A program made the translations under genes and the position numbers. Below are positions 1 through 40,048 of a DNA stretch of 40,048 nucleotides, piece after piece (the first letter of the stretch is position 1; the number at the start of each line of letters is the position of its first letter). This stretch comes from a virus. The notes below the pieces were generated by a model that was not told the DNA's origin, ran no database searches, and saw nothing but the letters and a program-made list of their open reading frames with translations. Location of the stretch: IMG/VR virus record IMGVR_UViG_3300028599_000001, positions 1-40,048 of that record; one strand, given 5' to 3'.

Positions 1-127
1 CCTAAAGCACCCAGGCGTATTACGCCGTGATCTGAACACCCTTGGTCATGAAAATAAGTATCTATCTGATCGAGTTACTGTGCTGGAAAAGCAGCTCAAA
101 TTATTATTGGTGCATCTTTCACTGGAA
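1..127. repeat. Terminal direct repeat, identical to 39922-40048 (circular-assembly overlap or terminal redundancy)
   Basis: Read directly: 'cctaaagcacccaggcg...catctttcactggaa' occurs at both window ends, 127/127 identical. Confidence 0.97.
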
Positions 128-184
128 CTTGAATATGTGGAGCCTACATACGGCACATATAAGATAGTGAAATTGGTTAAATAA
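2..184 (+). CDS. 3' part of the same junction-spanning ORF (2-127 duplicate 39923-40048)
   Basis: Open frame from position 2 to TAA 182-184, continuous with the ORF starting at 39893. Confidence 0.5.
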   Translation, partial: LKHPGVLRRDLNTLGHENKYLSDRVTVLEKQLKLLLVHLSLELEYVEPTYGTYKIVKLVK

Positions 185-189
185 ATAGC

Positions 190-441
190 ATGAACACAGA
201 CGAAGGCCACCAACAGGAACTAGAGGAACAGGAGGAAATAGCACTTGATCCTGAGATCAGGGGTCAATTTGAACGATTTATGGAGAAACAACGCAAGGAA
301 AGCTTACGTACCAACCAACTCGTAACCAAACTTGAACAAGACTGGTCACGAACTCAAACACGATTTAAAAAGGAGCTAAGCAATGCCAAAAGTCAACGAT
401 ATGATCCCGAGCAAATTCTTGAAAAAAGAGGATGTGGGTAA
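190..441 (+). CDS. Hypothetical acidic/charged protein (83 aa)
   Basis: ORF track. No clear RBS. Overlaps the next gene by 59 nt. Confidence 0.35.
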   Translation: MNTDEGHQQELEEQEEIALDPEIRGQFERFMEKQRKESLRTNQLVTKLEQDWSRTQTRFKKELSNAKSQRYDPEQILEKRGCG

Positions 442-769
442 CGGGAAACTGGTCACGGTCAAAGCCATCGAGCAAGAAAACGTGGCCATGGACAACCAAC
501 CCGCTGACATGAAATACACCCTTGTCTTCAATGAGCTGAAAAAGCCATTGGTCTTGAACTCGACCAACATCCAATTGGCAGCCAGTATCTTTGCTTCACA
601 AGACACGGATGATTGGATGGGCAAACCATTAGTTTTATATGTCGATCCCAATGTGTCTTTCGGTGGGCAAGTGGTGGGTGGAATTCGGGTCAGAGCGCCT
701 AAGCCTGGTGCACAAATGCCGGAAACTGTCACAACAGAAGACCATTTTGACGACGATATCCCATTCTAA
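383..769 (+). CDS. Phage ssDNA-binding-like protein with an E. coli SSB-type C-terminal tip (..FDDDIPF)
   Basis: AAGGAG 7 nt upstream of the ATG. Beta-rich body, Pro/Gly linker and a terminal acidic DDDIPF motif matching the SSB-Ct. Confidence 0.65.
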   Translation: MPKVNDMIPSKFLKKEDVGNGKLVTVKAIEQENVAMDNQPADMKYTLVFNELKKPLVLNSTNIQLAASIFASQDTDDWMGKPLVLYVDPNVSFGGQVVGGIRVRAPKPGAQMPETVTTEDHFDDDIPF

Positions 770-814
770 TTACTGGCGGGGTAGTTAATCAACTGCCCCG
801 CTAAAGGAAATGAC

Positions 815-1495
815 ATGAATCTATTTTTTGATATTGAGACTATTCCTACACAACGCCAAGAATTTATTGATGCTATCGCTGACAGTGTCACTCCTCCAGG
901 CAATATCAGTAAGGCCGAAACTATTGCCAAATGGGAAGAAGAAAAGAAACCTGCATTAGTCGAAGAAGCGTATCGCAAAACATCCTTAAATGGTATGTAT
1001 GCGGAAATTATCTCAATGGCATGGGCTATTGATGACAATGAACCAAAAGGCATTTATCGCACTCTTGAGCAATCAGAGAAAGAATTGCTAGAACAGTTCT
1101 TTTCTATCTTGGGGAAAGAGTTAAAACCAGAACCAGGCAACTTTCGCCGCCCTACATGGACAGGACATAATATTATTGATTTTGACCTGCGTTTACTGTG
1201 GCAGCGCTGTCTTGTTAATCAAGTGCAACCCACAATCAAAATCCCCTATGACAGCAAGCCTTGGGGTGATGAAGTTTTTGACACAATGAAACAATGGTGT
1301 GGGTTTGGGCAACGTATCAGTCAAGATAAACTAGGAAAAGCCTTATTCTTACCAGGCAAAGGCGATATGGATGGATCAAAAGTATGGGATTATATCCAAG
1401 CTGGGAAATACACAGAAGTTTTTGAATACAACAAACAAGATATTATTGATGTCCGGGGAATATATCGATACATGACATTTCAGGCTAAGGTGTAA
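815..1495 (+). CDS. DnaQ/PolB-exonuclease-like DEDDy 3'-5' exonuclease
   Basis: ExoI FDIET at the N-terminus, ExoII HNIIDFD, ExoIII YNKQDIID. Confidence 0.8.
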   Translation: MNLFFDIETIPTQRQEFIDAIADSVTPPGNISKAETIAKWEEEKKPALVEEAYRKTSLNGMYAEIISMAWAIDDNEPKGIYRTLEQSEKELLEQFFSILGKELKPEPGNFRRPTWTGHNIIDFDLRLLWQRCLVNQVQPTIKIPYDSKPWGDEVFDTMKQWCGFGQRISQDKLGKALFLPGKGDMDGSKVWDYIQAGKYTEVFEYNKQDIIDVRGIYRYMTFQAKV

Positions 1496-1527
1496 CGACT
1501 ATGGGCATTAGTACTTAGGAGAGAGAT

Positions 1528-1731
1528 ATGGCCTTTTCAATGCAAGCATTAGAGTATGTAAAAAACACTGCCGGCAACGCTACCGTGAAGCATTTTGAAG
1601 AAGATTTTGAACCTATCGGTGGCTTGATGTGGTCTGATTTAGTCGAATCAAATCTAGCATTTGAAGGTGAGGATGGATATGTCCGATTGACAGACGCAGG
1701 CAGGAAAATGCTACAGGGACTCCCCCAATGA
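1528..1731 (+). CDS. Hypothetical protein (67 aa)
   Basis: GGAGAG upstream. ATGA overlap with the next gene. Confidence 0.5.
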   Translation: MAFSMQALEYVKNTAGNATVKHFEEDFEPIGGLMWSDLVESNLAFEGEDGYVRLTDAGRKMLQGLPQ

Positions 1732-2165
1732 CCAATAAACTCTCACATGATGAGATAAGGGCGCTACCCGATCGCATAGAAAGGGAAATTAAGCCAATAC
1801 CCATGTGTCGTGACTGCGCAGACAATAATGGGCGCTGTCCTTATTCTGGCGAGCTGTGTGATTCTAAAGAGCGCGCCAAGGAATTATCCAATGGTGTGCG
1901 TCAACTCCTCACCGAAATCGAACAACTCAAACAGGAAAATAAAATAAAAGCGGATGCTGGCGCTGGGCTAGTAAAAACAGCAAAAGCATTGTTGAAGGAA
2001 AATGAACAACTCAAACAGGAAAAGGCGGAGCAGATAGAGGCGGCTTATAAAGAAGGTAGACGAGAAGATTTAGACTATGATGATTATTCGGAAAAAGATA
2101 TTGATGAGTTTTGGCAATCCTCCCAAGCCTACAGGTCAGTGTACGGGAGTAGTGTTGATGATTAG
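1728..2165 (+). CDS. Hypothetical Cys-motif plus coiled-coil protein (145 aa)
   Basis: CRDCADNNGRCPYSGELC motif. Two EQLKQE heptad segments are encoded by an exact 20-nt direct repeat (1920-1939, 2004-2023). Confidence 0.55.
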   Translation: MTNKLSHDEIRALPDRIEREIKPIPMCRDCADNNGRCPYSGELCDSKERAKELSNGVRQLLTEIEQLKQENKIKADAGAGLVKTAKALLKENEQLKQEKAEQIEAAYKEGRREDLDYDDYSEKDIDEFWQSSQAYRSVYGSSVDD

Positions 2166-2193
2166 ATACTTCATATTGGGCTAGGAGCAAACC

Positions 2194-2631
2194 ATGACCA
2201 CTAAAGCCGAACGCCTCCGCGCACTCAAGAAAACCCTGGACGACCTCCTGCCCGAGCCCCTGGAGTCCGATGCCCGGATTCTATTATGGCAGTTTATCCA
2301 GGTATTCAAGGCCAAGAAACGCTATGACAAGACAAACAAGTGGTATAAGAAAGCCTGGTATGCCGCAGTGTTTGGGCCTATGGCAGTGGTGGGCTATGTC
2401 CGGGATGTGCGAGTCAATAGCACAGCGGGCAAGTTGTTGTTCGGGGAGTTTGCCAAGTTTGGGACGTTGACGGCGACATTAAAAAGGGTCATAAAACACG
2501 GCCTTGGCGAGCCAGCAACCTACTATAACGGGCTGCCTATAACATATATTGATCAAGATAGAGCAGATCGCTACAACCTCGCTATACAGATATGTGAAGT
2601 CCTTAATGATTGGGATGAAGGGCATTGCTGA
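2194..2631 (+). CDS. Hypothetical protein (145 aa)
   Basis: AGGAG upstream. Stop overlaps the next start (TGATG). Confidence 0.55.
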   Translation: MTTKAERLRALKKTLDDLLPEPLESDARILLWQFIQVFKAKKRYDKTNKWYKKAWYAAVFGPMAVVGYVRDVRVNSTAGKLLFGEFAKFGTLTATLKRVIKHGLGEPATYYNGLPITYIDQDRADRYNLAIQICEVLNDWDEGHC

Positions 2632-2813
2632 TGACTGAAACGACAGAGCATATCTGCACAAGAGCTGATCCATACGATCCAGGCAAGCACAAGGGCCTGC
2701 ATATTGTGCATCCTGATGTTGATGTCGTGGCGATTGATGGCAGTTCCGGCTGGGATGAGCATTTAAAATGCCCGTGGTGCGGTGTTGACTGGTGGGAGGA
2801 ATGCGATGACTGA
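2631..2813 (+). CDS. Small Cys-containing protein (60 aa), paralog of the next gene
   Basis: ATG 2631 overlaps the preceding TGA. N-terminus is MTETTEH..DPYDPGKHKG. Confidence 0.55.
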   Translation: MTETTEHICTRADPYDPGKHKGLHIVHPDVDVVAIDGSSGWDEHLKCPWCGVDWWEECDD

Positions 2814-3036
2814 ACCGACAGAGCTATTGCCCTATGAAGACCCAAAGCATAAAGGGAATAGCGCAGAATATCACACAGGGGAATTGTGCGTTGAACCTGA
2901 TTGCGAGCAGCCAGCGGGGACAGCATGGAGCCCTTTGTGGTGTTTTGTTCATAATGCACAAAGAATCAAAAGAATTAGCAGGCAATTAGATGAATTTATA
3001 GAAAACCGCAAGCGTAGCCTGGAACAAGAGGACTAA
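2806..3036 (+). CDS. Small Cys-containing protein (76 aa), paralog of the previous gene
   Basis: GGGAGG 6 nt upstream of ATG 2806. N-terminus is MTEPTE..PYEDPKHKG. Confidence 0.55.
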   Translation: MTEPTELLPYEDPKHKGNSAEYHTGELCVEPDCEQPAGTAWSPLWCFVHNAQRIKRISRQLDEFIENRKRSLEQED

Positions 3037-3130
3037 ACCATGAGCAAAGGGGGAAATTTATCCTTGTAAACCAGATATTTTTGATCAGACCTATGAATTA
3101 GTGGACTAACTGGACAACGAGGGATCAATA

Positions 3131-3415
3131 GTGAGTGACAAGATTATAAATTTCCCGGATTTAAATAAAGAACTTAAAGAAACAAATTATTCTACAAGTC
3201 GAGATGGAACAGGAATAGGTGTAATTACAAGCAGAATGACCCTTGAAAAAGTAAACAAAATAATGGCGGGGCTAAGAATAATCAAAGCCATTGTAGATGA
3301 GCAGGCCGAAGATGCAGGCCTGTGGTTTCTGGATGAAACAGCATCGGAGGCCTATTTACAAATGGAATTGCGACGGTTACATGCGGCCATTGAGGCCTTG
3401 GAGGATGAATACTGA
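3131..3415 (+). CDS. Hypothetical protein (94 aa, GTG start)
   Basis: GAGGG 7 nt upstream of GTG 3131. Last gene of the plus-strand block. Confidence 0.5.
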   Translation: MSDKIINFPDLNKELKETNYSTSRDGTGIGVITSRMTLEKVNKIMAGLRIIKAIVDEQAEDAGLWFLDETASEAYLQMELRRLHAAIEALEDEY

Positions 3416-3428
3416 CGGTCATGTCAGT
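3411..3428. terminator. Hairpin at the convergence point of the plus and minus operons
   Basis: actgac/gtcagt 6-bp stem with a 6-nt loop. Only a weak T/A run follows. Confidence 0.3.
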
Positions 3429-3446
3429 CGGCTGGGTTTAAAACAA

Positions 3447-3674
3447 TTAGTGAGTCGTCTTAATGATCATTTCCAGGGTTTCGATGCGACGCTGGCGAGT
3501 CGTCTCTCTTCGAACAAGGACTTCGAAGATCTCATTATCCCATGCTTTTAAACGGGTTTCCTGTTCCTCGGTCAACGTAGGAAGTGTAAGGGAAGGAGGA
3601 AGCGGTAACTCAGGCTGTATCGGGACCGCACAGCCACTAATCAAAATAGCGGCGAGCAGGATCAATCTTTTCAT
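3447..3674 (-). CDS. o-spanin (outer-membrane lipoprotein spanin subunit)
   Basis: Signal peptide with lipobox LISGC, Pro-rich mature N-terminus, overlaps the i-spanin gene by 38 nt. Confidence 0.7.
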   Translation of the reverse strand: MKRLILLAAILISGCAVPIQPELPLPPSLTLPTLTEEQETRLKAWDNEIFEVLVRRETTRQRRIETLEMIIKTTH

Positions 3675-3879
3675 ATTCGGCCTTCTCCTCGGCTGTCAGG
3701 CCTTCTAACAGGGCATCAGTTCCCGCTTTCTCCCGCTGTCTCGTCTTCTCTGAGGCCTTGTTTTTCTGGGCTAACCTACCGGAGCGCTTTCCAGAGAAGT
3801 ACGTCCCTATAGCCCCTAATACGAGTAAAAGCGCACCGATGGTATAGGTGTAGAGTTTACTTGACACCAGCGATAGCAT
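3637..3879 (-). CDS. i-spanin (inner-membrane spanin subunit)
   Basis: N-terminal TM (YTIGALLLVLGAIGTYF) followed by a charged helical region. Sits between the holin and o-spanin genes. Confidence 0.65.
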   Translation of the reverse strand: MLSLVSSKLYTYTIGALLLVLGAIGTYFSGKRSGRLAQKNKASEKTRQREKAGTDALLEGLTAEEKAEYEKIDPARRYFD

Positions 3880-4039
3880 CCCGGATAAAGAGTAGGGATA
3901 ACCCTAACATGAACGACTCTGCCGCAGCAGCGGGGTCCGCTGTCTCAGTGAGATAACCGGCAATGGCCCCAGCCATCATGGCGATGCCCGTCCAGTTGGT
4001 CTTGCTGTGGAAAAATTCACTCAGATTTTGCTTAAACAT
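3857..4039 (-). CDS. Holin-like small membrane protein (60 aa, two hydrophobic segments)
   Basis: WTGIAMMAGAIAGYL and FMLGLSLLFI segments. Directly upstream of the spanins. Confidence 0.6.
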   Translation of the reverse strand: MFKQNLSEFFHSKTNWTGIAMMAGAIAGYLTETADPAAAAESFMLGLSLLFIRDAIAGVK

Positions 4040-4048
4040 CAGTAGCTC

Positions 4049-5635
4049 CTATAACCAGGTCAACGCGCCGCCCTGTTGAATCCAGCTAGCGCCGTTATAA
4101 ACAAAGGTTGTTGAGGCTTCTTGATCAGACGTGCCCGCACCGTCAGCGGCTTTTTTGTATATTGCATTCCACGTAAATGAGCGCCCGCCGGTTGAATCCT
4201 GCAAACCGTTGACTGTCATTCGCTGCCCCTTGATAGGGTTCACGGGGGCGTTCATGGTGATATCACCAGTCATCTCACCGATATTGATAATCTCGCCATA
4301 ATGGGGGTTGGGCGTGATGCTCGCGGCATACGCAACATCTTGGTTCAGTCCATTGTTGACCCATGTTAAATTAAACGTTCCACCACCAATCAAAAAAGAG
4401 TACCCAGGAGGAACAGACGCATTGGTAATGGTTAAATTGACCGTTCCAGTTAATAGAGCATATATTAAATATTTATTTGTTGCCGTTATGCTCGGGTCAA
4501 CGTCCCAGGTACACCCATGCAATCTAACATTAACTGTAACCCCGAGCGGTGCTGCCACTTTAATTAAGCTAATATCTGATAGAGCAGCGGAATCCCCAAT
4601 AGGCTTTACTAAAAAATTACCATTATTAAAAATTCCAGTTTCTTCTGTAGATCCATCGACACCAGACCCTTGAAAAATAAACTCCGCTTTGCTTTTATGG
4701 CTTAAACAGATAAAGGTGGAACCGGTATAGGACGCTTTCCCAGCACAAATGGCTTGACTGGTTGGTTCGGCCGATACCGATGCGGAGCCGTTTCTTGATT
4801 CAATGGTTAAATTATGTCCTTCAATAAAATCCTTTACATTATTAGCAAAAGTTAACACATGGTTTTCGCCACTAAAACGGGAATCTTTAATGATTAAGCC
4901 AGCGGCATGTTTTAGGAAAGGACCATCAAACCCCTCCCCCCTTTCATGATTCATATTATAAATACGTTGCAAGTAAACAGGCGATGTATAGGCGCTGGTA
5001 GCAGGTGTGTCTAAAACACTAGCACCATCCCTCGCTGTTCTAAAATTATCCAATTCGATAATGCCTGAATTGATATCAATTTCGATTTGCCCATTGAACG
5101 CGTCTTGTCCCGTTAATCGAATGCATAAACTGTCTGTGACTATCGAGGCGTCGTCTGCATTATCGGGGTCGATGTTTTTTAATGTTCTGATAATCGGTCT
5201 GGCTATTTTAACGGTACTTGTCGCGAGCGTTTCCTTTGCTGTGATCTTTAAAATAAGACGGGTGTTTAACGTATCCATCCATTGGATGGGATACCACTTA
5301 CGTTGGTTTAAGTTAGACTCAGTGCCAACACTGACAAACATATTGCTTGTCGCGATTTTAGTAATATCAACCGCATTGATGTTTGCGCTTAACGTCACGT
5401 AAGTGCTGCCACTGGTTTTAGAGGCGGTTAGTTCTGCCATTCTTGTAGTAAAGACTTCCTCCCATTGAGGAAGGGTGGCAATATAGTTTAGTGCTTCTTG
5501 CCAAGTCTGCGCCCCACCAGCGGATCCTACACTGATTTTGTCCCCAAGCTCGCCACCCGATAAACTATAGAGATCGTCTAGGTTGTCGATAAGGTTCTGT
5601 TTGCTTAATCCATCATATAATGGTCTACGAGGCAT
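4049..5635 (-). CDS. Tail fibre/tailspike-like receptor-binding protein (528 aa)
   Basis: Large Ser/Thr/Gly/Asn-rich beta-type sequence in the tail/lysis region. ATGA-type overlap with the endolysin stop. Confidence 0.5.
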   Translation of the reverse strand: MPRRPLYDGLSKQNLIDNLDDLYSLSGGELGDKISVGSAGGAQTWQEALNYIATLPQWEEVFTTRMAELTASKTSGSTYVTLSANINAVDITKIATSNMFVSVGTESNLNQRKWYPIQWMDTLNTRLILKITAKETLATSTVKIARPIIRTLKNIDPDNADDASIVTDSLCIRLTGQDAFNGQIEIDINSGIIELDNFRTARDGASVLDTPATSAYTSPVYLQRIYNMNHERGEGFDGPFLKHAAGLIIKDSRFSGENHVLTFANNVKDFIEGHNLTIESRNGSASVSAEPTSQAICAGKASYTGSTFICLSHKSKAEFIFQGSGVDGSTEETGIFNNGNFLVKPIGDSAALSDISLIKVAAPLGVTVNVRLHGCTWDVDPSITATNKYLIYALLTGTVNLTITNASVPPGYSFLIGGGTFNLTWVNNGLNQDVAYAASITPNPHYGEIINIGEMTGDITMNAPVNPIKGQRMTVNGLQDSTGGRSFTWNAIYKKAADGAGTSDQEASTTFVYNGASWIQQGGALTWL

Positions 5636-6009
5636 TAATAACTCCAGATATTGGGGCGTGGCCCTGTTGTCAGATCATCCAGATGTAAAAACCGCTGATC
5701 GTAATTCCCCTTTTGATTCACGCCAATACCGGTAATGCCGTACGTGGTGGCCAGACAAATCAGGACGTGCGCTTTTTGGTGATGGACGGCAATGTCTATC
5801 GCTCTACCGGTGGTATGAGGTCCGGTCTGTCCGGTACTGGAGACTTTCGCGTTGTGCTCAGGGCATCGATAGCCCGAAGTCACGATAAAGGGAAAGCCTG
5901 CGGCCATGCGGATCTGAACAATTTTCTTCATGAAATCGTCGTCCATGAGCATTTTCCCACAACACTTGCATTTCAGCTCATCGAAGGAGAAATAAGGCCA
6001 GATCATCAT
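5635..6009 (-). CDS. Endolysin, peptidase M15 (zinc D-Ala-D-Ala carboxypeptidase-like) family. A longer 177-aa reading from ATG 6168 is also possible
   Basis: FSFDELKCKCCG, SGYRCPEHN, GRAIDI and HLD motifs. GGAGG lies just upstream of the ATGATG at 6009-6004. Confidence 0.8.
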   Translation of the reverse strand: MMIWPYFSFDELKCKCCGKMLMDDDFMKKIVQIRMAAGFPFIVTSGYRCPEHNAKVSSTGQTGPHTTGRAIDIAVHHQKAHVLICLATTYGITGIGVNQKGNYDQRFLHLDDLTTGPRPNIWSY

Positions 6010-6031
6010 GCCTCCATGAAAATAAGGATAA

Positions 6032-6202
6032 TCACCGGTTAAAGCCCCCGCCAGCGCCGTAGGCAGCCAGTACCAAAAGTAGCCCGACAAAACCTTTCCA
6101 CGCCAATCCCCAGATACCTTTTCCGACATTGACGTAGAATCGTCTGACCATGCGTTTTTCCAAGCCATCCACTATCCTTTCAATTTCTTTGTCAGTCAGC
6201 AT
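6032..6202 (-). CDS. Small membrane protein (56 aa, not in the ORF track), possible holin/antiholin. Out of frame with the long endolysin reading
   Basis: GAGGGG 8 nt upstream of ATG 6202. Translation is MLTDKEIERIVDGLEKRMVRRFYVNVGKGIWGLAWKGFVGLLLVLAAYGAGGGFNR, with one clean Gly/Ala-rich TM. Confidence 0.5.
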   Translation of the reverse strand: MLTDKEIERIVDGLEKRMVRRFYVNVGKGIWGLAWKGFVGLLLVLAAYGAGGGFNR

Positions 6203-6337
6203 GTCAATAACCCCTCTGGGTTATACGGGGTTAAAGGGGTCGTGCTGTACACTGGTTTCGCCATTGCCATGATCCTATGGTAGTGGTGGGTTGACCCGGC
6301 CTCCCTCTGCTTAAACAGGGGGAGCGCCGGCAATTCT

Positions 6338-7951
6338 CTATCTGTGTAGACCGTATAAGGTGAAGATGCCGTTAGTGATATTGCCAGCGGAATTTTTAAT
6401 ACGCACGTCTGTCACGTCAGAGGCGACATTAAAGACCCCACTATTCGTGCCGTCAGCAGTAGATGGTGTGCCAGCACGATAACCCGAATAAACAACAGAA
6501 AGTAACCCAGAAGCGGTTACACCAGAGACAAAATCTTTGTTGGAAATAGTAATTGTCCCGCTGTAGCAACTGAGTGTGGCAGTAAACGTCGCTGGATTTA
6601 ATATAATTTCTGAAGACGTTCCCGCCGGGATAACATAATCTGAAGCGCCGGTTTTGAAGGTAGATGCATCATCATCTGAATATCGTGCCCATAAAATCCC
6701 GTCCGATGACACACGGACCCGAGAATATTCGATAATGTATTTCTCATAATTACCGACAAGACTGATATCTATGTTTGTTGTTGCGGAAGAGATAATTGTC
6801 TCGGATAATACTTCTCTGCCTGTGCGTGTTGCCACAGCACCATAATTAATATGATGAATATTAGCAGACGCATCGGTCGTGACCTCATGCAGTTTTCTGT
6901 AATCGGTATAGCCTGTTGGAATATTCGCAGCAGTGGCTGATGTATCATATCCAGCATCTAATGAGCCATCGGAATCTTTTCTAATGATATGAAAATAATA
7001 TGTCGTATCTGCCGCGACAGTTCCCGTAAACATGCCACCTTGATCCGTTCCTTCTGCATGTGTTGCGTCGATTTGCTTAGTAAGCCCAGAGGTTAGTTTT
7101 AATATTTTTGTGTTGGTCGAATCCGCGCACTCTCCAACACCTAAATCAATATCATGGTCAGAGTCAGTCGTATTGATAGTGGCTATCAATCCATTGATAT
7201 ATTCTCTAGGCGCCCACCATACCATCCCTGAACTGCCGACATTTACCGAGGGAACTTGACCATCGTTGCCTTCTACCCCTGCTAAATCAACATCGGCCCC
7301 TAAATTCACATTTCCTGCAAAATCATGAGCCCCTGTCCAATTCAAGTCTGCACCAGTAGGAATAGAATGGTCTGTTGCAGCCAATAAACCGTAACTGACA
7401 GAGCTCAACCCCGAATCTAAAGCGCCTGAATCGAGAACTACCGTTATCGTAGTTAAAGAGGTATACGCAGAGACTGTAATTACACCGTAATCCGTCCCTC
7501 CTGAATCCAATAATTTCAATCGTCGGCCGACATGGAATAGACTGGTTTGATCCCCTACAAGGGAGAAAGAGGTGGTGCTAATGAATGTCGGCGTAGGACC
7601 GGCTACCCATTCGTCAATTGTCAACGTGGCATCGTTAATCCCGGCCAAATCTTCCCATGTTGAAATCGCCGATAAAGGGGGGTCTGAGTCTGTGGAGGGG
7701 GCTAGGACAAGATCCACGGTTATCCCGCCAGACTGCCACATGGGATAAGAAACCCCCCCAGCGTCAGCCGGTTCGCCCCTGGCATTCAAGATAATCGGGT
7801 TAGTGTGACTCGATACGCCCGCTTGGTCTTTGGTGAGTGTGGTTTTTGTCGATGTTCCCGCGAGATACGAGAATAATTTGGCCCCCACGTACGGATCGCC
7901 ATTAGCGTCAAGGAATTGGCGACCGGAAAAGGGATTGACATATTGAGTCAT
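6338..7951 (-). CDS. Tail fibre protein (537 aa)
   Basis: N-terminus NPFSGRQFLDANGDPYVGAKLFSYLAGTSTKTT resembles the conserved attachment domain of podophage fibres. Follows the ejection-protein genes. Confidence 0.6.
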   Translation of the reverse strand: MTQYVNPFSGRQFLDANGDPYVGAKLFSYLAGTSTKTTLTKDQAGVSSHTNPIILNARGEPADAGGVSYPMWQSGGITVDLVLAPSTDSDPPLSAISTWEDLAGINDATLTIDEWVAGPTPTFISTTSFSLVGDQTSLFHVGRRLKLLDSGGTDYGVITVSAYTSLTTITVVLDSGALDSGLSSVSYGLLAATDHSIPTGADLNWTGAHDFAGNVNLGADVDLAGVEGNDGQVPSVNVGSSGMVWWAPREYINGLIATINTTDSDHDIDLGVGECADSTNTKILKLTSGLTKQIDATHAEGTDQGGMFTGTVAADTTYYFHIIRKDSDGSLDAGYDTSATAANIPTGYTDYRKLHEVTTDASANIHHINYGAVATRTGREVLSETIISSATTNIDISLVGNYEKYIIEYSRVRVSSDGILWARYSDDDASTFKTGASDYVIPAGTSSEIILNPATFTATLSCYSGTITISNKDFVSGVTASGLLSVVYSGYRAGTPSTADGTNSGVFNVASDVTDVRIKNSAGNITNGIFTLYGLHR

Positions 7952-8009
7952 TCGTGTACCTCTGCTATACTAAGGGTATGGGAACACTTCTATTCATTAT
8001 TGTGCTGTT

Positions 8010-9653
8010 CTATTGGCTCGGTAAATTCGAGACAGAATCGGATTGATTCATCTCCGCCAGTAGACTTGCCATCGCCGCGGCCTGAGCTTCTTTCGGTAGA
8101 GCCATGATCTGATTGAGCTTTGCGGGCGGGACTTTCGCTAACATGGACTGGTAGGGTTTTGACAAGACTCCAGCCCGCATTGCAGGTCTAGCCCCCATCG
8201 CTGCTAGCCATGCTGGGTTTCCAGTGGAAATTGCGGTCAAGCCTGGTACAGCGTAATCCATGGCCCTGAGATTTGTTGTCGTCGCTGGAGATTCCTGAGC
8301 CGACTGTTTAAACGCCCTTCCAAATTCCGCGATTTCTCTTAATTCGCCAGAGAAGGGCGCCCCTTTATCCAATTGTCTCCCCATTTTCACGGCATCCACA
8401 TTGCCAGAGCCTGGGTTTAATGCCTTTTCCACGCTATACGATTTGGCAATGGTTTGGCGGGCTTGGCGGAATTCTTGTAAAAATTGCGGCCCCACCTTCT
8501 CTATATTCCGCTCCATCAATCCCTCTAATTGGTTGGCAATCTTCCCTTGAGCTTTAGCCAAAGCCTTCCCGCCTGGGTCTTTTGCTATGCCACTAAAATA
8601 GGCATTAGAATCCGCTCGTAATTGTTTAATCGTTTCTACTGTGGCTTCTGAGGAAAGTGTCTTTTTCCCGCTAAATTCCTTGACCAGCTTTAGAACGTCC
8701 TTTTTCACCAGTCCAGGGAGCTCTTTGGCCATAGCTGAATTTTGTTTAGCGATCCTGGCCAAGCTAGAATTAAAGGTTTTGTCTACCGTAAACGTCCCGA
8801 GATTTTTGGCCTTCTCGTATATTTGACCCGCCTGACCTCTCAAGGCGTTTAAGGATTCTTGAGAAAGCGGTAAATCTTCTGGCAGTCCTAGTGCACGTTT
8901 GGCTTTGATATTTGTCAAAACTTGATTTTTGACCGAGGCGCGTTGCCCTGTGGGAACGGGTCCAGCAACCCCCTCGACCGTTTGCTGGGTTTTAGAAGGT
9001 TTCGCCCTTGAAGGCGGGACGACATAGCCCGCTTTATGGGCTTTCACAAAAGCATCAGTGGGGGGGGTTCTGGAGCGAATCGCGCTCGCCGCGGTTGGGG
9101 CCAAGGCGCCCATCATCATGCCTGCCATGGGAGCAAGGGGGTTATCCGAGGCCGACTTTCCTACCACAGCGCCTGCGGCCGCGGGCGTCATTCTCATGAC
9201 ATTGGCGAGAGATTGTTTCACCCCCGTAGTGGGAGCGAGGGCGCCGGCCGCAAGAATACCTGTCCCCATGTGGATCTTTTGTTGTGTAGGATCAGTAGGA
9301 TCAGGAGGGGTAAACACCCGTTCTCCCAGTCCTCCCTCGATCTTCTCTTTGATCCACTCAGAGCCCCCGATTTGCTGGGGTAACAGGTTGGGAGGCTCTG
9401 TGCCGCCTTTTAACGTACCATACCCCGCGATAGCCAGATTAGCGAGATTCGTGGCTGTATCCACCGGTAACCCCGCTATCGCAGGGGCGAGGGTATTGAC
9501 CCCCCTAACACCGGACAAAAGGCCTTCCTTGATCTTTTGATCAATTCCCTTCTCTGGGGGTAAAGACTGGATCGCTTCCCAATCAATTCCAGAGGTGTCT
9601 TTATCTTGGTATTGTTCCCATGGCCCGCTTTGGTATTTTTCCCAGGGCTTCAT
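8010..9653 (-). CDS. Internal virion/ejection protein candidate (547 aa, Gly/Ala/Pro-rich)
   Basis: Position equivalent to P22 gp16/gp20, low-complexity composition, ATGA overlap with the upstream gene. Confidence 0.45.
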   Translation of the reverse strand: MKPWEKYQSGPWEQYQDKDTSGIDWEAIQSLPPEKGIDQKIKEGLLSGVRGVNTLAPAIAGLPVDTATNLANLAIAGYGTLKGGTEPPNLLPQQIGGSEWIKEKIEGGLGERVFTPPDPTDPTQQKIHMGTGILAAGALAPTTGVKQSLANVMRMTPAAAGAVVGKSASDNPLAPMAGMMMGALAPTAASAIRSRTPPTDAFVKAHKAGYVVPPSRAKPSKTQQTVEGVAGPVPTGQRASVKNQVLTNIKAKRALGLPEDLPLSQESLNALRGQAGQIYEKAKNLGTFTVDKTFNSSLARIAKQNSAMAKELPGLVKKDVLKLVKEFSGKKTLSSEATVETIKQLRADSNAYFSGIAKDPGGKALAKAQGKIANQLEGLMERNIEKVGPQFLQEFRQARQTIAKSYSVEKALNPGSGNVDAVKMGRQLDKGAPFSGELREIAEFGRAFKQSAQESPATTTNLRAMDYAVPGLTAISTGNPAWLAAMGARPAMRAGVLSKPYQSMLAKVPPAKLNQIMALPKEAQAAAMASLLAEMNQSDSVSNLPSQ

Positions 9654-10720
9654 GGTTTCTTCCAGCTATTAGGGTTACCTGGATCACCACCCATAAACAC
9701 GTAACCGCCTTCCTTGTGTCCTATTTTCAATTTTCCTTTAGCCTCACCAAGTATCGACATAAAATCATTCATAGTATACGTTTTGCCTTTAAAGCCCTCT
9801 AGGGTGCCATTTTGCTCAAAATAATCTGAGGCTTCTTGCTTGGCCTTGGCCGCATTACCTATTTGTTGCATCAACCTTCTGACACGTTTTATATTTTCTT
9901 TTGGAGATAATCTTTTGTTATAGGCCCTAGCAATAAGCCTCTCACCCTCTTTCTCCGTGAACTGAGCGCCGAGAATTTCCCTGAGGTTTCTTTGTACAAC
10001 CTCTTCAATCTGTTCCCTTACCGCAATAGCGCGAGGCTCGACAAATTGCAAAACAGGATCAGGCACATTACCTATAAATTTCCCCGTTAACTCATTGGCT
10101 GAGGTTTCCAGCTCATTGACGGCATCATCTAGTTGAGCTAAATTCTTGGCTGTATCAGCAAACCCCCCCGTTTTCCACTTGACGTATTCACCAGAAAATT
10201 TCTCATCTGTCTTTGTAAAAGCCTTCCCTCTTTTCTCGGTGGCAATTTTTTCACTAATATAGCCGGGTCTTTCTGTCGGTCTGAGCTGACGTGGCGCCAC
10301 AGGCTCAGTTTTCGTGGGGTCAACCATGGTAGGGGCAACAAAGCCTGATCCCACATCAAGGAAGGGCTGGGCGCGTTTTACTTTAAGAAAATTCTCTTGT
10401 TGTTCAGGAGAGTACCCCTCCCAAGTCTCAAACTCTCTTACAGCACTTGGCTTCTGTCCCAGAGCTCTGGAAAATTCCGTTTCCATCGCCATCGCTTCTG
10501 GACCGAGACGCTGTTGGTACATTTCTGCTAGGGCATTTTGTCGATTTAACCTTCCTGGCATCTGCCCTGTTAAGGGTTGACCGGTTCGCGTCGGGCCTTG
10601 CAATTCAATACTGGGTCCAGGTTCGACATTCCTTGAAAGGATATCCCGGATCTGATCTTGACGTTCCAGCCTCTTTCTTTCTCTCATCGAGGCCTTAATG
10701 CCGTCTATGATGCTACCCAC
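9650..10720 (-). CDS. Internal virion/ejection protein candidate (356 aa)
   Basis: Position and translational coupling within the post-hub gene run. Confidence 0.4.
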   Translation of the reverse strand: MGSIIDGIKASMRERKRLERQDQIRDILSRNVEPGPSIELQGPTRTGQPLTGQMPGRLNRQNALAEMYQQRLGPEAMAMETEFSRALGQKPSAVREFETWEGYSPEQQENFLKVKRAQPFLDVGSGFVAPTMVDPTKTEPVAPRQLRPTERPGYISEKIATEKRGKAFTKTDEKFSGEYVKWKTGGFADTAKNLAQLDDAVNELETSANELTGKFIGNVPDPVLQFVEPRAIAVREQIEEVVQRNLREILGAQFTEKEGERLIARAYNKRLSPKENIKRVRRLMQQIGNAAKAKQEASDYFEQNGTLEGFKGKTYTMNDFMSILGEAKGKLKIGHKEGGYVFMGGDPGNPNSWKKP

Positions 10721-11300
10721 TAGGCTGCCCCCCGCTTGTTGGAAACCAGCTTTTCAGAATATTATTAAACGCTCCAGCAGTCCCTCTGACTTCTTGCGCG
10801 GTCGCTAATTTATTCATGAATTCATTTTGACCCGCTCCGGTGAGCATATTCCCCACAGCCATCCCTTGATTCGCGGCAAGATCCCCCATGGACTGGGTAG
10901 CGTCTTCGCCATACAATAATTTCTGCATCCATCGGGCAAACTCGTTTTGGTATTCTTGCGACGCCGCGCCTTGAGCGTAATCGGTCATGTCTTTGGCAAA
11001 ATTCCCCGAATAGATCCCTTGCGGACCTGCGATCGCAGAGTTTTCTAAAGCCTCCGCCCCTTGATTTAATCGCCATTGATAACTGGGATCAGAAGTAATC
11101 GCGTCGGGATCTTGTCCCCACTGTTGGAAAGCGTTGAGTTGGTCCTGACCGTAATCGTATTGAGGCTGCCAATAACCTTTGGCTTCTTTAAAGCCTTGCT
11201 TAACCTTTTTTACCCCCATTGCTGCGGCTTGTGCCGCACCTCTCCGTGACTTATCCAATTCCCGCCTAACCAATCGTGGGGGTGTTGCTAACCCAGCCAT
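10713..11300 (-). CDS. Internal virion/ejection protein candidate (195 aa, Gln/Gly/Ala-rich)
   Basis: Position after the hub gene, plus composition. Confidence 0.4.
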   Translation of the reverse strand: MAGLATPPRLVRRELDKSRRGAAQAAAMGVKKVKQGFKEAKGYWQPQYDYGQDQLNAFQQWGQDPDAITSDPSYQWRLNQGAEALENSAIAGPQGIYSGNFAKDMTDYAQGAASQEYQNEFARWMQKLLYGEDATQSMGDLAANQGMAVGNMLTGAGQNEFMNKLATAQEVRGTAGAFNNILKSWFPTSGGQPSG

Positions 11301-11309
11301 AACATTCTC

Positions 11310-11510
11310 CTATACAATAGTTCCAGCAGCATCTTTCCAATTGGTCCCGTCATACCAGATCGGTTTACCGATTGTCGTGTCGTAATGAAAGTCTCCAGCC
11401 CGGATGCCGTTTACCTGGCGGTTGGCTGTCGTCGTAGGCCCTAAATCTCTCCTAGCCGTTTCATATAACTGCAATAACCATTCGTCAGTGGTTGATGGAG
11501 GGGAGAGCAC
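11310..11510 (-). CDS. Small virion-module protein (66 aa) in the position of a tail plug/needle
   Basis: GTG start overlaps the hub gene stop (TAGTG). C-terminal motif is HYDTTIGKPIWYDGTNWKDAAG. Confidence 0.4.
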   Translation of the reverse strand: MLSPPSTTDEWLLQLYETARRDLGPTTTANRQVNGIRAGDFHYDTTIGKPIWYDGTNWKDAAGTIV

Positions 11511-12931
11511 TAATATAGCCCTTCGTTAATGCGTAACGTAGCGTTGGTCAAGGCGAGTTTCACAGGATCGGAAATAGTAATCCGGGGAACAATATCCCTT
11601 CCCTTCCCTAATCTTCTCCACAAACACCGTCTTGTATACTCCCCTGTCTTTCCCATGGGGGCGAAGATCTTATTACCAAAACTGTGCCCTGCGTCTTTAG
11701 CGAGTTGTAACGCCGCTACGGGGTTTTCACCTTGTCCAGAAGTCCCTACTCCCGCCTCAACACCCAATTCAAGGGAAGCAATCCCTACCGTTTTACGATC
11801 AAAATAAATATGTTTCCCGGTTAATTCGTAAATGATGGGCTCGCCATTAAAATCCAGCGCATCGGTGTCTAATTTATACAGATTTCCGTTTTCATAATCA
11901 GAGACGATGGTCTTATTTAAAAACTCCGTGCCGATTTCTGCTCTGTGGCGTCCACTACAAAACCGCAATTCAGACCAATAGTCGGTGGAACCGTCATAGA
12001 GCCAAGAAGTTCCTGCGGTGGGGAAATTCAATTGCAACATGGGATGGCCGCCTAGGGTAAATCCATAAGCAGTCGCATCGGACACAGAGCTGTAACCGTT
12101 GATAATGTGTTCCAGTTCAAAATTGGAGATCCTTTCAGGAGCGTAACCGGTGATTTTTATTACTATGACCTCTCCCTCGCGGTTCTTTGCTAAAAAGGCA
12201 TACGTCCCCATGAATTTAGCTAACGACCATCTTGCGGCCATGCCGTATTCCCAATTGGCGTTTAAGATTCGCCCGTAAGGAAACCCCCCTCCACCGATGT
12301 TATTCCAAAATTCTGTCGTGTCGTCCCCGGCTAAAACAACAGCCCCGATGTAATTGAAGATTCTGACTAAATTATCGGGGTTCGATTCAGCCGTGGCGAC
12401 ATTAGTGGCGTTCCATGAGAGAGGATTGGCATTATCTCCCCCTTTAAATTGTCCTGTACCGTCTTCGTCGGTTAAGATCTTGGCCCCTTGGAATGTCACG
12501 GTATTGGGTGAAGTCGGTCTCTCCGCGTCTGCAACAGCGGCTATGGGTGTTGCGGGAGTCGTCGTGTCATAGGTGTAGATTTCCTCACCGTCCACGACAA
12601 CGATGTACCGCCCGTCGTCGTGAATATCCACCCTTCCTGTCGTGGTGCCTATTGTCCCCCTGGCGGTGCGAGTGCCCGTGTTATCAATTTGATAAAATGT
12701 CCCCCGATGGACACCGTATAACAGGCTGGTTTTAGGAAATTCTCTTAACCCTCTCCAGGGGGTGTCGCCCGCATCCGTGAATAACGTGTATCCCGGTATG
12801 CCATGGATAGCGACTTCCGTTCTGTCCTTCTCTCTTTGAAACTCGTAATAACAATTGACCAGTTTATTCGCTGTGACATTCGGGGACTTCCCTTGTAATC
12901 CTAATCCGAATAAAGGAATCTCTTTTAACAC
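11510..12931 (-). CDS. P22 gp10-like tail hub / DNA-stabilisation protein (473 aa)
   Basis: Length (P22 gp10 is 472 aa). C-terminal pattern CLWRRLGKGRDIVPRITISDPVKLALTNATLRINEG parallels P22 VLWKRVGRIR..ITKSPVTLSGCQIRLE. Follows the gp4-like gene. Confidence 0.65.
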   Translation of the reverse strand: MLKEIPLFGLGLQGKSPNVTANKLVNCYYEFQREKDRTEVAIHGIPGYTLFTDAGDTPWRGLREFPKTSLLYGVHRGTFYQIDNTGTRTARGTIGTTTGRVDIHDDGRYIVVVDGEEIYTYDTTTPATPIAAVADAERPTSPNTVTFQGAKILTDEDGTGQFKGGDNANPLSWNATNVATAESNPDNLVRIFNYIGAVVLAGDDTTEFWNNIGGGGFPYGRILNANWEYGMAARWSLAKFMGTYAFLAKNREGEVIVIKITGYAPERISNFELEHIINGYSSVSDATAYGFTLGGHPMLQLNFPTAGTSWLYDGSTDYWSELRFCSGRHRAEIGTEFLNKTIVSDYENGNLYKLDTDALDFNGEPIIYELTGKHIYFDRKTVGIASLELGVEAGVGTSGQGENPVAALQLAKDAGHSFGNKIFAPMGKTGEYTRRCLWRRLGKGRDIVPRITISDPVKLALTNATLRINEGLY

Positions 12932-13641
12932 TAGACCCCAGCCTCGATGTCTGACCGTCCCCGGCCGTTCAAGACGTAAGCGACTTCTGTCCCTGGCATG
13001 ATGGGGATATCGTTGTTTTGTGCGATGGTGCGTCTTGAGCTGTTGGCTTCTGCCATCACAGGGGCCGGAACAGGCATGGAGAAAACGGGCTGTAAATGCA
13101 CAGCAAGATTATGCTCGATCATCCACTGATAACCCGGAGGAAGGGCTAATGCCTCAGTCCCTATGGTGAAACTTTGCAAAGGTTGCCAGGTATTCAAAAA
13201 TAAGGTGATGGGTGTGCTGGGAATGGGATAAACGTTAATCGTTCCCAGTGGATAAGCCCTGTCGTAAAACATATATAAAGGGAAAGTCGTTTGATCGGTT
13301 TTGCTCGCTATGCCGTCAAAACTCGCTCGGTCTTGAAGCACAACGACTTGGGAATCGATATTATGCACGTCTCGATAATACGTGCCGTCTTCAATCGTCA
13401 CAGGCCATGACATGTCGATATCACCCCCCACCCCGATAGTTTGTGATTGTGTCGCGGCCGGCCAAGAGTGGGTGTTTTGCACAACATGGTAGATGAGCTG
13501 GGGATTGACCCCCATGTATTCTAACATGGAGTTAAGAATAGAAAGGCTGTCCGCTGACTCACTCGCGGTCAAGGCTTCGCCAGTGCCAATCGCCCCAAGT
13601 TTCAGCGCGGCCTGGTAAATGAGATCATTCGCTGTTGGCAT
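12931..13641 (-). CDS. P22 gp4-like head-to-tail adaptor (236 aa)
   Basis: N-terminus DLIYQAALKLGAIGTGEALTASESADSLSILNSMLEYM resembles gp4 DLVRAALRKLGV..LTDVE..DDLEAMMAEW. One-nt overlap with the hub gene. Confidence 0.55.
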   Translation of the reverse strand: MPTANDLIYQAALKLGAIGTGEALTASESADSLSILNSMLEYMGVNPQLIYHVVQNTHSWPAATQSQTIGVGGDIDMSWPVTIEDGTYYRDVHNIDSQVVVLQDRASFDGIASKTDQTTFPLYMFYDRAYPLGTINVYPIPSTPITLFLNTWQPLQSFTIGTEALALPPGYQWMIEHNLAVHLQPVFSMPVPAPVMAEANSSRRTIAQNNDIPIMPGTEVAYVLNGRGRSDIEAGV

Positions 13642-13861
13642 GTAACTGTTGCTCGATGGTTTCGGTCTTCATCGCATGGTGAGGCTTTTTCCCAAACTTG
13701 GCTTCGTATTGCTCTGCCAAAGTGTCATCTGATTTTTCATAGCCGTGTTTCAGCCACACTTCTCTTGTGACCCGCTTCCAGCCATTCTCCTCATTGAACT
13801 TGGCCTCTTGAGGCGAATAGGCAATGTGTTTTCCATGGTCTTCGTGAATCTGATAAATCAT
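13625..13861 (-). CDS. Hypothetical protein (78 aa) with a HeH/SAP-like KFGKKPHHAMKTETIEQQL motif
   Basis: ORF track plus motif read by eye. Confidence 0.45.
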   Translation of the reverse strand: MIYQIHEDHGKHIAYSPQEAKFNEENGWKRVTREVWLKHGYEKSDDTLAEQYEAKFGKKPHHAMKTETIEQQLHANSE

Positions 13862-13863
13862 AA

Positions 13864-15111
13864 TTAACTCCTGATTAATGCGGAACGTTCGACAAAATCG
13901 ATTTTGCGATGATGGTCATGGCTCCATTGGGTGAGTTCATTCCCGTAAGCCGGATTATCCGCGTCGTCACAGATAATCGTTTCCGTGTGGCCAAAGTGGT
14001 CAAAAAACCCCATCCTCGAACCTATCTTGCGTGGCGGGCCGTCATTCAGTCCTAACGCAAACTGGGAAGGAATATCTTTGGGCACGACATACCATTGATC
14101 CTGAATGTCACACAATTTGACATGGAAATTGTCTACACCTGCTTTGGCCGCCAACTTCTCCAGATCCTGCGCCCAACGTGTGTCATGTTCCAAACAGTAA
14201 ACAGGCTCTGTCGATGAAGACGCTAGGACAATCGTAGTTAAACCCGATCCGGTCTCGATAATCGGACCATCGGCTTTCTTCCCTAATAGCGCGCACATCA
14301 TCAAGACATCTTCCAAAGCGCCGTAACTGTTTCCAATATAATGTCGAGCCTCGATAAACAGAGCGGGATCAAAGTCATTCTTCTTGATCTTCTCGACCAT
14401 GTAGGCCAGGGTTTCATCCCCTTGTCTGCGTAGTGCAGCAGACAAACTGTCATGGATGATGGAAGAGGCCGCGTGGCCTAACCGCAAGTCAGGGAGGACA
14501 AACAGCTTCCCGCCCTTCTTGTGCCATTTTCGACAAAAGGAAATATCCCCGCCCCATCTTGTCCCGTCTTCAAAGGTTCGCTCGAACAGGATAGGGACTT
14601 TTGACCGTCTGTCGGCCTTGTTCCAATAATGGTCAGCATCTTCGGATAAGGTTTCTAGGACATGCCGTTGGATTCGCATAAACCCCGTGGGCATACCGGC
14701 AACCTGTAATAATCCATTATCCGGCTCTGTCACGCCTGGCACCATCAGGACAGGTAGATTCTCTCTAGAACCTTCCCGACGGTAAGGATAAACTCCGCCT
14801 ACTACGGCAGCGTCCGCCTGGCACAGCTTGATTAAATCGTCTGGTTTCCAAGAGACATCGGCATCCAAGAAAACAAGATCGGTGCAGTCACTCAATAAAA
14901 ACTGTTGAACAACGTTATTCCTCGCGTCATCTACATGACAATTGCCAGCCAGTAAGAGATAGGCGGTTTGAATGCCTGTCTTTTCTAAAGCTTGTCGGGT
15001 TTTTTGTAATGAGAAAACATACCCCGGCGACGGGGTATCGTAGACAGTGGTACATAGTAATACCTTCTGTCCCTTTACTTTATCGCCGGGATCGTAAAAG
15101 AGGCTAGACAT
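13864..15111 (-). CDS. Two-domain enzyme: N-terminal GT-A glycosyltransferase-like domain and C-terminal class I SAM methyltransferase-like domain
   Basis: GT-A pattern VLLCTTVYD..DDARN..LVFLDADVSW (DxD = DAD)..GGVYPY..GGDISFC. C-terminal IETGSGLTT (motif I), CLEHD, GLNDG. Confidence 0.6.
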   Translation of the reverse strand: MSSLFYDPGDKVKGQKVLLCTTVYDTPSPGYVFSLQKTRQALEKTGIQTAYLLLAGNCHVDDARNNVVQQFLLSDCTDLVFLDADVSWKPDDLIKLCQADAAVVGGVYPYRREGSRENLPVLMVPGVTEPDNGLLQVAGMPTGFMRIQRHVLETLSEDADHYWNKADRRSKVPILFERTFEDGTRWGGDISFCRKWHKKGGKLFVLPDLRLGHAASSIIHDSLSAALRRQGDETLAYMVEKIKKNDFDPALFIEARHYIGNSYGALEDVLMMCALLGKKADGPIIETGSGLTTIVLASSSTEPVYCLEHDTRWAQDLEKLAAKAGVDNFHVKLCDIQDQWYVVPKDIPSQFALGLNDGPPRKIGSRMGFFDHFGHTETIICDDADNPAYGNELTQWSHDHHRKIDFVERSALIRS

Positions 15112-15338
15112 CAGCCCCCCGTGTTGATGAGGCCCAAGTTGGCCAATGCAGCATATAGCCGGTCAATCTTGGTCTCGTTGAGTGCCGTGGTCGCTGTCGT
15201 GGTGCCCACAGCAGTGATAGCGGCTTGGACAACAGGGGTTGCGCCGAAAAATCCTACCTTTTCGGTAGACGCCTTGCCGACTTGCACCCCATCAGGCGAA
15301 TTGTAACTCGCCTGTTCGTACTCTGTTGGTTGTGCCAT
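15111..15338 (-). CDS. Small protein after the coat gene (75 aa), possible head accessory/decoration protein
   Basis: AAGGAG 7 nt upstream of ATG 15338. EKVGFFGATPVVQ motif. The 105-aa track ORF would overlap the coat gene. Confidence 0.5.
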   Translation of the reverse strand: MAQPTEYEQASYNSPDGVQVGKASTEKVGFFGATPVVQAAITAVGTTTATTALNETKIDRLYAALANLGLINTGG

Positions 15339-15348
15339 GGTTATCTCC

Positions 15349-16551
15349 TTAGCTGGTAATACGGCAGCCCCATTGGGGACGAATCGCGGCAAACCCGTAC
15401 AATATATCGATACGAGTGAGCAATTCATCGTTACGGATGTCTGATGCCTGCCAGACGCGGATACTCAAATTGTCGTAGGTTTCAACCACACATTTAGCCG
15501 CATCGGGCATCATGGGCAGTTCAGCCGTGGCAAAGGTGTACGCGTCCTGGTGGTACATCAGATTTTGGACATACCCAGTGGAAGCCGAACCCACGAGCGT
15601 CACGACATCACCATCGGATGGCATGTGATCCACGTTCTGCTTAGCCCCCGTAGCGTAGATCGCTGGCGAAAAGGTAATATCCGCCTCGTTACCGGCAATC
15701 GTCCCCACAGCGGTAATCGTGAATTGCTGCGCATGTTGATAGGATTGTTTGGTTTCGGGGTGCACTTGCAACACATCGGCAAAGGTAAAGACAGAGCCCA
15801 CGGTTGCCGTAGTGCCTAAGGCATCCATGTGGATTGTGGTTGTTCCTTCCACCAAATTCGTGGCGCTAGGTTCATCCACAGCCCAAGCCACGTCATCACC
15901 ATTGGTCATGGTCCACGTTCTCTCATTCTCGTACCAATCGGCCATGGCGGTACGACCCATCATGCCCTCACGGTATTGAGATTTGATCTGCGTGGAGTCC
16001 TGAAACAGACCCTTTAGCCCATTCACCATCCCACCCATGGTCACGGAATCCGCCTGAATACAACGGTTCCCGTCTTTGGGAGCGAGATTTTGATTGAGCT
16101 TGGCCCTAGCCGCCCCGACTGCCGCTAAATCAGCGGGAGGAGTGCCTGGCGTGCCGGCAACGTTATACGTCAGTTTAGTACAGCCCTGGATAACATCAGA
16201 GTCAATACCAGAGACTAAAACAGCCATGGCCGGTTCAAGATGGAGTTTGGAGAAGTTTTGCAGGTCTAACGACAATTCTCGTGAATTGACCCGCATGTCC
16301 ACACCGTCTTGTGTTGCAGTGACGAGGGAGGTGTTTTGCTCCTCCATGTTTTGTACGTCCATGACTCGGGAGCCTTGACGCCTTACGTATTGCGAAGGCA
16401 GACGAATGCGCAAAGTGTCGCCGATCTTTCCATCACCTTTGTACGATTCATCAAATTGCCGATTTATCGTACCGGTGAAAGTCGCTTTTTCATGCGCAAG
16501 TCGAAGAGCCTCCTTGGTGATCATATCGATCGTTAGGAGTGAATTAGCCAT
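15349..16551 (-). CDS. Major capsid protein, P22 coat-protein family (400 aa)
   Basis: N-terminal LLTIDMITKEALRL..KIGDTLRIRLP pattern and C-terminal RIDILYGFAAIRPQ, compare P22 CRIALWYGVNATRPE. Follows the scaffold gene. Confidence 0.8.
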   Translation of the reverse strand: MANSLLTIDMITKEALRLAHEKATFTGTINRQFDESYKGDGKIGDTLRIRLPSQYVRRQGSRVMDVQNMEEQNTSLVTATQDGVDMRVNSRELSLDLQNFSKLHLEPAMAVLVSGIDSDVIQGCTKLTYNVAGTPGTPPADLAAVGAARAKLNQNLAPKDGNRCIQADSVTMGGMVNGLKGLFQDSTQIKSQYREGMMGRTAMADWYENERTWTMTNGDDVAWAVDEPSATNLVEGTTTIHMDALGTTATVGSVFTFADVLQVHPETKQSYQHAQQFTITAVGTIAGNEADITFSPAIYATGAKQNVDHMPSDGDVVTLVGSASTGYVQNLMYHQDAYTFATAELPMMPDAAKCVVETYDNLSIRVWQASDIRNDELLTRIDILYGFAAIRPQWGCRITS

Positions 16552-16617
16552 AATAAGATCCTTGGGGGGCGTTAGCCCCGCTATCGGAGTAGCGCTGTCT
16601 CACGACAGTGCGTTGAT

Positions 16618-17430
16618 TTATCGCCCTAGCTGCTTGTCACGTTTTTTTACAAAATCTTCATAACTCTCTTTGCCGGTAATCTCCGTGGAGGAGGTTTTAC
16701 TCCCTCCTACGGGTTTTATCGGTGCAGGGGCAGCCGAGGCGGTGGCGGATTTCTTGGGCTTGTCCATTTTGGCCTCAAGCTTGCCAATTTCCGCAACCTG
16801 TCGAGTGGGTGAAAGCCTCGCAATTCTTGCCGCTTCCTTGTGATTATTCCCAAGGTAATAGGCGGTTTCAGTGCGGATTCGATCATCGTCAATTTCAATA
16901 AGTGCAGTGGCCATTTCATTAGTCAATGATCGTGGCGGAATACTATTGATAACATCGACAAAGTCATCGTGAGCTTCACTTCCAGACTCAAAGAACTCCT
17001 CTATCCCCTCTGGGGGTTCAGATGCTTTTTGGGACGGTTGTTTTTGGGTCTGGGCGTCTTCACGATTTGCTTCCGCTAGTTTTTCTCGATAATCGTACTT
17101 AGCATCGATGTATTCGTCTAGCGTGTCGAAGTCGTCAGCTTTAGGACGAACAATTGCCGCTTTATTTTGGGCAGTAGATTGTTTCTCCACTAACCCAATA
17201 AGCTGGTCAATCTTCTTGTCCTGTTCTTTCAGCCTTCGGTTTTGCTCTCGCAATTTATACGACAGGTTTGCTTTGTCGGAATCGCTCTTTTTTGGCGGTT
17301 CCTCAACCTTCTCGGTATCCGGTTTTTCCTCTTTCGAGTCCTCATCGGTGGGAGGGTCTTTAATTTCTTTAGCTTCTTCGATAGCTTGCGCATCACCTTG
17401 CGGTGTTTCATCTAGTACTTCGTCTGCCAT
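16618..17430 (-). CDS. Scaffolding protein (270 aa, highly acidic/charged, helical)
   Basis: GGAGG 5 nt upstream of ATG 17430. Composition, and position directly upstream of the coat gene. Confidence 0.65.
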   Translation of the reverse strand: MADEVLDETPQGDAQAIEEAKEIKDPPTDEDSKEEKPDTEKVEEPPKKSDSDKANLSYKLREQNRRLKEQDKKIDQLIGLVEKQSTAQNKAAIVRPKADDFDTLDEYIDAKYDYREKLAEANREDAQTQKQPSQKASEPPEGIEEFFESGSEAHDDFVDVINSIPPRSLTNEMATALIEIDDDRIRTETAYYLGNNHKEAARIARLSPTRQVAEIGKLEAKMDKPKKSATASAAPAPIKPVGGSKTSSTEITGKESYEDFVKKRDKQLGR

Positions 17431-17466
17431 TATGGCCTCCAAACATCGGGTAGGGTTTCCCCATCT

Positions 17467-17892
17467 CTAATCGAGTAACATCATCATTATGATAAGGTTG
17501 TCTTCCTCGTCATTTAATGCCGTTAAGATCGCTTGTTGTTCTGCGATCTCAATCAGCAATTCGGTCAATACTTGTTGGCGTAATAGGTAGGCCAGTTCTT
17601 CATCTAAACTGGGTTCTATCTCTGACTTAACGTCTTTTTTAAGCTCTTGGGCCTTTTCCTGTTTGGCCTCTATTATTTGTTCGGCCTCTTCTTTGGCCTG
17701 TAATAATTCTCTGTATTCTTCCTCTAATCTTTTGAGTCGGCGTTGTTCAGAGAGGGTGCCGGGGATATAAACGTGTTCTTCATAACCACCTGAGGGTCTT
17801 TCTTCAACTGATACCCCACAAGGACCAATACCCTGTAACGCTAGACAGCGATGCCCGTAACCTACCCCTTGCAGGGCTAGCGCTCGGCTCAT
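17467..17892 (-). CDS. Hypothetical coiled-coil protein (141 aa) with an N-terminal LALQG(V/I)G duplication
   Basis: ATGA overlap with the upstream 413-aa gene. Charged heptad-like centre. Confidence 0.45.
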   Translation of the reverse strand: MSRALALQGVGYGHRCLALQGIGPCGVSVEERPSGGYEEHVYIPGTLSEQRRLKRLEEEYRELLQAKEEAEQIIEAKQEKAQELKKDVKSEIEPSLDEELAYLLRQQVLTELLIEIAEQQAILTALNDEEDNLIIMMMLLD

Positions 17893-19130
17893 CCCGTTCT
17901 CGTTACAGTCGTAACATTCCCAACAGTATTGACTGTCTGTGTAATGGTGCCAGCGGTACGTGTGTTCGCGTCGTCATCGACGACAAGCGAAGTACCTGTT
18001 TTCAACCCATGTAAAGACCTGACTTCATCGGTTCTTGTAAAAAGCGTATCATCATCAAGATTATCCAATACACCATTATTGACATGCTCGATGCCGCCAT
18101 ATAATCGCGCATCGCCACCGGTGCACGTTGCATCAAAGGTTATTTTCCCGCCAGCGCCAGCCATTTCGACCAAGCCTCCCGTGACCATGTTTTTGATTAA
18201 TATTCGACCCCCTAACCAGCCTCTGATAGACAGTTTTTTGGCAATGCTATTAAAATCTATCGTGACTTCCTCGTTGGTTTGCTCAACGGCCGTATAAGAT
18301 TGCTTAATGATGAGATCGTTATTCATTACAATAGGGCCGAATAAGATACAATTATCAAACTGCCCATTAGCATCGGTTACCGAATTGACGATAGAACCGA
18401 TAACTTGATTCGTGTCTGTCATTTGGCCAAAAATATGTGCATCAATAAACCTGCACTCTGTGACATCACAGGTTGGCTGTAGGAAAATAAACGAATTGTG
18501 AACACTGTCACCATAGAAGCTATTACCGACAGAATGATCGCCAACCACAAATATGGTGGACATCACGTAGATATTTTTAAAACCTTTTTGAGCCAACAAG
18601 TCGAGTACGTTTTGCTCTGTCTCAACAGGAAATTCACGCACGCCATAAGGATATTCAATTGAATCTGTCCCTGCTGCTGGATCCCAAGAAACGCCAAGAC
18701 CGTCCCTGCCAATAAAGGTTGTGGCTTGCAGTTGCTCCAGATTTGCCACTGTTGAATCCACCAAGTTAGATACGGTGGCTTCTAAAAATACTGAATAAGT
18801 CCCGCCTGTGGGCTTAATATAGGGACTTGTGCCATCGACAGAATAAAGATTTCCGGTGACAATTAACCTTTGGTCAGCGTCATAAGGTTCAATCTTCCAA
18901 TCAGATCGTAAAAAATAAGTGTCGCCCAAAAATCCTGTGGGCGTTGGATTGCCGCCAAGCGCGCTGAAAGGTGGTCTGACCTTCCGTAAAGCAGGGGTGC
19001 TTAGCCAGTCCTCTTTCTGATCACCGTAGAGATCAACCTGAACATCCAGATTGACGATACCGTCCCCGTCCGGTGCCTCGGTCAATTTAATAATCCGTGT
19101 CGTGGCGTTGAATGTCGCTTTAGCACCCAT
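17889..19130 (-). CDS. Beta-rich virion-associated protein candidate (413 aa). Its N-terminal domain is related to that of the 614-aa protein
   Basis: N-terminus ..LYGDQKEDWLSTPALRKVRPPF..GDTYFLRSDWKIEP aligns by eye with ..SFMKEEYLNGTDAATLRRFRFPW..GSFIWVNGWAPAD in 19540-21384. Confidence 0.45.
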   Translation of the reverse strand: MGAKATFNATTRIIKLTEAPDGDGIVNLDVQVDLYGDQKEDWLSTPALRKVRPPFSALGGNPTPTGFLGDTYFLRSDWKIEPYDADQRLIVTGNLYSVDGTSPYIKPTGGTYSVFLEATVSNLVDSTVANLEQLQATTFIGRDGLGVSWDPAAGTDSIEYPYGVREFPVETEQNVLDLLAQKGFKNIYVMSTIFVVGDHSVGNSFYGDSVHNSFIFLQPTCDVTECRFIDAHIFGQMTDTNQVIGSIVNSVTDANGQFDNCILFGPIVMNNDLIIKQSYTAVEQTNEEVTIDFNSIAKKLSIRGWLGGRILIKNMVTGGLVEMAGAGGKITFDATCTGGDARLYGGIEHVNNGVLDNLDDDTLFTRTDEVRSLHGLKTGTSLVVDDDANTRTAGTITQTVNTVGNVTTVTRTG

Positions 19131-19553
19131 TTATTTCTTCCGTTGTTTCTCGATCTTTCTCCTGACATGAATATCGGGATAGGTCACTTTCCCACCGGGT
19201 TCGACTTGTGGGAATTTCGCCCTAACCACGTCTTGCCATTCCTGTAATAACGACTTGTCACGGTGCACGCATTCATAGGGTTCAGTCTGTGAAATGTCCC
19301 AGATAATCCCAAAAAAACGCCAACCAGCAAACAGAGGGTCGCTCTCATACTTCTTGATGAAGTCTGGATCGACCTCGGAGGCCGGTCCTCCGTTGGCTTC
19401 CGTGGCCAATCGATACAGTTTGTATCGGATCTCTTTGCGTTCCCGTCGCATTAACATTCCCTCTGGCGACAAAGCCTTTACAGTGCGGTGGATTTCTTTG
19501 GGCGACAGTTCGTCCAATTCCAGGTCGTCGATCTTTTTATCAAGCGTTGACAT
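19131..19553 (-). CDS. Hypothetical protein (140 aa, basic C-terminus), possible assembly factor for the upstream 614-aa protein
   Basis: 14-nt overlap with the upstream gene. Non-structural-looking composition. Confidence 0.4.
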   Translation of the reverse strand: MSTLDKKIDDLELDELSPKEIHRTVKALSPEGMLMRRERKEIRYKLYRLATEANGGPASEVDPDFIKKYESDPLFAGWRFFGIIWDISQTEPYECVHRDKSLLQEWQDVVRAKFPQVEPGGKVTYPDIHVRRKIEKQRKK

Positions 19554-21384
19554 AGTTCAGCTCATCATTGGGGTTCACGGCGATATTCTGTCCCACGGCT
19601 GCAGTGATGGTATGCGTGGCTTCGACCCACTCCGCCCCGTCTAACGCTTGAGCGACCACCGTTATCGGGGCGTCCGTGTTCGGTGTACGTCCGCCTTGGT
19701 TGTTATTGGTGTAGTCAAAGTCCCAAGCAATTGTCGCGGCGGTAACTTGTCCCGAGATGTCCGTTGCAGAATTGTCATCCACAATGATCGCCCCAGGAGA
19801 CTCAAAGGGATTCTCCAACACTGTAATAGACGCGGTCTCGGTGACTAAAGTCGTGCCTTCCTGATGGGTGATGTTCATCGTGTTGGCACCCGTGGTATTC
19901 ACTAAGTAAAGTCCATTGTTTCCTGCATTGGTCACAAATGCAGACAAGTCTATGTAATCCGTAGCGACAATATGATCCAGGTCTGTCCCCGCCCAAGTCA
20001 GATCCCCTGTCGCTCCTGCACTCAAGGTTAAGGTGTAGCTGCCGGTCGTGGTCGTGATATAGGTATGGTAGGCCGTGTAGTAGGTTTCAGCGTCCAGTTC
20101 ATCCACGATGTTAGAAGCAAAGTTCAAATTCCCAGCCGCGACAAACGGGAAGGAGACTGGTGTTGCACCCGGTGCGACGGGAATGCCGTCCGTGTCCACG
20201 CCCCCCGAGTCCACAACGATAGGTTGGTGCTGGATGACGTTGGTGGAGTTGGCATCGAATCCCCTAATGACTACCCCGGGCTCCATGATCATCGTATCGC
20301 CGGTATACGCATCCAATAAATAAGCGACTTCACCATTCACTGTACCGAAACCGCGCTGGTTCACTGAGGTCGTGTCGTTGGCGTTAATATCGCCGGTTTG
20401 ACGCAGTGACCACATATTGAACTCGTGGGCCTCTTCATCCGTGCCTGTCGCTGCGGTCACAACTCGATTGAATGCGTAGTAGGTTGACCCTATCAGCTCT
20501 TCACCGTTGTAAGATTCAAGGACAGCAGTACCACCATTTGCGGTATAGTCTGCCGCGCCCGAGGCGTCCACCGTTCCACCCGTCACTACGAAGAACCACC
20601 GTCCCGCACCGTCTTGTAACACTTCGTCAGCCACGTAAGTCGTGGCCGCCGCTGTGTCGAAGGTCGTACCTTTAAGGTAGTTCACCTTCATGTTGGTGTA
20701 AGGTGTCGTAGTCGAAACGGTGACATCGGATGCGGTGACTTTCGCATCATTACCGTTCAACAGTGGGAAGGAATAGGCCTGGTAGGTAATCGCTGCAATA
20801 TCGTACTCGGATAACAGATTGTATTCGGCGTAGAGTTTCCCTTGTTCTCTCAAAAAGGCCTTGAAGTATGTCGTGGCGCCGGTAATGTCAACGTTCTCAT
20901 TCATTTGACCCGTTTTATCAAAATCTGTCGTGGTCGCGGTAAACCCGGAGGCTTGGACGTAATACGCTAGATCCGAGGCGTCATCGTCCGTTTGACTCAA
21001 AGAGATCATGCAGGCGTTTTCATTACTGGAGACTTGTTCTAAAAAGCCCGCATCCCTCATTAGGTCGCGGGTCTGCGCATCAGCAGGCGCCCAGCCATTC
21101 ACCCATATAAAGGAACCTTCAAAGATCATCTTCCAGGGGAATCTGAAACGTCTGAGGGTGGCGGCATCCGTACCGTTTAAGTACTCTTCTTTCATGAAAG
21201 AATACCCGGCACGTCCTGTCACACCGGAAGTCTTACCGGGTGCGGTGTCGTCTAAGTTCCCCGCGACACGAAGTTGAACGGTTTTAGGGCCAGTGAGGAT
21301 AACCATTTCCTCGGTCGTCGCACCGGCTGCGCTGGTTGCATGGACATAAACCGATAAACTGTCTGGATCTGTGATTTTAGCCAT
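19540..21384 (-). CDS. Large Thr/Ala/Gly/Asn-rich virion-associated protein candidate (614 aa)
   Basis: Composition, shared N-terminal domain with the 413-aa protein, C-terminus ..ELNYVNA similar to ..DPNYVNP of the 601-aa protein. Confidence 0.45.
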   Translation of the reverse strand: MAKITDPDSLSVYVHATSAAGATTEEMVILTGPKTVQLRVAGNLDDTAPGKTSGVTGRAGYSFMKEEYLNGTDAATLRRFRFPWKMIFEGSFIWVNGWAPADAQTRDLMRDAGFLEQVSSNENACMISLSQTDDDASDLAYYVQASGFTATTTDFDKTGQMNENVDITGATTYFKAFLREQGKLYAEYNLLSEYDIAAITYQAYSFPLLNGNDAKVTASDVTVSTTTPYTNMKVNYLKGTTFDTAAATTYVADEVLQDGAGRWFFVVTGGTVDASGAADYTANGGTAVLESYNGEELIGSTYYAFNRVVTAATGTDEEAHEFNMWSLRQTGDINANDTTSVNQRGFGTVNGEVAYLLDAYTGDTMIMEPGVVIRGFDANSTNVIQHQPIVVDSGGVDTDGIPVAPGATPVSFPFVAAGNLNFASNIVDELDAETYYTAYHTYITTTTGSYTLTLSAGATGDLTWAGTDLDHIVATDYIDLSAFVTNAGNNGLYLVNTTGANTMNITHQEGTTLVTETASITVLENPFESPGAIIVDDNSATDISGQVTAATIAWDFDYTNNNQGGRTPNTDAPITVVAQALDGAEWVEATHTITAAVGQNIAVNPNDELNYVNA

Positions 21385-21394
21385 TTACATAACC

Positions 21395-23200
21395 TTATGG
21401 ATTAACATAATTGGGATCATCCACCGCTTGCACCTTAATAGAGCTGTCGGCATTGGGCAGCAGTAAATCATAAATGTCGGATAAGTTAGGATCATAGGCC
21501 AAGGCGTTAAACAGAATATCGACCGTCTCCCCACCACCATGCGTATAGGTCGTACTCCCTGACGTCACTGTACCGTGTTGCAATTCCGTTCGAGTAGAAC
21601 TGTTCACGATAGTGACGTTTGTGGGATTAGGAATATTGGTCAGTGTTAGGACAAAGGACGCGACGAACAAATGATCCGCATTTGTACCCGTATTGTTACA
21701 CGTCGAAGGATCGGCGCCGTTGGTTTTATTGATAACCAAGACTTGAGTGGCGGTTCCCGTCCCACTTCCAACACCGGTAGCCACGAACTTCGTACCAATG
21801 TTGTTATCTGCTGAGCCTATTAGTGTGAAGTCTGTCGTACCAACTGTTAATATCTTATATCCCTCATTCACCACGAATGACCCAGCGGTAATGGTTGAGG
21901 CATTCCCCGAGTTCAAAACGTCATACGTGTTGCCGGAGAAAGTCAGGTTGTTATAGGTCGATGCTAAAGGTGAGGCGTGTTCAATCCCCGCCCCGGTTGT
22001 GTTGGCGATAAACTTGGAATTTTGTATATCAATGTTCGTGTTCCACAGTAACGCGGAAGACGTGTCAGAAGTCTCCGCGAATACCGCATTTCTGATTACT
22101 TGCGCGCCGACAGGATCGTATTGCGCACAGCCTGCAATACTAATCCCCAGACCTTTATGATCTGAATCATTACCGCTATTTAGAACGCCAGTAAGATTAA
22201 CCAGATTTGTACCGTACAACGTCGAGACACTGGCTGCGTTATTCCCTCCATAGAGATCCAGGTAATAATCCAGATCAGCCGCCCCTCGGATATTTGATCC
22301 ACTACGGCCCGCGTCCGTTCCGACGATAACCCCATCACTGAAAGTCGTGGTATAGGTGGTGTGGTCTTCAATATTGATCCCTGCAATCCCTACTGGCATG
22401 GTCGAGGCCCACACACTGCCCGTCCAGAACTCCGATTCACCCGCCTGGACTACCCTTCCACTATCCGTAAAGCTTACGACAGCCGTTTGACTCGCCGCGT
22501 CACCGATATTCAATCCGCCGTATTGATAATAAATGCCTTCCCGCTGTTCAAATACCGGCCAACCTCTGGTGGAGTAATCGGTAACGTAATCGACGACTTC
22601 TTTAATTCCAGTGGTGCTTGTTCCTGTGACTCTTAACCCCGATCCGACAATGATCATGTCAGTGAAAATACTGTCAGCACGCGCGGAAGTAGAACAGTCA
22701 ATCCATATCCCTAATGTACGAACGCTCGCAATGATGCTCGACTGTGTACCGTTGCTTCGTGTAGGGGTTTTGTTGACATCTAACGCAAAGACTTTCCAGC
22801 GCCCGTTCCAGCCGTTCGTATCGTCATTACCCGCTATGAGATAATCAAGGTAGTTCGTGGTGCCAGGAGACGATGACGAAACGCGTAAACAAAGACCGTA
22901 ATTGGCTTTGGTGTCCAAAGTCCCTAGAGCGGTCATAGATACAAGGAAATAAATCAGTTCGCCTTCTTCGGTCCCACCACTGGAGAAATCCAGCTCATTT
23001 CCCGATCCAATGTCGTACTGATGAAAACCTGACTTAGAGGCGTACTTCCCGCCGATGGATACGCCATTGATCAAATACACGTCATTCGAGACAGAAATTG
23101 TGCCTAACCCCACCTCCGACCACGTCCCACCAGCGGTGTCGCTTATCGCATCGGCATTCGCTATGACTCCTTTCCCTTCGATAGCGATCGTCAGGGCCAT
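21395..23200 (-). CDS. Large beta-helix-like protein (601 aa), tailspike/depolymerase-like, carrying a roughly 45-aa inserted domain shared with the 328-aa protein
   Basis: Repetitive N/G/S/T-rich strands (..NLVNLTGVLNSGN..NTNIDIQNSKFIANTTGAG..). Domain AGSFVVNEGYKILTVGTTDFTLIGSADNNIGTKFVATGVGSGTGTA. Confidence 0.45.
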   Translation of the reverse strand: MALTIAIEGKGVIANADAISDTAGGTWSEVGLGTISVSNDVYLINGVSIGGKYASKSGFHQYDIGSGNELDFSSGGTEEGELIYFLVSMTALGTLDTKANYGLCLRVSSSSPGTTNYLDYLIAGNDDTNGWNGRWKVFALDVNKTPTRSNGTQSSIIASVRTLGIWIDCSTSARADSIFTDMIIVGSGLRVTGTSTTGIKEVVDYVTDYSTRGWPVFEQREGIYYQYGGLNIGDAASQTAVVSFTDSGRVVQAGESEFWTGSVWASTMPVGIAGINIEDHTTYTTTFSDGVIVGTDAGRSGSNIRGAADLDYYLDLYGGNNAASVSTLYGTNLVNLTGVLNSGNDSDHKGLGISIAGCAQYDPVGAQVIRNAVFAETSDTSSALLWNTNIDIQNSKFIANTTGAGIEHASPLASTYNNLTFSGNTYDVLNSGNASTITAGSFVVNEGYKILTVGTTDFTLIGSADNNIGTKFVATGVGSGTGTATQVLVINKTNGADPSTCNNTGTNADHLFVASFVLTLTNIPNPTNVTIVNSSTRTELQHGTVTSGSTTYTHGGGETVDILFNALAYDPNLSDIYDLLLPNADSSIKVQAVDDPNYVNP

Positions 23201-24187
23201 TTACACGTCCCAGCCGTCTCTGGCGTTACTCACAGCGGTTTCGGCAGCCGTATCGATCTCGAACACTTCCCAGGTATCCGAATCAATATTGAAATGGAAT
23301 ACCGCATCACCGAAGTTTTTACTCACTGATTCAAATTTCTCCGCTACCAGTTGAAATTCACCGGGGACCAATCCTTGCTCGTTGTAGGTATTACCTGAAA
23401 ACGCCGTGATGCAGTTCGCCCAGCGCCTCGCTGTTGTGCTGATTTTCGCCGCCCGACAGTCTCCGGTCGCCGTTAAAATCTCATTGGTTTCGTGGATCGT
23501 GACATTGGTCGCCGCCACGCCTCCGGTCGTACCATCACGCTGGCCAGTAATATGCCCTACCTGAATCGTCCCCGAGGCGTCTTCCACAGGCCCGTTCGAG
23601 CCAAAGGCACAACAATGAATCGTATCGGCTTCGGTGGTGGTTAAGGCGATACCCGTGGTGGGATTGGTCGTTGAAGCTTGAGCATTCCCCTTTCCCACGT
23701 CTCTGGGGCCGGCTTTTCCGTAATCACTGGCAAAACACGCCCTAGCGCTCAATGAGGAGGCCCAGGTATAGGTTAATGTCCGGCTGTTGGTTTTTTCTAT
23801 AATCGCTCGGTATTGGGCAGTGGTAATGCCTGAGTTCAATTCCGAGGTCCGTGTATTCGCGACCAATCGTAATGACCGGCTACCGAACTTTACGGACTGG
23901 GGATGCTCCATTGCTGTGCCAGTCCCTGTTCCCACACCGGTCGCGGTGAACTCTGTCCCTGCAAGGCTGTCCGCCGCACCGATCAAGGTGAAGTTTGTCG
24001 TCCCAGGGACCAATATGGTGTATTCCTCGCCCACCACAAAAGACCCTGCTATCACAGAGCTCTTATAGGTAACAGCGGAAATAAGCAGTGAAAAGGCCAC
24101 GTCCATCGAAAACGCTGAGGGACTTAATGTCGTCCCGGAGACTTTCGTTTGTGCCGTGCCTTTAGCAATAGGAGCAATAAGTGCCAT
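23201..24187 (-). CDS. Beta-rich protein (328 aa) carrying the same roughly 45-aa domain
   Basis: AGSFVVGEEYTILVPGTTNFTLIGAADSLAGTEFTATGVGTGTGTA. First gene after portal. Start abuts the next gene. Confidence 0.45.
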   Translation of the reverse strand: MALIAPIAKGTAQTKVSGTTLSPSAFSMDVAFSLLISAVTYKSSVIAGSFVVGEEYTILVPGTTNFTLIGAADSLAGTEFTATGVGTGTGTAMEHPQSVKFGSRSLRLVANTRTSELNSGITTAQYRAIIEKTNSRTLTYTWASSLSARACFASDYGKAGPRDVGKGNAQASTTNPTTGIALTTTEADTIHCCAFGSNGPVEDASGTIQVGHITGQRDGTTGGVAATNVTIHETNEILTATGDCRAAKISTTARRWANCITAFSGNTYNEQGLVPGEFQLVAEKFESVSKNFGDAVFHFNIDSDTWEVFEIDTAAETAVSNARDGWDV

Positions 24188-24234
24188 CCCTGGTATACAA
24201 CCTCCATGTCTATTGGCCGATCCTGGCCAGGTAT

Positions 24235-26538
24235 TTAGCTAGATTGGGTTTCTACAGATTGCCCGGTGATTTGTGTTCCATCAGGTTTCGTGAAGGCAAA
24301 CTCTTTCTTCACAGGCCCTTGCTTGGCATCGACATTAACGACAATCGGATTAGCGCCCAATTGTTGAATATTGGCGTTCATGGCTTCCAGAAGCGTATTG
24401 ATTTGTTCCAATTGCTCGTTTTTCTCGCCCTCTTCCTCCTCTGTGTCATCGTCAGACTCGGAGAGGGCATTGATCTCTTCTTTGATCTTGTTCGCTTGGA
24501 CTTCAAGTTTTGCGGCAGCGAGGAGGGCTTGAGCGTTGGCTACCTTGATGTCTGAGGCGAGTAACTGCCGCTGATGTTCGATGTCTTTCAACTGAGATTC
24601 ATTTGTAATGCGGTCTGCATTGACCTCCGTCGCCTGGGTTTCGACTTCTTTCTCCGCATCCATCAAGTCTTGACCACGCTGTTCCAGCATCATGGCCTGC
24701 TCTTCGATATGTTTCATCATGGCTTGGATTTTGGGATCGACTTCGTCCCCCTTTTCGTCCAAAGCCTGGATTTCAGGCGGCGCCATAGCCTTTAAGCGTT
24801 TCGCTATCTCTTCCGAATACGGCCAATCCGTCGCCTTAAAGAACAAGTCTCCGATGATCGGGGTGAGATCAGGCGACCCTTGCATGACCTGAGACATCAT
24901 TTCCGCGCCTTCTTGTCGTTTGGCGGTGTAACTCGGGCCTGTAGCGACTGTCACATCGTACTTACCGACATTCAGGTTATAAATAGACCCGATTTCCTTT
25001 CCTTGTTGGTCTACATCAGGGGTGATAGCTTGCTCTTGATTGGGGTTCAATTTCACCATGTCCGGTTCGCCATCTTCCCCGAGGATTCGAGCGACTCGCT
25101 CCGTGTCATAGACCTTGGGAATCCATTGGATCAAGATCCGGCCAGTGTGTTGGATGGATCGAGCGAGATTATCCGGGAAATGATAATTCCCGATCATGCC
25201 CTGGATTTTCTGCTCTTGTAACGCAATTCCAGACTTTTCTTGTGACTTCGCTCCGACTGAAGGACCGTACATCCCGTAAGAGCCTTCAACACCGTGTTCG
25301 GTATATTGGATGACCTGATGCCAGCCTGGCGACATGCCGGCAGGCGTGGTCCGAATAGGGGGGTTGATGGGATTATTCGCATCATCAAACCCGTTGTATT
25401 TCAATACCCCGATATTCTGGCGATTGGCTAATTTGTATTCATTTTCAAAGCCTTTAATGGATTGGGCTTCGGCCAACCACGGAGCCTTTGGAGCAAGGGC
25501 AACGGTCTCGATAAACCCCGCTATCGAGTAGTTATGCAATCGTTGTGCGTCCATCGCCGCCTCGATCGCACCCGAGAGACGGCACGTGCCGTCCGGCATG
25601 AAGAGCTCATTCCCCACCACTTTTACGACAGGAATGTACGTTCCTAGCATGTCCGCTTTTTCCAATATCTCCTCATTGGTCAATTTGTACCATTTGACGG
25701 TCTTGACCTGGGTTGTGCGAGATTGGACGGGTTCGGGCGGAGGAATGTCTTCAGCCATTTCTGGTGGGATGGTGGCGTATAAGGCTTGGGCTTGTTTTAA
25801 ATCTTCGTCTGTTAAAACAGCCCCATCTTGCATTTGATGGATGGTCGTGGGCTCCTCATCGACCTTCATGTACTCCGCAACACGGACTGTGTCCTTTTCC
25901 GACCAATCGCTGGCATTGTCGAAATCAACCTCTTTTGCCTTAGGGTATTCCCGTTTAAAGTCGTCTCGCTCCATGTCCTCCCATATAACGGCTTCTTTAC
26001 AGTCAGCGCCGTCAGGGTCTGTATGGGGTCCCAAAGCCACGGAGAAGCGGTTAGGGACGCGTACAATGCGAATGGCTTGATCGAAGGACATATCGTCCTC
26101 GTATTCCGTGAGAATGCGCCAATACCCAAAACCCCCATCGATTGCCTGCTCACCGGCATAGGTGTAGGCCTCAATCGCGTTAGAGGCGTCTTCAATGTGG
26201 CGAATGATCCCGGTGAAGGTCTCAGCGACTTTGGGATCGGCATCGTCATCGACGGGCCTGACCTTGATTGCAGCACGGTTCTGTCGCTCTTCATTGACGA
26301 TCTGCCGGGTGTATTGGTTGGTTTTATCGATCACCGGACACGGTCGGGGGCCACCGTCCTGGTTCTTGCCTTCCCGGTCTTCCTTGATGGCTTGGGGCCA
26401 CTGTTCTAACGCACGGAAGCGAATCGCTTCTTCAGCGCGGCTGATATTGTCGTATTCGCGCTCTCGAAAGCGTTTTAGGCAGTCTCGGGCGTCCTTAATA
26501 ATCCGTTCTGTCTTGGTCAGCCCCTTGTCTTCGTCCAC
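24235..26538 (-). CDS. Portal protein, P22-portal-like, with a long C-terminal coiled-coil barrel. Start uncertain (GTG 26538 or TTG 26595)
   Basis: Motifs ..RFRALEQWPQAIKEDREGKNQDGGPRPCPVIDKTNQYTRQIVNEERQNRAAIKVRPVD... Heptad-rich acidic C-terminal roughly 150 aa. GTG overlaps the upstream stop (TAGTG). Confidence 0.8.
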   Translation of the reverse strand: MDEDKGLTKTERIIKDARDCLKRFREREYDNISRAEEAIRFRALEQWPQAIKEDREGKNQDGGPRPCPVIDKTNQYTRQIVNEERQNRAAIKVRPVDDDADPKVAETFTGIIRHIEDASNAIEAYTYAGEQAIDGGFGYWRILTEYEDDMSFDQAIRIVRVPNRFSVALGPHTDPDGADCKEAVIWEDMERDDFKREYPKAKEVDFDNASDWSEKDTVRVAEYMKVDEEPTTIHQMQDGAVLTDEDLKQAQALYATIPPEMAEDIPPPEPVQSRTTQVKTVKWYKLTNEEILEKADMLGTYIPVVKVVGNELFMPDGTCRLSGAIEAAMDAQRLHNYSIAGFIETVALAPKAPWLAEAQSIKGFENEYKLANRQNIGVLKYNGFDDANNPINPPIRTTPAGMSPGWHQVIQYTEHGVEGSYGMYGPSVGAKSQEKSGIALQEQKIQGMIGNYHFPDNLARSIQHTGRILIQWIPKVYDTERVARILGEDGEPDMVKLNPNQEQAITPDVDQQGKEIGSIYNLNVGKYDVTVATGPSYTAKRQEGAEMMSQVMQGSPDLTPIIGDLFFKATDWPYSEEIAKRLKAMAPPEIQALDEKGDEVDPKIQAMMKHIEEQAMMLEQRGQDLMDAEKEVETQATEVNADRITNESQLKDIEHQRQLLASDIKVANAQALLAAAKLEVQANKIKEEINALSESDDDTEEEEGEKNEQLEQINTLLEAMNANIQQLGANPIVVNVDAKQGPVKKEFAFTKPDGTQITGQSVETQSS

Positions 26539-26831
26539 TATGAGAAACGACCCAAAGCAATGACTGTTACACCGGCTGCTGTGGTAATCGCCCAAGGGCC
26601 GGTTTGGGATGTCATATTGAGCTCAAGCGGGTACGTACCAATAGCGGTGTTTGCCGCCATCAGAATAATACTGGTGCTCCCGTCAATCAAAGTGACTGTG
26701 CTTGATGCGGCCGTACCTACTACGATGGTTAGGCTGTGTAGGTAGTCGTGTTTAGCCCCCGCCTTTGTTGCTCCGGTTAAGTCAAAGTTGATCTCTGAGG
26801 CACCAACCGTCACATAGCTATACCCTTCCAT
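26538..26831 (-). CDS. Small beta-rich protein (97 aa), tandem paralog B
   Basis: MEGYSYVTVGAS..GATKAGAKHDYLH..GPWAITT..VIALGRFS. ATG overlaps the stop of paralog A (TAATG). Confidence 0.6.
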   Translation of the reverse strand: MEGYSYVTVGASEINFDLTGATKAGAKHDYLHSLTIVVGTAASSTVTLIDGSTSIILMAANTAIGTYPLELNMTSQTGPWAITTAAGVTVIALGRFS

Positions 26832-27127
26832 TATGAAAACCTCCCCACAGCGATCACACTGGACAGCGTGTCGGTTGTTATTTGCCAAGGGCCATTTTTT
26901 GATGTCATTTTTAAAAGTATGGAATACGCACCAATAGGCGCACCAGAAGCGATAATAGGGATTGCTGTGCCTGTCCCGTCTTCCAGATTCACTGTATTTA
27001 AGCTAGTAGCTTGTGTCCTAATAATGAGCCGATGCAAATAGTCGCCTTTTGCCCCTGCTTTGGTTGCGCCGGTTAGTTTGGCGTCCGTCTGCGAGGCATC
27101 AACCGTGACATAACTGTATCCTTCCAT
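26831..27127 (-). CDS. Small beta-rich protein (98 aa), tandem paralog A
   Basis: MEGYSYVTVDAS..GATKAGAKGDYLH..GPWQITT..VIAVGRFS. ATG overlaps the upstream stop (TGATG). Confidence 0.6.
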   Translation of the reverse strand: MEGYSYVTVDASQTDAKLTGATKAGAKGDYLHRLIIRTQATSLNTVNLEDGTGTAIPIIASGAPIGAYSILLKMTSKNGPWQITTDTLSSVIAVGRFS

Positions 27128-27306
27128 CAGTGCAGCCACTCCTGTGTGTTGTAGAAGTCCACGTACATTTCATTCATAACGTCCTCGATCTCAATAGGCA
27201 GAGGAATGTGTGGATCTTCGTTGGTGATTAAGGTGCCCTGTGTGGTCAATAGATCGATGGTGACCTGGCACATAGGGACGATGTGGCCTAGGGAATAGAC
27301 TCTCAT
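27127..27306 (-). CDS. Hypothetical protein (59 aa, below the ORF-track cutoff)
   Basis: Translated by hand as MRVYSLGHIVPMCQVTIDLLTTQGTLITNEDPHIPLPIEIEDVMNEMYVDFYNTQEWLH. ATGA overlap upstream and TGATG overlap downstream. Confidence 0.45.
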   Translation of the reverse strand: MRVYSLGHIVPMCQVTIDLLTTQGTLITNEDPHIPLPIEIEDVMNEMYVDFYNTQEWLH

Positions 27307-27509
27307 GACAGCAATTTGCCCATGGAATATACAAAGACAGTGAAGCTCAGAGACATCATGAATATTAAAAACATCTCATACGCCCATCTTGTCAAGGACC
27401 ACCAAATCCGCTTCCATAAAGGAATATGCATTTGAGTCAAAGAGAACTGCACTTCTGGGCGGATAATCTTACAGCCATAGTTCATCTTGATTTCGCTCAT
27501 CCCATCCAC
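27303..27509 (-). CDS. Small membrane protein (68 aa, GTG start)
   Basis: C-terminal TM MFLIFMMSLSFTVFVYSM. Overlaps the terL end by 13 nt. Confidence 0.45.
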   Translation of the reverse strand: MDGMSEIKMNYGCKIIRPEVQFSLTQMHIPLWKRIWWSLTRWAYEMFLIFMMSLSFTVFVYSMGKLLS

Positions 27510-28780
27510 GCTCCAGGTCCGGTGTAGTGAGTTCTCATGGATTCTTCCTTCTTCTCAGGTTTGGCCTCGGCACTGATCGCCACGGCGAAGGCTCTGAAGG
27601 CATCTGCACCGTGCGTCCAGACATTGGCTTGGGGCTTCTTGCCTCTCAGGCCGGTGTCCTCATCGATCTCATAGACGTAGCGGTTCAAACACTGACGGAG
27701 ATCGGAGGTCTTTTGGTCGTCAAACCACAGCTGCCCGAAGATGGTCTTAGCGGCGTTGATGTCGTTGCCGATCTTAGGGGTTCTAGGGAGGACTCTGACC
27801 GTTCGTCCTAGCTTGCTCATGATCAATTCTACCGTTCGTCCGCCAGCGGCGATGTTGGTGGACTTCGCATCGTGCGGTAGCCAGTCCGTGCCCCAGACGT
27901 AGCGTTTCTTCTGGAGCTCTGCAATATACCAATTGACTGAGTGTTCGGCGTCTTCCAGGTAATCAATGAGGTGATAAGCGTTATTCACAGCTTGCGCCAT
28001 GATTATCGCGGTTCTTCCAGTGAGAGAGTTCCAACCCAAGTCCCAAAAGGTGTGGACCGGTCGTGTAGGGTCATAGGGAATAGTGGTGATACGGTTTTCG
28101 AGCTTGGCTTGTCTAAGCTCTTTAGCGAATATCGCACCATCCAAGACCTGTCTGCAATGGCCTTCCCATACATGGAGATACGCATCGGGATCCCTCTCCT
28201 TGAGTTCAAGCATTTCCTGCATCAGGACATCAGGAAACCACGGGTTATCCTGCCAGTTCATCTTGACGACTATCGAGTCTTTGGGTGGATTCAAGACCAG
28301 TCTGCGGTAGGTTTCGTCCTCCTCCAGCTCAGGGTTGAACGTGGCCCATATTTCTGACCCTTCCTTGCGAATGGTCGGCACCAGGATTTCCCACGACTTC
28401 TTGGAAATAACCTGAGCCTCTTCCAACCAGGCCACGTCAGCCCCTTCATAGGACTTCAGTTCAGTGATGTTGTGCTTGAGGCCGGCGAAACCGAAGGCTG
28501 TCCCGTTTTTCCCTTGAATGCTGTTCGCCTGGATAGTGTAGTAATAACCGAGATTTAAGGCTTGGATCTGATCCGATAAGAGCTGATGGACCGAATCCTT
28601 GATCGATCGCTGTAATTCTCGTGTACAGAGTATTCTTGTGGGCTCTTGTATGCCTCGGATTAACAGAGCACGGGCAAATGACCATGACTTTGTACTGCCG
28701 CGTCCTCCGTAGGCTGCCTTGTAACGAGACTGCTGGCCTAGGAGGAAATCAAGTTTTGCTGGCAGCTTCGCTCTTAACAT
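27497..28780 (-). CDS. terL: Terminase large subunit (Terminase_3/PBSX-type)
   Basis: Walker A YGGRGSTKSWS, Walker B-like DVAWLEEAQ, nuclease-domain-like C-terminus. First ATG at 28780 (the track start 28786 is TTG). Confidence 0.85.
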   Translation of the reverse strand: MLRAKLPAKLDFLLGQQSRYKAAYGGRGSTKSWSFARALLIRGIQEPTRILCTRELQRSIKDSVHQLLSDQIQALNLGYYYTIQANSIQGKNGTAFGFAGLKHNITELKSYEGADVAWLEEAQVISKKSWEILVPTIRKEGSEIWATFNPELEEDETYRRLVLNPPKDSIVVKMNWQDNPWFPDVLMQEMLELKERDPDAYLHVWEGHCRQVLDGAIFAKELRQAKLENRITTIPYDPTRPVHTFWDLGWNSLTGRTAIIMAQAVNNAYHLIDYLEDAEHSVNWYIAELQKKRYVWGTDWLPHDAKSTNIAAGGRTVELIMSKLGRTVRVLPRTPKIGNDINAAKTIFGQLWFDDQKTSDLRQCLNRYVYEIDEDTGLRGKKPQANVWTHGADAFRAFAVAISAEAKPEKKEESMRTHYTGPGAWMG

Positions 28781-29036
28781 ACTCAACAGTCATAGTTAGC
28801 GCGAGCTCGCCATCGTCTCCAGTGCCTTCAATAGCTTGGACGGGTTTGCCGTCTAACCGATCACCGATCTCTTTCAACGAGGCTAGGTCACCTTCCGCCC
28901 CTTTCTCCACGAGCTTCTTGGCTAATTTATTAAGCGTCTTCTGGTCTTTATCAACAACCGCTCTGCGAATAGCGTCAGCCCATATCTTGCCCTTCTTTGC
29001 ATTCTGGTTGCCAGGTTGTCCGCCGCCTTTATCCAC
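28749..29036 (-). CDS. Putative small terminase / DNA-recognition subunit (95 aa, GTG start)
   Basis: N-terminal GGGQPGNQNAKKG motif seen in many TerS-type proteins. Directly upstream of terL and overlapping it. Confidence 0.4.
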   Translation of the reverse strand: MDKGGGQPGNQNAKKGKIWADAIRRAVVDKDQKTLNKLAKKLVEKGAEGDLASLKEIGDRLDGKPVQAIEGTGDDGELALTMTVEYVKSEAASKT

Positions 29037-29054
29037 TTGATTCGACCATTATCT

Positions 29055-29450
29055 TCATGATTCAAATACTTTTCTTTCCACCAATTCAATCTCATACACT
29101 CCCAGCCCTTTAATCCTTACTTTATCTCCGCTATTTATGGGGCCTTTCAATATGATAGGGGGGGAGATTGAATCAATAATTGGCTTGAGGTATTTCTTCC
29201 CGAACTCGTCAAGCGACAGATCAAGCATACGGTCATCAAATACTGTCCCTTGTTGTATCCCCTGATAATTAATAACTAAAGCAGTGTCGTATTTGTCGGG
29301 GAGTAGGTTCACAGTTAGGTCAGAATAAGTCTTTTGAAGCTCCTCTGTGTTGTACCCCCTAGATTCAGCTATTCTGAGGGTAAGTTCTCGCTTGATCATT
29401 TCAGCAGTTATTTGTGTGTTGCGGGGTTCTTTTTTAAAGAGACTTAGCAT
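29055..29450 (-). CDS. Hypothetical protein (131 aa), first gene of the late block
   Basis: ORF track only, no recognisable motifs. Confidence 0.45.
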   Translation of the reverse strand: MLSLFKKEPRNTQITAEMIKRELTLRIAESRGYNTEELQKTYSDLTVNLLPDKYDTALVINYQGIQQGTVFDDRMLDLSLDEFGKKYLKPIIDSISPPIILKGPINSGDKVRIKGLGVYEIELVERKVFES

Positions 29451-29461
29451 ATCAATACATC

Positions 29462-29529
29462 GGTTTCTTTCTGGGTTTCTTGGGCGGTTTCTTCTTGGTA
29501 GGTTTCATATAGTTTCTCGCTATGGTTTC
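29462..29529. repeat. Phased array of five GGTTTC repeats plus one AGTTTC variant (iteron-like)
   Basis: GGTTTC at 29462, 29474, 29486, 29501 and 29524, AGTTTC at 29511. The first three copies are GGTTTCTT with an exact 12-bp period. Confidence 0.8.
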
Positions 29530-29574
29530 ACGTGGAACAATAGTTTATTTCAATCAATGTTGGGTGATTAATGG

Positions 29575-29603
29575 GTGACAATTTGTATCACCTATGCTAT
29601 GCT
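29575..29603 (+). promoter_or_regulatory. Candidate sigma70 promoter for the plus-strand moron cassette
   Basis: GTGACA-N17-TATGCT, roughly 25 nt upstream of the AGGAG/ATG of the KorA-like gene. Confidence 0.35.
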
Positions 29604-29627
29604 GTATTCAATAGCAGGAGCAAGACA

Positions 29628-29846
29628 ATGACTAATCACCAATTCGACAAACTTATGGAAGTGTCGCCACATAATCACTCGGCACCTGTCTTAGAGGCTT
29701 TACGCCTTGTCCTAGTACAGGGGTTGACCACGTATAAGGCGGCACAGCAGATGCGTATCGATAGACCTGGGCTGTCACGTGCCTTGCGTCAATTTCCTGC
29801 TGGCATTTGTTCCAAGTGTCATCAAGCCATTTTACCGGGAGACTGA
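29628..29846 (+). CDS. KorA/TrfB-like helix-turn-helix regulator (72 aa)
   Basis: AGGAG upstream of ATG 29628. LEALRLVLVQGLTTYKAAQQMRIDRPGLSRALRQ resembles RP4 KorA IEIARGVLVDGKPQATFATSLGLTRGAVSQAVHRV. Confidence 0.55.
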   Translation: MTNHQFDKLMEVSPHNHSAPVLEALRLVLVQGLTTYKAAQQMRIDRPGLSRALRQFPAGICSKCHQAILPGD

Positions 29847-29848
29847 TT

Positions 29849-30529
29849 ATGAGATATGTACCAATCATTTTAGCCGTGCTACTCGCTGCTTGTGGGACGG
29901 GTGAAAACCCAGACAGGGTGTGCAAGGAAATGCCCGATCTGGCGTGGGTCAATCCTTCAGCCACAGAGGCGATAATTCTCCATGAGGGACATAATGGCCC
30001 TTATAAAATGGATTTTAGGCGTGAATGCCAGGCGGAAATGTTCCAAGAGGCTGGCTTTAGCGTCTTCGGTATGAATATGCCGGAGCGACCCCATGAAGGA
30101 TTACCTTTGACTGATTTCATCGATCCTGTTTTGGTCAAATACAACGACCTTGTATCCAGAGGGTATACAGAAATCCATATGGTCGGTCTATCCGGTGGTG
30201 GCTTTACCACTACCATGTTTTGTACTGAGTACGGTCCTAGTCTGGATCTATTGGGCAAATGTTATTCTGTGGCCGGCGGTACGACTCTCTCTATGCGTCA
30301 AGGTGGTGACTGGGAGCAGTGGGAATACAATATAAGGCCTTACAGTGAATACCACGAGATCTATCCAGATCTGTTACATATCTACTGTGAGTTTGAACCC
30401 TCATGGCAGGCCGCGAGTCGGTTAGATCTAGATCAATTGGGAGCACCCTATATAGTCGATAAAGGGGAGTATGAGCATACGATATCAGAGTGGACCGTTA
30501 ACTATATCATCAACGACTTAAAGGATTAA
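29849..30529 (+). CDS. Lipoprotein alpha/beta-hydrolase (esterase/lipase-like), 226 aa
   Basis: Signal peptide plus lipobox MRYVPIILAVLLAAC, nucleophile elbow HMVGLSGGG (GxSxG), ILHEGHNG oxyanion-like motif. Starts 2 nt after the regulator stop. Confidence 0.65.
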   Translation: MRYVPIILAVLLAACGTGENPDRVCKEMPDLAWVNPSATEAIILHEGHNGPYKMDFRRECQAEMFQEAGFSVFGMNMPERPHEGLPLTDFIDPVLVKYNDLVSRGYTEIHMVGLSGGGFTTTMFCTEYGPSLDLLGKCYSVAGGTTLSMRQGGDWEQWEYNIRPYSEYHEIYPDLLHIYCEFEPSWQAASRLDLDQLGAPYIVDKGEYEHTISEWTVNYIINDLKD

Positions 30530-30531
30530 CA

Positions 30532-30672
30532 ATGAATATCCCGACATTACCCGGATCGTTTGCCTTGTTGGCTGTAGGCCTGATATTTCTCATCGTAGTC
30601 GTTATCATTCTGAGGAAACGATACTGGATCATTTTGAGAAAGCGCAAAAAGCCAATCAGGTGGATAAGGTAA
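30532..30672 (+). CDS. Small membrane peptide (46 aa, not in the ORF track)
   Basis: AAGGA 7 nt upstream of ATG 30532. Translation is MNIPTLPGSFALLAVGLIFLIVVVIILRKRYWIILRKRKKPIRWIR. Competes with the antisense track ORF 30547-30780. Confidence 0.5.
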   Translation: MNIPTLPGSFALLAVGLIFLIVVVIILRKRYWIILRKRKKPIRWIR

Positions 30673-30800
30673 CCTATCGGGTTGATCTGTCCACAGGAAT
30701 AGGCCTTGTTTTGCTAGAGGCTCTAAAGCCTTTAGTAAATACAAGTCCCTTGTATAACAGCCTGTTAAACTCACATACATGTGAGCCTATTAGCATATTA

Positions 30801-31091
30801 TTAAAAGGGAATCAAGGTTATTTCGTCTACAACGCGATAGTCTTTGTCCAGAAAGGCATGAATTGCACACCAAAACGTTTCTGGTCTGTCGGGTCTGCCC
30901 ACCCAAGCATGGCGTTGAAAGGTATTTTTTGGCTTAGGGCGCTCTTGGTTGCTATGACCGTCTTCAATATGATTATGCGCCCAATATCCTCTACGCCCCG
31001 TATTTTTATTTGGGGGTATCCAACGCTCCCAGACAGTAATAGGCTTTAATGTCATCTTCATAATCAAAATTTTGGTTGTGCCCCTCACCAT
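30801..31091 (-). CDS. Hypothetical Trp/His-rich protein (96 aa), uncertain
   Basis: ORF track only. A plus-strand ORF 30660-31049 competes and I cannot discriminate between them. Confidence 0.3.
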   Translation of the reverse strand: MVRGTTKILIMKMTLKPITVWERWIPPNKNTGRRGYWAHNHIEDGHSNQERPKPKNTFQRHAWVGRPDRPETFWCAIHAFLDKDYRVVDEITLIPF

Positions 31092-31400
31092 TCCTGTAGG
31101 GGCTCTCCTTGTGGGAGCTCGACCAATTCAAATTTGGCCTGTTATCGGATATGACGATCCCGGTGGCGGTCATTACTCGCCTAGATCGGCAGCCGATATT
31201 TACAGTGGCCAGGCGCTACGCTGGCTCCGATAAGCCGCGTTACTCATCAGTCACTCTATGCGGGAGTCGAACCCGCTTCTCTAAATTCCCAGATAGCAAG
31301 TCTAGGCAATTTTAGTGCGATTCCGTTTCGCCAATAAGGTGCGTGTCTGCTTTCCACGCTGCACTGTAAACTGTATAGGCAATTATTCGATAGTAGCGAT
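31092..31400 (-). other. Roughly 300-nt non-coding, hairpin-rich leader downstream of the Q-like gene. Contains a tRNA T-arm-like hairpin (31260-31276)
   Basis: No credible ORF. Minus-strand GCGGG-TTCGACT-CCCGC. Other stem-loops include CCUAGA-CUUGCUA-UCUGGG, ATCGG-CTG-CCGAT and CCAGCG..CGCCTGG. Confidence 0.5.
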
Positions 31401-31429
31401 ATATAAGCACCATTATCACACTTTGTCAA
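31400..31429 (-). promoter_or_regulatory. Candidate late promoter (PR'-like) overlapping the end of the Q-like gene
   Basis: Perfect -35 TTGACA (31429-31424, within codons I-D-K), then 17-18 nt, then TTATAT/TATATA. Confidence 0.4.
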
Positions 31430-31976
31430 TCCTGGGTGATAAATAGTTGGGCGAAAAGTTTCCGCCCAACTCGCCCAAGATGGTTTGTATCTGTATGTGG
31501 GCCCGCATTAGGTGTGTTTGGTATGCAGTTCTCGATATACGCAGCTTTTCTGCCTTTAATTGTTGATCTCCAGGTCTCGTATATTCGTATATAATGACAA
31601 AGTAATATTTGATTTTCTTGTCTTGCGTCCCCCACTGCGCGACGGTTTTATCGATAGTTTCGTATATGGGAAAGCTGGGTTCGTATCGCGGACCCTGCCC
31701 TCTGATAAAAGCAGGATTAGCTCGGGGATCGGTCTCTTTAATCCGTCCCCCTTCACAGTTGGGACATGGGATAAATGCCTGCCCCATACCTCCCACAGCG
31801 TCCAATCTCGCCTTTCCTGTCCCATTGCACACTGTACACTTAGCGGACGGCATATGGTCTCTCAACTGGCCTAAGATGGTTCTATAAGGCCATCCTGTCC
31901 CCCATCCGTTACGGTAGCCACAGCGCCATTTTGCCCAGCCGTCCAGGTATTCTCGAATGTCTTTCGTCTCGATCAT
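31416..31976 (-). CDS. Q-like late-gene antiterminator (186 aa, zinc finger)
   Basis: YLDGWAKWRCG.. (the L..WG.W motif of Q families). CTVCNGTG..(19 aa)..CPNCEGG four-Cys finger. Last gene of the nin-type operon, followed by a promoter-like site. Confidence 0.55.
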   Translation of the reverse strand: MIETKDIREYLDGWAKWRCGYRNGWGTGWPYRTILGQLRDHMPSAKCTVCNGTGKARLDAVGGMGQAFIPCPNCEGGRIKETDPRANPAFIRGQGPRYEPSFPIYETIDKTVAQWGTQDKKIKYYFVIIYEYTRPGDQQLKAEKLRISRTAYQTHLMRAHIQIQTILGELGGNFSPNYLSPRIDKV

Positions 31977-32152
31977 ACATCACTCCAATGCTTACAGGTG
32001 TGTTTATCCCGTCTCGGATAGTCCGCTATGTTCTTGGTACAGCCCCACACTCCTAGTATGAGCTTGGATTTCTTACAGGCACCACAGCCTACTTGGTAAA
32101 ACTGTTTCTTTTCCAAGGCGGCTTGGGGTTTGAGTAGGTGATTTTGTGTCAT
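31973..32152 (-). CDS. Small Cys-rich protein (59 aa, below the track cutoff)
   Basis: GGTGAAATTATGA start context. MTQNHLLKPQAALEKKQFYQVGCGACKKSKLILGVWGCTKNIADYPRRDKHTCKHWSDV. ATGA overlap with the Q-like gene. Confidence 0.45.
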   Translation of the reverse strand: MTQNHLLKPQAALEKKQFYQVGCGACKKSKLILGVWGCTKNIADYPRRDKHTCKHWSDV

Positions 32153-32160
32153 AATTTCAC

Positions 32161-32421
32161 CTAATACCCTTTCCTTTCTTTCACAACAGTAAATCCGCCT
32201 GAATCCTTTCTCAGTTTCGGCAGAACAAAAATACCGTCTTTAATCTTTTTTTCTAGCATCACTGCGCACTGATCACTACAGGCCGTGGGTAAATCATCTG
32301 GGCAGGCTTCTTCATGGGCGTAACTTCCATGATATGACCATGAGTCCTGCCATATATCTTCTTGCCCGCAGATATCACAATGCCAAACACGTCTATGCTC
32401 TAATCGCCTGGCTAATGTCAT
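32161..32421 (-). CDS. Small Cys-rich protein (86 aa)
   Basis: GGTGAAATTATGA start context. WHCDICG..C..C motifs. Confidence 0.5.
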   Translation of the reverse strand: MTLARRLEHRRVWHCDICGQEDIWQDSWSYHGSYAHEEACPDDLPTACSDQCAVMLEKKIKDGIFVLPKLRKDSGGFTVVKERKGY

Positions 32422-32425
32422 AATT

Positions 32426-32614
32426 TCACCATGGTCCTGTGATTTCCCCGTGGTTCATCATAGATAACCCATACTCAGCCTTGAATACTTTTCCGCATTT
32501 ACTGCAAGGCCAAGTCACAAGCCCGTTGTCATCTCTCGGCTGCAAATCTGACCCACGGAAAACATGACGGCAAAGCCTTTGCTTAATGAACCGCTTTATA
32601 TTTACAAGCTTCAT
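32426..32614 (-). CDS. Small zinc-ribbon-like protein (62 aa)
   Basis: GGTGAAATTATGA start context. C-H ... CSKCGK motif. Confidence 0.5.
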   Translation of the reverse strand: MKLVNIKRFIKQRLCRHVFRGSDLQPRDDNGLVTWPCSKCGKVFKAEYGLSMMNHGEITGPW

Positions 32615-32874
32615 AATTTCACCTTTGGCCTCACTTGTGCACAAAATCTACGTGACTCCCCATCGGGATAGACCACATAGGCCAGTTCTTTCCCCTCTGG
32701 ACAATCCCCGTCATTGAAACTCAGATAAAAGGGTCGGAGATCGGTCAATTCCTTATCATTCCAGGTCAGGCCTAGCCAGAAATTGAAGGCAAAGACAAGG
32801 CCAAGGACTAGCCCTATCCCTAGGTCATTAACATGAAGAGGATACATGCGCTTGGGTTTTAGGGGAGTGTCCAT
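32611..32874 (-). CDS. Small membrane protein (87 aa)
   Basis: TM LGIGLVLGLVFAFNFWLGL. ATGA overlaps on both sides. Confidence 0.5.
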   Translation of the reverse strand: MDTPLKPKRMYPLHVNDLGIGLVLGLVFAFNFWLGLTWNDKELTDLRPFYLSFNDGDCPEGKELAYVVYPDGESRRFCAQVRPKVKL

Positions 32875-33056
32875 TAATTACAATCCACTCTAAGATTCGT
32901 CCACATCGCCTCCCAGTGCGTTATGTCCTTCCCCGTTATTCTGTTGTATGTGTCTGATTCGACCTTTGATTGATAGACCCAAATACCAAGACCAAGTGAT
33001 ATAAAAACAACTGTAACAATAGTTAATGTTATCCAGATTTTGGTTTCTTCTTTCAT
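32874..33056 (-). CDS. Small membrane protein (60 aa)
   Basis: TM IWITLTIVTVVFISLGLGIWVY. Confidence 0.5.
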   Translation of the reverse strand: MKEETKIWITLTIVTVVFISLGLGIWVYQSKVESDTYNRITGKDITHWEAMWTNLRVDCN

Positions 33057-33059
33057 TAT

Positions 33060-33527
33060 CTAGTCCTCATCTATGCCATGTGATTTCAGGAAAGCCTTTG
33101 CTTTTCTCCCTTCTTCCTTGAGATTTGCATAGGTCCATTTAAGGTCTGTCAGTGTTTTTAGGATAGCCACAGACATGTCCGCCTCTTCTTGCCAGCTCGG
33201 GGCTTTTACTCTTGCCTTTTCTGTGTACCATTCAGCCTCTCTTTCCATATATTTGATCTGGGCCTCCAGGTCTGTATCCTTGCTAGCATTGCTTTTGCCT
33301 GTCACACGTCTTTCTATCGCCTGCCAGGTTGGTTCGTATTCTGGCCAATCTTGTTCTACAACGACACATTTAAACGTTGGCTTTTCTTCCAATAACCTGC
33401 CATCCCGGATATTGCCGGCAATAAAATCGAGTAGTTTCCGCCTGTCATCATCCAGATACTTTTCAATATCCGTCAACTTCAATACGATGTATCTGTTTTC
33501 ACGTTTGAATTGTTTGCTCATTGTCAT
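33060..33527 (-). CDS. Hypothetical protein (155 aa)
   Basis: ORF track. ATGA overlap with the upstream gene. Confidence 0.5.
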   Translation of the reverse strand: MTMSKQFKRENRYIVLKLTDIEKYLDDDRRKLLDFIAGNIRDGRLLEEKPTFKCVVVEQDWPEYEPTWQAIERRVTGKSNASKDTDLEAQIKYMEREAEWYTEKARVKAPSWQEEADMSVAILKTLTDLKWTYANLKEEGRKAKAFLKSHGIDED

Positions 33528-33853
33528 GCTCGCTTTTGTTTTATCGGTTTAGAATATCCTTTATAGATATCCCATGCCTTTTCCATCAACCAGGAATGCC
33601 AAGGAAATCCTAGGCTCCCTCTCGCTGTTTCAGCGTGATAAAGATAAGTCAGGATCGATTGCCTAATACCTCTTGGGTCTGATTTTGCTGAGTATACCCC
33701 GCGCTCTTGCATCCGCTCCTGCATAAAGTCTAATACGTCATCACGATAAATATTGATCCGGTGGCGCATAAAATAAACATACAGCCTTCGCGCTCTGCGG
33801 AATCTCTTGTTAAGAGATCGGTGTTGCTGTCTGTCTTTTTTTAGGTCAATCAT
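33524..33853 (-). CDS. Hypothetical basic protein (109 aa)
   Basis: ORF track. Coupled to neighbours. Confidence 0.5.
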   Translation of the reverse strand: MIDLKKDRQQHRSLNKRFRRARRLYVYFMRHRINIYRDDVLDFMQERMQERGVYSAKSDPRGIRQSILTYLYHAETARGSLGFPWHSWLMEKAWDIYKGYSKPIKQKRA

Positions 33854-34251
33854 TTCATTGCCCTATCCAATAACTCCAGTTCAGTAGTAAAATAGTCCTG
33901 TAGGTTTTCCAATTCGTCCAAGGTGAATTTCTTGGGTTGTCGTTTTAACTGTAAGATTCTCTCGTATTCTTCTAGTCCGATTTCCTTGATCAGTTTCATG
34001 ACAAAGACCTCGTAGTTCCCACCTCTACCAATGTTACATGACTGACACTGCGGTTTAATAATCTTGGATTCAAACAAGATAGCATTGGTTCTGCCTCCAA
34101 TCCCATGACCGGCTTGTAACTCTTTCCAGAGTTTCACTGTTCCACAGGTGTAACATTTGGCATAGCCATTTTGGTCTGCTGCGGATTGTCTGATGTACAG
34201 AGAACACAGTTTCCAGCAGTTGTCCTTGAGCTTTTTCAGTTCAGATTTCAT
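33850..34251 (-). CDS. ninG: NinG/Rap-family recombination endonuclease (133 aa)
   Basis: C..YTCG..(QAGH)..QCQSCN zinc/HNH-like pattern typical of lambda NinG. Adjacent to ninB. Confidence 0.65.
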   Translation of the reverse strand: MKSELKKLKDNCWKLCSLYIRQSAADQNGYAKCYTCGTVKLWKELQAGHGIGGRTNAILFESKIIKPQCQSCNIGRGGNYEVFVMKLIKEIGLEEYERILQLKRQPKKFTLDELENLQDYFTTELELLDRAMK

Positions 34252-34267
34252 ATGCGCTCAGGGTAGC

Positions 34268-34600
34268 TCATTGTCTAAAGTCCTCACTCCAGTTCACACC
34301 TAGATGACTGCCCCACACGTAGAGCTGTTCGATCAAGTCGGCCATCTGCATTTTATTCAGCTCTGATGTGCGCTTGATCTTGAATTTCCACTTGATTACC
34401 CCTTTCATTTCATCGGGCAGATAACCGATGTGTTTTGCTACCTCTCCCACCATTGCATGAAACTTGTCATTCTGTAGGCCTGAACGTCTGGGGCGATAGG
34501 GCCGGTAGACACACTCCATCTTGGGCTTATCCGGGGTATTCAGGATAGCCTCAGCGGCGAGAGCGCGTTGCTTCTCAGTGAAGAGAGGGTAGGTTTTCAT
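34268..34600 (-). CDS. ninB: NinB/Orf-family recombination mediator (110 aa)
   Basis: RSGLQNDKFHAMVGEVAKHIG and RTSELNKMQMADLIEQLYVWGSHLGVNWSED parallel lambda NinB RSLDQNRKLWACLGDVSRQV and STSRMRVGEFAELLELIQAFGTERGVKWSDE. Confidence 0.7.
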   Translation of the reverse strand: MKTYPLFTEKQRALAAEAILNTPDKPKMECVYRPYRPRRSGLQNDKFHAMVGEVAKHIGYLPDEMKGVIKWKFKIKRTSELNKMQMADLIEQLYVWGSHLGVNWSEDFRQ

Positions 34601-34989
34601 TTGACTTCTTCAAAACTTGCACGGTCCTCAAACATGGGGCCCTCATTATCATCAATGAATTGTGGGGCTGGATCTTCACGATCATGAGGGTTGCTCTGCT
34701 GATATATTTTCCCAACAGTAAACTCTCCATGACAGTAAATGTGCTTTTCTACAAACCCCAAAAACCGCCACCCTGTTTGGGGTTCTTCTCCCCCAAGAAA
34801 AGGCTTGTAATCTTTCATGATTCGTTTAAACGCTGCTTTGATACATTCTTTCTTTTCATCAGAGAGAGGAAGTAGTTTGACCTTTTCGCTTATTTCAGGC
34901 TCTTCCTTCACCACTTCCGTGGTCGGTGTCACGATGTCGTTAGGCACAAGCCTAGCGAAGGGGTGTTCGTAGTCTATGGGTCGGTTCAT
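34597..34989 (-). CDS. Hypothetical protein (130 aa)
   Basis: ORF track. ATGA overlap with ninB. Confidence 0.5.
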   Translation of the reverse strand: MNRPIDYEHPFARLVPNDIVTPTTEVVKEEPEISEKVKLLPLSDEKKECIKAAFKRIMKDYKPFLGGEEPQTGWRFLGFVEKHIYCHGEFTVGKIYQQSNPHDREDPAPQFIDDNEGPMFEDRASFEEVK

Positions 34990-34991
34990 TG

Positions 34992-35255
34992 TTACCTCCT
35001 CAATCTGTCTTTCGTTTCTGCCAAAAGCGTTAAGTTTCTCTTGCGTTGTGCCTCATAGGCCTTACGTTGCTTGTGATAGACCTGAATCATATGTTTAACG
35101 CCTTCCTGATCGGGGTACTCTTCAATGTAAGGCTGTATCACTTTTATGCATTCCTCTGGGCTCTTGCCTTCCAAGAGACAATCGTTGTATTTCTCCTCGA
35201 TCTTTCTGGGCATGAGTTTGTAAACCATGTTTGCATATCTCCGGCCCTTTCCCAA
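34992..35255 (-). CDS. Hypothetical protein (87 aa)
   Basis: ORF track. Confidence 0.45.
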   Translation of the reverse strand: MGKGRRYANMVYKLMPRKIEEKYNDCLLEGKSPEECIKVIQPYIEEYPDQEGVKHMIQVYHKQRKAYEAQRKRNLTLLAETKDRLRR

Positions 35256-35449
35256 GATACCCCTAAAGGCAGAGCTTGGTACTTAGGTCCCCTATAATCC
35301 CATTATCCATACCTGTTAAGGCATCTTGGTCGGGGCTGACGGCCGGTAGGTCAGAACTCCCCTCTTGATTAACTACCGGTGTTTTACTTGCTTTCGGTCG
35401 GCAAGAGGGTTCTTGATCTCGGACAAAACCCTGTTAAAAAACGTCGTGA

Positions 35450-35902
35450 TCATAACCACGAATGAATTTTCCTATGACAACCCCGACAAAGCGGGATGAT
35501 GTTTAAATAGTGGTTTGTGCCACCGTTTTGTATTTCTACGATGTGGTGCCTATCTACTGCTTGCTCCTGGCAAACAAAGCAATTTGATTTCTTCGCTAAG
35601 TCCTTATGAAAATGCTTATTAAATTTACCTCTTTTCTCTTTCCTAACAGCATATTCTGGACGCTTTGCATTAAATGCTGAAAAATTTCTGAGAAGCGATA
35701 GTTTTTTCTCTGGTTCACTGCATTTGCCATTACAAACGCGTCGGCATAGCTTGCAATCAACAATGTTGAACTGCGACCAAAACAGCTCCAGATATTTGAC
35801 AGGACTGCTAGGCTTGGAAGCAAAATAAGCTTCTGCGTCCTCTCTGTTTTCTATTTTTTGCCACTTTCTCATAAATGCCAGACTTTTAACGTTGCGCGTC
35901 AA
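35450..35902 (-). CDS. HNH endonuclease (about 140-150 aa; track start is TTG, first ATG at 35872)
   Basis: C-terminal CFVCQ..DRHHIVEIQNGGTNHYLNIIPLCRGCHRKIH. Confidence 0.75.
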   Translation of the reverse strand: MTRNVKSLAFMRKWQKIENREDAEAYFASKPSSPVKYLELFWSQFNIVDCKLCRRVCNGKCSEPEKKLSLLRNFSAFNAKRPEYAVRKEKRGKFNKHFHKDLAKKSNCFVCQEQAVDRHHIVEIQNGGTNHYLNIIPLCRGCHRKIHSWL

Positions 35903-36038
35903 CGTACTTGAACAATGACCACATTTTCCAGGTCGTTGCCCGTAATTGTTCTATTCTCCGTTTCTGTGACTTAATCGTGGCTGCACGCTGTGCCAATTGG
36001 GCACGCAGGCTGACAACCTCTTTCTCAAGCTTGCTCAT
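35886..36038 (-). CDS. Small coiled-coil protein (50 aa if started at ATG 36038; the track ORF extends to 36182)
   Basis: MSKLEKEVVSLRAQLAQRAATIKSQKRRIEQL.. is a clean heptad sequence. The upstream part of the track ORF overlaps the 139-aa ORF. Confidence 0.35.
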   Translation of the reverse strand: MSKLEKEVVSLRAQLAQRAATIKSQKRRIEQLRATTWKMWSLFKYVDAQR

Positions 36039-36444
36039 GAATTTGTACTCGCTCTGCTGTCCGTTCCCATTTGGGTGACGGGCACAGATAATCCTGTACA
36101 TGTTTCGTGTGCAATGAGTCATGATGGATAAAGGTAACAGTGCGGCATTGGCGCCGGCGTGCTTGTTGCTGGTGGGCAACATTCATATATTTGACGTGGT
36201 CCCAGTTTTTACCAATAATCCACGCCGGTTTTTCAAAATATTTCCCACATCCACAAGCGCATTTTTTCTTTAACCGGGTTGATGACTGTGTTTTGCCCTG
36301 GCGTTCGTTATAATGGGCCTTAGCGCAGGCAGGAGAGCAATACCGTTGCCGTTTCCAGTTGATGTGTGAATAGTCCTCACGATAGAACGGCATATTGCAA
36401 GGCGGATAGGCACAGAACTTAAACTCAGGAATAGATTCAGCCAT
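36025..36444 (-). CDS. Zinc-ribbon protein with two C..C..(Y/H) modules (139 aa; C-terminal third uncertain)
   Basis: FCAYPPC..YCSPACAKAHYNERQ and KKCACGCGKYF..KYMNVAHQQQARRRQ repeated motif. Confidence 0.5.
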   Translation of the reverse strand: MAESIPEFKFCAYPPCNMPFYREDYSHINWKRQRYCSPACAKAHYNERQGKTQSSTRLKKKCACGCGKYFEKPAWIIGKNWDHVKYMNVAHQQQARRRQCRTVTFIHHDSLHTKHVQDYLCPSPKWERTAERVQIHEQA

Positions 36445-36589
36445 GGAATAACCCCTTTATTTTCTTACAGCACCACCGACATAAGCAGAAACCGAGACAG
36501 CTCAGCCCCATGATGATCAATATCCAGCCGGCTAGGATTTTCAGGATCATGTCGGGGTCAAAGGCCTCCAGAAATTCAATGCTAGGCAT
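36437..36589 (-). CDS. Small membrane peptide (50 aa, not in the track)
   Basis: MPSIEFLEAFDPDMILKILAGWILIIMGLSCLGFCLCRWCCKKIKGLFHG. Both ends overlap neighbouring genes. Confidence 0.45.
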   Translation of the reverse strand: MPSIEFLEAFDPDMILKILAGWILIIMGLSCLGFCLCRWCCKKIKGLFHG

Positions 36590-36779
36590 GGTCTTTCCTA
36601 GCTAATTGCTCATCGAAACTATTGAGTAATTCAGCCAATTGCTCGGCTTCACCCGCACCGATGATGGGGCCGTAATGGATAGGACGCATCCCGTCATCAC
36701 GTCCTTGCATATCCCAGATAGAGAAGACCTTAGCCCTGGCGGCAGTACTGTGATCTTCTTGGACTTGGAATCTAGCCAT
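36582..36779 (-). CDS. Hypothetical protein (65 aa)
   Basis: AAGGGGG upstream of ATG 36779. Confidence 0.5.
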   Translation of the reverse strand: MARFQVQEDHSTAARAKVFSIWDMQGRDDGMRPIHYGPIIGAGEAEQLAELLNSFDEQLARKDHA

Positions 36780-36851
36780 ATAACCCCCTTGAGTTATTGA
36801 ATCCCTGATCACAATAAGGAATACTCATTGGACTGACCTTGAGGGATTGGG

Positions 36852-36880
36852 TAAAAAAGACCCCAGCCACATAGCCGGGG
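36852..36880 (-). terminator. Rho-independent terminator immediately downstream of the cro-like gene (tR1-like)
   Basis: Minus strand CCCCGGCU-AUGU-GGCUGGGG (8 bp including 2 G-U pairs) followed by UCUUUUUUA. Confidence 0.65.
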
Positions 36881-36900
36881 ACAAAGGGAGGATAATCATG

Positions 36901-37119
36901 TCAGTCATAGAAAAACCTCAAAAGCTGCGTTGTCGTGAAATCACCGCGCCCTGCTTTGACCAATCCAGTGATCAGTTTCTTTTGCGGCGTCTTGCGTTTG
37001 GTCACGAGCCACAACCGGATGTATTCGTGGGTTGTGCCGGCCCGGGTAGCGAATTTCTTTCTATCGGCTAACGCTAATGAACTGTAATAACTACGAAAAT
37101 CGAATTTAGATTTAGACAT
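36901..37119 (-). CDS. Cro/YdaS-like HTH regulator (72 aa), possibly translated from a leaderless mRNA
   Basis: ..KKFATRAGTTHEYIRLWL.. HTH. Divergent from the CI-like gene. ATG lies 5 nt after the predicted -10. Confidence 0.6.
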   Translation of the reverse strand: MSKSKFDFRSYYSSLALADRKKFATRAGTTHEYIRLWLVTKRKTPQKKLITGLVKAGRGDFTTTQLLRFFYD

Positions 37120-37124
37120 GCACC

Positions 37125-37153
37125 TATGTACCATGGAGGTTCATAAATGTCAA
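37125..37153 (-). promoter_or_regulatory. PR-like promoter plus 21-bp operator (copy 2)
   Basis: Minus strand TTGACA-N17-TACATA. The spacer and -10 contain the inverted repeat TATGAACC-N5-GGTACATA. About 30 nt near-identical to 37794-37822. Confidence 0.6.
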
Positions 37154-37587
37154 TAGCAGGACAATATTGGGGAATACCCATGGAGGAAACAAAGGATTAT
37201 GCTCGCGCTCCCATGGATATAGCAGAAATAAGACGAAAAAATCTCATGTATCTTATCCAAACAGAATATGACGGCATTGCCCGTCAGTTTGGACTCGACG
37301 CTGAACTAGACCCTAGCTACGTCTCCCGTCTGTTTACCGATAAGCCAGCCTCTAGGCGTACTGTGGGCAGCAAACTCGCTCGCAAGATAGAAACTGCCAT
37401 TGGTAAGCCGAAAGGCTGGCTTGATAGTCCTCAGTGGGTGACAGAGCATGATGAAGACACGCTCTTGGTTAGTATTATTCAGGCTGTTGAAAACTCCACT
37501 AAAGACGTGGAATTAACCTCCGAGAAGAAAGCAGAATTGATCGCATCGTTGTATAAGTTGATCAGCAAGAAACGCCCCACTTCATAA
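37147..37587 (+). CDS. CI-like repressor (146 aa, no S24 peptidase domain)
   Basis: GGAGG 7 nt upstream of the ATG. ..PSYVSRLFTDKPASRRTVGSKLARKIETAIGKPKGWLD.. is a typical phage-repressor HTH region. Divergent from cro-like. Confidence 0.6.
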   Translation: MSIAGQYWGIPMEETKDYARAPMDIAEIRRKNLMYLIQTEYDGIARQFGLDAELDPSYVSRLFTDKPASRRTVGSKLARKIETAIGKPKGWLDSPQWVTEHDEDTLLVSIIQAVENSTKDVELTSEKKAELIASLYKLISKKRPTS

Positions 37588-37708
37588 CGACAAGCGCTGT
37601 CAGTACGGAAATTAGCGCATAACGCAGTAATTCACCCCACCGTAGAAATTCTGCCTTTTTTTTACCCTCCTTGATAATTTCTTCTACTTCCTTTTTTACG
37701 TCTTCCAC
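37562..37708 (-). CDS. Small tail-anchored membrane peptide (48 aa, GTG start, not in the track)
   Basis: AAAGGAGGAG 6 nt upstream of the GTG. MEDVKKEVEEIIKEGKKKAEFLRWGELLRYALISVLTALVVMKWGVSC. Its 3' end overlaps the CI-like gene by 26 nt (convergent). Confidence 0.5.
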   Translation of the reverse strand: MEDVKKEVEEIIKEGKKKAEFLRWGELLRYALISVLTALVVMKWGVSC

Positions 37709-37779
37709 TATCGGCTCCTCCTTTCGTGGCTCAAATTATTACCATATGCCCATAATTTGATTTGCGCAAGTATAAAATA

Positions 37780-37822
37780 TTGACAAAAGGATATTGACAG
37801 ATATGAACCTCTGTGGTACATA
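37780..37822 (+). promoter_or_regulatory. PL-like promoter plus 21-bp operator (copy 1), with a second upstream ATATTGACA
   Basis: TTGACA (37794-37799)-N17-TACATA (37817-37822) with TGG (a TGn extended -10) directly upstream. Operator TATGAACC-TCTGT-GGTACATA at 37802-37822. Extra TTGACA at 37780-37785. Confidence 0.6.
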
Positions 37823-37828
37823 TAGGGG

Positions 37829-38235
37829 TAGTGATGGTGATTTGTAGTTCCTGGCCTGGCGTTAAAGGCGAGAGTCAGCGCGGTAATCACCATCACTAGC
37901 GTGAACCGGTGGTGGAAGGCCCGAACGTAGCAGGCGATCAGCCCCAGTGGATTCACTCTCTCGACAGTTACGGACTTCGGAGACGCTCCGAGAGAGTTCC
38001 TGCAAGACTGGATCCAGGCAACTGGCCACCATCGGGGATCGCCCAGTTTATATAAGTGCCCGCCCCTCAACTGAACAGGGGCCAATCTGACAAAAGGGGG
38101 TGATCGAAATGCGAGGCGATTTACCGAAAGGCCTCTGGCAGTGAAAGAATTTATGACACAACCCGGTATCAAGTGGTGTGCAAACCTTTAATCGATGATG
38201 AGAATCGATAATGGGATACCGGGGGGTGTCACCCC
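37829..38235 (+). ncRNA. Roughly 400-nt GC-rich, highly structured non-coding RNA / 5' leader of the early-left operon
   Basis: No plus-strand ORF of 60 aa or more between 37588 and 38246. Perfect 14-bp helix 37829-37842/37885-37898, 9-bp helix 37955-37963/37989-37997, long-range helix 37933-37939/38037-38043, hairpins 38062-38082 and 38221-38235. Confidence 0.6.
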
Positions 38236-38249
38236 TATAGGAGAGAGTG

Positions 38250-38465
38250 ATGAACATGAATGATTTGATGGATCGCGGTAACAAGCTTGCGGAGAAATAT
38301 TCGGTTGATGAGCTTAAGAGTGCATTAAAGGATGCCCTTGCCATTGATGATAATGACGAAAGACTATCATTGCAATGGGCATTAAAGCAAAAAACTGGGA
38401 CCAAGGATGGGTATGCTTTTACTAAAGAGCAAGAAAGTAATCTAAATAAGAAACTTTCTATATAG
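38250..38465 (+). CDS. Hypothetical protein (71 aa)
   Basis: TATAGGAGAGAGTGATG initiation cassette. Confidence 0.55.
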   Translation: MNMNDLMDRGNKLAEKYSVDELKSALKDALAIDDNDERLSLQWALKQKTGTKDGYAFTKEQESNLNKKLSI

Positions 38466-38474
38466 GAGAGAGTG

Positions 38475-38771
38475 ATGGATTTAGGCAGCGCAATAAAATT
38501 ATGCCGCATAAGCCATAATATGAAGCAGGCACAGCTTGGTGAAATTGCTGATTGCGATGTTGCCTCTATCTCCCTAATCGAATGCAATAAACGTGACCCC
38601 AGTCTTTCTATGCTTATCAGTATTTCTAAAGCATTGGAAATGCCATTGAGTCTTTTGATATTCCTTGCATCCGATGAAACAGACCTAGCAGAAATTGATA
38701 AAGACACGATTGAGAAATTATCGTTTTCTGCCTTGAGATTAATAAAGCGAGGATCTGACCATGGACCCTAA
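38475..38771 (+). CDS. XRE-family HTH regulator (98 aa)
   Basis: Same TATAGGAGAGAGTGATG cassette. ..KQAQLGEIADCDVASISLIECNKRDPSLSMLISISKAL.. Confidence 0.65.
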   Translation: MDLGSAIKLCRISHNMKQAQLGEIADCDVASISLIECNKRDPSLSMLISISKALEMPLSLLIFLASDETDLAEIDKDTIEKLSFSALRLIKRGSDHGP

Positions 38772-39111
38772 CCAACAAGCCGCCTGTGATTACGATCTGT
38801 TGTCGCAAAAGGCCAGGCGCATCGCTGAGGAAGTCGCGGAACGTGCTGATGACCGTTTCCAATTCTTGGACAACCAAGATCTGGAAAGGGCGGCCAAGAA
38901 CGCCACAGTCATTACAGCACTCGGGCTGCGAAAGGCGATCCTTGAAATGAAAGCCGCCGAGAAAAGACACGATCCTGATGCCATGAGGCAAGCACAAATA
39001 GACCTTGCGCGTCTCGTGGTGGCGATGTTTTTCAGTTATTACGCTGAGGACGAGGAAGACTCAGTATTGCAGCATCCTCTCTTTGCTGGGCCAACACAAA
39101 CACCGGGGTGA
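38761..39111 (+). CDS. Hypothetical helical protein (116 aa)
   Basis: ORF track. 11-nt overlap with the XRE gene. Confidence 0.5.
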   Translation: MDPNQQAACDYDLLSQKARRIAEEVAERADDRFQFLDNQDLERAAKNATVITALGLRKAILEMKAAEKRHDPDAMRQAQIDLARLVVAMFFSYYAEDEEDSVLQHPLFAGPTQTPG

Positions 39112-39118
39112 GATAATT

Positions 39119-39319
39119 ATGTTTGTAGTTTTCATACTCACAAAAGAAATAGAAATATCTGTAGGTGGGGCAGTGCCAGAAACAACTGTAACTGTTCCAC
39201 TAAGATACGGTGACGGAATGATTGGCGCTCTACCAGTCTTTGAAACATTAGAGCAAGCAGAAGCTTACTCAGAGGGGAAATATCAGATCGAGGAAATACA
39301 AGCCGTATATCCAATTTGA
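39119..39319 (+). CDS. Hypothetical protein (66 aa)
   Basis: GGGGTGAG upstream of ATG 39119. The track ORF 39005-39319 extends upstream into the previous gene. Confidence 0.5.
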   Translation: MFVVFILTKEIEISVGGAVPETTVTVPLRYGDGMIGALPVFETLEQAEAYSEGKYQIEEIQAVYPI

Positions 39320-39336
39320 GATTATCGGAGGCACCA

Positions 39337-39504
39337 TGACCTACACCCAGCACTGCCGGCACTGGTTACTCAGCCAACACATTGACTGCTTGGCAAGAAA
39401 GGTCAGGCGCGCCCAGAAACGGAATGACAGGAAAGCACAGGAAGCGGCACAGCAAGACTATGCCGACAGACAGAGACAGTTATTGCATATGAGGCAAGAG
39501 TGAT
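39337..39504 (+). CDS. Hypothetical basic protein (55 aa, below the track cutoff)
   Basis: GGAGG upstream. MTYTQHCRHWLLSQHIDCLARKVRRAQKRNDRKAQEAAQQDYADRQRQLLHMRQE. Confidence 0.4.
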
Positions 39505-39832
39505 GACAGACATGAAATATAATATTTCATATAGAGAAGCAATGGAGCTTTACAAAAAGTATCCCAAAAAGGGTGGCAATTTATATGAAGAGCGCGATAT
39601 TGATGGGCAAGGCCAGTTTTATACTGACCATGTTATGGCTATGACCTCAGAAGACTTACGGTCGAAGTCGATGATAGCGGCAGAACTCGCTTATAGAGAT
39701 ATTGTTATTGCTCAAGCGTTTGATGACGTAGAAACCTTCTATAAGGAAGCCGAACGATTGAAAAACAAAGTTGAAGAACTGGCAATGGAGCTGGCCCAGG
39801 CCCAGAAAATTGCCTTGGATGGACCACAGTGA
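39503..39832 (+). CDS. Hypothetical protein (109 aa)
   Basis: ATG overlaps the preceding stop (GTGATG). ORF track. Confidence 0.5.
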   Translation: MTDMKYNISYREAMELYKKYPKKGGNLYEERDIDGQGQFYTDHVMAMTSEDLRSKSMIAAELAYRDIVIAQAFDDVETFYKEAERLKNKVEELAMELAQAQKIALDGPQ

Positions 39833-39843
39833 ACAATAACGCA

Positions 39844-39862
39844 CCCCGCCCTAGTGGCGGGG
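39844..39862 (+). other. GC-rich hairpin between early genes (attenuator/processing-site candidate)
   Basis: CCCCGCC-CTAGT-GGCGGGG, 7-bp perfect stem, no U-tract after it. Confidence 0.4.
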
Positions 39863-39892
39863 CATAACAAGGGGTAAAACAGGAGAGAATCT

Positions 39893-40048
39893 ATGTTCAA
39901 TAAGCCAATTCTTAGTACCGACCTAAAGCACCCAGGCGTATTACGCCGTGATCTGAACACCCTTGGTCATGAAAATAAGTATCTATCTGATCGAGTTACT
40001 GTGCTGGAAAAGCAGCTCAAATTATTATTGGTGCATCTTTCACTGGAA
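39893..40048 (+). CDS. 5' part of a junction-spanning small ORF (71 aa once circularised, continues as 128-184)
   Basis: AGGAG 7 nt upstream of ATG 39893. The frame runs through the repeat and stops at TAA 182-184. Confidence 0.5.
   Translation, partial: MFNKPILSTDLKHPGVLRRDLNTLGHENKYLSDRVTVLEKQLKLLLVHLSLE
39922..40048. repeat. Second copy of the 127-nt terminal repeat
   Basis: Identical to 1-127. Confidence 0.97.

Follow-up and report, generated by a model that had tools for sequence, protein, structure and literature searches.

A probable Syn5-type head-appendage cassette at the portal-scaffold junction of a P22-like podophage

We analyzed a stretch of viral DNA of 40,048 nucleotides (IMG/VR record IMGVR_UViG_3300028599_000001; hereafter the window), in which a block of genes separates the portal gene from the scaffold gene of a P22-type head module. 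The reading that we consider probable is that positions 17889-24187 hold a horizontally mobile cassette for a head appendage, of the type formed by Syn5 gp53, gp54 and gp55, which has entered a P22-like temperate-type podophage at its variable junction between portal and scaffold, and that, on balance, its products build a head-borne, glycan-binding horn or fiber module and not extra tail fibers. As the block is related to the Syn5 horn genes and a proposed knob gene, a head appendage with sugar-binding capacity is its most likely product. A horn placement on the virion is known for Syn5 only. The original prediction had chiefly read the large proteins as additional receptor-binding or depolymerase-like tail proteins, a view that is not the best supported given their homology to Syn5 virion head-appendage proteins; its alternative of head fibers or decoration proteins is favored by the relationships to gp53, gp54 and gp55 and by head-gene neighbors in several independent lineages.

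Gene layout at the portal-scaffold junction

As originally described, the block comprises six minus-strand ORFs, encoding proteins of 328, 601, 614, 140, 413 and 141 aa (p328 to p141), at exactly 17467-24187, and its P22-type head-module setting is confirmed by PHROG matches of the flanking portal, scaffold and coat genes:

24235-26595, minus strand: portal gene, P22-type, upstream boundary of the insertion site (phrog_156, E 5e-107)
23201..24187, minus strand: p328, accessory protein
21395..23200, minus strand: p601, with a C-terminal domain of the Syn5 gp54 type
19540..21384, minus strand: p614, Syn5 gp53 homolog and conserved cassette core
19131..19553, minus strand: p140, small protein, candidate assembly factor
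17889..19130, minus strand: p413, N-terminal gp55-like domain with a variable C-terminal extension
17467..17892, minus strand: p141, acidic coiled-coil protein with a hydrophobic C-terminal tail
16618-17442, minus strand: scaffold gene, downstream boundary (phrog_8865, E 3e-30)
15349-16551: coat gene (phrog_283)

The p328/p601 and p140/p413 junctions have no gap, 10 nt separate p601 from p614, the start of p140 overlaps the end of p614 by 14 nt, and p413 and p141 overlap by 4 nt. Scans of all six proteins against Pfam and PHROGs recovered no match, and the same was true of single-sequence and profile searches of PDB sequences with the block proteins, of megablast with the region against 50,697 phage records and of tblastn with p601 and p328 against the same records. 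Five of the six ORFs have conserved homologs elsewhere and are therefore real genes. A foreign origin judged from composition was considered and rejected, the GC content of 0.44-0.54 across the block showing no clear anomaly relative to the overall value of about 0.48.

The window also encodes its own P22-type tail set, namely gp4-like and gp10-like proteins, an ejection protein, the two large proteins g537 and g528, and an endolysin. P22-like phages keep their tailspikes downstream of the ejection genes, and g537 and g528 occupy this position; the tail-borne receptor-binding proteins of the window are encoded at 4049-7951.

The conserved core p614 and its relationship to Syn5 gp53

Profile-profile comparison with hhalign aligned the p614 family end to end with Syn5 gp53 (probability 100%, E 2.8e-58, 434 aligned columns), and the relationship was also recovered by phmmer between gp53 and p614 (E 8e-32) and by tblastn. 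At least 263 homologs of p614 are conserved over their full length, and the gp53/p614 family comprises 871 clusters at 50% identity. The AF2 model of p614 (pLDDT 93.9) displays a fold with no PDB analog. Foldseek searches of PDB and BFVD recovered only low-TM partial matches, to an endosialidase, the F1-ATPase N-terminal barrel and baseplate J-like proteins, and a function assigned on this basis was rejected. Two regions of p614 link it to the other large proteins of the block:

21124..21312, minus strand: p614 residues 25-87, N-terminal motif also present in the gp55/p413 N-terminal domain
19543..19806, minus strand: p614 residues 527-614, C-terminal domain ending in DELNYVNA

The N-terminal domain that had been claimed to be common to the 614-aa and 413-aa proteins is indeed detectable by profile-to-profile comparison (p413 residues 3-58 against p614 residues 25-87, hhalign 92.7%, E 4.3e-7), and an HMM of the p413 N-terminal domain also matches Syn5 gp53; however, it is not visible to BLASTP, which found no similarity between p614 and p413. 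At the other end, hhalign of the full p601-family and p614-family alignments failed, the p601-family alignment being ragged at its C-terminus, while clean domain alignments gave a match over 74 columns (69%, E 4.5e-5), suggesting that the C-terminal domains of p614 and p601 are probably related. Both C-termini carry a D/E-x-N-Y-x-N-P terminal peptide, a shared feature that had earlier been overlooked. Thus, p614 combines an N-terminal motif in common with p413 and, in addition to the terminal peptide, probably a C-terminal domain in common with p601.

Domain architecture of p601 and its paralog p328

More than 404 unannotated homologs of p601 were recovered, and its AF2 model (pLDDT 90.6) resolves into an N-terminal region of 440 aa, which defines a separate conserved family, and a C-terminal domain:

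22616..23200, minus strand: p601 residues 1-195, jelly-roll resembling carbohydrate-binding modules (CBM-like; Foldseek)
21881..22573, minus strand: p601 residues ~210-440, right-handed parallel beta-helix (DSSP strand periodicity and Foldseek)
21764..21898, minus strand: p601 residues 435-479, second copy of a 45-aa module
21398..21754, minus strand: p601 residues 483-601, beta-sandwich "anchor" domain at the C-terminus, with DDPNYVNP as its last residues

The jelly-roll recovered CBM22, CBM30, Endo-A domains and the HFTV1 capsid turret (8qpg) with probabilities of about 1.0 and E-values of 1e-3 to 1e-2. The beta-helix, foreseen in the original prediction from sequence, matched the alpha-1,3-glucanase Agl-KA (5zru, E 1e-4) and AlgG (4ozz); these matches to enzymes are weak (E 1e-4, TM 0.18) and offer no assignable catalytic site, though three residues within the beta-helix region (D279, D289 and R299) are invariant among the homologs. 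The earlier fold guesses were thus largely right, in that the proteins are beta-rich and p601 combines a beta-helix with a carbohydrate-binding-like jelly-roll; this combination in the model keeps a glycan-binding role for p601 plausible.

The C-terminal domain forms the constant part of a series of otherwise variable proteins of 291-2313 aa (X-p601C) and is present in 73 of the 88 sequences. Its relationship to Syn5 gp54 (hhalign 90%, E 1.5e-6; tblastn E 0.02) is confined to the C-terminal ~85-110 residues, and the N-terminal 440 aa of p601 have no match to gp54.

The accessory protein p328 has an 84% identical homolog directly upstream of the p601 homolog in locus L004 and recovered no match in Pfam, PHROGs or phage GenBank. 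HMM domain mapping indicates that its N-terminal ~150 aa are paralogous to p601 residues ~400-538, and outside the window its C-terminal domain occurs in L004 and L014 only. The two proteins share the 45-aa module (64% identity, E 1e-9), which had likewise gone unremarked and whose p328 copy is:

23927..24061, minus strand: p328 residues 43-87, AGSFVVGEEYTILVPGTTNFTLIGAADSLAGTEFTATGVG, matching p601 435-479

In p601 the module is an insertion missing from most homologs, its region being detected in 7 loci only, and residues 444-478 have low pLDDT.

The gp55-like protein p413 and the small proteins p140 and p141

Members of the p413 family range from 229 to 701 aa and are conserved at the N-terminus, where they possess a domain present in 70 of the 88 sequences:

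18753..19130, minus strand: p413 residues 1-126, gp55-like domain

Residues 4-124 of p413 align with residues 7-123 of Syn5 gp55 (hhalign 97.7%, E 2e-12), a relationship also recovered by phmmer (E 1e-10).

Each of the 614-aa and 413-aa proteins had been proposed to be followed by a chaperone-like partner of about 140 aa. As a pairing of genes the first is real and conserved: p140 and p614 co-occur in 39 loci. p140 is found only in the arrangement seen in the window, always between p614-like and p413-like genes (43-59% identical homologs in L007, L008 and L009), and is missing from the Syn5-type arrangement; it has no Syn5 homolog and no Pfam or PHROG match. The second pairing was not confirmed, no p141 homolog being present beside any other p413-like gene or in any cassette-bearing locus, and p141 as a chaperone of p413 was rejected for this lack of co-occurrence. 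Instead, p141 resembles the small acidic ORF ahead of the scaffold gene in backbone relatives, and its architecture (a GGY motif, an acidic helix and an "EEDxLLxxLL" tail) recurs in same-position ORFs of L010, L001 and L076, a likeness that is not significant by BLAST. It is therefore probably a backbone gene lying outside the cassette. Neither small protein matches a known chaperone family in Pfam or PHROGs, and at the sequence level the two are mutually unrelated, BLASTP finding no similarity between them.

Spread of the cassette and its genomic neighborhoods

The three families represented by p614, p601 and p413 travel together in about 80 loci beyond the window, from phages and MAGs, and are adjacent in at least 70 loci. 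Across 88 sequences p614 was detected in 82, the p601 C-terminal domain in 73 and the p413 N-terminal domain in 70, always adjacent. The cassette occurs in many phage backbones, always on the same strand within structural operons. In at least 7 loci it lies beside head genes: the window has the order portal-cassette-scaffold-coat, L029 and L071 have the cassette followed by scaffold-size ORFs and a coat gene, L076 and L085 have the portal followed by the cassette, and in L050 and L056 it follows the coat gene. Elsewhere it comes after tail-like genes (L005), ends the structural operon (L009) or adjoins the endolysin gene (L007); the end of the structural operon, after the tail genes or beside the lysis genes, is the usual place of tail-fiber genes.

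The original prediction had called the placement unusual, which is half right: in the P22-like clade, cargo is found repeatedly at the portal-scaffold junction, which holds a 526-aa virion protein and a 133-aa ORF in L010, whose portal is 60% identical to that of the window, and nine genes, one of them tailspike-like, in phage DSL-LC05. In L076 and L085, and probably in L029 and L071, the cassette is likewise flanked by the portal on one side and head genes on the other.

Placement of the products on the virion

The Syn5 record places genes 53 and 54 side by side, both labeled "structural protein", with gp55 next. Raytcheva (2014) reportedly identified gp53 and gp54 by immunogold work as the two, minor, horn proteins, and antibodies against gp53/gp54 reportedly did not neutralize infection. 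The horn sits at the vertex opposite the tail (PMC10575957; PMC4102127). gp55 was assigned, indirectly, to the capsid knobs from a 4.7-A map without an atomic model, and was placed by Gipson et al. at two sites per hexon (PMC4102127). No horn homologs beyond close cyanophage relatives were found in the searchable literature, and a search there for further "horned" phages or more recent structures of the horn returned nothing relevant.

These data have to be weighed against the main rival explanation, which we consider unlikely, namely that the cassette supplies side fibers or spikes of the tail, with p614 serving as a conserved adaptor, with p601 and p413 as subunits for receptor binding or depolymerization that can be exchanged, and with a position in the head module that is incidental. 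The beta-helix and CBM-like domain of p601, the weak Foldseek resemblance of p614 to the endosialidase tailspikes of phi92 and K1F, and the pairing of conserved docking domains with partner domains that vary strongly, a design known from modular receptor-binding proteins, are all in keeping with a tail placement. So are the cassettes of L005, L007 and L009 at tail-fiber-type places and the tailspike-like genes of DSL-LC05 at the same junction. However, the sole experimentally studied homologs, Syn5 gp53 and gp54, are reported on the horn and to be targets of non-neutralizing antibodies, and the window already has g537 and g528 at the P22-like tailspike position. Moreover, the anchor of the X-p601C proteins is C-terminal, unlike that of known tail fibers and spikes, and no similarity links the proteins to PHROG tail families or to any head-binding domain of the P22 type. 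Searches of PHROGs, Pfam and PDB sequences found no N-terminal particle-binding domain of the known tailspike or tail-fiber adaptor type in the six proteins.

A further possibility, which we judge improbable, is that the proteins are capsid decoration fibers present in many copies at hexons or pentons, in the style of the phi29 head fiber or T4 Hoc, and do not form a single polar horn. It would accommodate the similarity of the p413 N-terminus to gp55 with its two sites per hexon (PMC4102127), the presence of the same motif at the p614 N-terminus and the resemblance of the p601 jelly-roll to the capsid turret of Haloferax virus HFTV1. Yet the gp55 assignment is itself indirect, and three large proteins at capsid-wide copy number would presumably be a heavy load for a 40-kb phage. 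The reported status of gp53 and gp54 as minor horn proteins also argues against it, and no block protein matched a described decoration family (Hoc, Soc, gpD or phi29 head-fiber types) in the Pfam and PHROG scans. That the block is a non-structural moron of the late operon, acting in defense, anti-defense or surface modification, is very improbable: the lack of family annotation for any block protein and the location at a cargo hotspot would suit it, but the Syn5 homologs are annotated as virion structural proteins, the block always lies within same-strand structural operons and AF2 predicts extended beta-rich multidomain folds, so that this suggestion of the original prediction is not supported.

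The head-appendage interpretation that we prefer has to contend with observations of its own. The match of p601 to gp54 is confined to its C-terminal ~110 aa, and the N-terminal 440 aa of p601, p140 and p328 are without Syn5 counterparts; the gp55 knob assignment comes from the map mentioned above; and both the tail-fiber-type places of some cassettes and the weak endosialidase resemblance of p614 count against it. Likewise, Panino, an isolate carrying the cassette, was presented as an ordinary podovirus, and its description mentions neither a horn nor another appendage.

A model for the head appendage

Under the head-appendage interpretation, p614, in the role of gp53, would form the conserved shaft or base of a fiber attached to the capsid after its assembly. 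The C-terminal beta-sandwich of p601 might dock onto p614, so that the jelly-roll and beta-helix at the p601 N-terminus would be exposed distally, where they could bind and possibly cleave surface polysaccharide. The polarity of p601 would thus be reversed relative to ordinary tail fibers, because its anchor is C-terminal and its variable part N-terminal. p413 is predicted to attach through its gp55-like domain with the variable C-terminal extension projecting, p140 may assist assembly without entering the virion, and p328 would be an accessory paralog of the p601 junction region. The assembly might mediate reversible head-borne adhesion to glycans on host or non-host surfaces, alongside the tail receptor-binding proteins (4049-7951).

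General implications

To our knowledge, the Syn5 horn has so far been treated as the curiosity of one cyanophage, its function being a question since 2007. The present analysis places the horn genes within a family of 871 clusters (50% identity) and within a cassette of three families that has moved among unrelated phage backbones, and provides confident models in which p601 has a carbohydrate-binding jelly-roll and a beta-helix at its predicted distal end. We tentatively raise the possibility that the horn is the one example seen so far of an extensive mobile class of adhesion organelles carried on the head, with a gp53-type core of previously unseen fold, shared N- and C-terminal docking elements and exchangeable glycan-binding or glycan-cleaving heads. 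If so, this class would span hundreds of tailed-phage lineages (P22-like, T7-like, jumbo and candidate-phyla-radiation-associated), and many podophages would gain a second, capsid-side device for host contact. Horn function can now be recast as testable questions on glycan binding, head-first adhesion and the choice of a unique vertex. Further, hundreds of large "hypothetical" phage proteins gain an annotation, and the portal-scaffold junction is flagged as a cargo hotspot of the P22-like clade.

Comparison with known systems

The tailspike-like genes of DSL-LC05 occupy the same insertion site and, like the cassette, encode beta-helix, putatively glycan-directed proteins, but they show no sequence similarity to it, the sole link being an N-terminal segment of the window's g537 shared with a DSL-LC05 junction gene. 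P22-like tailspikes differ in that the cassette proteins match no PHROG tail family. As proposed capsid-borne accessories binding glycans or surfaces, the cassette products are reminiscent of phi29 gp8.5, T4 Hoc and the HFTV1 turret (chain 8qpg_TA, jelly-roll match E 1.5e-3); here the likeness is limited to a common jelly-roll fold without sequence homology.

The same three families lie side by side, in the Syn5-type order, in Maribacter phage Panino (CDS0100-0097), virus Rctr197k (genes 178-180), Synechococcus phage S-TIP28 and Caudoviricetes sp. MW202577, whose proteins are 26-37% identical to those of the window and annotated as hypothetical or structural.

Syn5 itself (Autographiviridae, Voetvirus) differs in having a T7-like backbone, as against the P22-like backbone of the window with its cassette between portal and scaffold, and in a permuted order (53-54-55 versus 601-614-140-413). 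Further, two segments of p614 (residues ~245-290 and ~445-525) are additional to gp53, no relationship links the first 440 aa of p601 to the N-terminal part of gp54, and p413 bears an extension of ~290 aa that is absent from gp55 (156 aa). Counterparts are also missing in Syn5 for p140 and p328, and in the window for Syn5 gp58. Nevertheless, in both phages the three genes are adjacent and co-oriented in the late operon, the alignment of p614 with gp53 runs over their whole length and takes in the C-terminal ERNYxNP peptide, and the p601 C-terminal and p413 N-terminal domains resemble the gp54 C-terminus and gp55, respectively.

Genome organization and the portal-scaffold block

The first and last 127 bases of the window (positions 1-127 and 39922-40048) are identical, indicating that it is a circularly closed assembly representing a complete genome of 39,921 bp. 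Matches to PHROGs profiles define its head genes:

27497-28786, large terminase
24235-26595, minus strand, P22-type portal (E 5e-107)
16618-17442, scaffold
15349-16551, coat

The six minus-strand ORFs of the original prediction (products p328, p601, p614, p140, p413 and p141, named by length in amino acids) are all present at the exact positions proposed, and these matches bear out that they are flanked by the portal and the scaffold/coat genes. They overlap or are separated by at most 14 nt, which implies a single operon shared with the head genes, and base composition shows no sharp anomaly across the block. The longest portal ORF begins with a TTG codon and the portal profile covers residues 32-715; given this start codon and the ~30 N-terminal residues lying outside the match, translation probably begins at a more downstream codon. 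Beyond the head genes, further downstream, are those for a gp4-like adaptor, a gp10-like "head closure" protein, an ejection protein, two large proteins without annotation (g537 and g528, of 537 and 528 aa) and an endolysin. Just downstream of the coat gene lies a 415-aa protein (13864-15111, minus strand) matching phrog_1574 and, weakly, the Pfam GT2 glycosyltransferase (E 0.03). This position is occupied in relatives by a methyltransferase and an "A197-like transferase" (MW202573) or by a homologue (L010, the closest of the backbone relatives; portal 60%, coat 69%), and the protein is possibly a virion-protein modification enzyme.

Protein families and predicted structures

Sequence searches of Pfam, PHROGs and the PDB recovered no match for any of the six proteins. 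Over 404 metagenomic homologues of p601 were found, none of them annotated. Its AlphaFold2 model (pLDDT 90.6), in which the beta-helix earlier suspected in the 601-aa protein is indeed present, has four parts:

Residues 1-195, jelly-roll, similar to carbohydrate-binding modules and to the turret on the capsid of the Haloferax virus HFTV1
Residues ~210-440, right-handed beta-helix, weakly matching the alpha-1,3-glucanase Agl-KA and AlgG
45-aa insert, modelled with low confidence
C-terminal part, beta-sandwich

The insert is a Gly/Thr-rich module (GxxYxIxxxGTTxFTLIGAxDxxxGTxFxATGVGxGTG) common to p601 and p328 with 64% identity, and also seen in two compared loci (L004, L007); it is absent from most p601 homologues:

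23927-24061, minus strand, copy in p328
21764-21898, minus strand, insertion in p601

HMM mapping extends the similarity beyond this module, relating p328 residues ~8-148 to p601 residues ~400-538.

The p614 family has at least 263 homologues, all of ~610 aa and conserved from end to end, and an exhaustive profile search yielded 871 clusters at 50% identity. The p614 model is of very high confidence (pLDDT 93.9) but has a top PDB structural match of only TM 0.13, a structure search of BFVD with it added nothing solid, and the protein is predicted to adopt a multidomain fold that has no counterpart among solved structures. Both p601 and p614 end in a D/E-x-N-Y-x-N-P motif, which is frequent across both families, and profile alignment indicates probable homology between the ~80-residue domains at their C-termini (hhalign 69%, E 4.5e-5). 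The N-terminal domain that p614 and p413 had been proposed to share went undetected by BLASTP but was recovered by profile-profile comparison, with p413 residues 3-58 aligning with p614 residues 25-87 (probability 92.7%, E 4e-7); no relationship was found between p140 and p141. The few homologues of p413 range from 229 to 701 aa and have in common the first ~126 residues. A 633-aa protein of another locus (L006, 13639-15540) contains two tandem copies of the C-terminal region of p413, which itself gave weak PDB profile matches to pentapeptide-repeat proteins; together these suggest that the extension is a repetitive beta-solenoid.

Relationship to the Syn5 horn and knob genes

In deposited phage genomes, tblastn with p614 matched gene 53 of the marine cyanophage Syn5, its relative S-TIP28, Maribacter phage Panino, virus Rctr197k and one uncultured phage. 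Profile comparison aligned the p614 family with Syn5 gp53 from the first to the last residue (probability 100%, E 2.8e-58), the p601 C-terminal domain with the gp54 C-terminus (90%, E 1.5e-6) and the p413 N-terminal domain with gp55 (97.7%, E 2e-12). Genes 53, 54 and 55 are adjacent in Syn5, the first two being annotated as structural proteins, and the homology of the window cassette to this module is secure. The two Syn5 horn proteins are, reportedly from the work of Raytcheva et al., gp53 and gp54, antibodies to which are said not to neutralise infection. Syn5 bears its horn at the vertex opposite the tail, in addition to knob-like capsid proteins (PMC10575957; PMC4102127). Gipson et al., who cite Raytcheva et al., assigned the knobs to gp55 and gp58 from a 4.7-A map and secondary-structure arguments (PMC4102127).

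Distribution, gene order and extent of the cassette

Scanning IMG/VR with the p614 alignment recovered 74 loci, and a scan of genome contigs gave 30 loci in MAGs, which had been binned to many different phyla. Of 88 sequences searched with domain HMMs, 82 carry p614, 73 a p601-type C-terminal domain and 70 a gp55-type domain; the N-terminal region of p601 is present in 45 and p140 in 39. Throughout this set the cassette genes are co-oriented and adjacent, and two orders occur: the window type (X-p601C, p614, p140, gp55-domain protein, where X-p601C denotes any protein with the p601-type C-terminal domain) and the Syn5 type (p614, X-p601C, gp55-domain protein), which is devoid of p140. X-p601C proteins span 291 to 2313 aa and differ in their N-terminal parts, implying a constant C-terminal docking element and a variable N-terminal part, a polarity opposite to that of usual tail fibres. 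The cassette is both mobile and conserved. Genes of the gp53 family also occur within large or closed chromosomes (L097, L098 and L115, the last being the closed Candidatus Woesebacteria chromosome CP066686.1, 1017658-1030944) of candidate-phyla-radiation and other uncultured bacteria, which suggests cassette-bearing prophages in very different hosts.

No homologues of p141 were found in cassette-bearing loci. Small ORFs at its position, directly upstream of scaffold/head genes, share its architecture: a GGY motif is combined with a helical region rich in acidic residues and with a C-terminal tail that turns from acidic to hydrophobic, EED-x-LL(I/M)LL:

17467-17892, minus strand, p141 of the window
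5210-5611, L010
11956-12453, L001 (MW202573)
11874-12296, L076

BLAST found no significant similarity between p141 and these position-equivalent ORFs of L010, L001 and L076. By its position and motifs p141 is probably a backbone gene outside the cassette, and these small proteins may represent a conserved factor in head assembly that has gone unrecognised. With p141 so assigned, the insertion proper comprises five genes and ~6.3 kb (17889-24187).

The portal-scaffold junction of phages sharing the P22-like backbone holds a single 165-aa ORF in MW202573 (11956-12453), a 526-aa phrog_1645 "virion structural protein" with a 133-aa ORF in L010 (3637-5611), nine genes including tailspike-like ones and a Dps-like regulator in phage DSL-LC05 (10032-14819), and nothing in Vibrio phage 1.211.A. 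These differing contents point to the junction as a cargo hotspot. A fibre-like gene within the DSL-LC05 block (11674-11940) shows 36% identity to the N-terminal ~100 residues of g537 (6338-7951, minus strand), itself likely a tail fibre or spike; this similarity hints that tail receptor-binding genes might move between the g537-type site and the junction. Linkage of the cassette to head genes recurs in several lineages, where it follows the portal (L076, L085), precedes scaffold-size ORFs and then the coat gene (L029, L071), or follows the coat gene (L050, L056). In other genomes it lies at the end of the structural operon or adjoining lysis genes (L005, L007, L009).

Functional implications and comparison with known appendages

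Based on homology and gene context, we infer that the cassette builds a head appendage in the window phage: it is linked to head genes, the genome has a separate tail gene set, and one end of p614 recurs in the gp55-type protein and its other end in the gp54-type protein. The main alternative, a tail-mounted receptor-binding module, carries appreciable weight, being favored by the fold types and modular variability of the cassette proteins and by the tail-proximal location of the cassette in some genomes. As for the head appendage, the glycan-binding-type folds predicted for p601 suggest that it might function in adhesion to surface polysaccharide. Structures of this type are already known from the horn and knob proteins of Syn5. 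Relative to the literature searchable here, what appears to be new is the architecture, gene order and P22-like context of the window cassette, the recognition that horn genes constitute a large mobile family, and confident models of their products, including a core fold without a solved analogue.

Follow-up and report, generated by a model that had tools for sequence, protein, structure and literature searches.

A phage early-left leader that may be a chain of exchangeable RNA modules carrying a non-coding RNA cargo domain

The early leaders of temperate phages are classic regulatory hubs that hold nut elements, put elements and RNase III sites, and the N leader of phage lambda, which is ~220 nt long, runs in the order PL, nutL, RNase III-sensitive hairpin and N ribosome-binding site. 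A further RNA from such a region is DicF, an sRNA processed from the transcript of a prophage immunity region. It was previously shown that the put RNAs of phage HK022 form a similar pair (putL and putR), of which putL is a structured RNA of ~70 nt that starts within 3 nt of the PL transcript start and folds into adjacent stems I and II in a V shape, and that put suppresses terminators of the same operon via the zinc-binding domain of the RNA polymerase beta' subunit (PMC9378689). RNAs that bind bacterial Rsr, the Ro60-type protein, carry the motif GNCGAAN0-1G (PMC4201824).

Here, we analysed a leader in a viral sequence of 40,048 nt (the window, meaning the whole stretch of DNA). An early-left untranslated leader of ~420 nt (415 nt were folded) extended from a PL-type promoter to a first ORF at 38250, a gene start that was also called in contig L002, which is identical. 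Transcription is predicted from the sequence to start at ~37828-37830. The promoter (37794-37822) and the ORF at 38250 lay on the same strand with no terminator between them, as in a structured mRNA 5' leader. A 31-nt inverted copy of the promoter (87%) was found at 37125-37155, before a divergent cro-like gene, which points to a shared-operator arrangement (PL/PR), and the promoter was kept in the sister contigs L001, L007 and L008. An earlier note on this DNA had described the segment as a non-coding, structured RNA under an immunity-type promoter, and this description held: the elements TTGACA-N17-TACATA with TGG upstream could be read in the sequence, no + strand ORF of at least 60 aa occurred at 37588-38246, and the segment was GC-rich relative to its flanks (0.60 for the domain D2 vs 0.38). 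The features of the leader are as follows.

37792..37822, + strand: PL-type early-left promoter with operator, as read from the sequence
37794-37799, + strand: -35 element TTGACA, with a 17-nt spacer to the -10 element
37814-37822, + strand: extended -10 element (TGG at 37814-37816, TACATA at 37817-37822)
37829..37898, + strand: H1, a 70-nt hairpin whose basal stem pairs perfectly over 14 bp and whose apical arm varies
37906..38035, + strand: D2, a four-way-junction domain of ~130 nt
37906-37915/38026-38035, + strand: D2 closing helix, 10 bp
37918-37943, + strand: H2a, the invariant hairpin of D2
37944-38011, + strand: H2b, with an outer helix, a UUC bulge, a UGCAAG loop and a variable apical hairpin
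37955-37997, + strand: variable apical 9-bp hairpin of H2b
38014-38025, + strand: H2c hairpin
38037..38105, + strand: linker helix (GAUCGCCC at 38037-38044 with GGGUGAUC at 38098-38105) that encloses P1, from the minimum-energy fold of the leader
38062-38082, + strand: P1, a hairpin of GCCCCU with AGGGGC
38113..38135, + strand: P2, a small hairpin of GAGGC with GCCUC, predicted in the window and in L001
38154..38231, + strand: P3, a three-way junction (inverted repeat I3) with two apical hairpins
38154-38170/38215-38231, + strand: basal arms of P3, 17 nt each
38236..38252, + strand: translation-initiation cassette TATAGGAGAGAGTGATG of the first ORF (ATG at 38250), direct repeat D1

Compared to shuffled sequences, the 415 nt as a whole gave z = -4.86 on the + strand and z = -2.45 on the - strand, and the excess structure was located in H1 (z = -5.9) and in P3 at 38154-38231 (z = -5.9). 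The 14-bp stem (37829-42 with 37885-98), the 9-bp stem (37955-63 with 37989-97) and the 6-bp hairpin at 38062-82, all read earlier by eye, were confirmed as perfect complements. The complement of ggcgatc and gatcgcc (37933-39 with 38037-43) was likewise perfect, but the long-range closing helix it was thought to form was contradicted because GGCGAUC lies within the invariant local hairpin H2a and has no downstream partner in contig L018, which carries a homolog of D2. A hairpin proposed to abut the ribosome-binding site (38221-38235) was found to be imperfect and more likely represents the 3' arm of P3. P3 as such had not been listed among the helices of the earlier note.

The segment matched no recognisable RNA family, in agreement with what had been claimed. 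No covariance model of Rfam 15 matched anywhere in the window at the gathering score, and a search of 37500-38400 at E values up to 10 returned only a spurious TeloSII match that lay outside the RNA. Coding explanations fared no better. Conservation of a minus-strand ORF of 154 aa (37708-38172) had been named as evidence that would speak against an RNA, and this ORF was broken up in L001 and was not called in the identical contig L002, so it was rejected as a gene. Small arginine-rich + strand ORFs within D2 were considered as N-like candidates and rejected, as they had no Shine-Dalgarno sequence and no family match and the corresponding L001 sequence was unrelated.

Searches for relatives were largely negative. 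With 37780-38260 as the query, BLAST found no homolog among INPHARED phages, among PLSDB plasmids or in the full set of complete E. coli genomes, nor did megablast with 20 kb of the window, and L018 (1342-2400) had no match among phages. A protein-anchored search of viral contigs with the cI-like and 72-aa ORFs found no leader homolog, and homologs of the 72-aa first ORF occurred in other phages that do not have this leader. Exact-pattern scans of viral contigs were nearly all without a match; a pattern scan of metagenomes yielded no contig beyond one already compared, and the scan of genomes yielded nothing. Reference genomes searched with a cI alignment gave two unrelated loci, both from metagenome-assembled genomes, and a conserved 48-aa ORF used as a search handle recovered 2 clusters only. 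A HMMER search of the D2 reading frame against 1.84 billion proteins, aimed at spurious ORF calls lying over D2 homologs, returned a single irrelevant repeat protein, and a literature search with the D2 core sequence returned no match.

The comparison with sister phages indicated that the leader is a series of parts. In L001 and L011 the immunity region was 97% identical, and yet the apices of H1 and P3 and the interior of D2 had been replaced and an ORF cassette inserted; the slot in L001 thus held a different D2 interior and an extra ORF of 70 aa. The L001 counterpart of D2 was rejected as a member of the D2 family, since it had no match to the D2 core even at 6 mismatches. In L007 the slot behind the same promoter held three Y RNAs and a Ro60/Rsr-like gene, and in L008 the leader was only ~100 nt long. 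Because the D2 interior, H1 apex and P3 apex are all replaced in L001, the segment is not one unit, and the earlier picture of a single ~400-nt RNA gave way to one of separately exchanged modules that run straight into the mRNA.

Of these modules, H1 was strongly folded in each lineage (z = -5.93 in the window, -4.99 in L001 and -4.88 in L008). Its basal stem, AGUGAUGG with CCAUCACU, was kept in all three, with an A-U pair changed to G.U in L001, and its apex was replaced between lineages, so that one apical arm was present in the window and L001 and two enclosed arms in L008. P3 showed the same behaviour (z = -5.89 in the window and -4.85 in L001): its topology was equal in both, with the basal arms kept around a non-homologous apex of 45-50 nt. 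It ended 7 nt before the Shine-Dalgarno sequence of the ribosome-binding site, and the initiation cassette that follows, TATAGGAGAGAGTGATG, was repeated exactly at 38461-38477, with the initiation 15-mer also preceding the unrelated first ORF of L001. Both strands of the linker helix were kept in L001 (C-G changed to U.G), and a P1-like GCCCC-loop-GGGGC hairpin was present in L001 and L008 with different loops; folded alone, 38056-38150 had no significant structure (z = -0.22). There was no covariation by which to judge P2, because the window and L001 are identical in sequence there. The basal stems could be conserved because of recent ancestry together with recombination at short stretches of shared sequence, a frequent event in this group.

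D2 differed from the other modules in having a homolog in an unrelated phage, which is why it is probably a real RNA. The homolog lay at 1413-1545 of L018, a viral contig with 60% GC, and D2 was the only sequence shared between the window and 14.5 kb of that contig; D2 itself has a GC content of 0.60, as in L018-like genomes, compared with 0.48 for this phage. A core of 37 nt was identical at 36 of 37 positions, and the consensus was GGCCCGAACGUAGCAGGCGAUCAGCCCCRGUGGAUUC ... UCCUGCAAGACYGGA. Independent minimum-energy folds gave an identical architecture in both sequences, in which the closing helix, the H2b outer helix, the inner hairpin and H2c differed in sequence and retained their pairing. 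The closing helix carried 4 two-sided changes, which come from two sequences only and are weak by R-scape standards; in the H2b outer helix an A-U pair was exchanged for G-C, and the inner hairpin and H2c had been rebuilt. When the variable segments of L018 were shuffled, all three helices were retained in 3 of 1000 trials (p ~0.003), and the G.U pairs in D2 favoured the + strand. MAFFT misaligned these covarying helices. The D2 interior with its 9-bp stem folded no better than shuffles (z = -0.05), as did the replaced apices (z from -0.05 to -1.5 across the interior and the apices), and the interior is accepted as real only because of the L018 comparison. D2 is thus probably a conserved RNA with compensatory changes, as far as the thin covariation between two sequences indicates. 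In L018 it followed a stop codon by ~70 nt and opened an untranslated stretch of 0.9 kb with a terminator at its end, and this placement indicates that D2 is not tied to an expression platform. Rfam searches over L018 (900-2800) gave two chance-level matches only (E = 1.4 and 4.4, far below the gathering score).

The reading we favour, to which we give a probability of about 0.5, is that this leader of a temperate phage with a P22-type portal is a chain of exchangeable RNA modules that carries D2 as a non-coding RNA cargo domain. The transcript from the PL-type promoter would begin at the predicted start and read without a terminator into the ORF at 38250, with its first nucleotides paired into the 14-bp stem of H1. 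By analogy with other transcripts, H1 may shield the 5' end from 5'-end-dependent decay, and P3, and possibly H1, may serve as long helices that are either RNase III targets, like the one in the lambda N leader, or determine the structural surroundings of the ribosome-binding site. D2 would be a moron-like cargo, that is, an accessory insert with no core role, which would be highly expressed once repression is lifted and would not act as a cis switch for the downstream gene; its invariant hairpin and junction may bind a conserved partner, either a protein or an RNA.

A more specific version is tentative and, in our estimate, rather doubtful. It holds that D2 is the first representative of a new trans-acting class of phage non-coding RNAs, a four-way-junction cassette of ~130 nt that is exchanged between unrelated phages, is placed on the first early transcript and captures a conserved host RNA-binding protein or defence component. 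The strict conservation of the D2 core across genomes of very different GC would then point to a conserved cellular partner, and since D2 shares its slot with the Y RNAs and Ro60-like gene of a sister phage, the two may have a common target pathway in RNA surveillance or repair. A decoy or new non-coding RNA had been among the roles proposed for the whole segment; we retain this as a candidate role for D2 and not for the rest.

We consider it unlikely that D2 is instead an aptamer acting in cis, as a riboswitch or as a leader that responds to a protein, in which a ligand would determine whether the anti-Shine-Dalgarno-like strand UCACUCUCUC (37953-37962) is paired inside D2 or with the ribosome-binding sites GAGAGAGUGA of the first two ORFs. 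A cis-regulatory role is made possible by this strand, all 10 nt of which can pair with either of the downstream ribosome-binding sites (I12/I13). In addition, GAGAGAGU, the other strand of the 9-bp stem, resembles a ribosome-binding site, an alternative 7-bp pairing of the H1 3' strand with the D2 5' strand can be read from the sequence, and an invariant core with varying peripheral helices is usual for aptamers. However, 1.7 kb of sequence should contain about one perfect 10-nt inverted match by chance (I11 is one such match), and within D2 conservation is lowest in the 9-bp stem, which is replaced in L018 by 6 bp of CCCGUU with GACGGG that hold no anti-Shine-Dalgarno sequence. In L018, moreover, a 14-bp helix that extends to ~20 bp locks the domain, and the next ~800 nt are untranslated, with no gene start. 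No Rfam riboswitch matched.

It is similarly improbable that recombination scars and GC-rich inserts gave rise to most of the structure incidentally, in which case the leader would have no function at the RNA level beyond that of a 5' untranslated region. The shuffle-like folding of the D2 interior and of the replaced apices would fit such an origin, as would the highly mosaic nature of the phage group, with its many short conserved junction sequences, and the ability of L008 to cope with a ~100-nt leader. Against this stand the 36/37 identity of the D2 core in two phages that otherwise have no sequence in common and differ in GC (48% and 60%), the retention of the same three helices by non-homologous core flanks, and the z of about -5 to -6 for H1 and P3 in every lineage that has them.

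The position of H1 at first suggests antitermination, and a put-like role had been proposed in the earlier note, according to which the RNA would act in cis by binding the polymerase from which it emerges and carrying it past downstream terminators. Indeed, H1 (37829-37898) lies just downstream of the PL start, and in its size (~70 nt) and its start at +1 to +3 of the PL transcript it equals putL (PMC9378689). No N-family protein was recognised, and a tR1-like terminator at 36880-36861, 20 nt after the cro-like gene, makes some antitermination plausible in this phage. We nevertheless regard a put-like H1 as quite improbable, because put comes as a pair whereas H1, D2 and the 3' module have no second copy in the 40-kb window (parts of the leader matched elsewhere in it only as chance 8-11-mers), H1 is a single long hairpin in place of the two adjacent stem-loops of put, and its apex is freely swapped between lineages. 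No + strand terminator-like site and no T-run of at least 4 were found in the leader, and no + strand site was found at 36800-40048, with one weak site near 3738. A nut-type N leader, likewise suggested before, did not hold up either, as the leader had no boxA (CGCUCUUA-like; GCTCTT was absent) and no second copy, and the only boxB-type GCCCC..GGGGC hairpin in the window was P1 itself. The ORFs of the PL operon had no N-family match in PHROG or Pfam, and an arginine-rich ORF of 55 aa (39336-39503) matched only a PHROG family of unknown function.

The contents of the L007 slot raise the idea that D2 is a divergent Y-RNA-like molecule that binds host Ro60/Rsr, which we judge to be very unlikely. 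In its favour, this sister phage with the same promoter places three Y RNAs and an Rsr-like gene in exactly the slot of D2; D2 begins with CCGGUGGUGGAAG, compared with CCGGUGGUGAAGA in the L007 Y3 RNA; and the invariant hairpin has GGCCCGAACGU, near the Ro60-contacted GGUCCGA(AGGU), with GGCCCGA only one base off the vertebrate contact motif. However, GG[CT]CCGAA also occurs elsewhere in the window by chance, and the similarity between the window and L007 after +1 was not significant; on the same ground, H1 was rejected as a homolog of the L007 YrlA-like RNA. Y RNA modules were defined by two stems, the first of them terminal, and two motifs, GNCGAAN0-1G on the 5' side (UGGUGAAG in these phages) and ..UUCC on the 3' side. 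All 7 clear Y RNAs were recovered by a finder based on this rule, with 3 of them in L007 and the other 4 in L010, and it gave no match in the window, L001, L008 or L011. Of these elements D2 approximated the 5' motif alone (UGGUGGAAG at 37910) and did not qualify as an Rsr-binding module, and the 3' motif (..GUUCC with its stem) and the UUACUUC loop were absent. The Rfam YrlA model (RF02553) matched L007 (E = 4.7e-4) and L010 (E = 7e-10) and did not match the window even at E values up to 10, and ARAGORN detected no tRNA-like domain in the leader. No Rsr gene was present in the window or the examined part of L018, where tblastn with the full phage Rsr gave best E values of 0.3 and 0.12, respectively.

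Finally, a ColE1 RNA II-like primer at a replication origin, also proposed earlier, would account for the missing recognisable initiator gene (none of the ORFs scanned could be recognised as a replication initiator or a helicase loader) and for the GC-rich segment between AT-rich flanks, but it is extremely unlikely, as no RNAI/RNAII-type Rfam model matched either strand, the segment contained neither iterons nor tandem repeats, unrelated cargo fills it in sister phages that have the same flanks, and an initiator may go unrecognised among the many ORFs without an assigned function. A GATC cluster was rejected as an origin mark, since GATC was not enriched.

If the reading of the leader as a chain of modules with D2 as cargo holds, the slot behind PL is a place where phages whose immunity regions are nearly identical exchange RNA cargo, be it a four-way-junction RNA, another structured insert with an ORF or a full Y-RNA/Ro60 cassette, and D2 is a candidate for a new RNA family that is absent from Rfam. 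If D2 is a decoy or scaffold, it would join the few phage RNAs (Y RNAs, tRNA mimics and anti-defence RNAs) that act on the RNA machinery of the host. If D2 has no such role, the locus would serve as a caution, in that the negative z of a 400-nt segment came from three long inverted repeats and not from one ornate RNA.

Compared to the described systems, the locus resembles the lambda N leader in having a long untranslated leader between a repressor-controlled PL and the first early-left gene, a large hairpin just upstream of the ribosome-binding site and a divergent PL/PR operator layout. It differs in being about twice as long, in having no boxA/boxB pair, nutR-like copy or recognised N-family protein, and in containing an autonomous four-way junction that also occurs outside leaders (L018). 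Like HK022 putL, H1 is a structured RNA of ~70 nt at the PL start of a phage with no recognisable N, whereas put has the putR homolog and H1 has no copy, no conserved apex and no predicted downstream terminators in the scanned part of the operon. YrlA (RF02553) and other Ro60/Rsr-bound Y RNAs share with D2 the PL-proximal slot in L007, a modular structure closed by a stem of the 5' and 3' ends and motif resemblances (CCGGUGGUGGAAG and GGCCCGAA), but D2 lacks the Rfam match, rule-based module, 3' strand motif, UUACUUC loop, tRNA-like domain and nearby rsr. Compared to morons and DicF-type sRNAs, D2 has neither its own promoter nor its own terminator and is a 130-nt four-way junction as opposed to a short Hfq-type sRNA; it shares with phage morons and leader non-coding RNA cargo the properties of an exchanged insert of atypical GC that lies behind a strong promoter and whose presence varies among near-identical phages.

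The window is a temperate-phage genome of ~40 kb of metagenomic origin, which encodes a P22-type portal (≤42% identical to the portal of any sequenced phage) and a Terminase_3 large terminase subunit. The interval at 36.9–38.3 kb is a lambda-like immunity region.

Genes of the immunity region
36901–37134, minus strand: cro-like gene
37147–37587, plus strand: cI-like repressor gene (PHROG families: transcriptional regulator or repressor)
37562–37708, minus strand, opposite to the cI-like gene: conserved 48-aa ORF
From 38250 on, plus strand: row of small ORFs directly after the leader

The promoter was found as an earlier note on this sequence had given it (TTGACA at 37794–37799, a 17-nt spacer and TGG-TACATA at 37814–37822), and a 31-nt inverted copy (87%) was located in front of the cro-like gene. 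This is the PL/PR shared-operator arrangement, and the description "immunity-type promoter" was therefore justified. The leader behind this promoter and operator is continuous with the mRNA and non-coding, with no plus-strand ORF of at least 60 aa in the segment, as had been claimed. A minus-strand 154-aa ORF that might have been a conserved gene was broken in the related contig L001 and never called as a gene, and therefore did not provide a route to refuting the RNA. The claim that the segment belongs to no known RNA family was borne out in Rfam 15, where nothing reached the gathering score and the single match at E up to 10 was at chance level and outside the RNA.

Several other features of the genome were recorded. 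The 48-aa ORF, which has a strong Shine-Dalgarno signal (AAAGGAGGAG), runs antisense to the 3' end of the cI-like gene and overlaps it; its product, charged at the N-terminus and hydrophobic at the C-terminus, is 54–94% identical across L007, L008 and L009 and may be a small membrane protein made in the lysogen (an exclusion factor or toxin). A strong intrinsic-terminator-like hairpin (36861–36880, minus strand; 8 bp including 6 G-C pairs, with a T-run behind it) was situated 20 nt past the cro-like gene, the position of lambda tR1, yet equivalents of nut, put and N were not found. Of the ORFs compared with PHROGs and Pfam, none could be recognised as a replication initiator, helicase loader or integrase, the only matches noted being a DnaQ-like exonuclease (815–1495), NinB (34268–34600), NinG (33850–34251) and HNH-type proteins. 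ARAGORN reported a 92-nt tRNA-like gene (31250–31341, minus strand) whose anticodon has four bases (gcct) and to which no amino acid was assigned. In the PL operon, a 55-aa ORF (39336–39503) includes a stretch rich in arginine, ARKVRRAQKRNDRKAQEAAQ, that resembles the arginine-rich motifs of N-type proteins; its sole match was a PHROG family without assigned function.

The 415-nt leader folded at –164.9 kcal/mol on the plus strand (z = –4.86), compared to z = –2.45 on the minus strand, and its segments differed considerably.

Segments of the leader, with folding z-scores
37828–37899, plus strand: H1, the 5'-terminal hairpin, z = –5.9
37906–38034, plus strand: D2, a ~130-nt four-way junction with arms H2a, H2b and H2c, z = –2.0 (interior without closing helix, z = –0.05)
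38056–38150, plus strand: intervening stretch, z = –0.2
38154–38231, plus strand: P3, a three-way junction just upstream of the ribosome-binding site and an inverted repeat with 17-nt arms, z = –5.9

Thus, thermodynamics alone flagged three long inverted repeats rather than the single ornate fold of ~400 nt that had been proposed. Four of the five helices read in the earlier note were perfect complements and the fifth was imperfect; P3 had not been listed.

The lineage of the window is rare. No leader homolog was detected by BLAST in phage, plasmid and E. coli collections or in reference-genome scans, viral-contig pattern scans gave none except L018 (in one scan), and a metagenome scan returned no contig beyond those already compared. 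Relatives were instead found through contigs encoding the cI-like protein and its homologs.

Relatives by cI-like protein and leader
L002: identical to the window; same leader
L001, L003 and L004 (same contig as L011): cI 100% identical; leader modules kept, interiors replaced
L007: cI 88% identical; Y RNAs and an Rsr-like gene
L008: cI 57% identical; compact leader of ~100 nt
L009: cI 67% identical; contig stops at the promoter

In the L001/L003/L004/L011 group the immunity region was 97% identical over 1.48 kb and the rest was mosaic. Across these sister phages the predicted basal helices of H1 and P3 were conserved, while different cargo occupied the same slot. The H1 basal stem, AGUGAUGG...CCAUCACU, was common to the window, L001 (with one A-U to G.U change) and L008, and began 0–3 nt from the predicted +1; the apices (25–55 nt) were unrelated, and all versions gave z ~ –5 to –6. 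L001 kept the D2 closing helix (CCGGUGG/CCACCGG) and the GGGAUCGYCC that follows it, but its D2 interior (~100 nt) was non-homologous to that of the window, and a 70-aa ORF cassette was inserted between D2 and the linker hairpin P1. The 3' module (38056–38254) was 83–92% identical between the two; the basal arms of P3 were identical and, despite replacement of its 45–50-nt apex, the same three-way junction was predicted (z = –5.9 in the window, –4.9 in L001). A 17-nt translation-initiation cassette, TATAGGAGAGAGTGATG, was identical at 38236–38252 and 38461–38477, before two consecutive ORFs, and also occurred at L001 4301–4315, where the first ORF that follows it is unrelated to that of the window; the cassette may serve as a linker for recombination or as a translational operator common to these genes. 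A short upstream ORF (AUGACACAACCC...) begins within the 5' arm of P3 (window 38152–38190, 12 codons; L001 4212–4313, 33 codons), the L001 copy ending in UGAUG and overlapping the next start codon, an arrangement that could reflect translational coupling through P3. The L008 leader consists of one junction enclosed by an H1-type stem directly before its ribosome-binding site and includes a P1-like hairpin (GCCCC-UUCG-GGGGC). About six tandem 9-bp repeats (GGGACTYGY) at L008 2585–2650, after the first PL-operon ORF, are iteron-like and may indicate an origin.

A 22-mer from the D2 interior matched one viral contig, L018 (IMGVR_UViG_3300010382_000025; 68 kb, ~60% GC), and comparison of the window with 14.5 kb of it revealed no common protein and no other common DNA. 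The core at L018 1413–1545, GGCCCGAACGUAGCAGGCGAUCAGCCCC(A/G)GUGGAUUC, was identical at 36 of 37 positions, and a second stretch, UCCUGCAAGAC(U/C)GGA, was conserved. Folded alone, the L018 sequence gave the same four-way junction (z = –4.56).

D2 helices in the window and L018
Closing helix: window CCGGUGGUGG/CCACCAUCGG; L018 CGUGUGGCUG/CAGCCACACG, extendable to 14 bp
H2b outer helix: window CCAGU/ACUGG; L018 CCGGU/ACCGG (A-U to G-C)
H2b apical hairpin: window 9 bp and 25-nt apex; L018 6 bp and tetraloop
H2c: window CCAG-GCAA-CUGG; L018 GCCGG-UAUCAAGC-CCGGC

The closing helix was paired at 10/10 positions in both, with four two-sided changes. When the non-conserved L018 segments were shuffled in place (1000 trials), all three helices were retained in 3, and the native energy was lower than the mean of the shuffles by 3.9 standard deviations. 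Comparison of the two predicted folds thus showed D2 to be a real RNA domain, an autonomous covarying four-way junction common to the window and an unrelated phage. Its RNA was assigned to the plus strand, since G.U pairs were present in both closing helices and the L018 minus-strand fold was weaker (z = –2.81 vs –4.56). Because GGCGAUC forms part of H2a, a local hairpin that does not vary, and no GAUCGCC follows downstream in L018, the long-range closing helix of the earlier note was wrong; its 9-bp stem was real, and lies in the variable tip of H2b. The GC content of D2 (0.60) is like that of L018-type genomes (window phage, 0.48). In L018, D2 follows an 81-aa ORF, ~70 nt past its stop codon, adjoins no gene start, and heads a ~0.9-kb ORF-poor, GC-rich stretch (1342–2274) with an 11-bp terminator hairpin at its end (2246–2274); further negative-z patches were seen at 1701–1950 and 2001–2150. 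A long non-coding transcript is one possible reading of this stretch, a 3' untranslated region another.

D2 might be a cis switch, as UCACUCUCUC (37953–37962) perfectly complements both downstream ribosome-binding sites; however, this stretch falls in the tip of an arm that is not conserved, it is missing from both L018 and L001, and roughly one match of this kind would be expected by chance. An RNA II-like replication primer would suit a genome that, as judged by PHROGs and Pfam, does lack a recognisable initiator, but the segment has no iterons, GATC is not enriched, and it is swapped freely among sister phages.

A Y-RNA reading was worth testing because of L007, where the same PL promoter is kept and everything after +1 is replaced by three Y-type RNAs (936–1063, with a permuted tRNA-like domain; 1073–1151; 1161–1223; region 928–1483). 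The first matched Rfam YrlA (E = 4.7e-4), and the N-terminus of the following ORF was ~60% identical to phage proteins with TROVE and Ro60 vWA domains; thus, a Y-RNA/Ro60 cassette is transcribed first from the immunity-controlled promoter. The leader of the window had no YrlA match and no significant similarity to L007 after +1, no rsr gene was present in the window, and a rule-based module finder that identified 7 Y RNAs across L007 and L010 returned 0 in the window or its relatives. Two short likenesses to Y RNAs were left, CCGGUGGUGGAAG and GGCCCGAA, the second compared with the Ro60 contact motif GGUCCGA; this second one also occurs elsewhere in the window by chance. A nut-like element was not supported, with boxA absent from the leader, no second boxB-like hairpin and no N-family match in PHROGs or Pfam among the PL-operon ORFs.

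The anatomy of the leader is far more certain than its function. We put at roughly even odds (~0.5) the reading of the whole as the untranslated leader of a PL-type operon, built of exchangeable modules with the following roles. H1 would sequester the 5' end and so stabilise the transcript, and P3, possibly with H1, may act as long-helix elements, either shaping the context of the ribosome-binding site or serving as RNase III sites. D2 would be a non-coding RNA domain carried as cargo, with a conserved partner bound by its invariant hairpin and junction; D2 is probably no switch of the adjacent gene, because D2 in L018 lacks an adjacent gene start. That D2 belongs to a novel class of phage RNAs which act in trans and capture a host RNA-binding or defence protein seems rather unlikely. 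D2 is a candidate RNA family with no counterpart in Rfam 15 or in the literature searched, and a promising lead rather than a discovery, since it is known from two sequences and from sequence alone.

Among known systems, HK022 putL resembles H1 in size and position, but H1 is one hairpin, not two, with no second copy anywhere in the window, and the PL operon has no plus-strand terminator-like site within 36800–40048 (one weak site at 3738); the put-like antiterminator role proposed earlier was not supported on these grounds. The lambda N leader is a precedent for long helices with RNase III or ribosome-binding-site-context functions, and long structured leaders behind PL are already a known kind of element. 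What is new is D2 itself, together with a PL-proximal slot that holds D2 in one phage, a different insert in a second and a Y-RNA/Ro60 cassette in a third.
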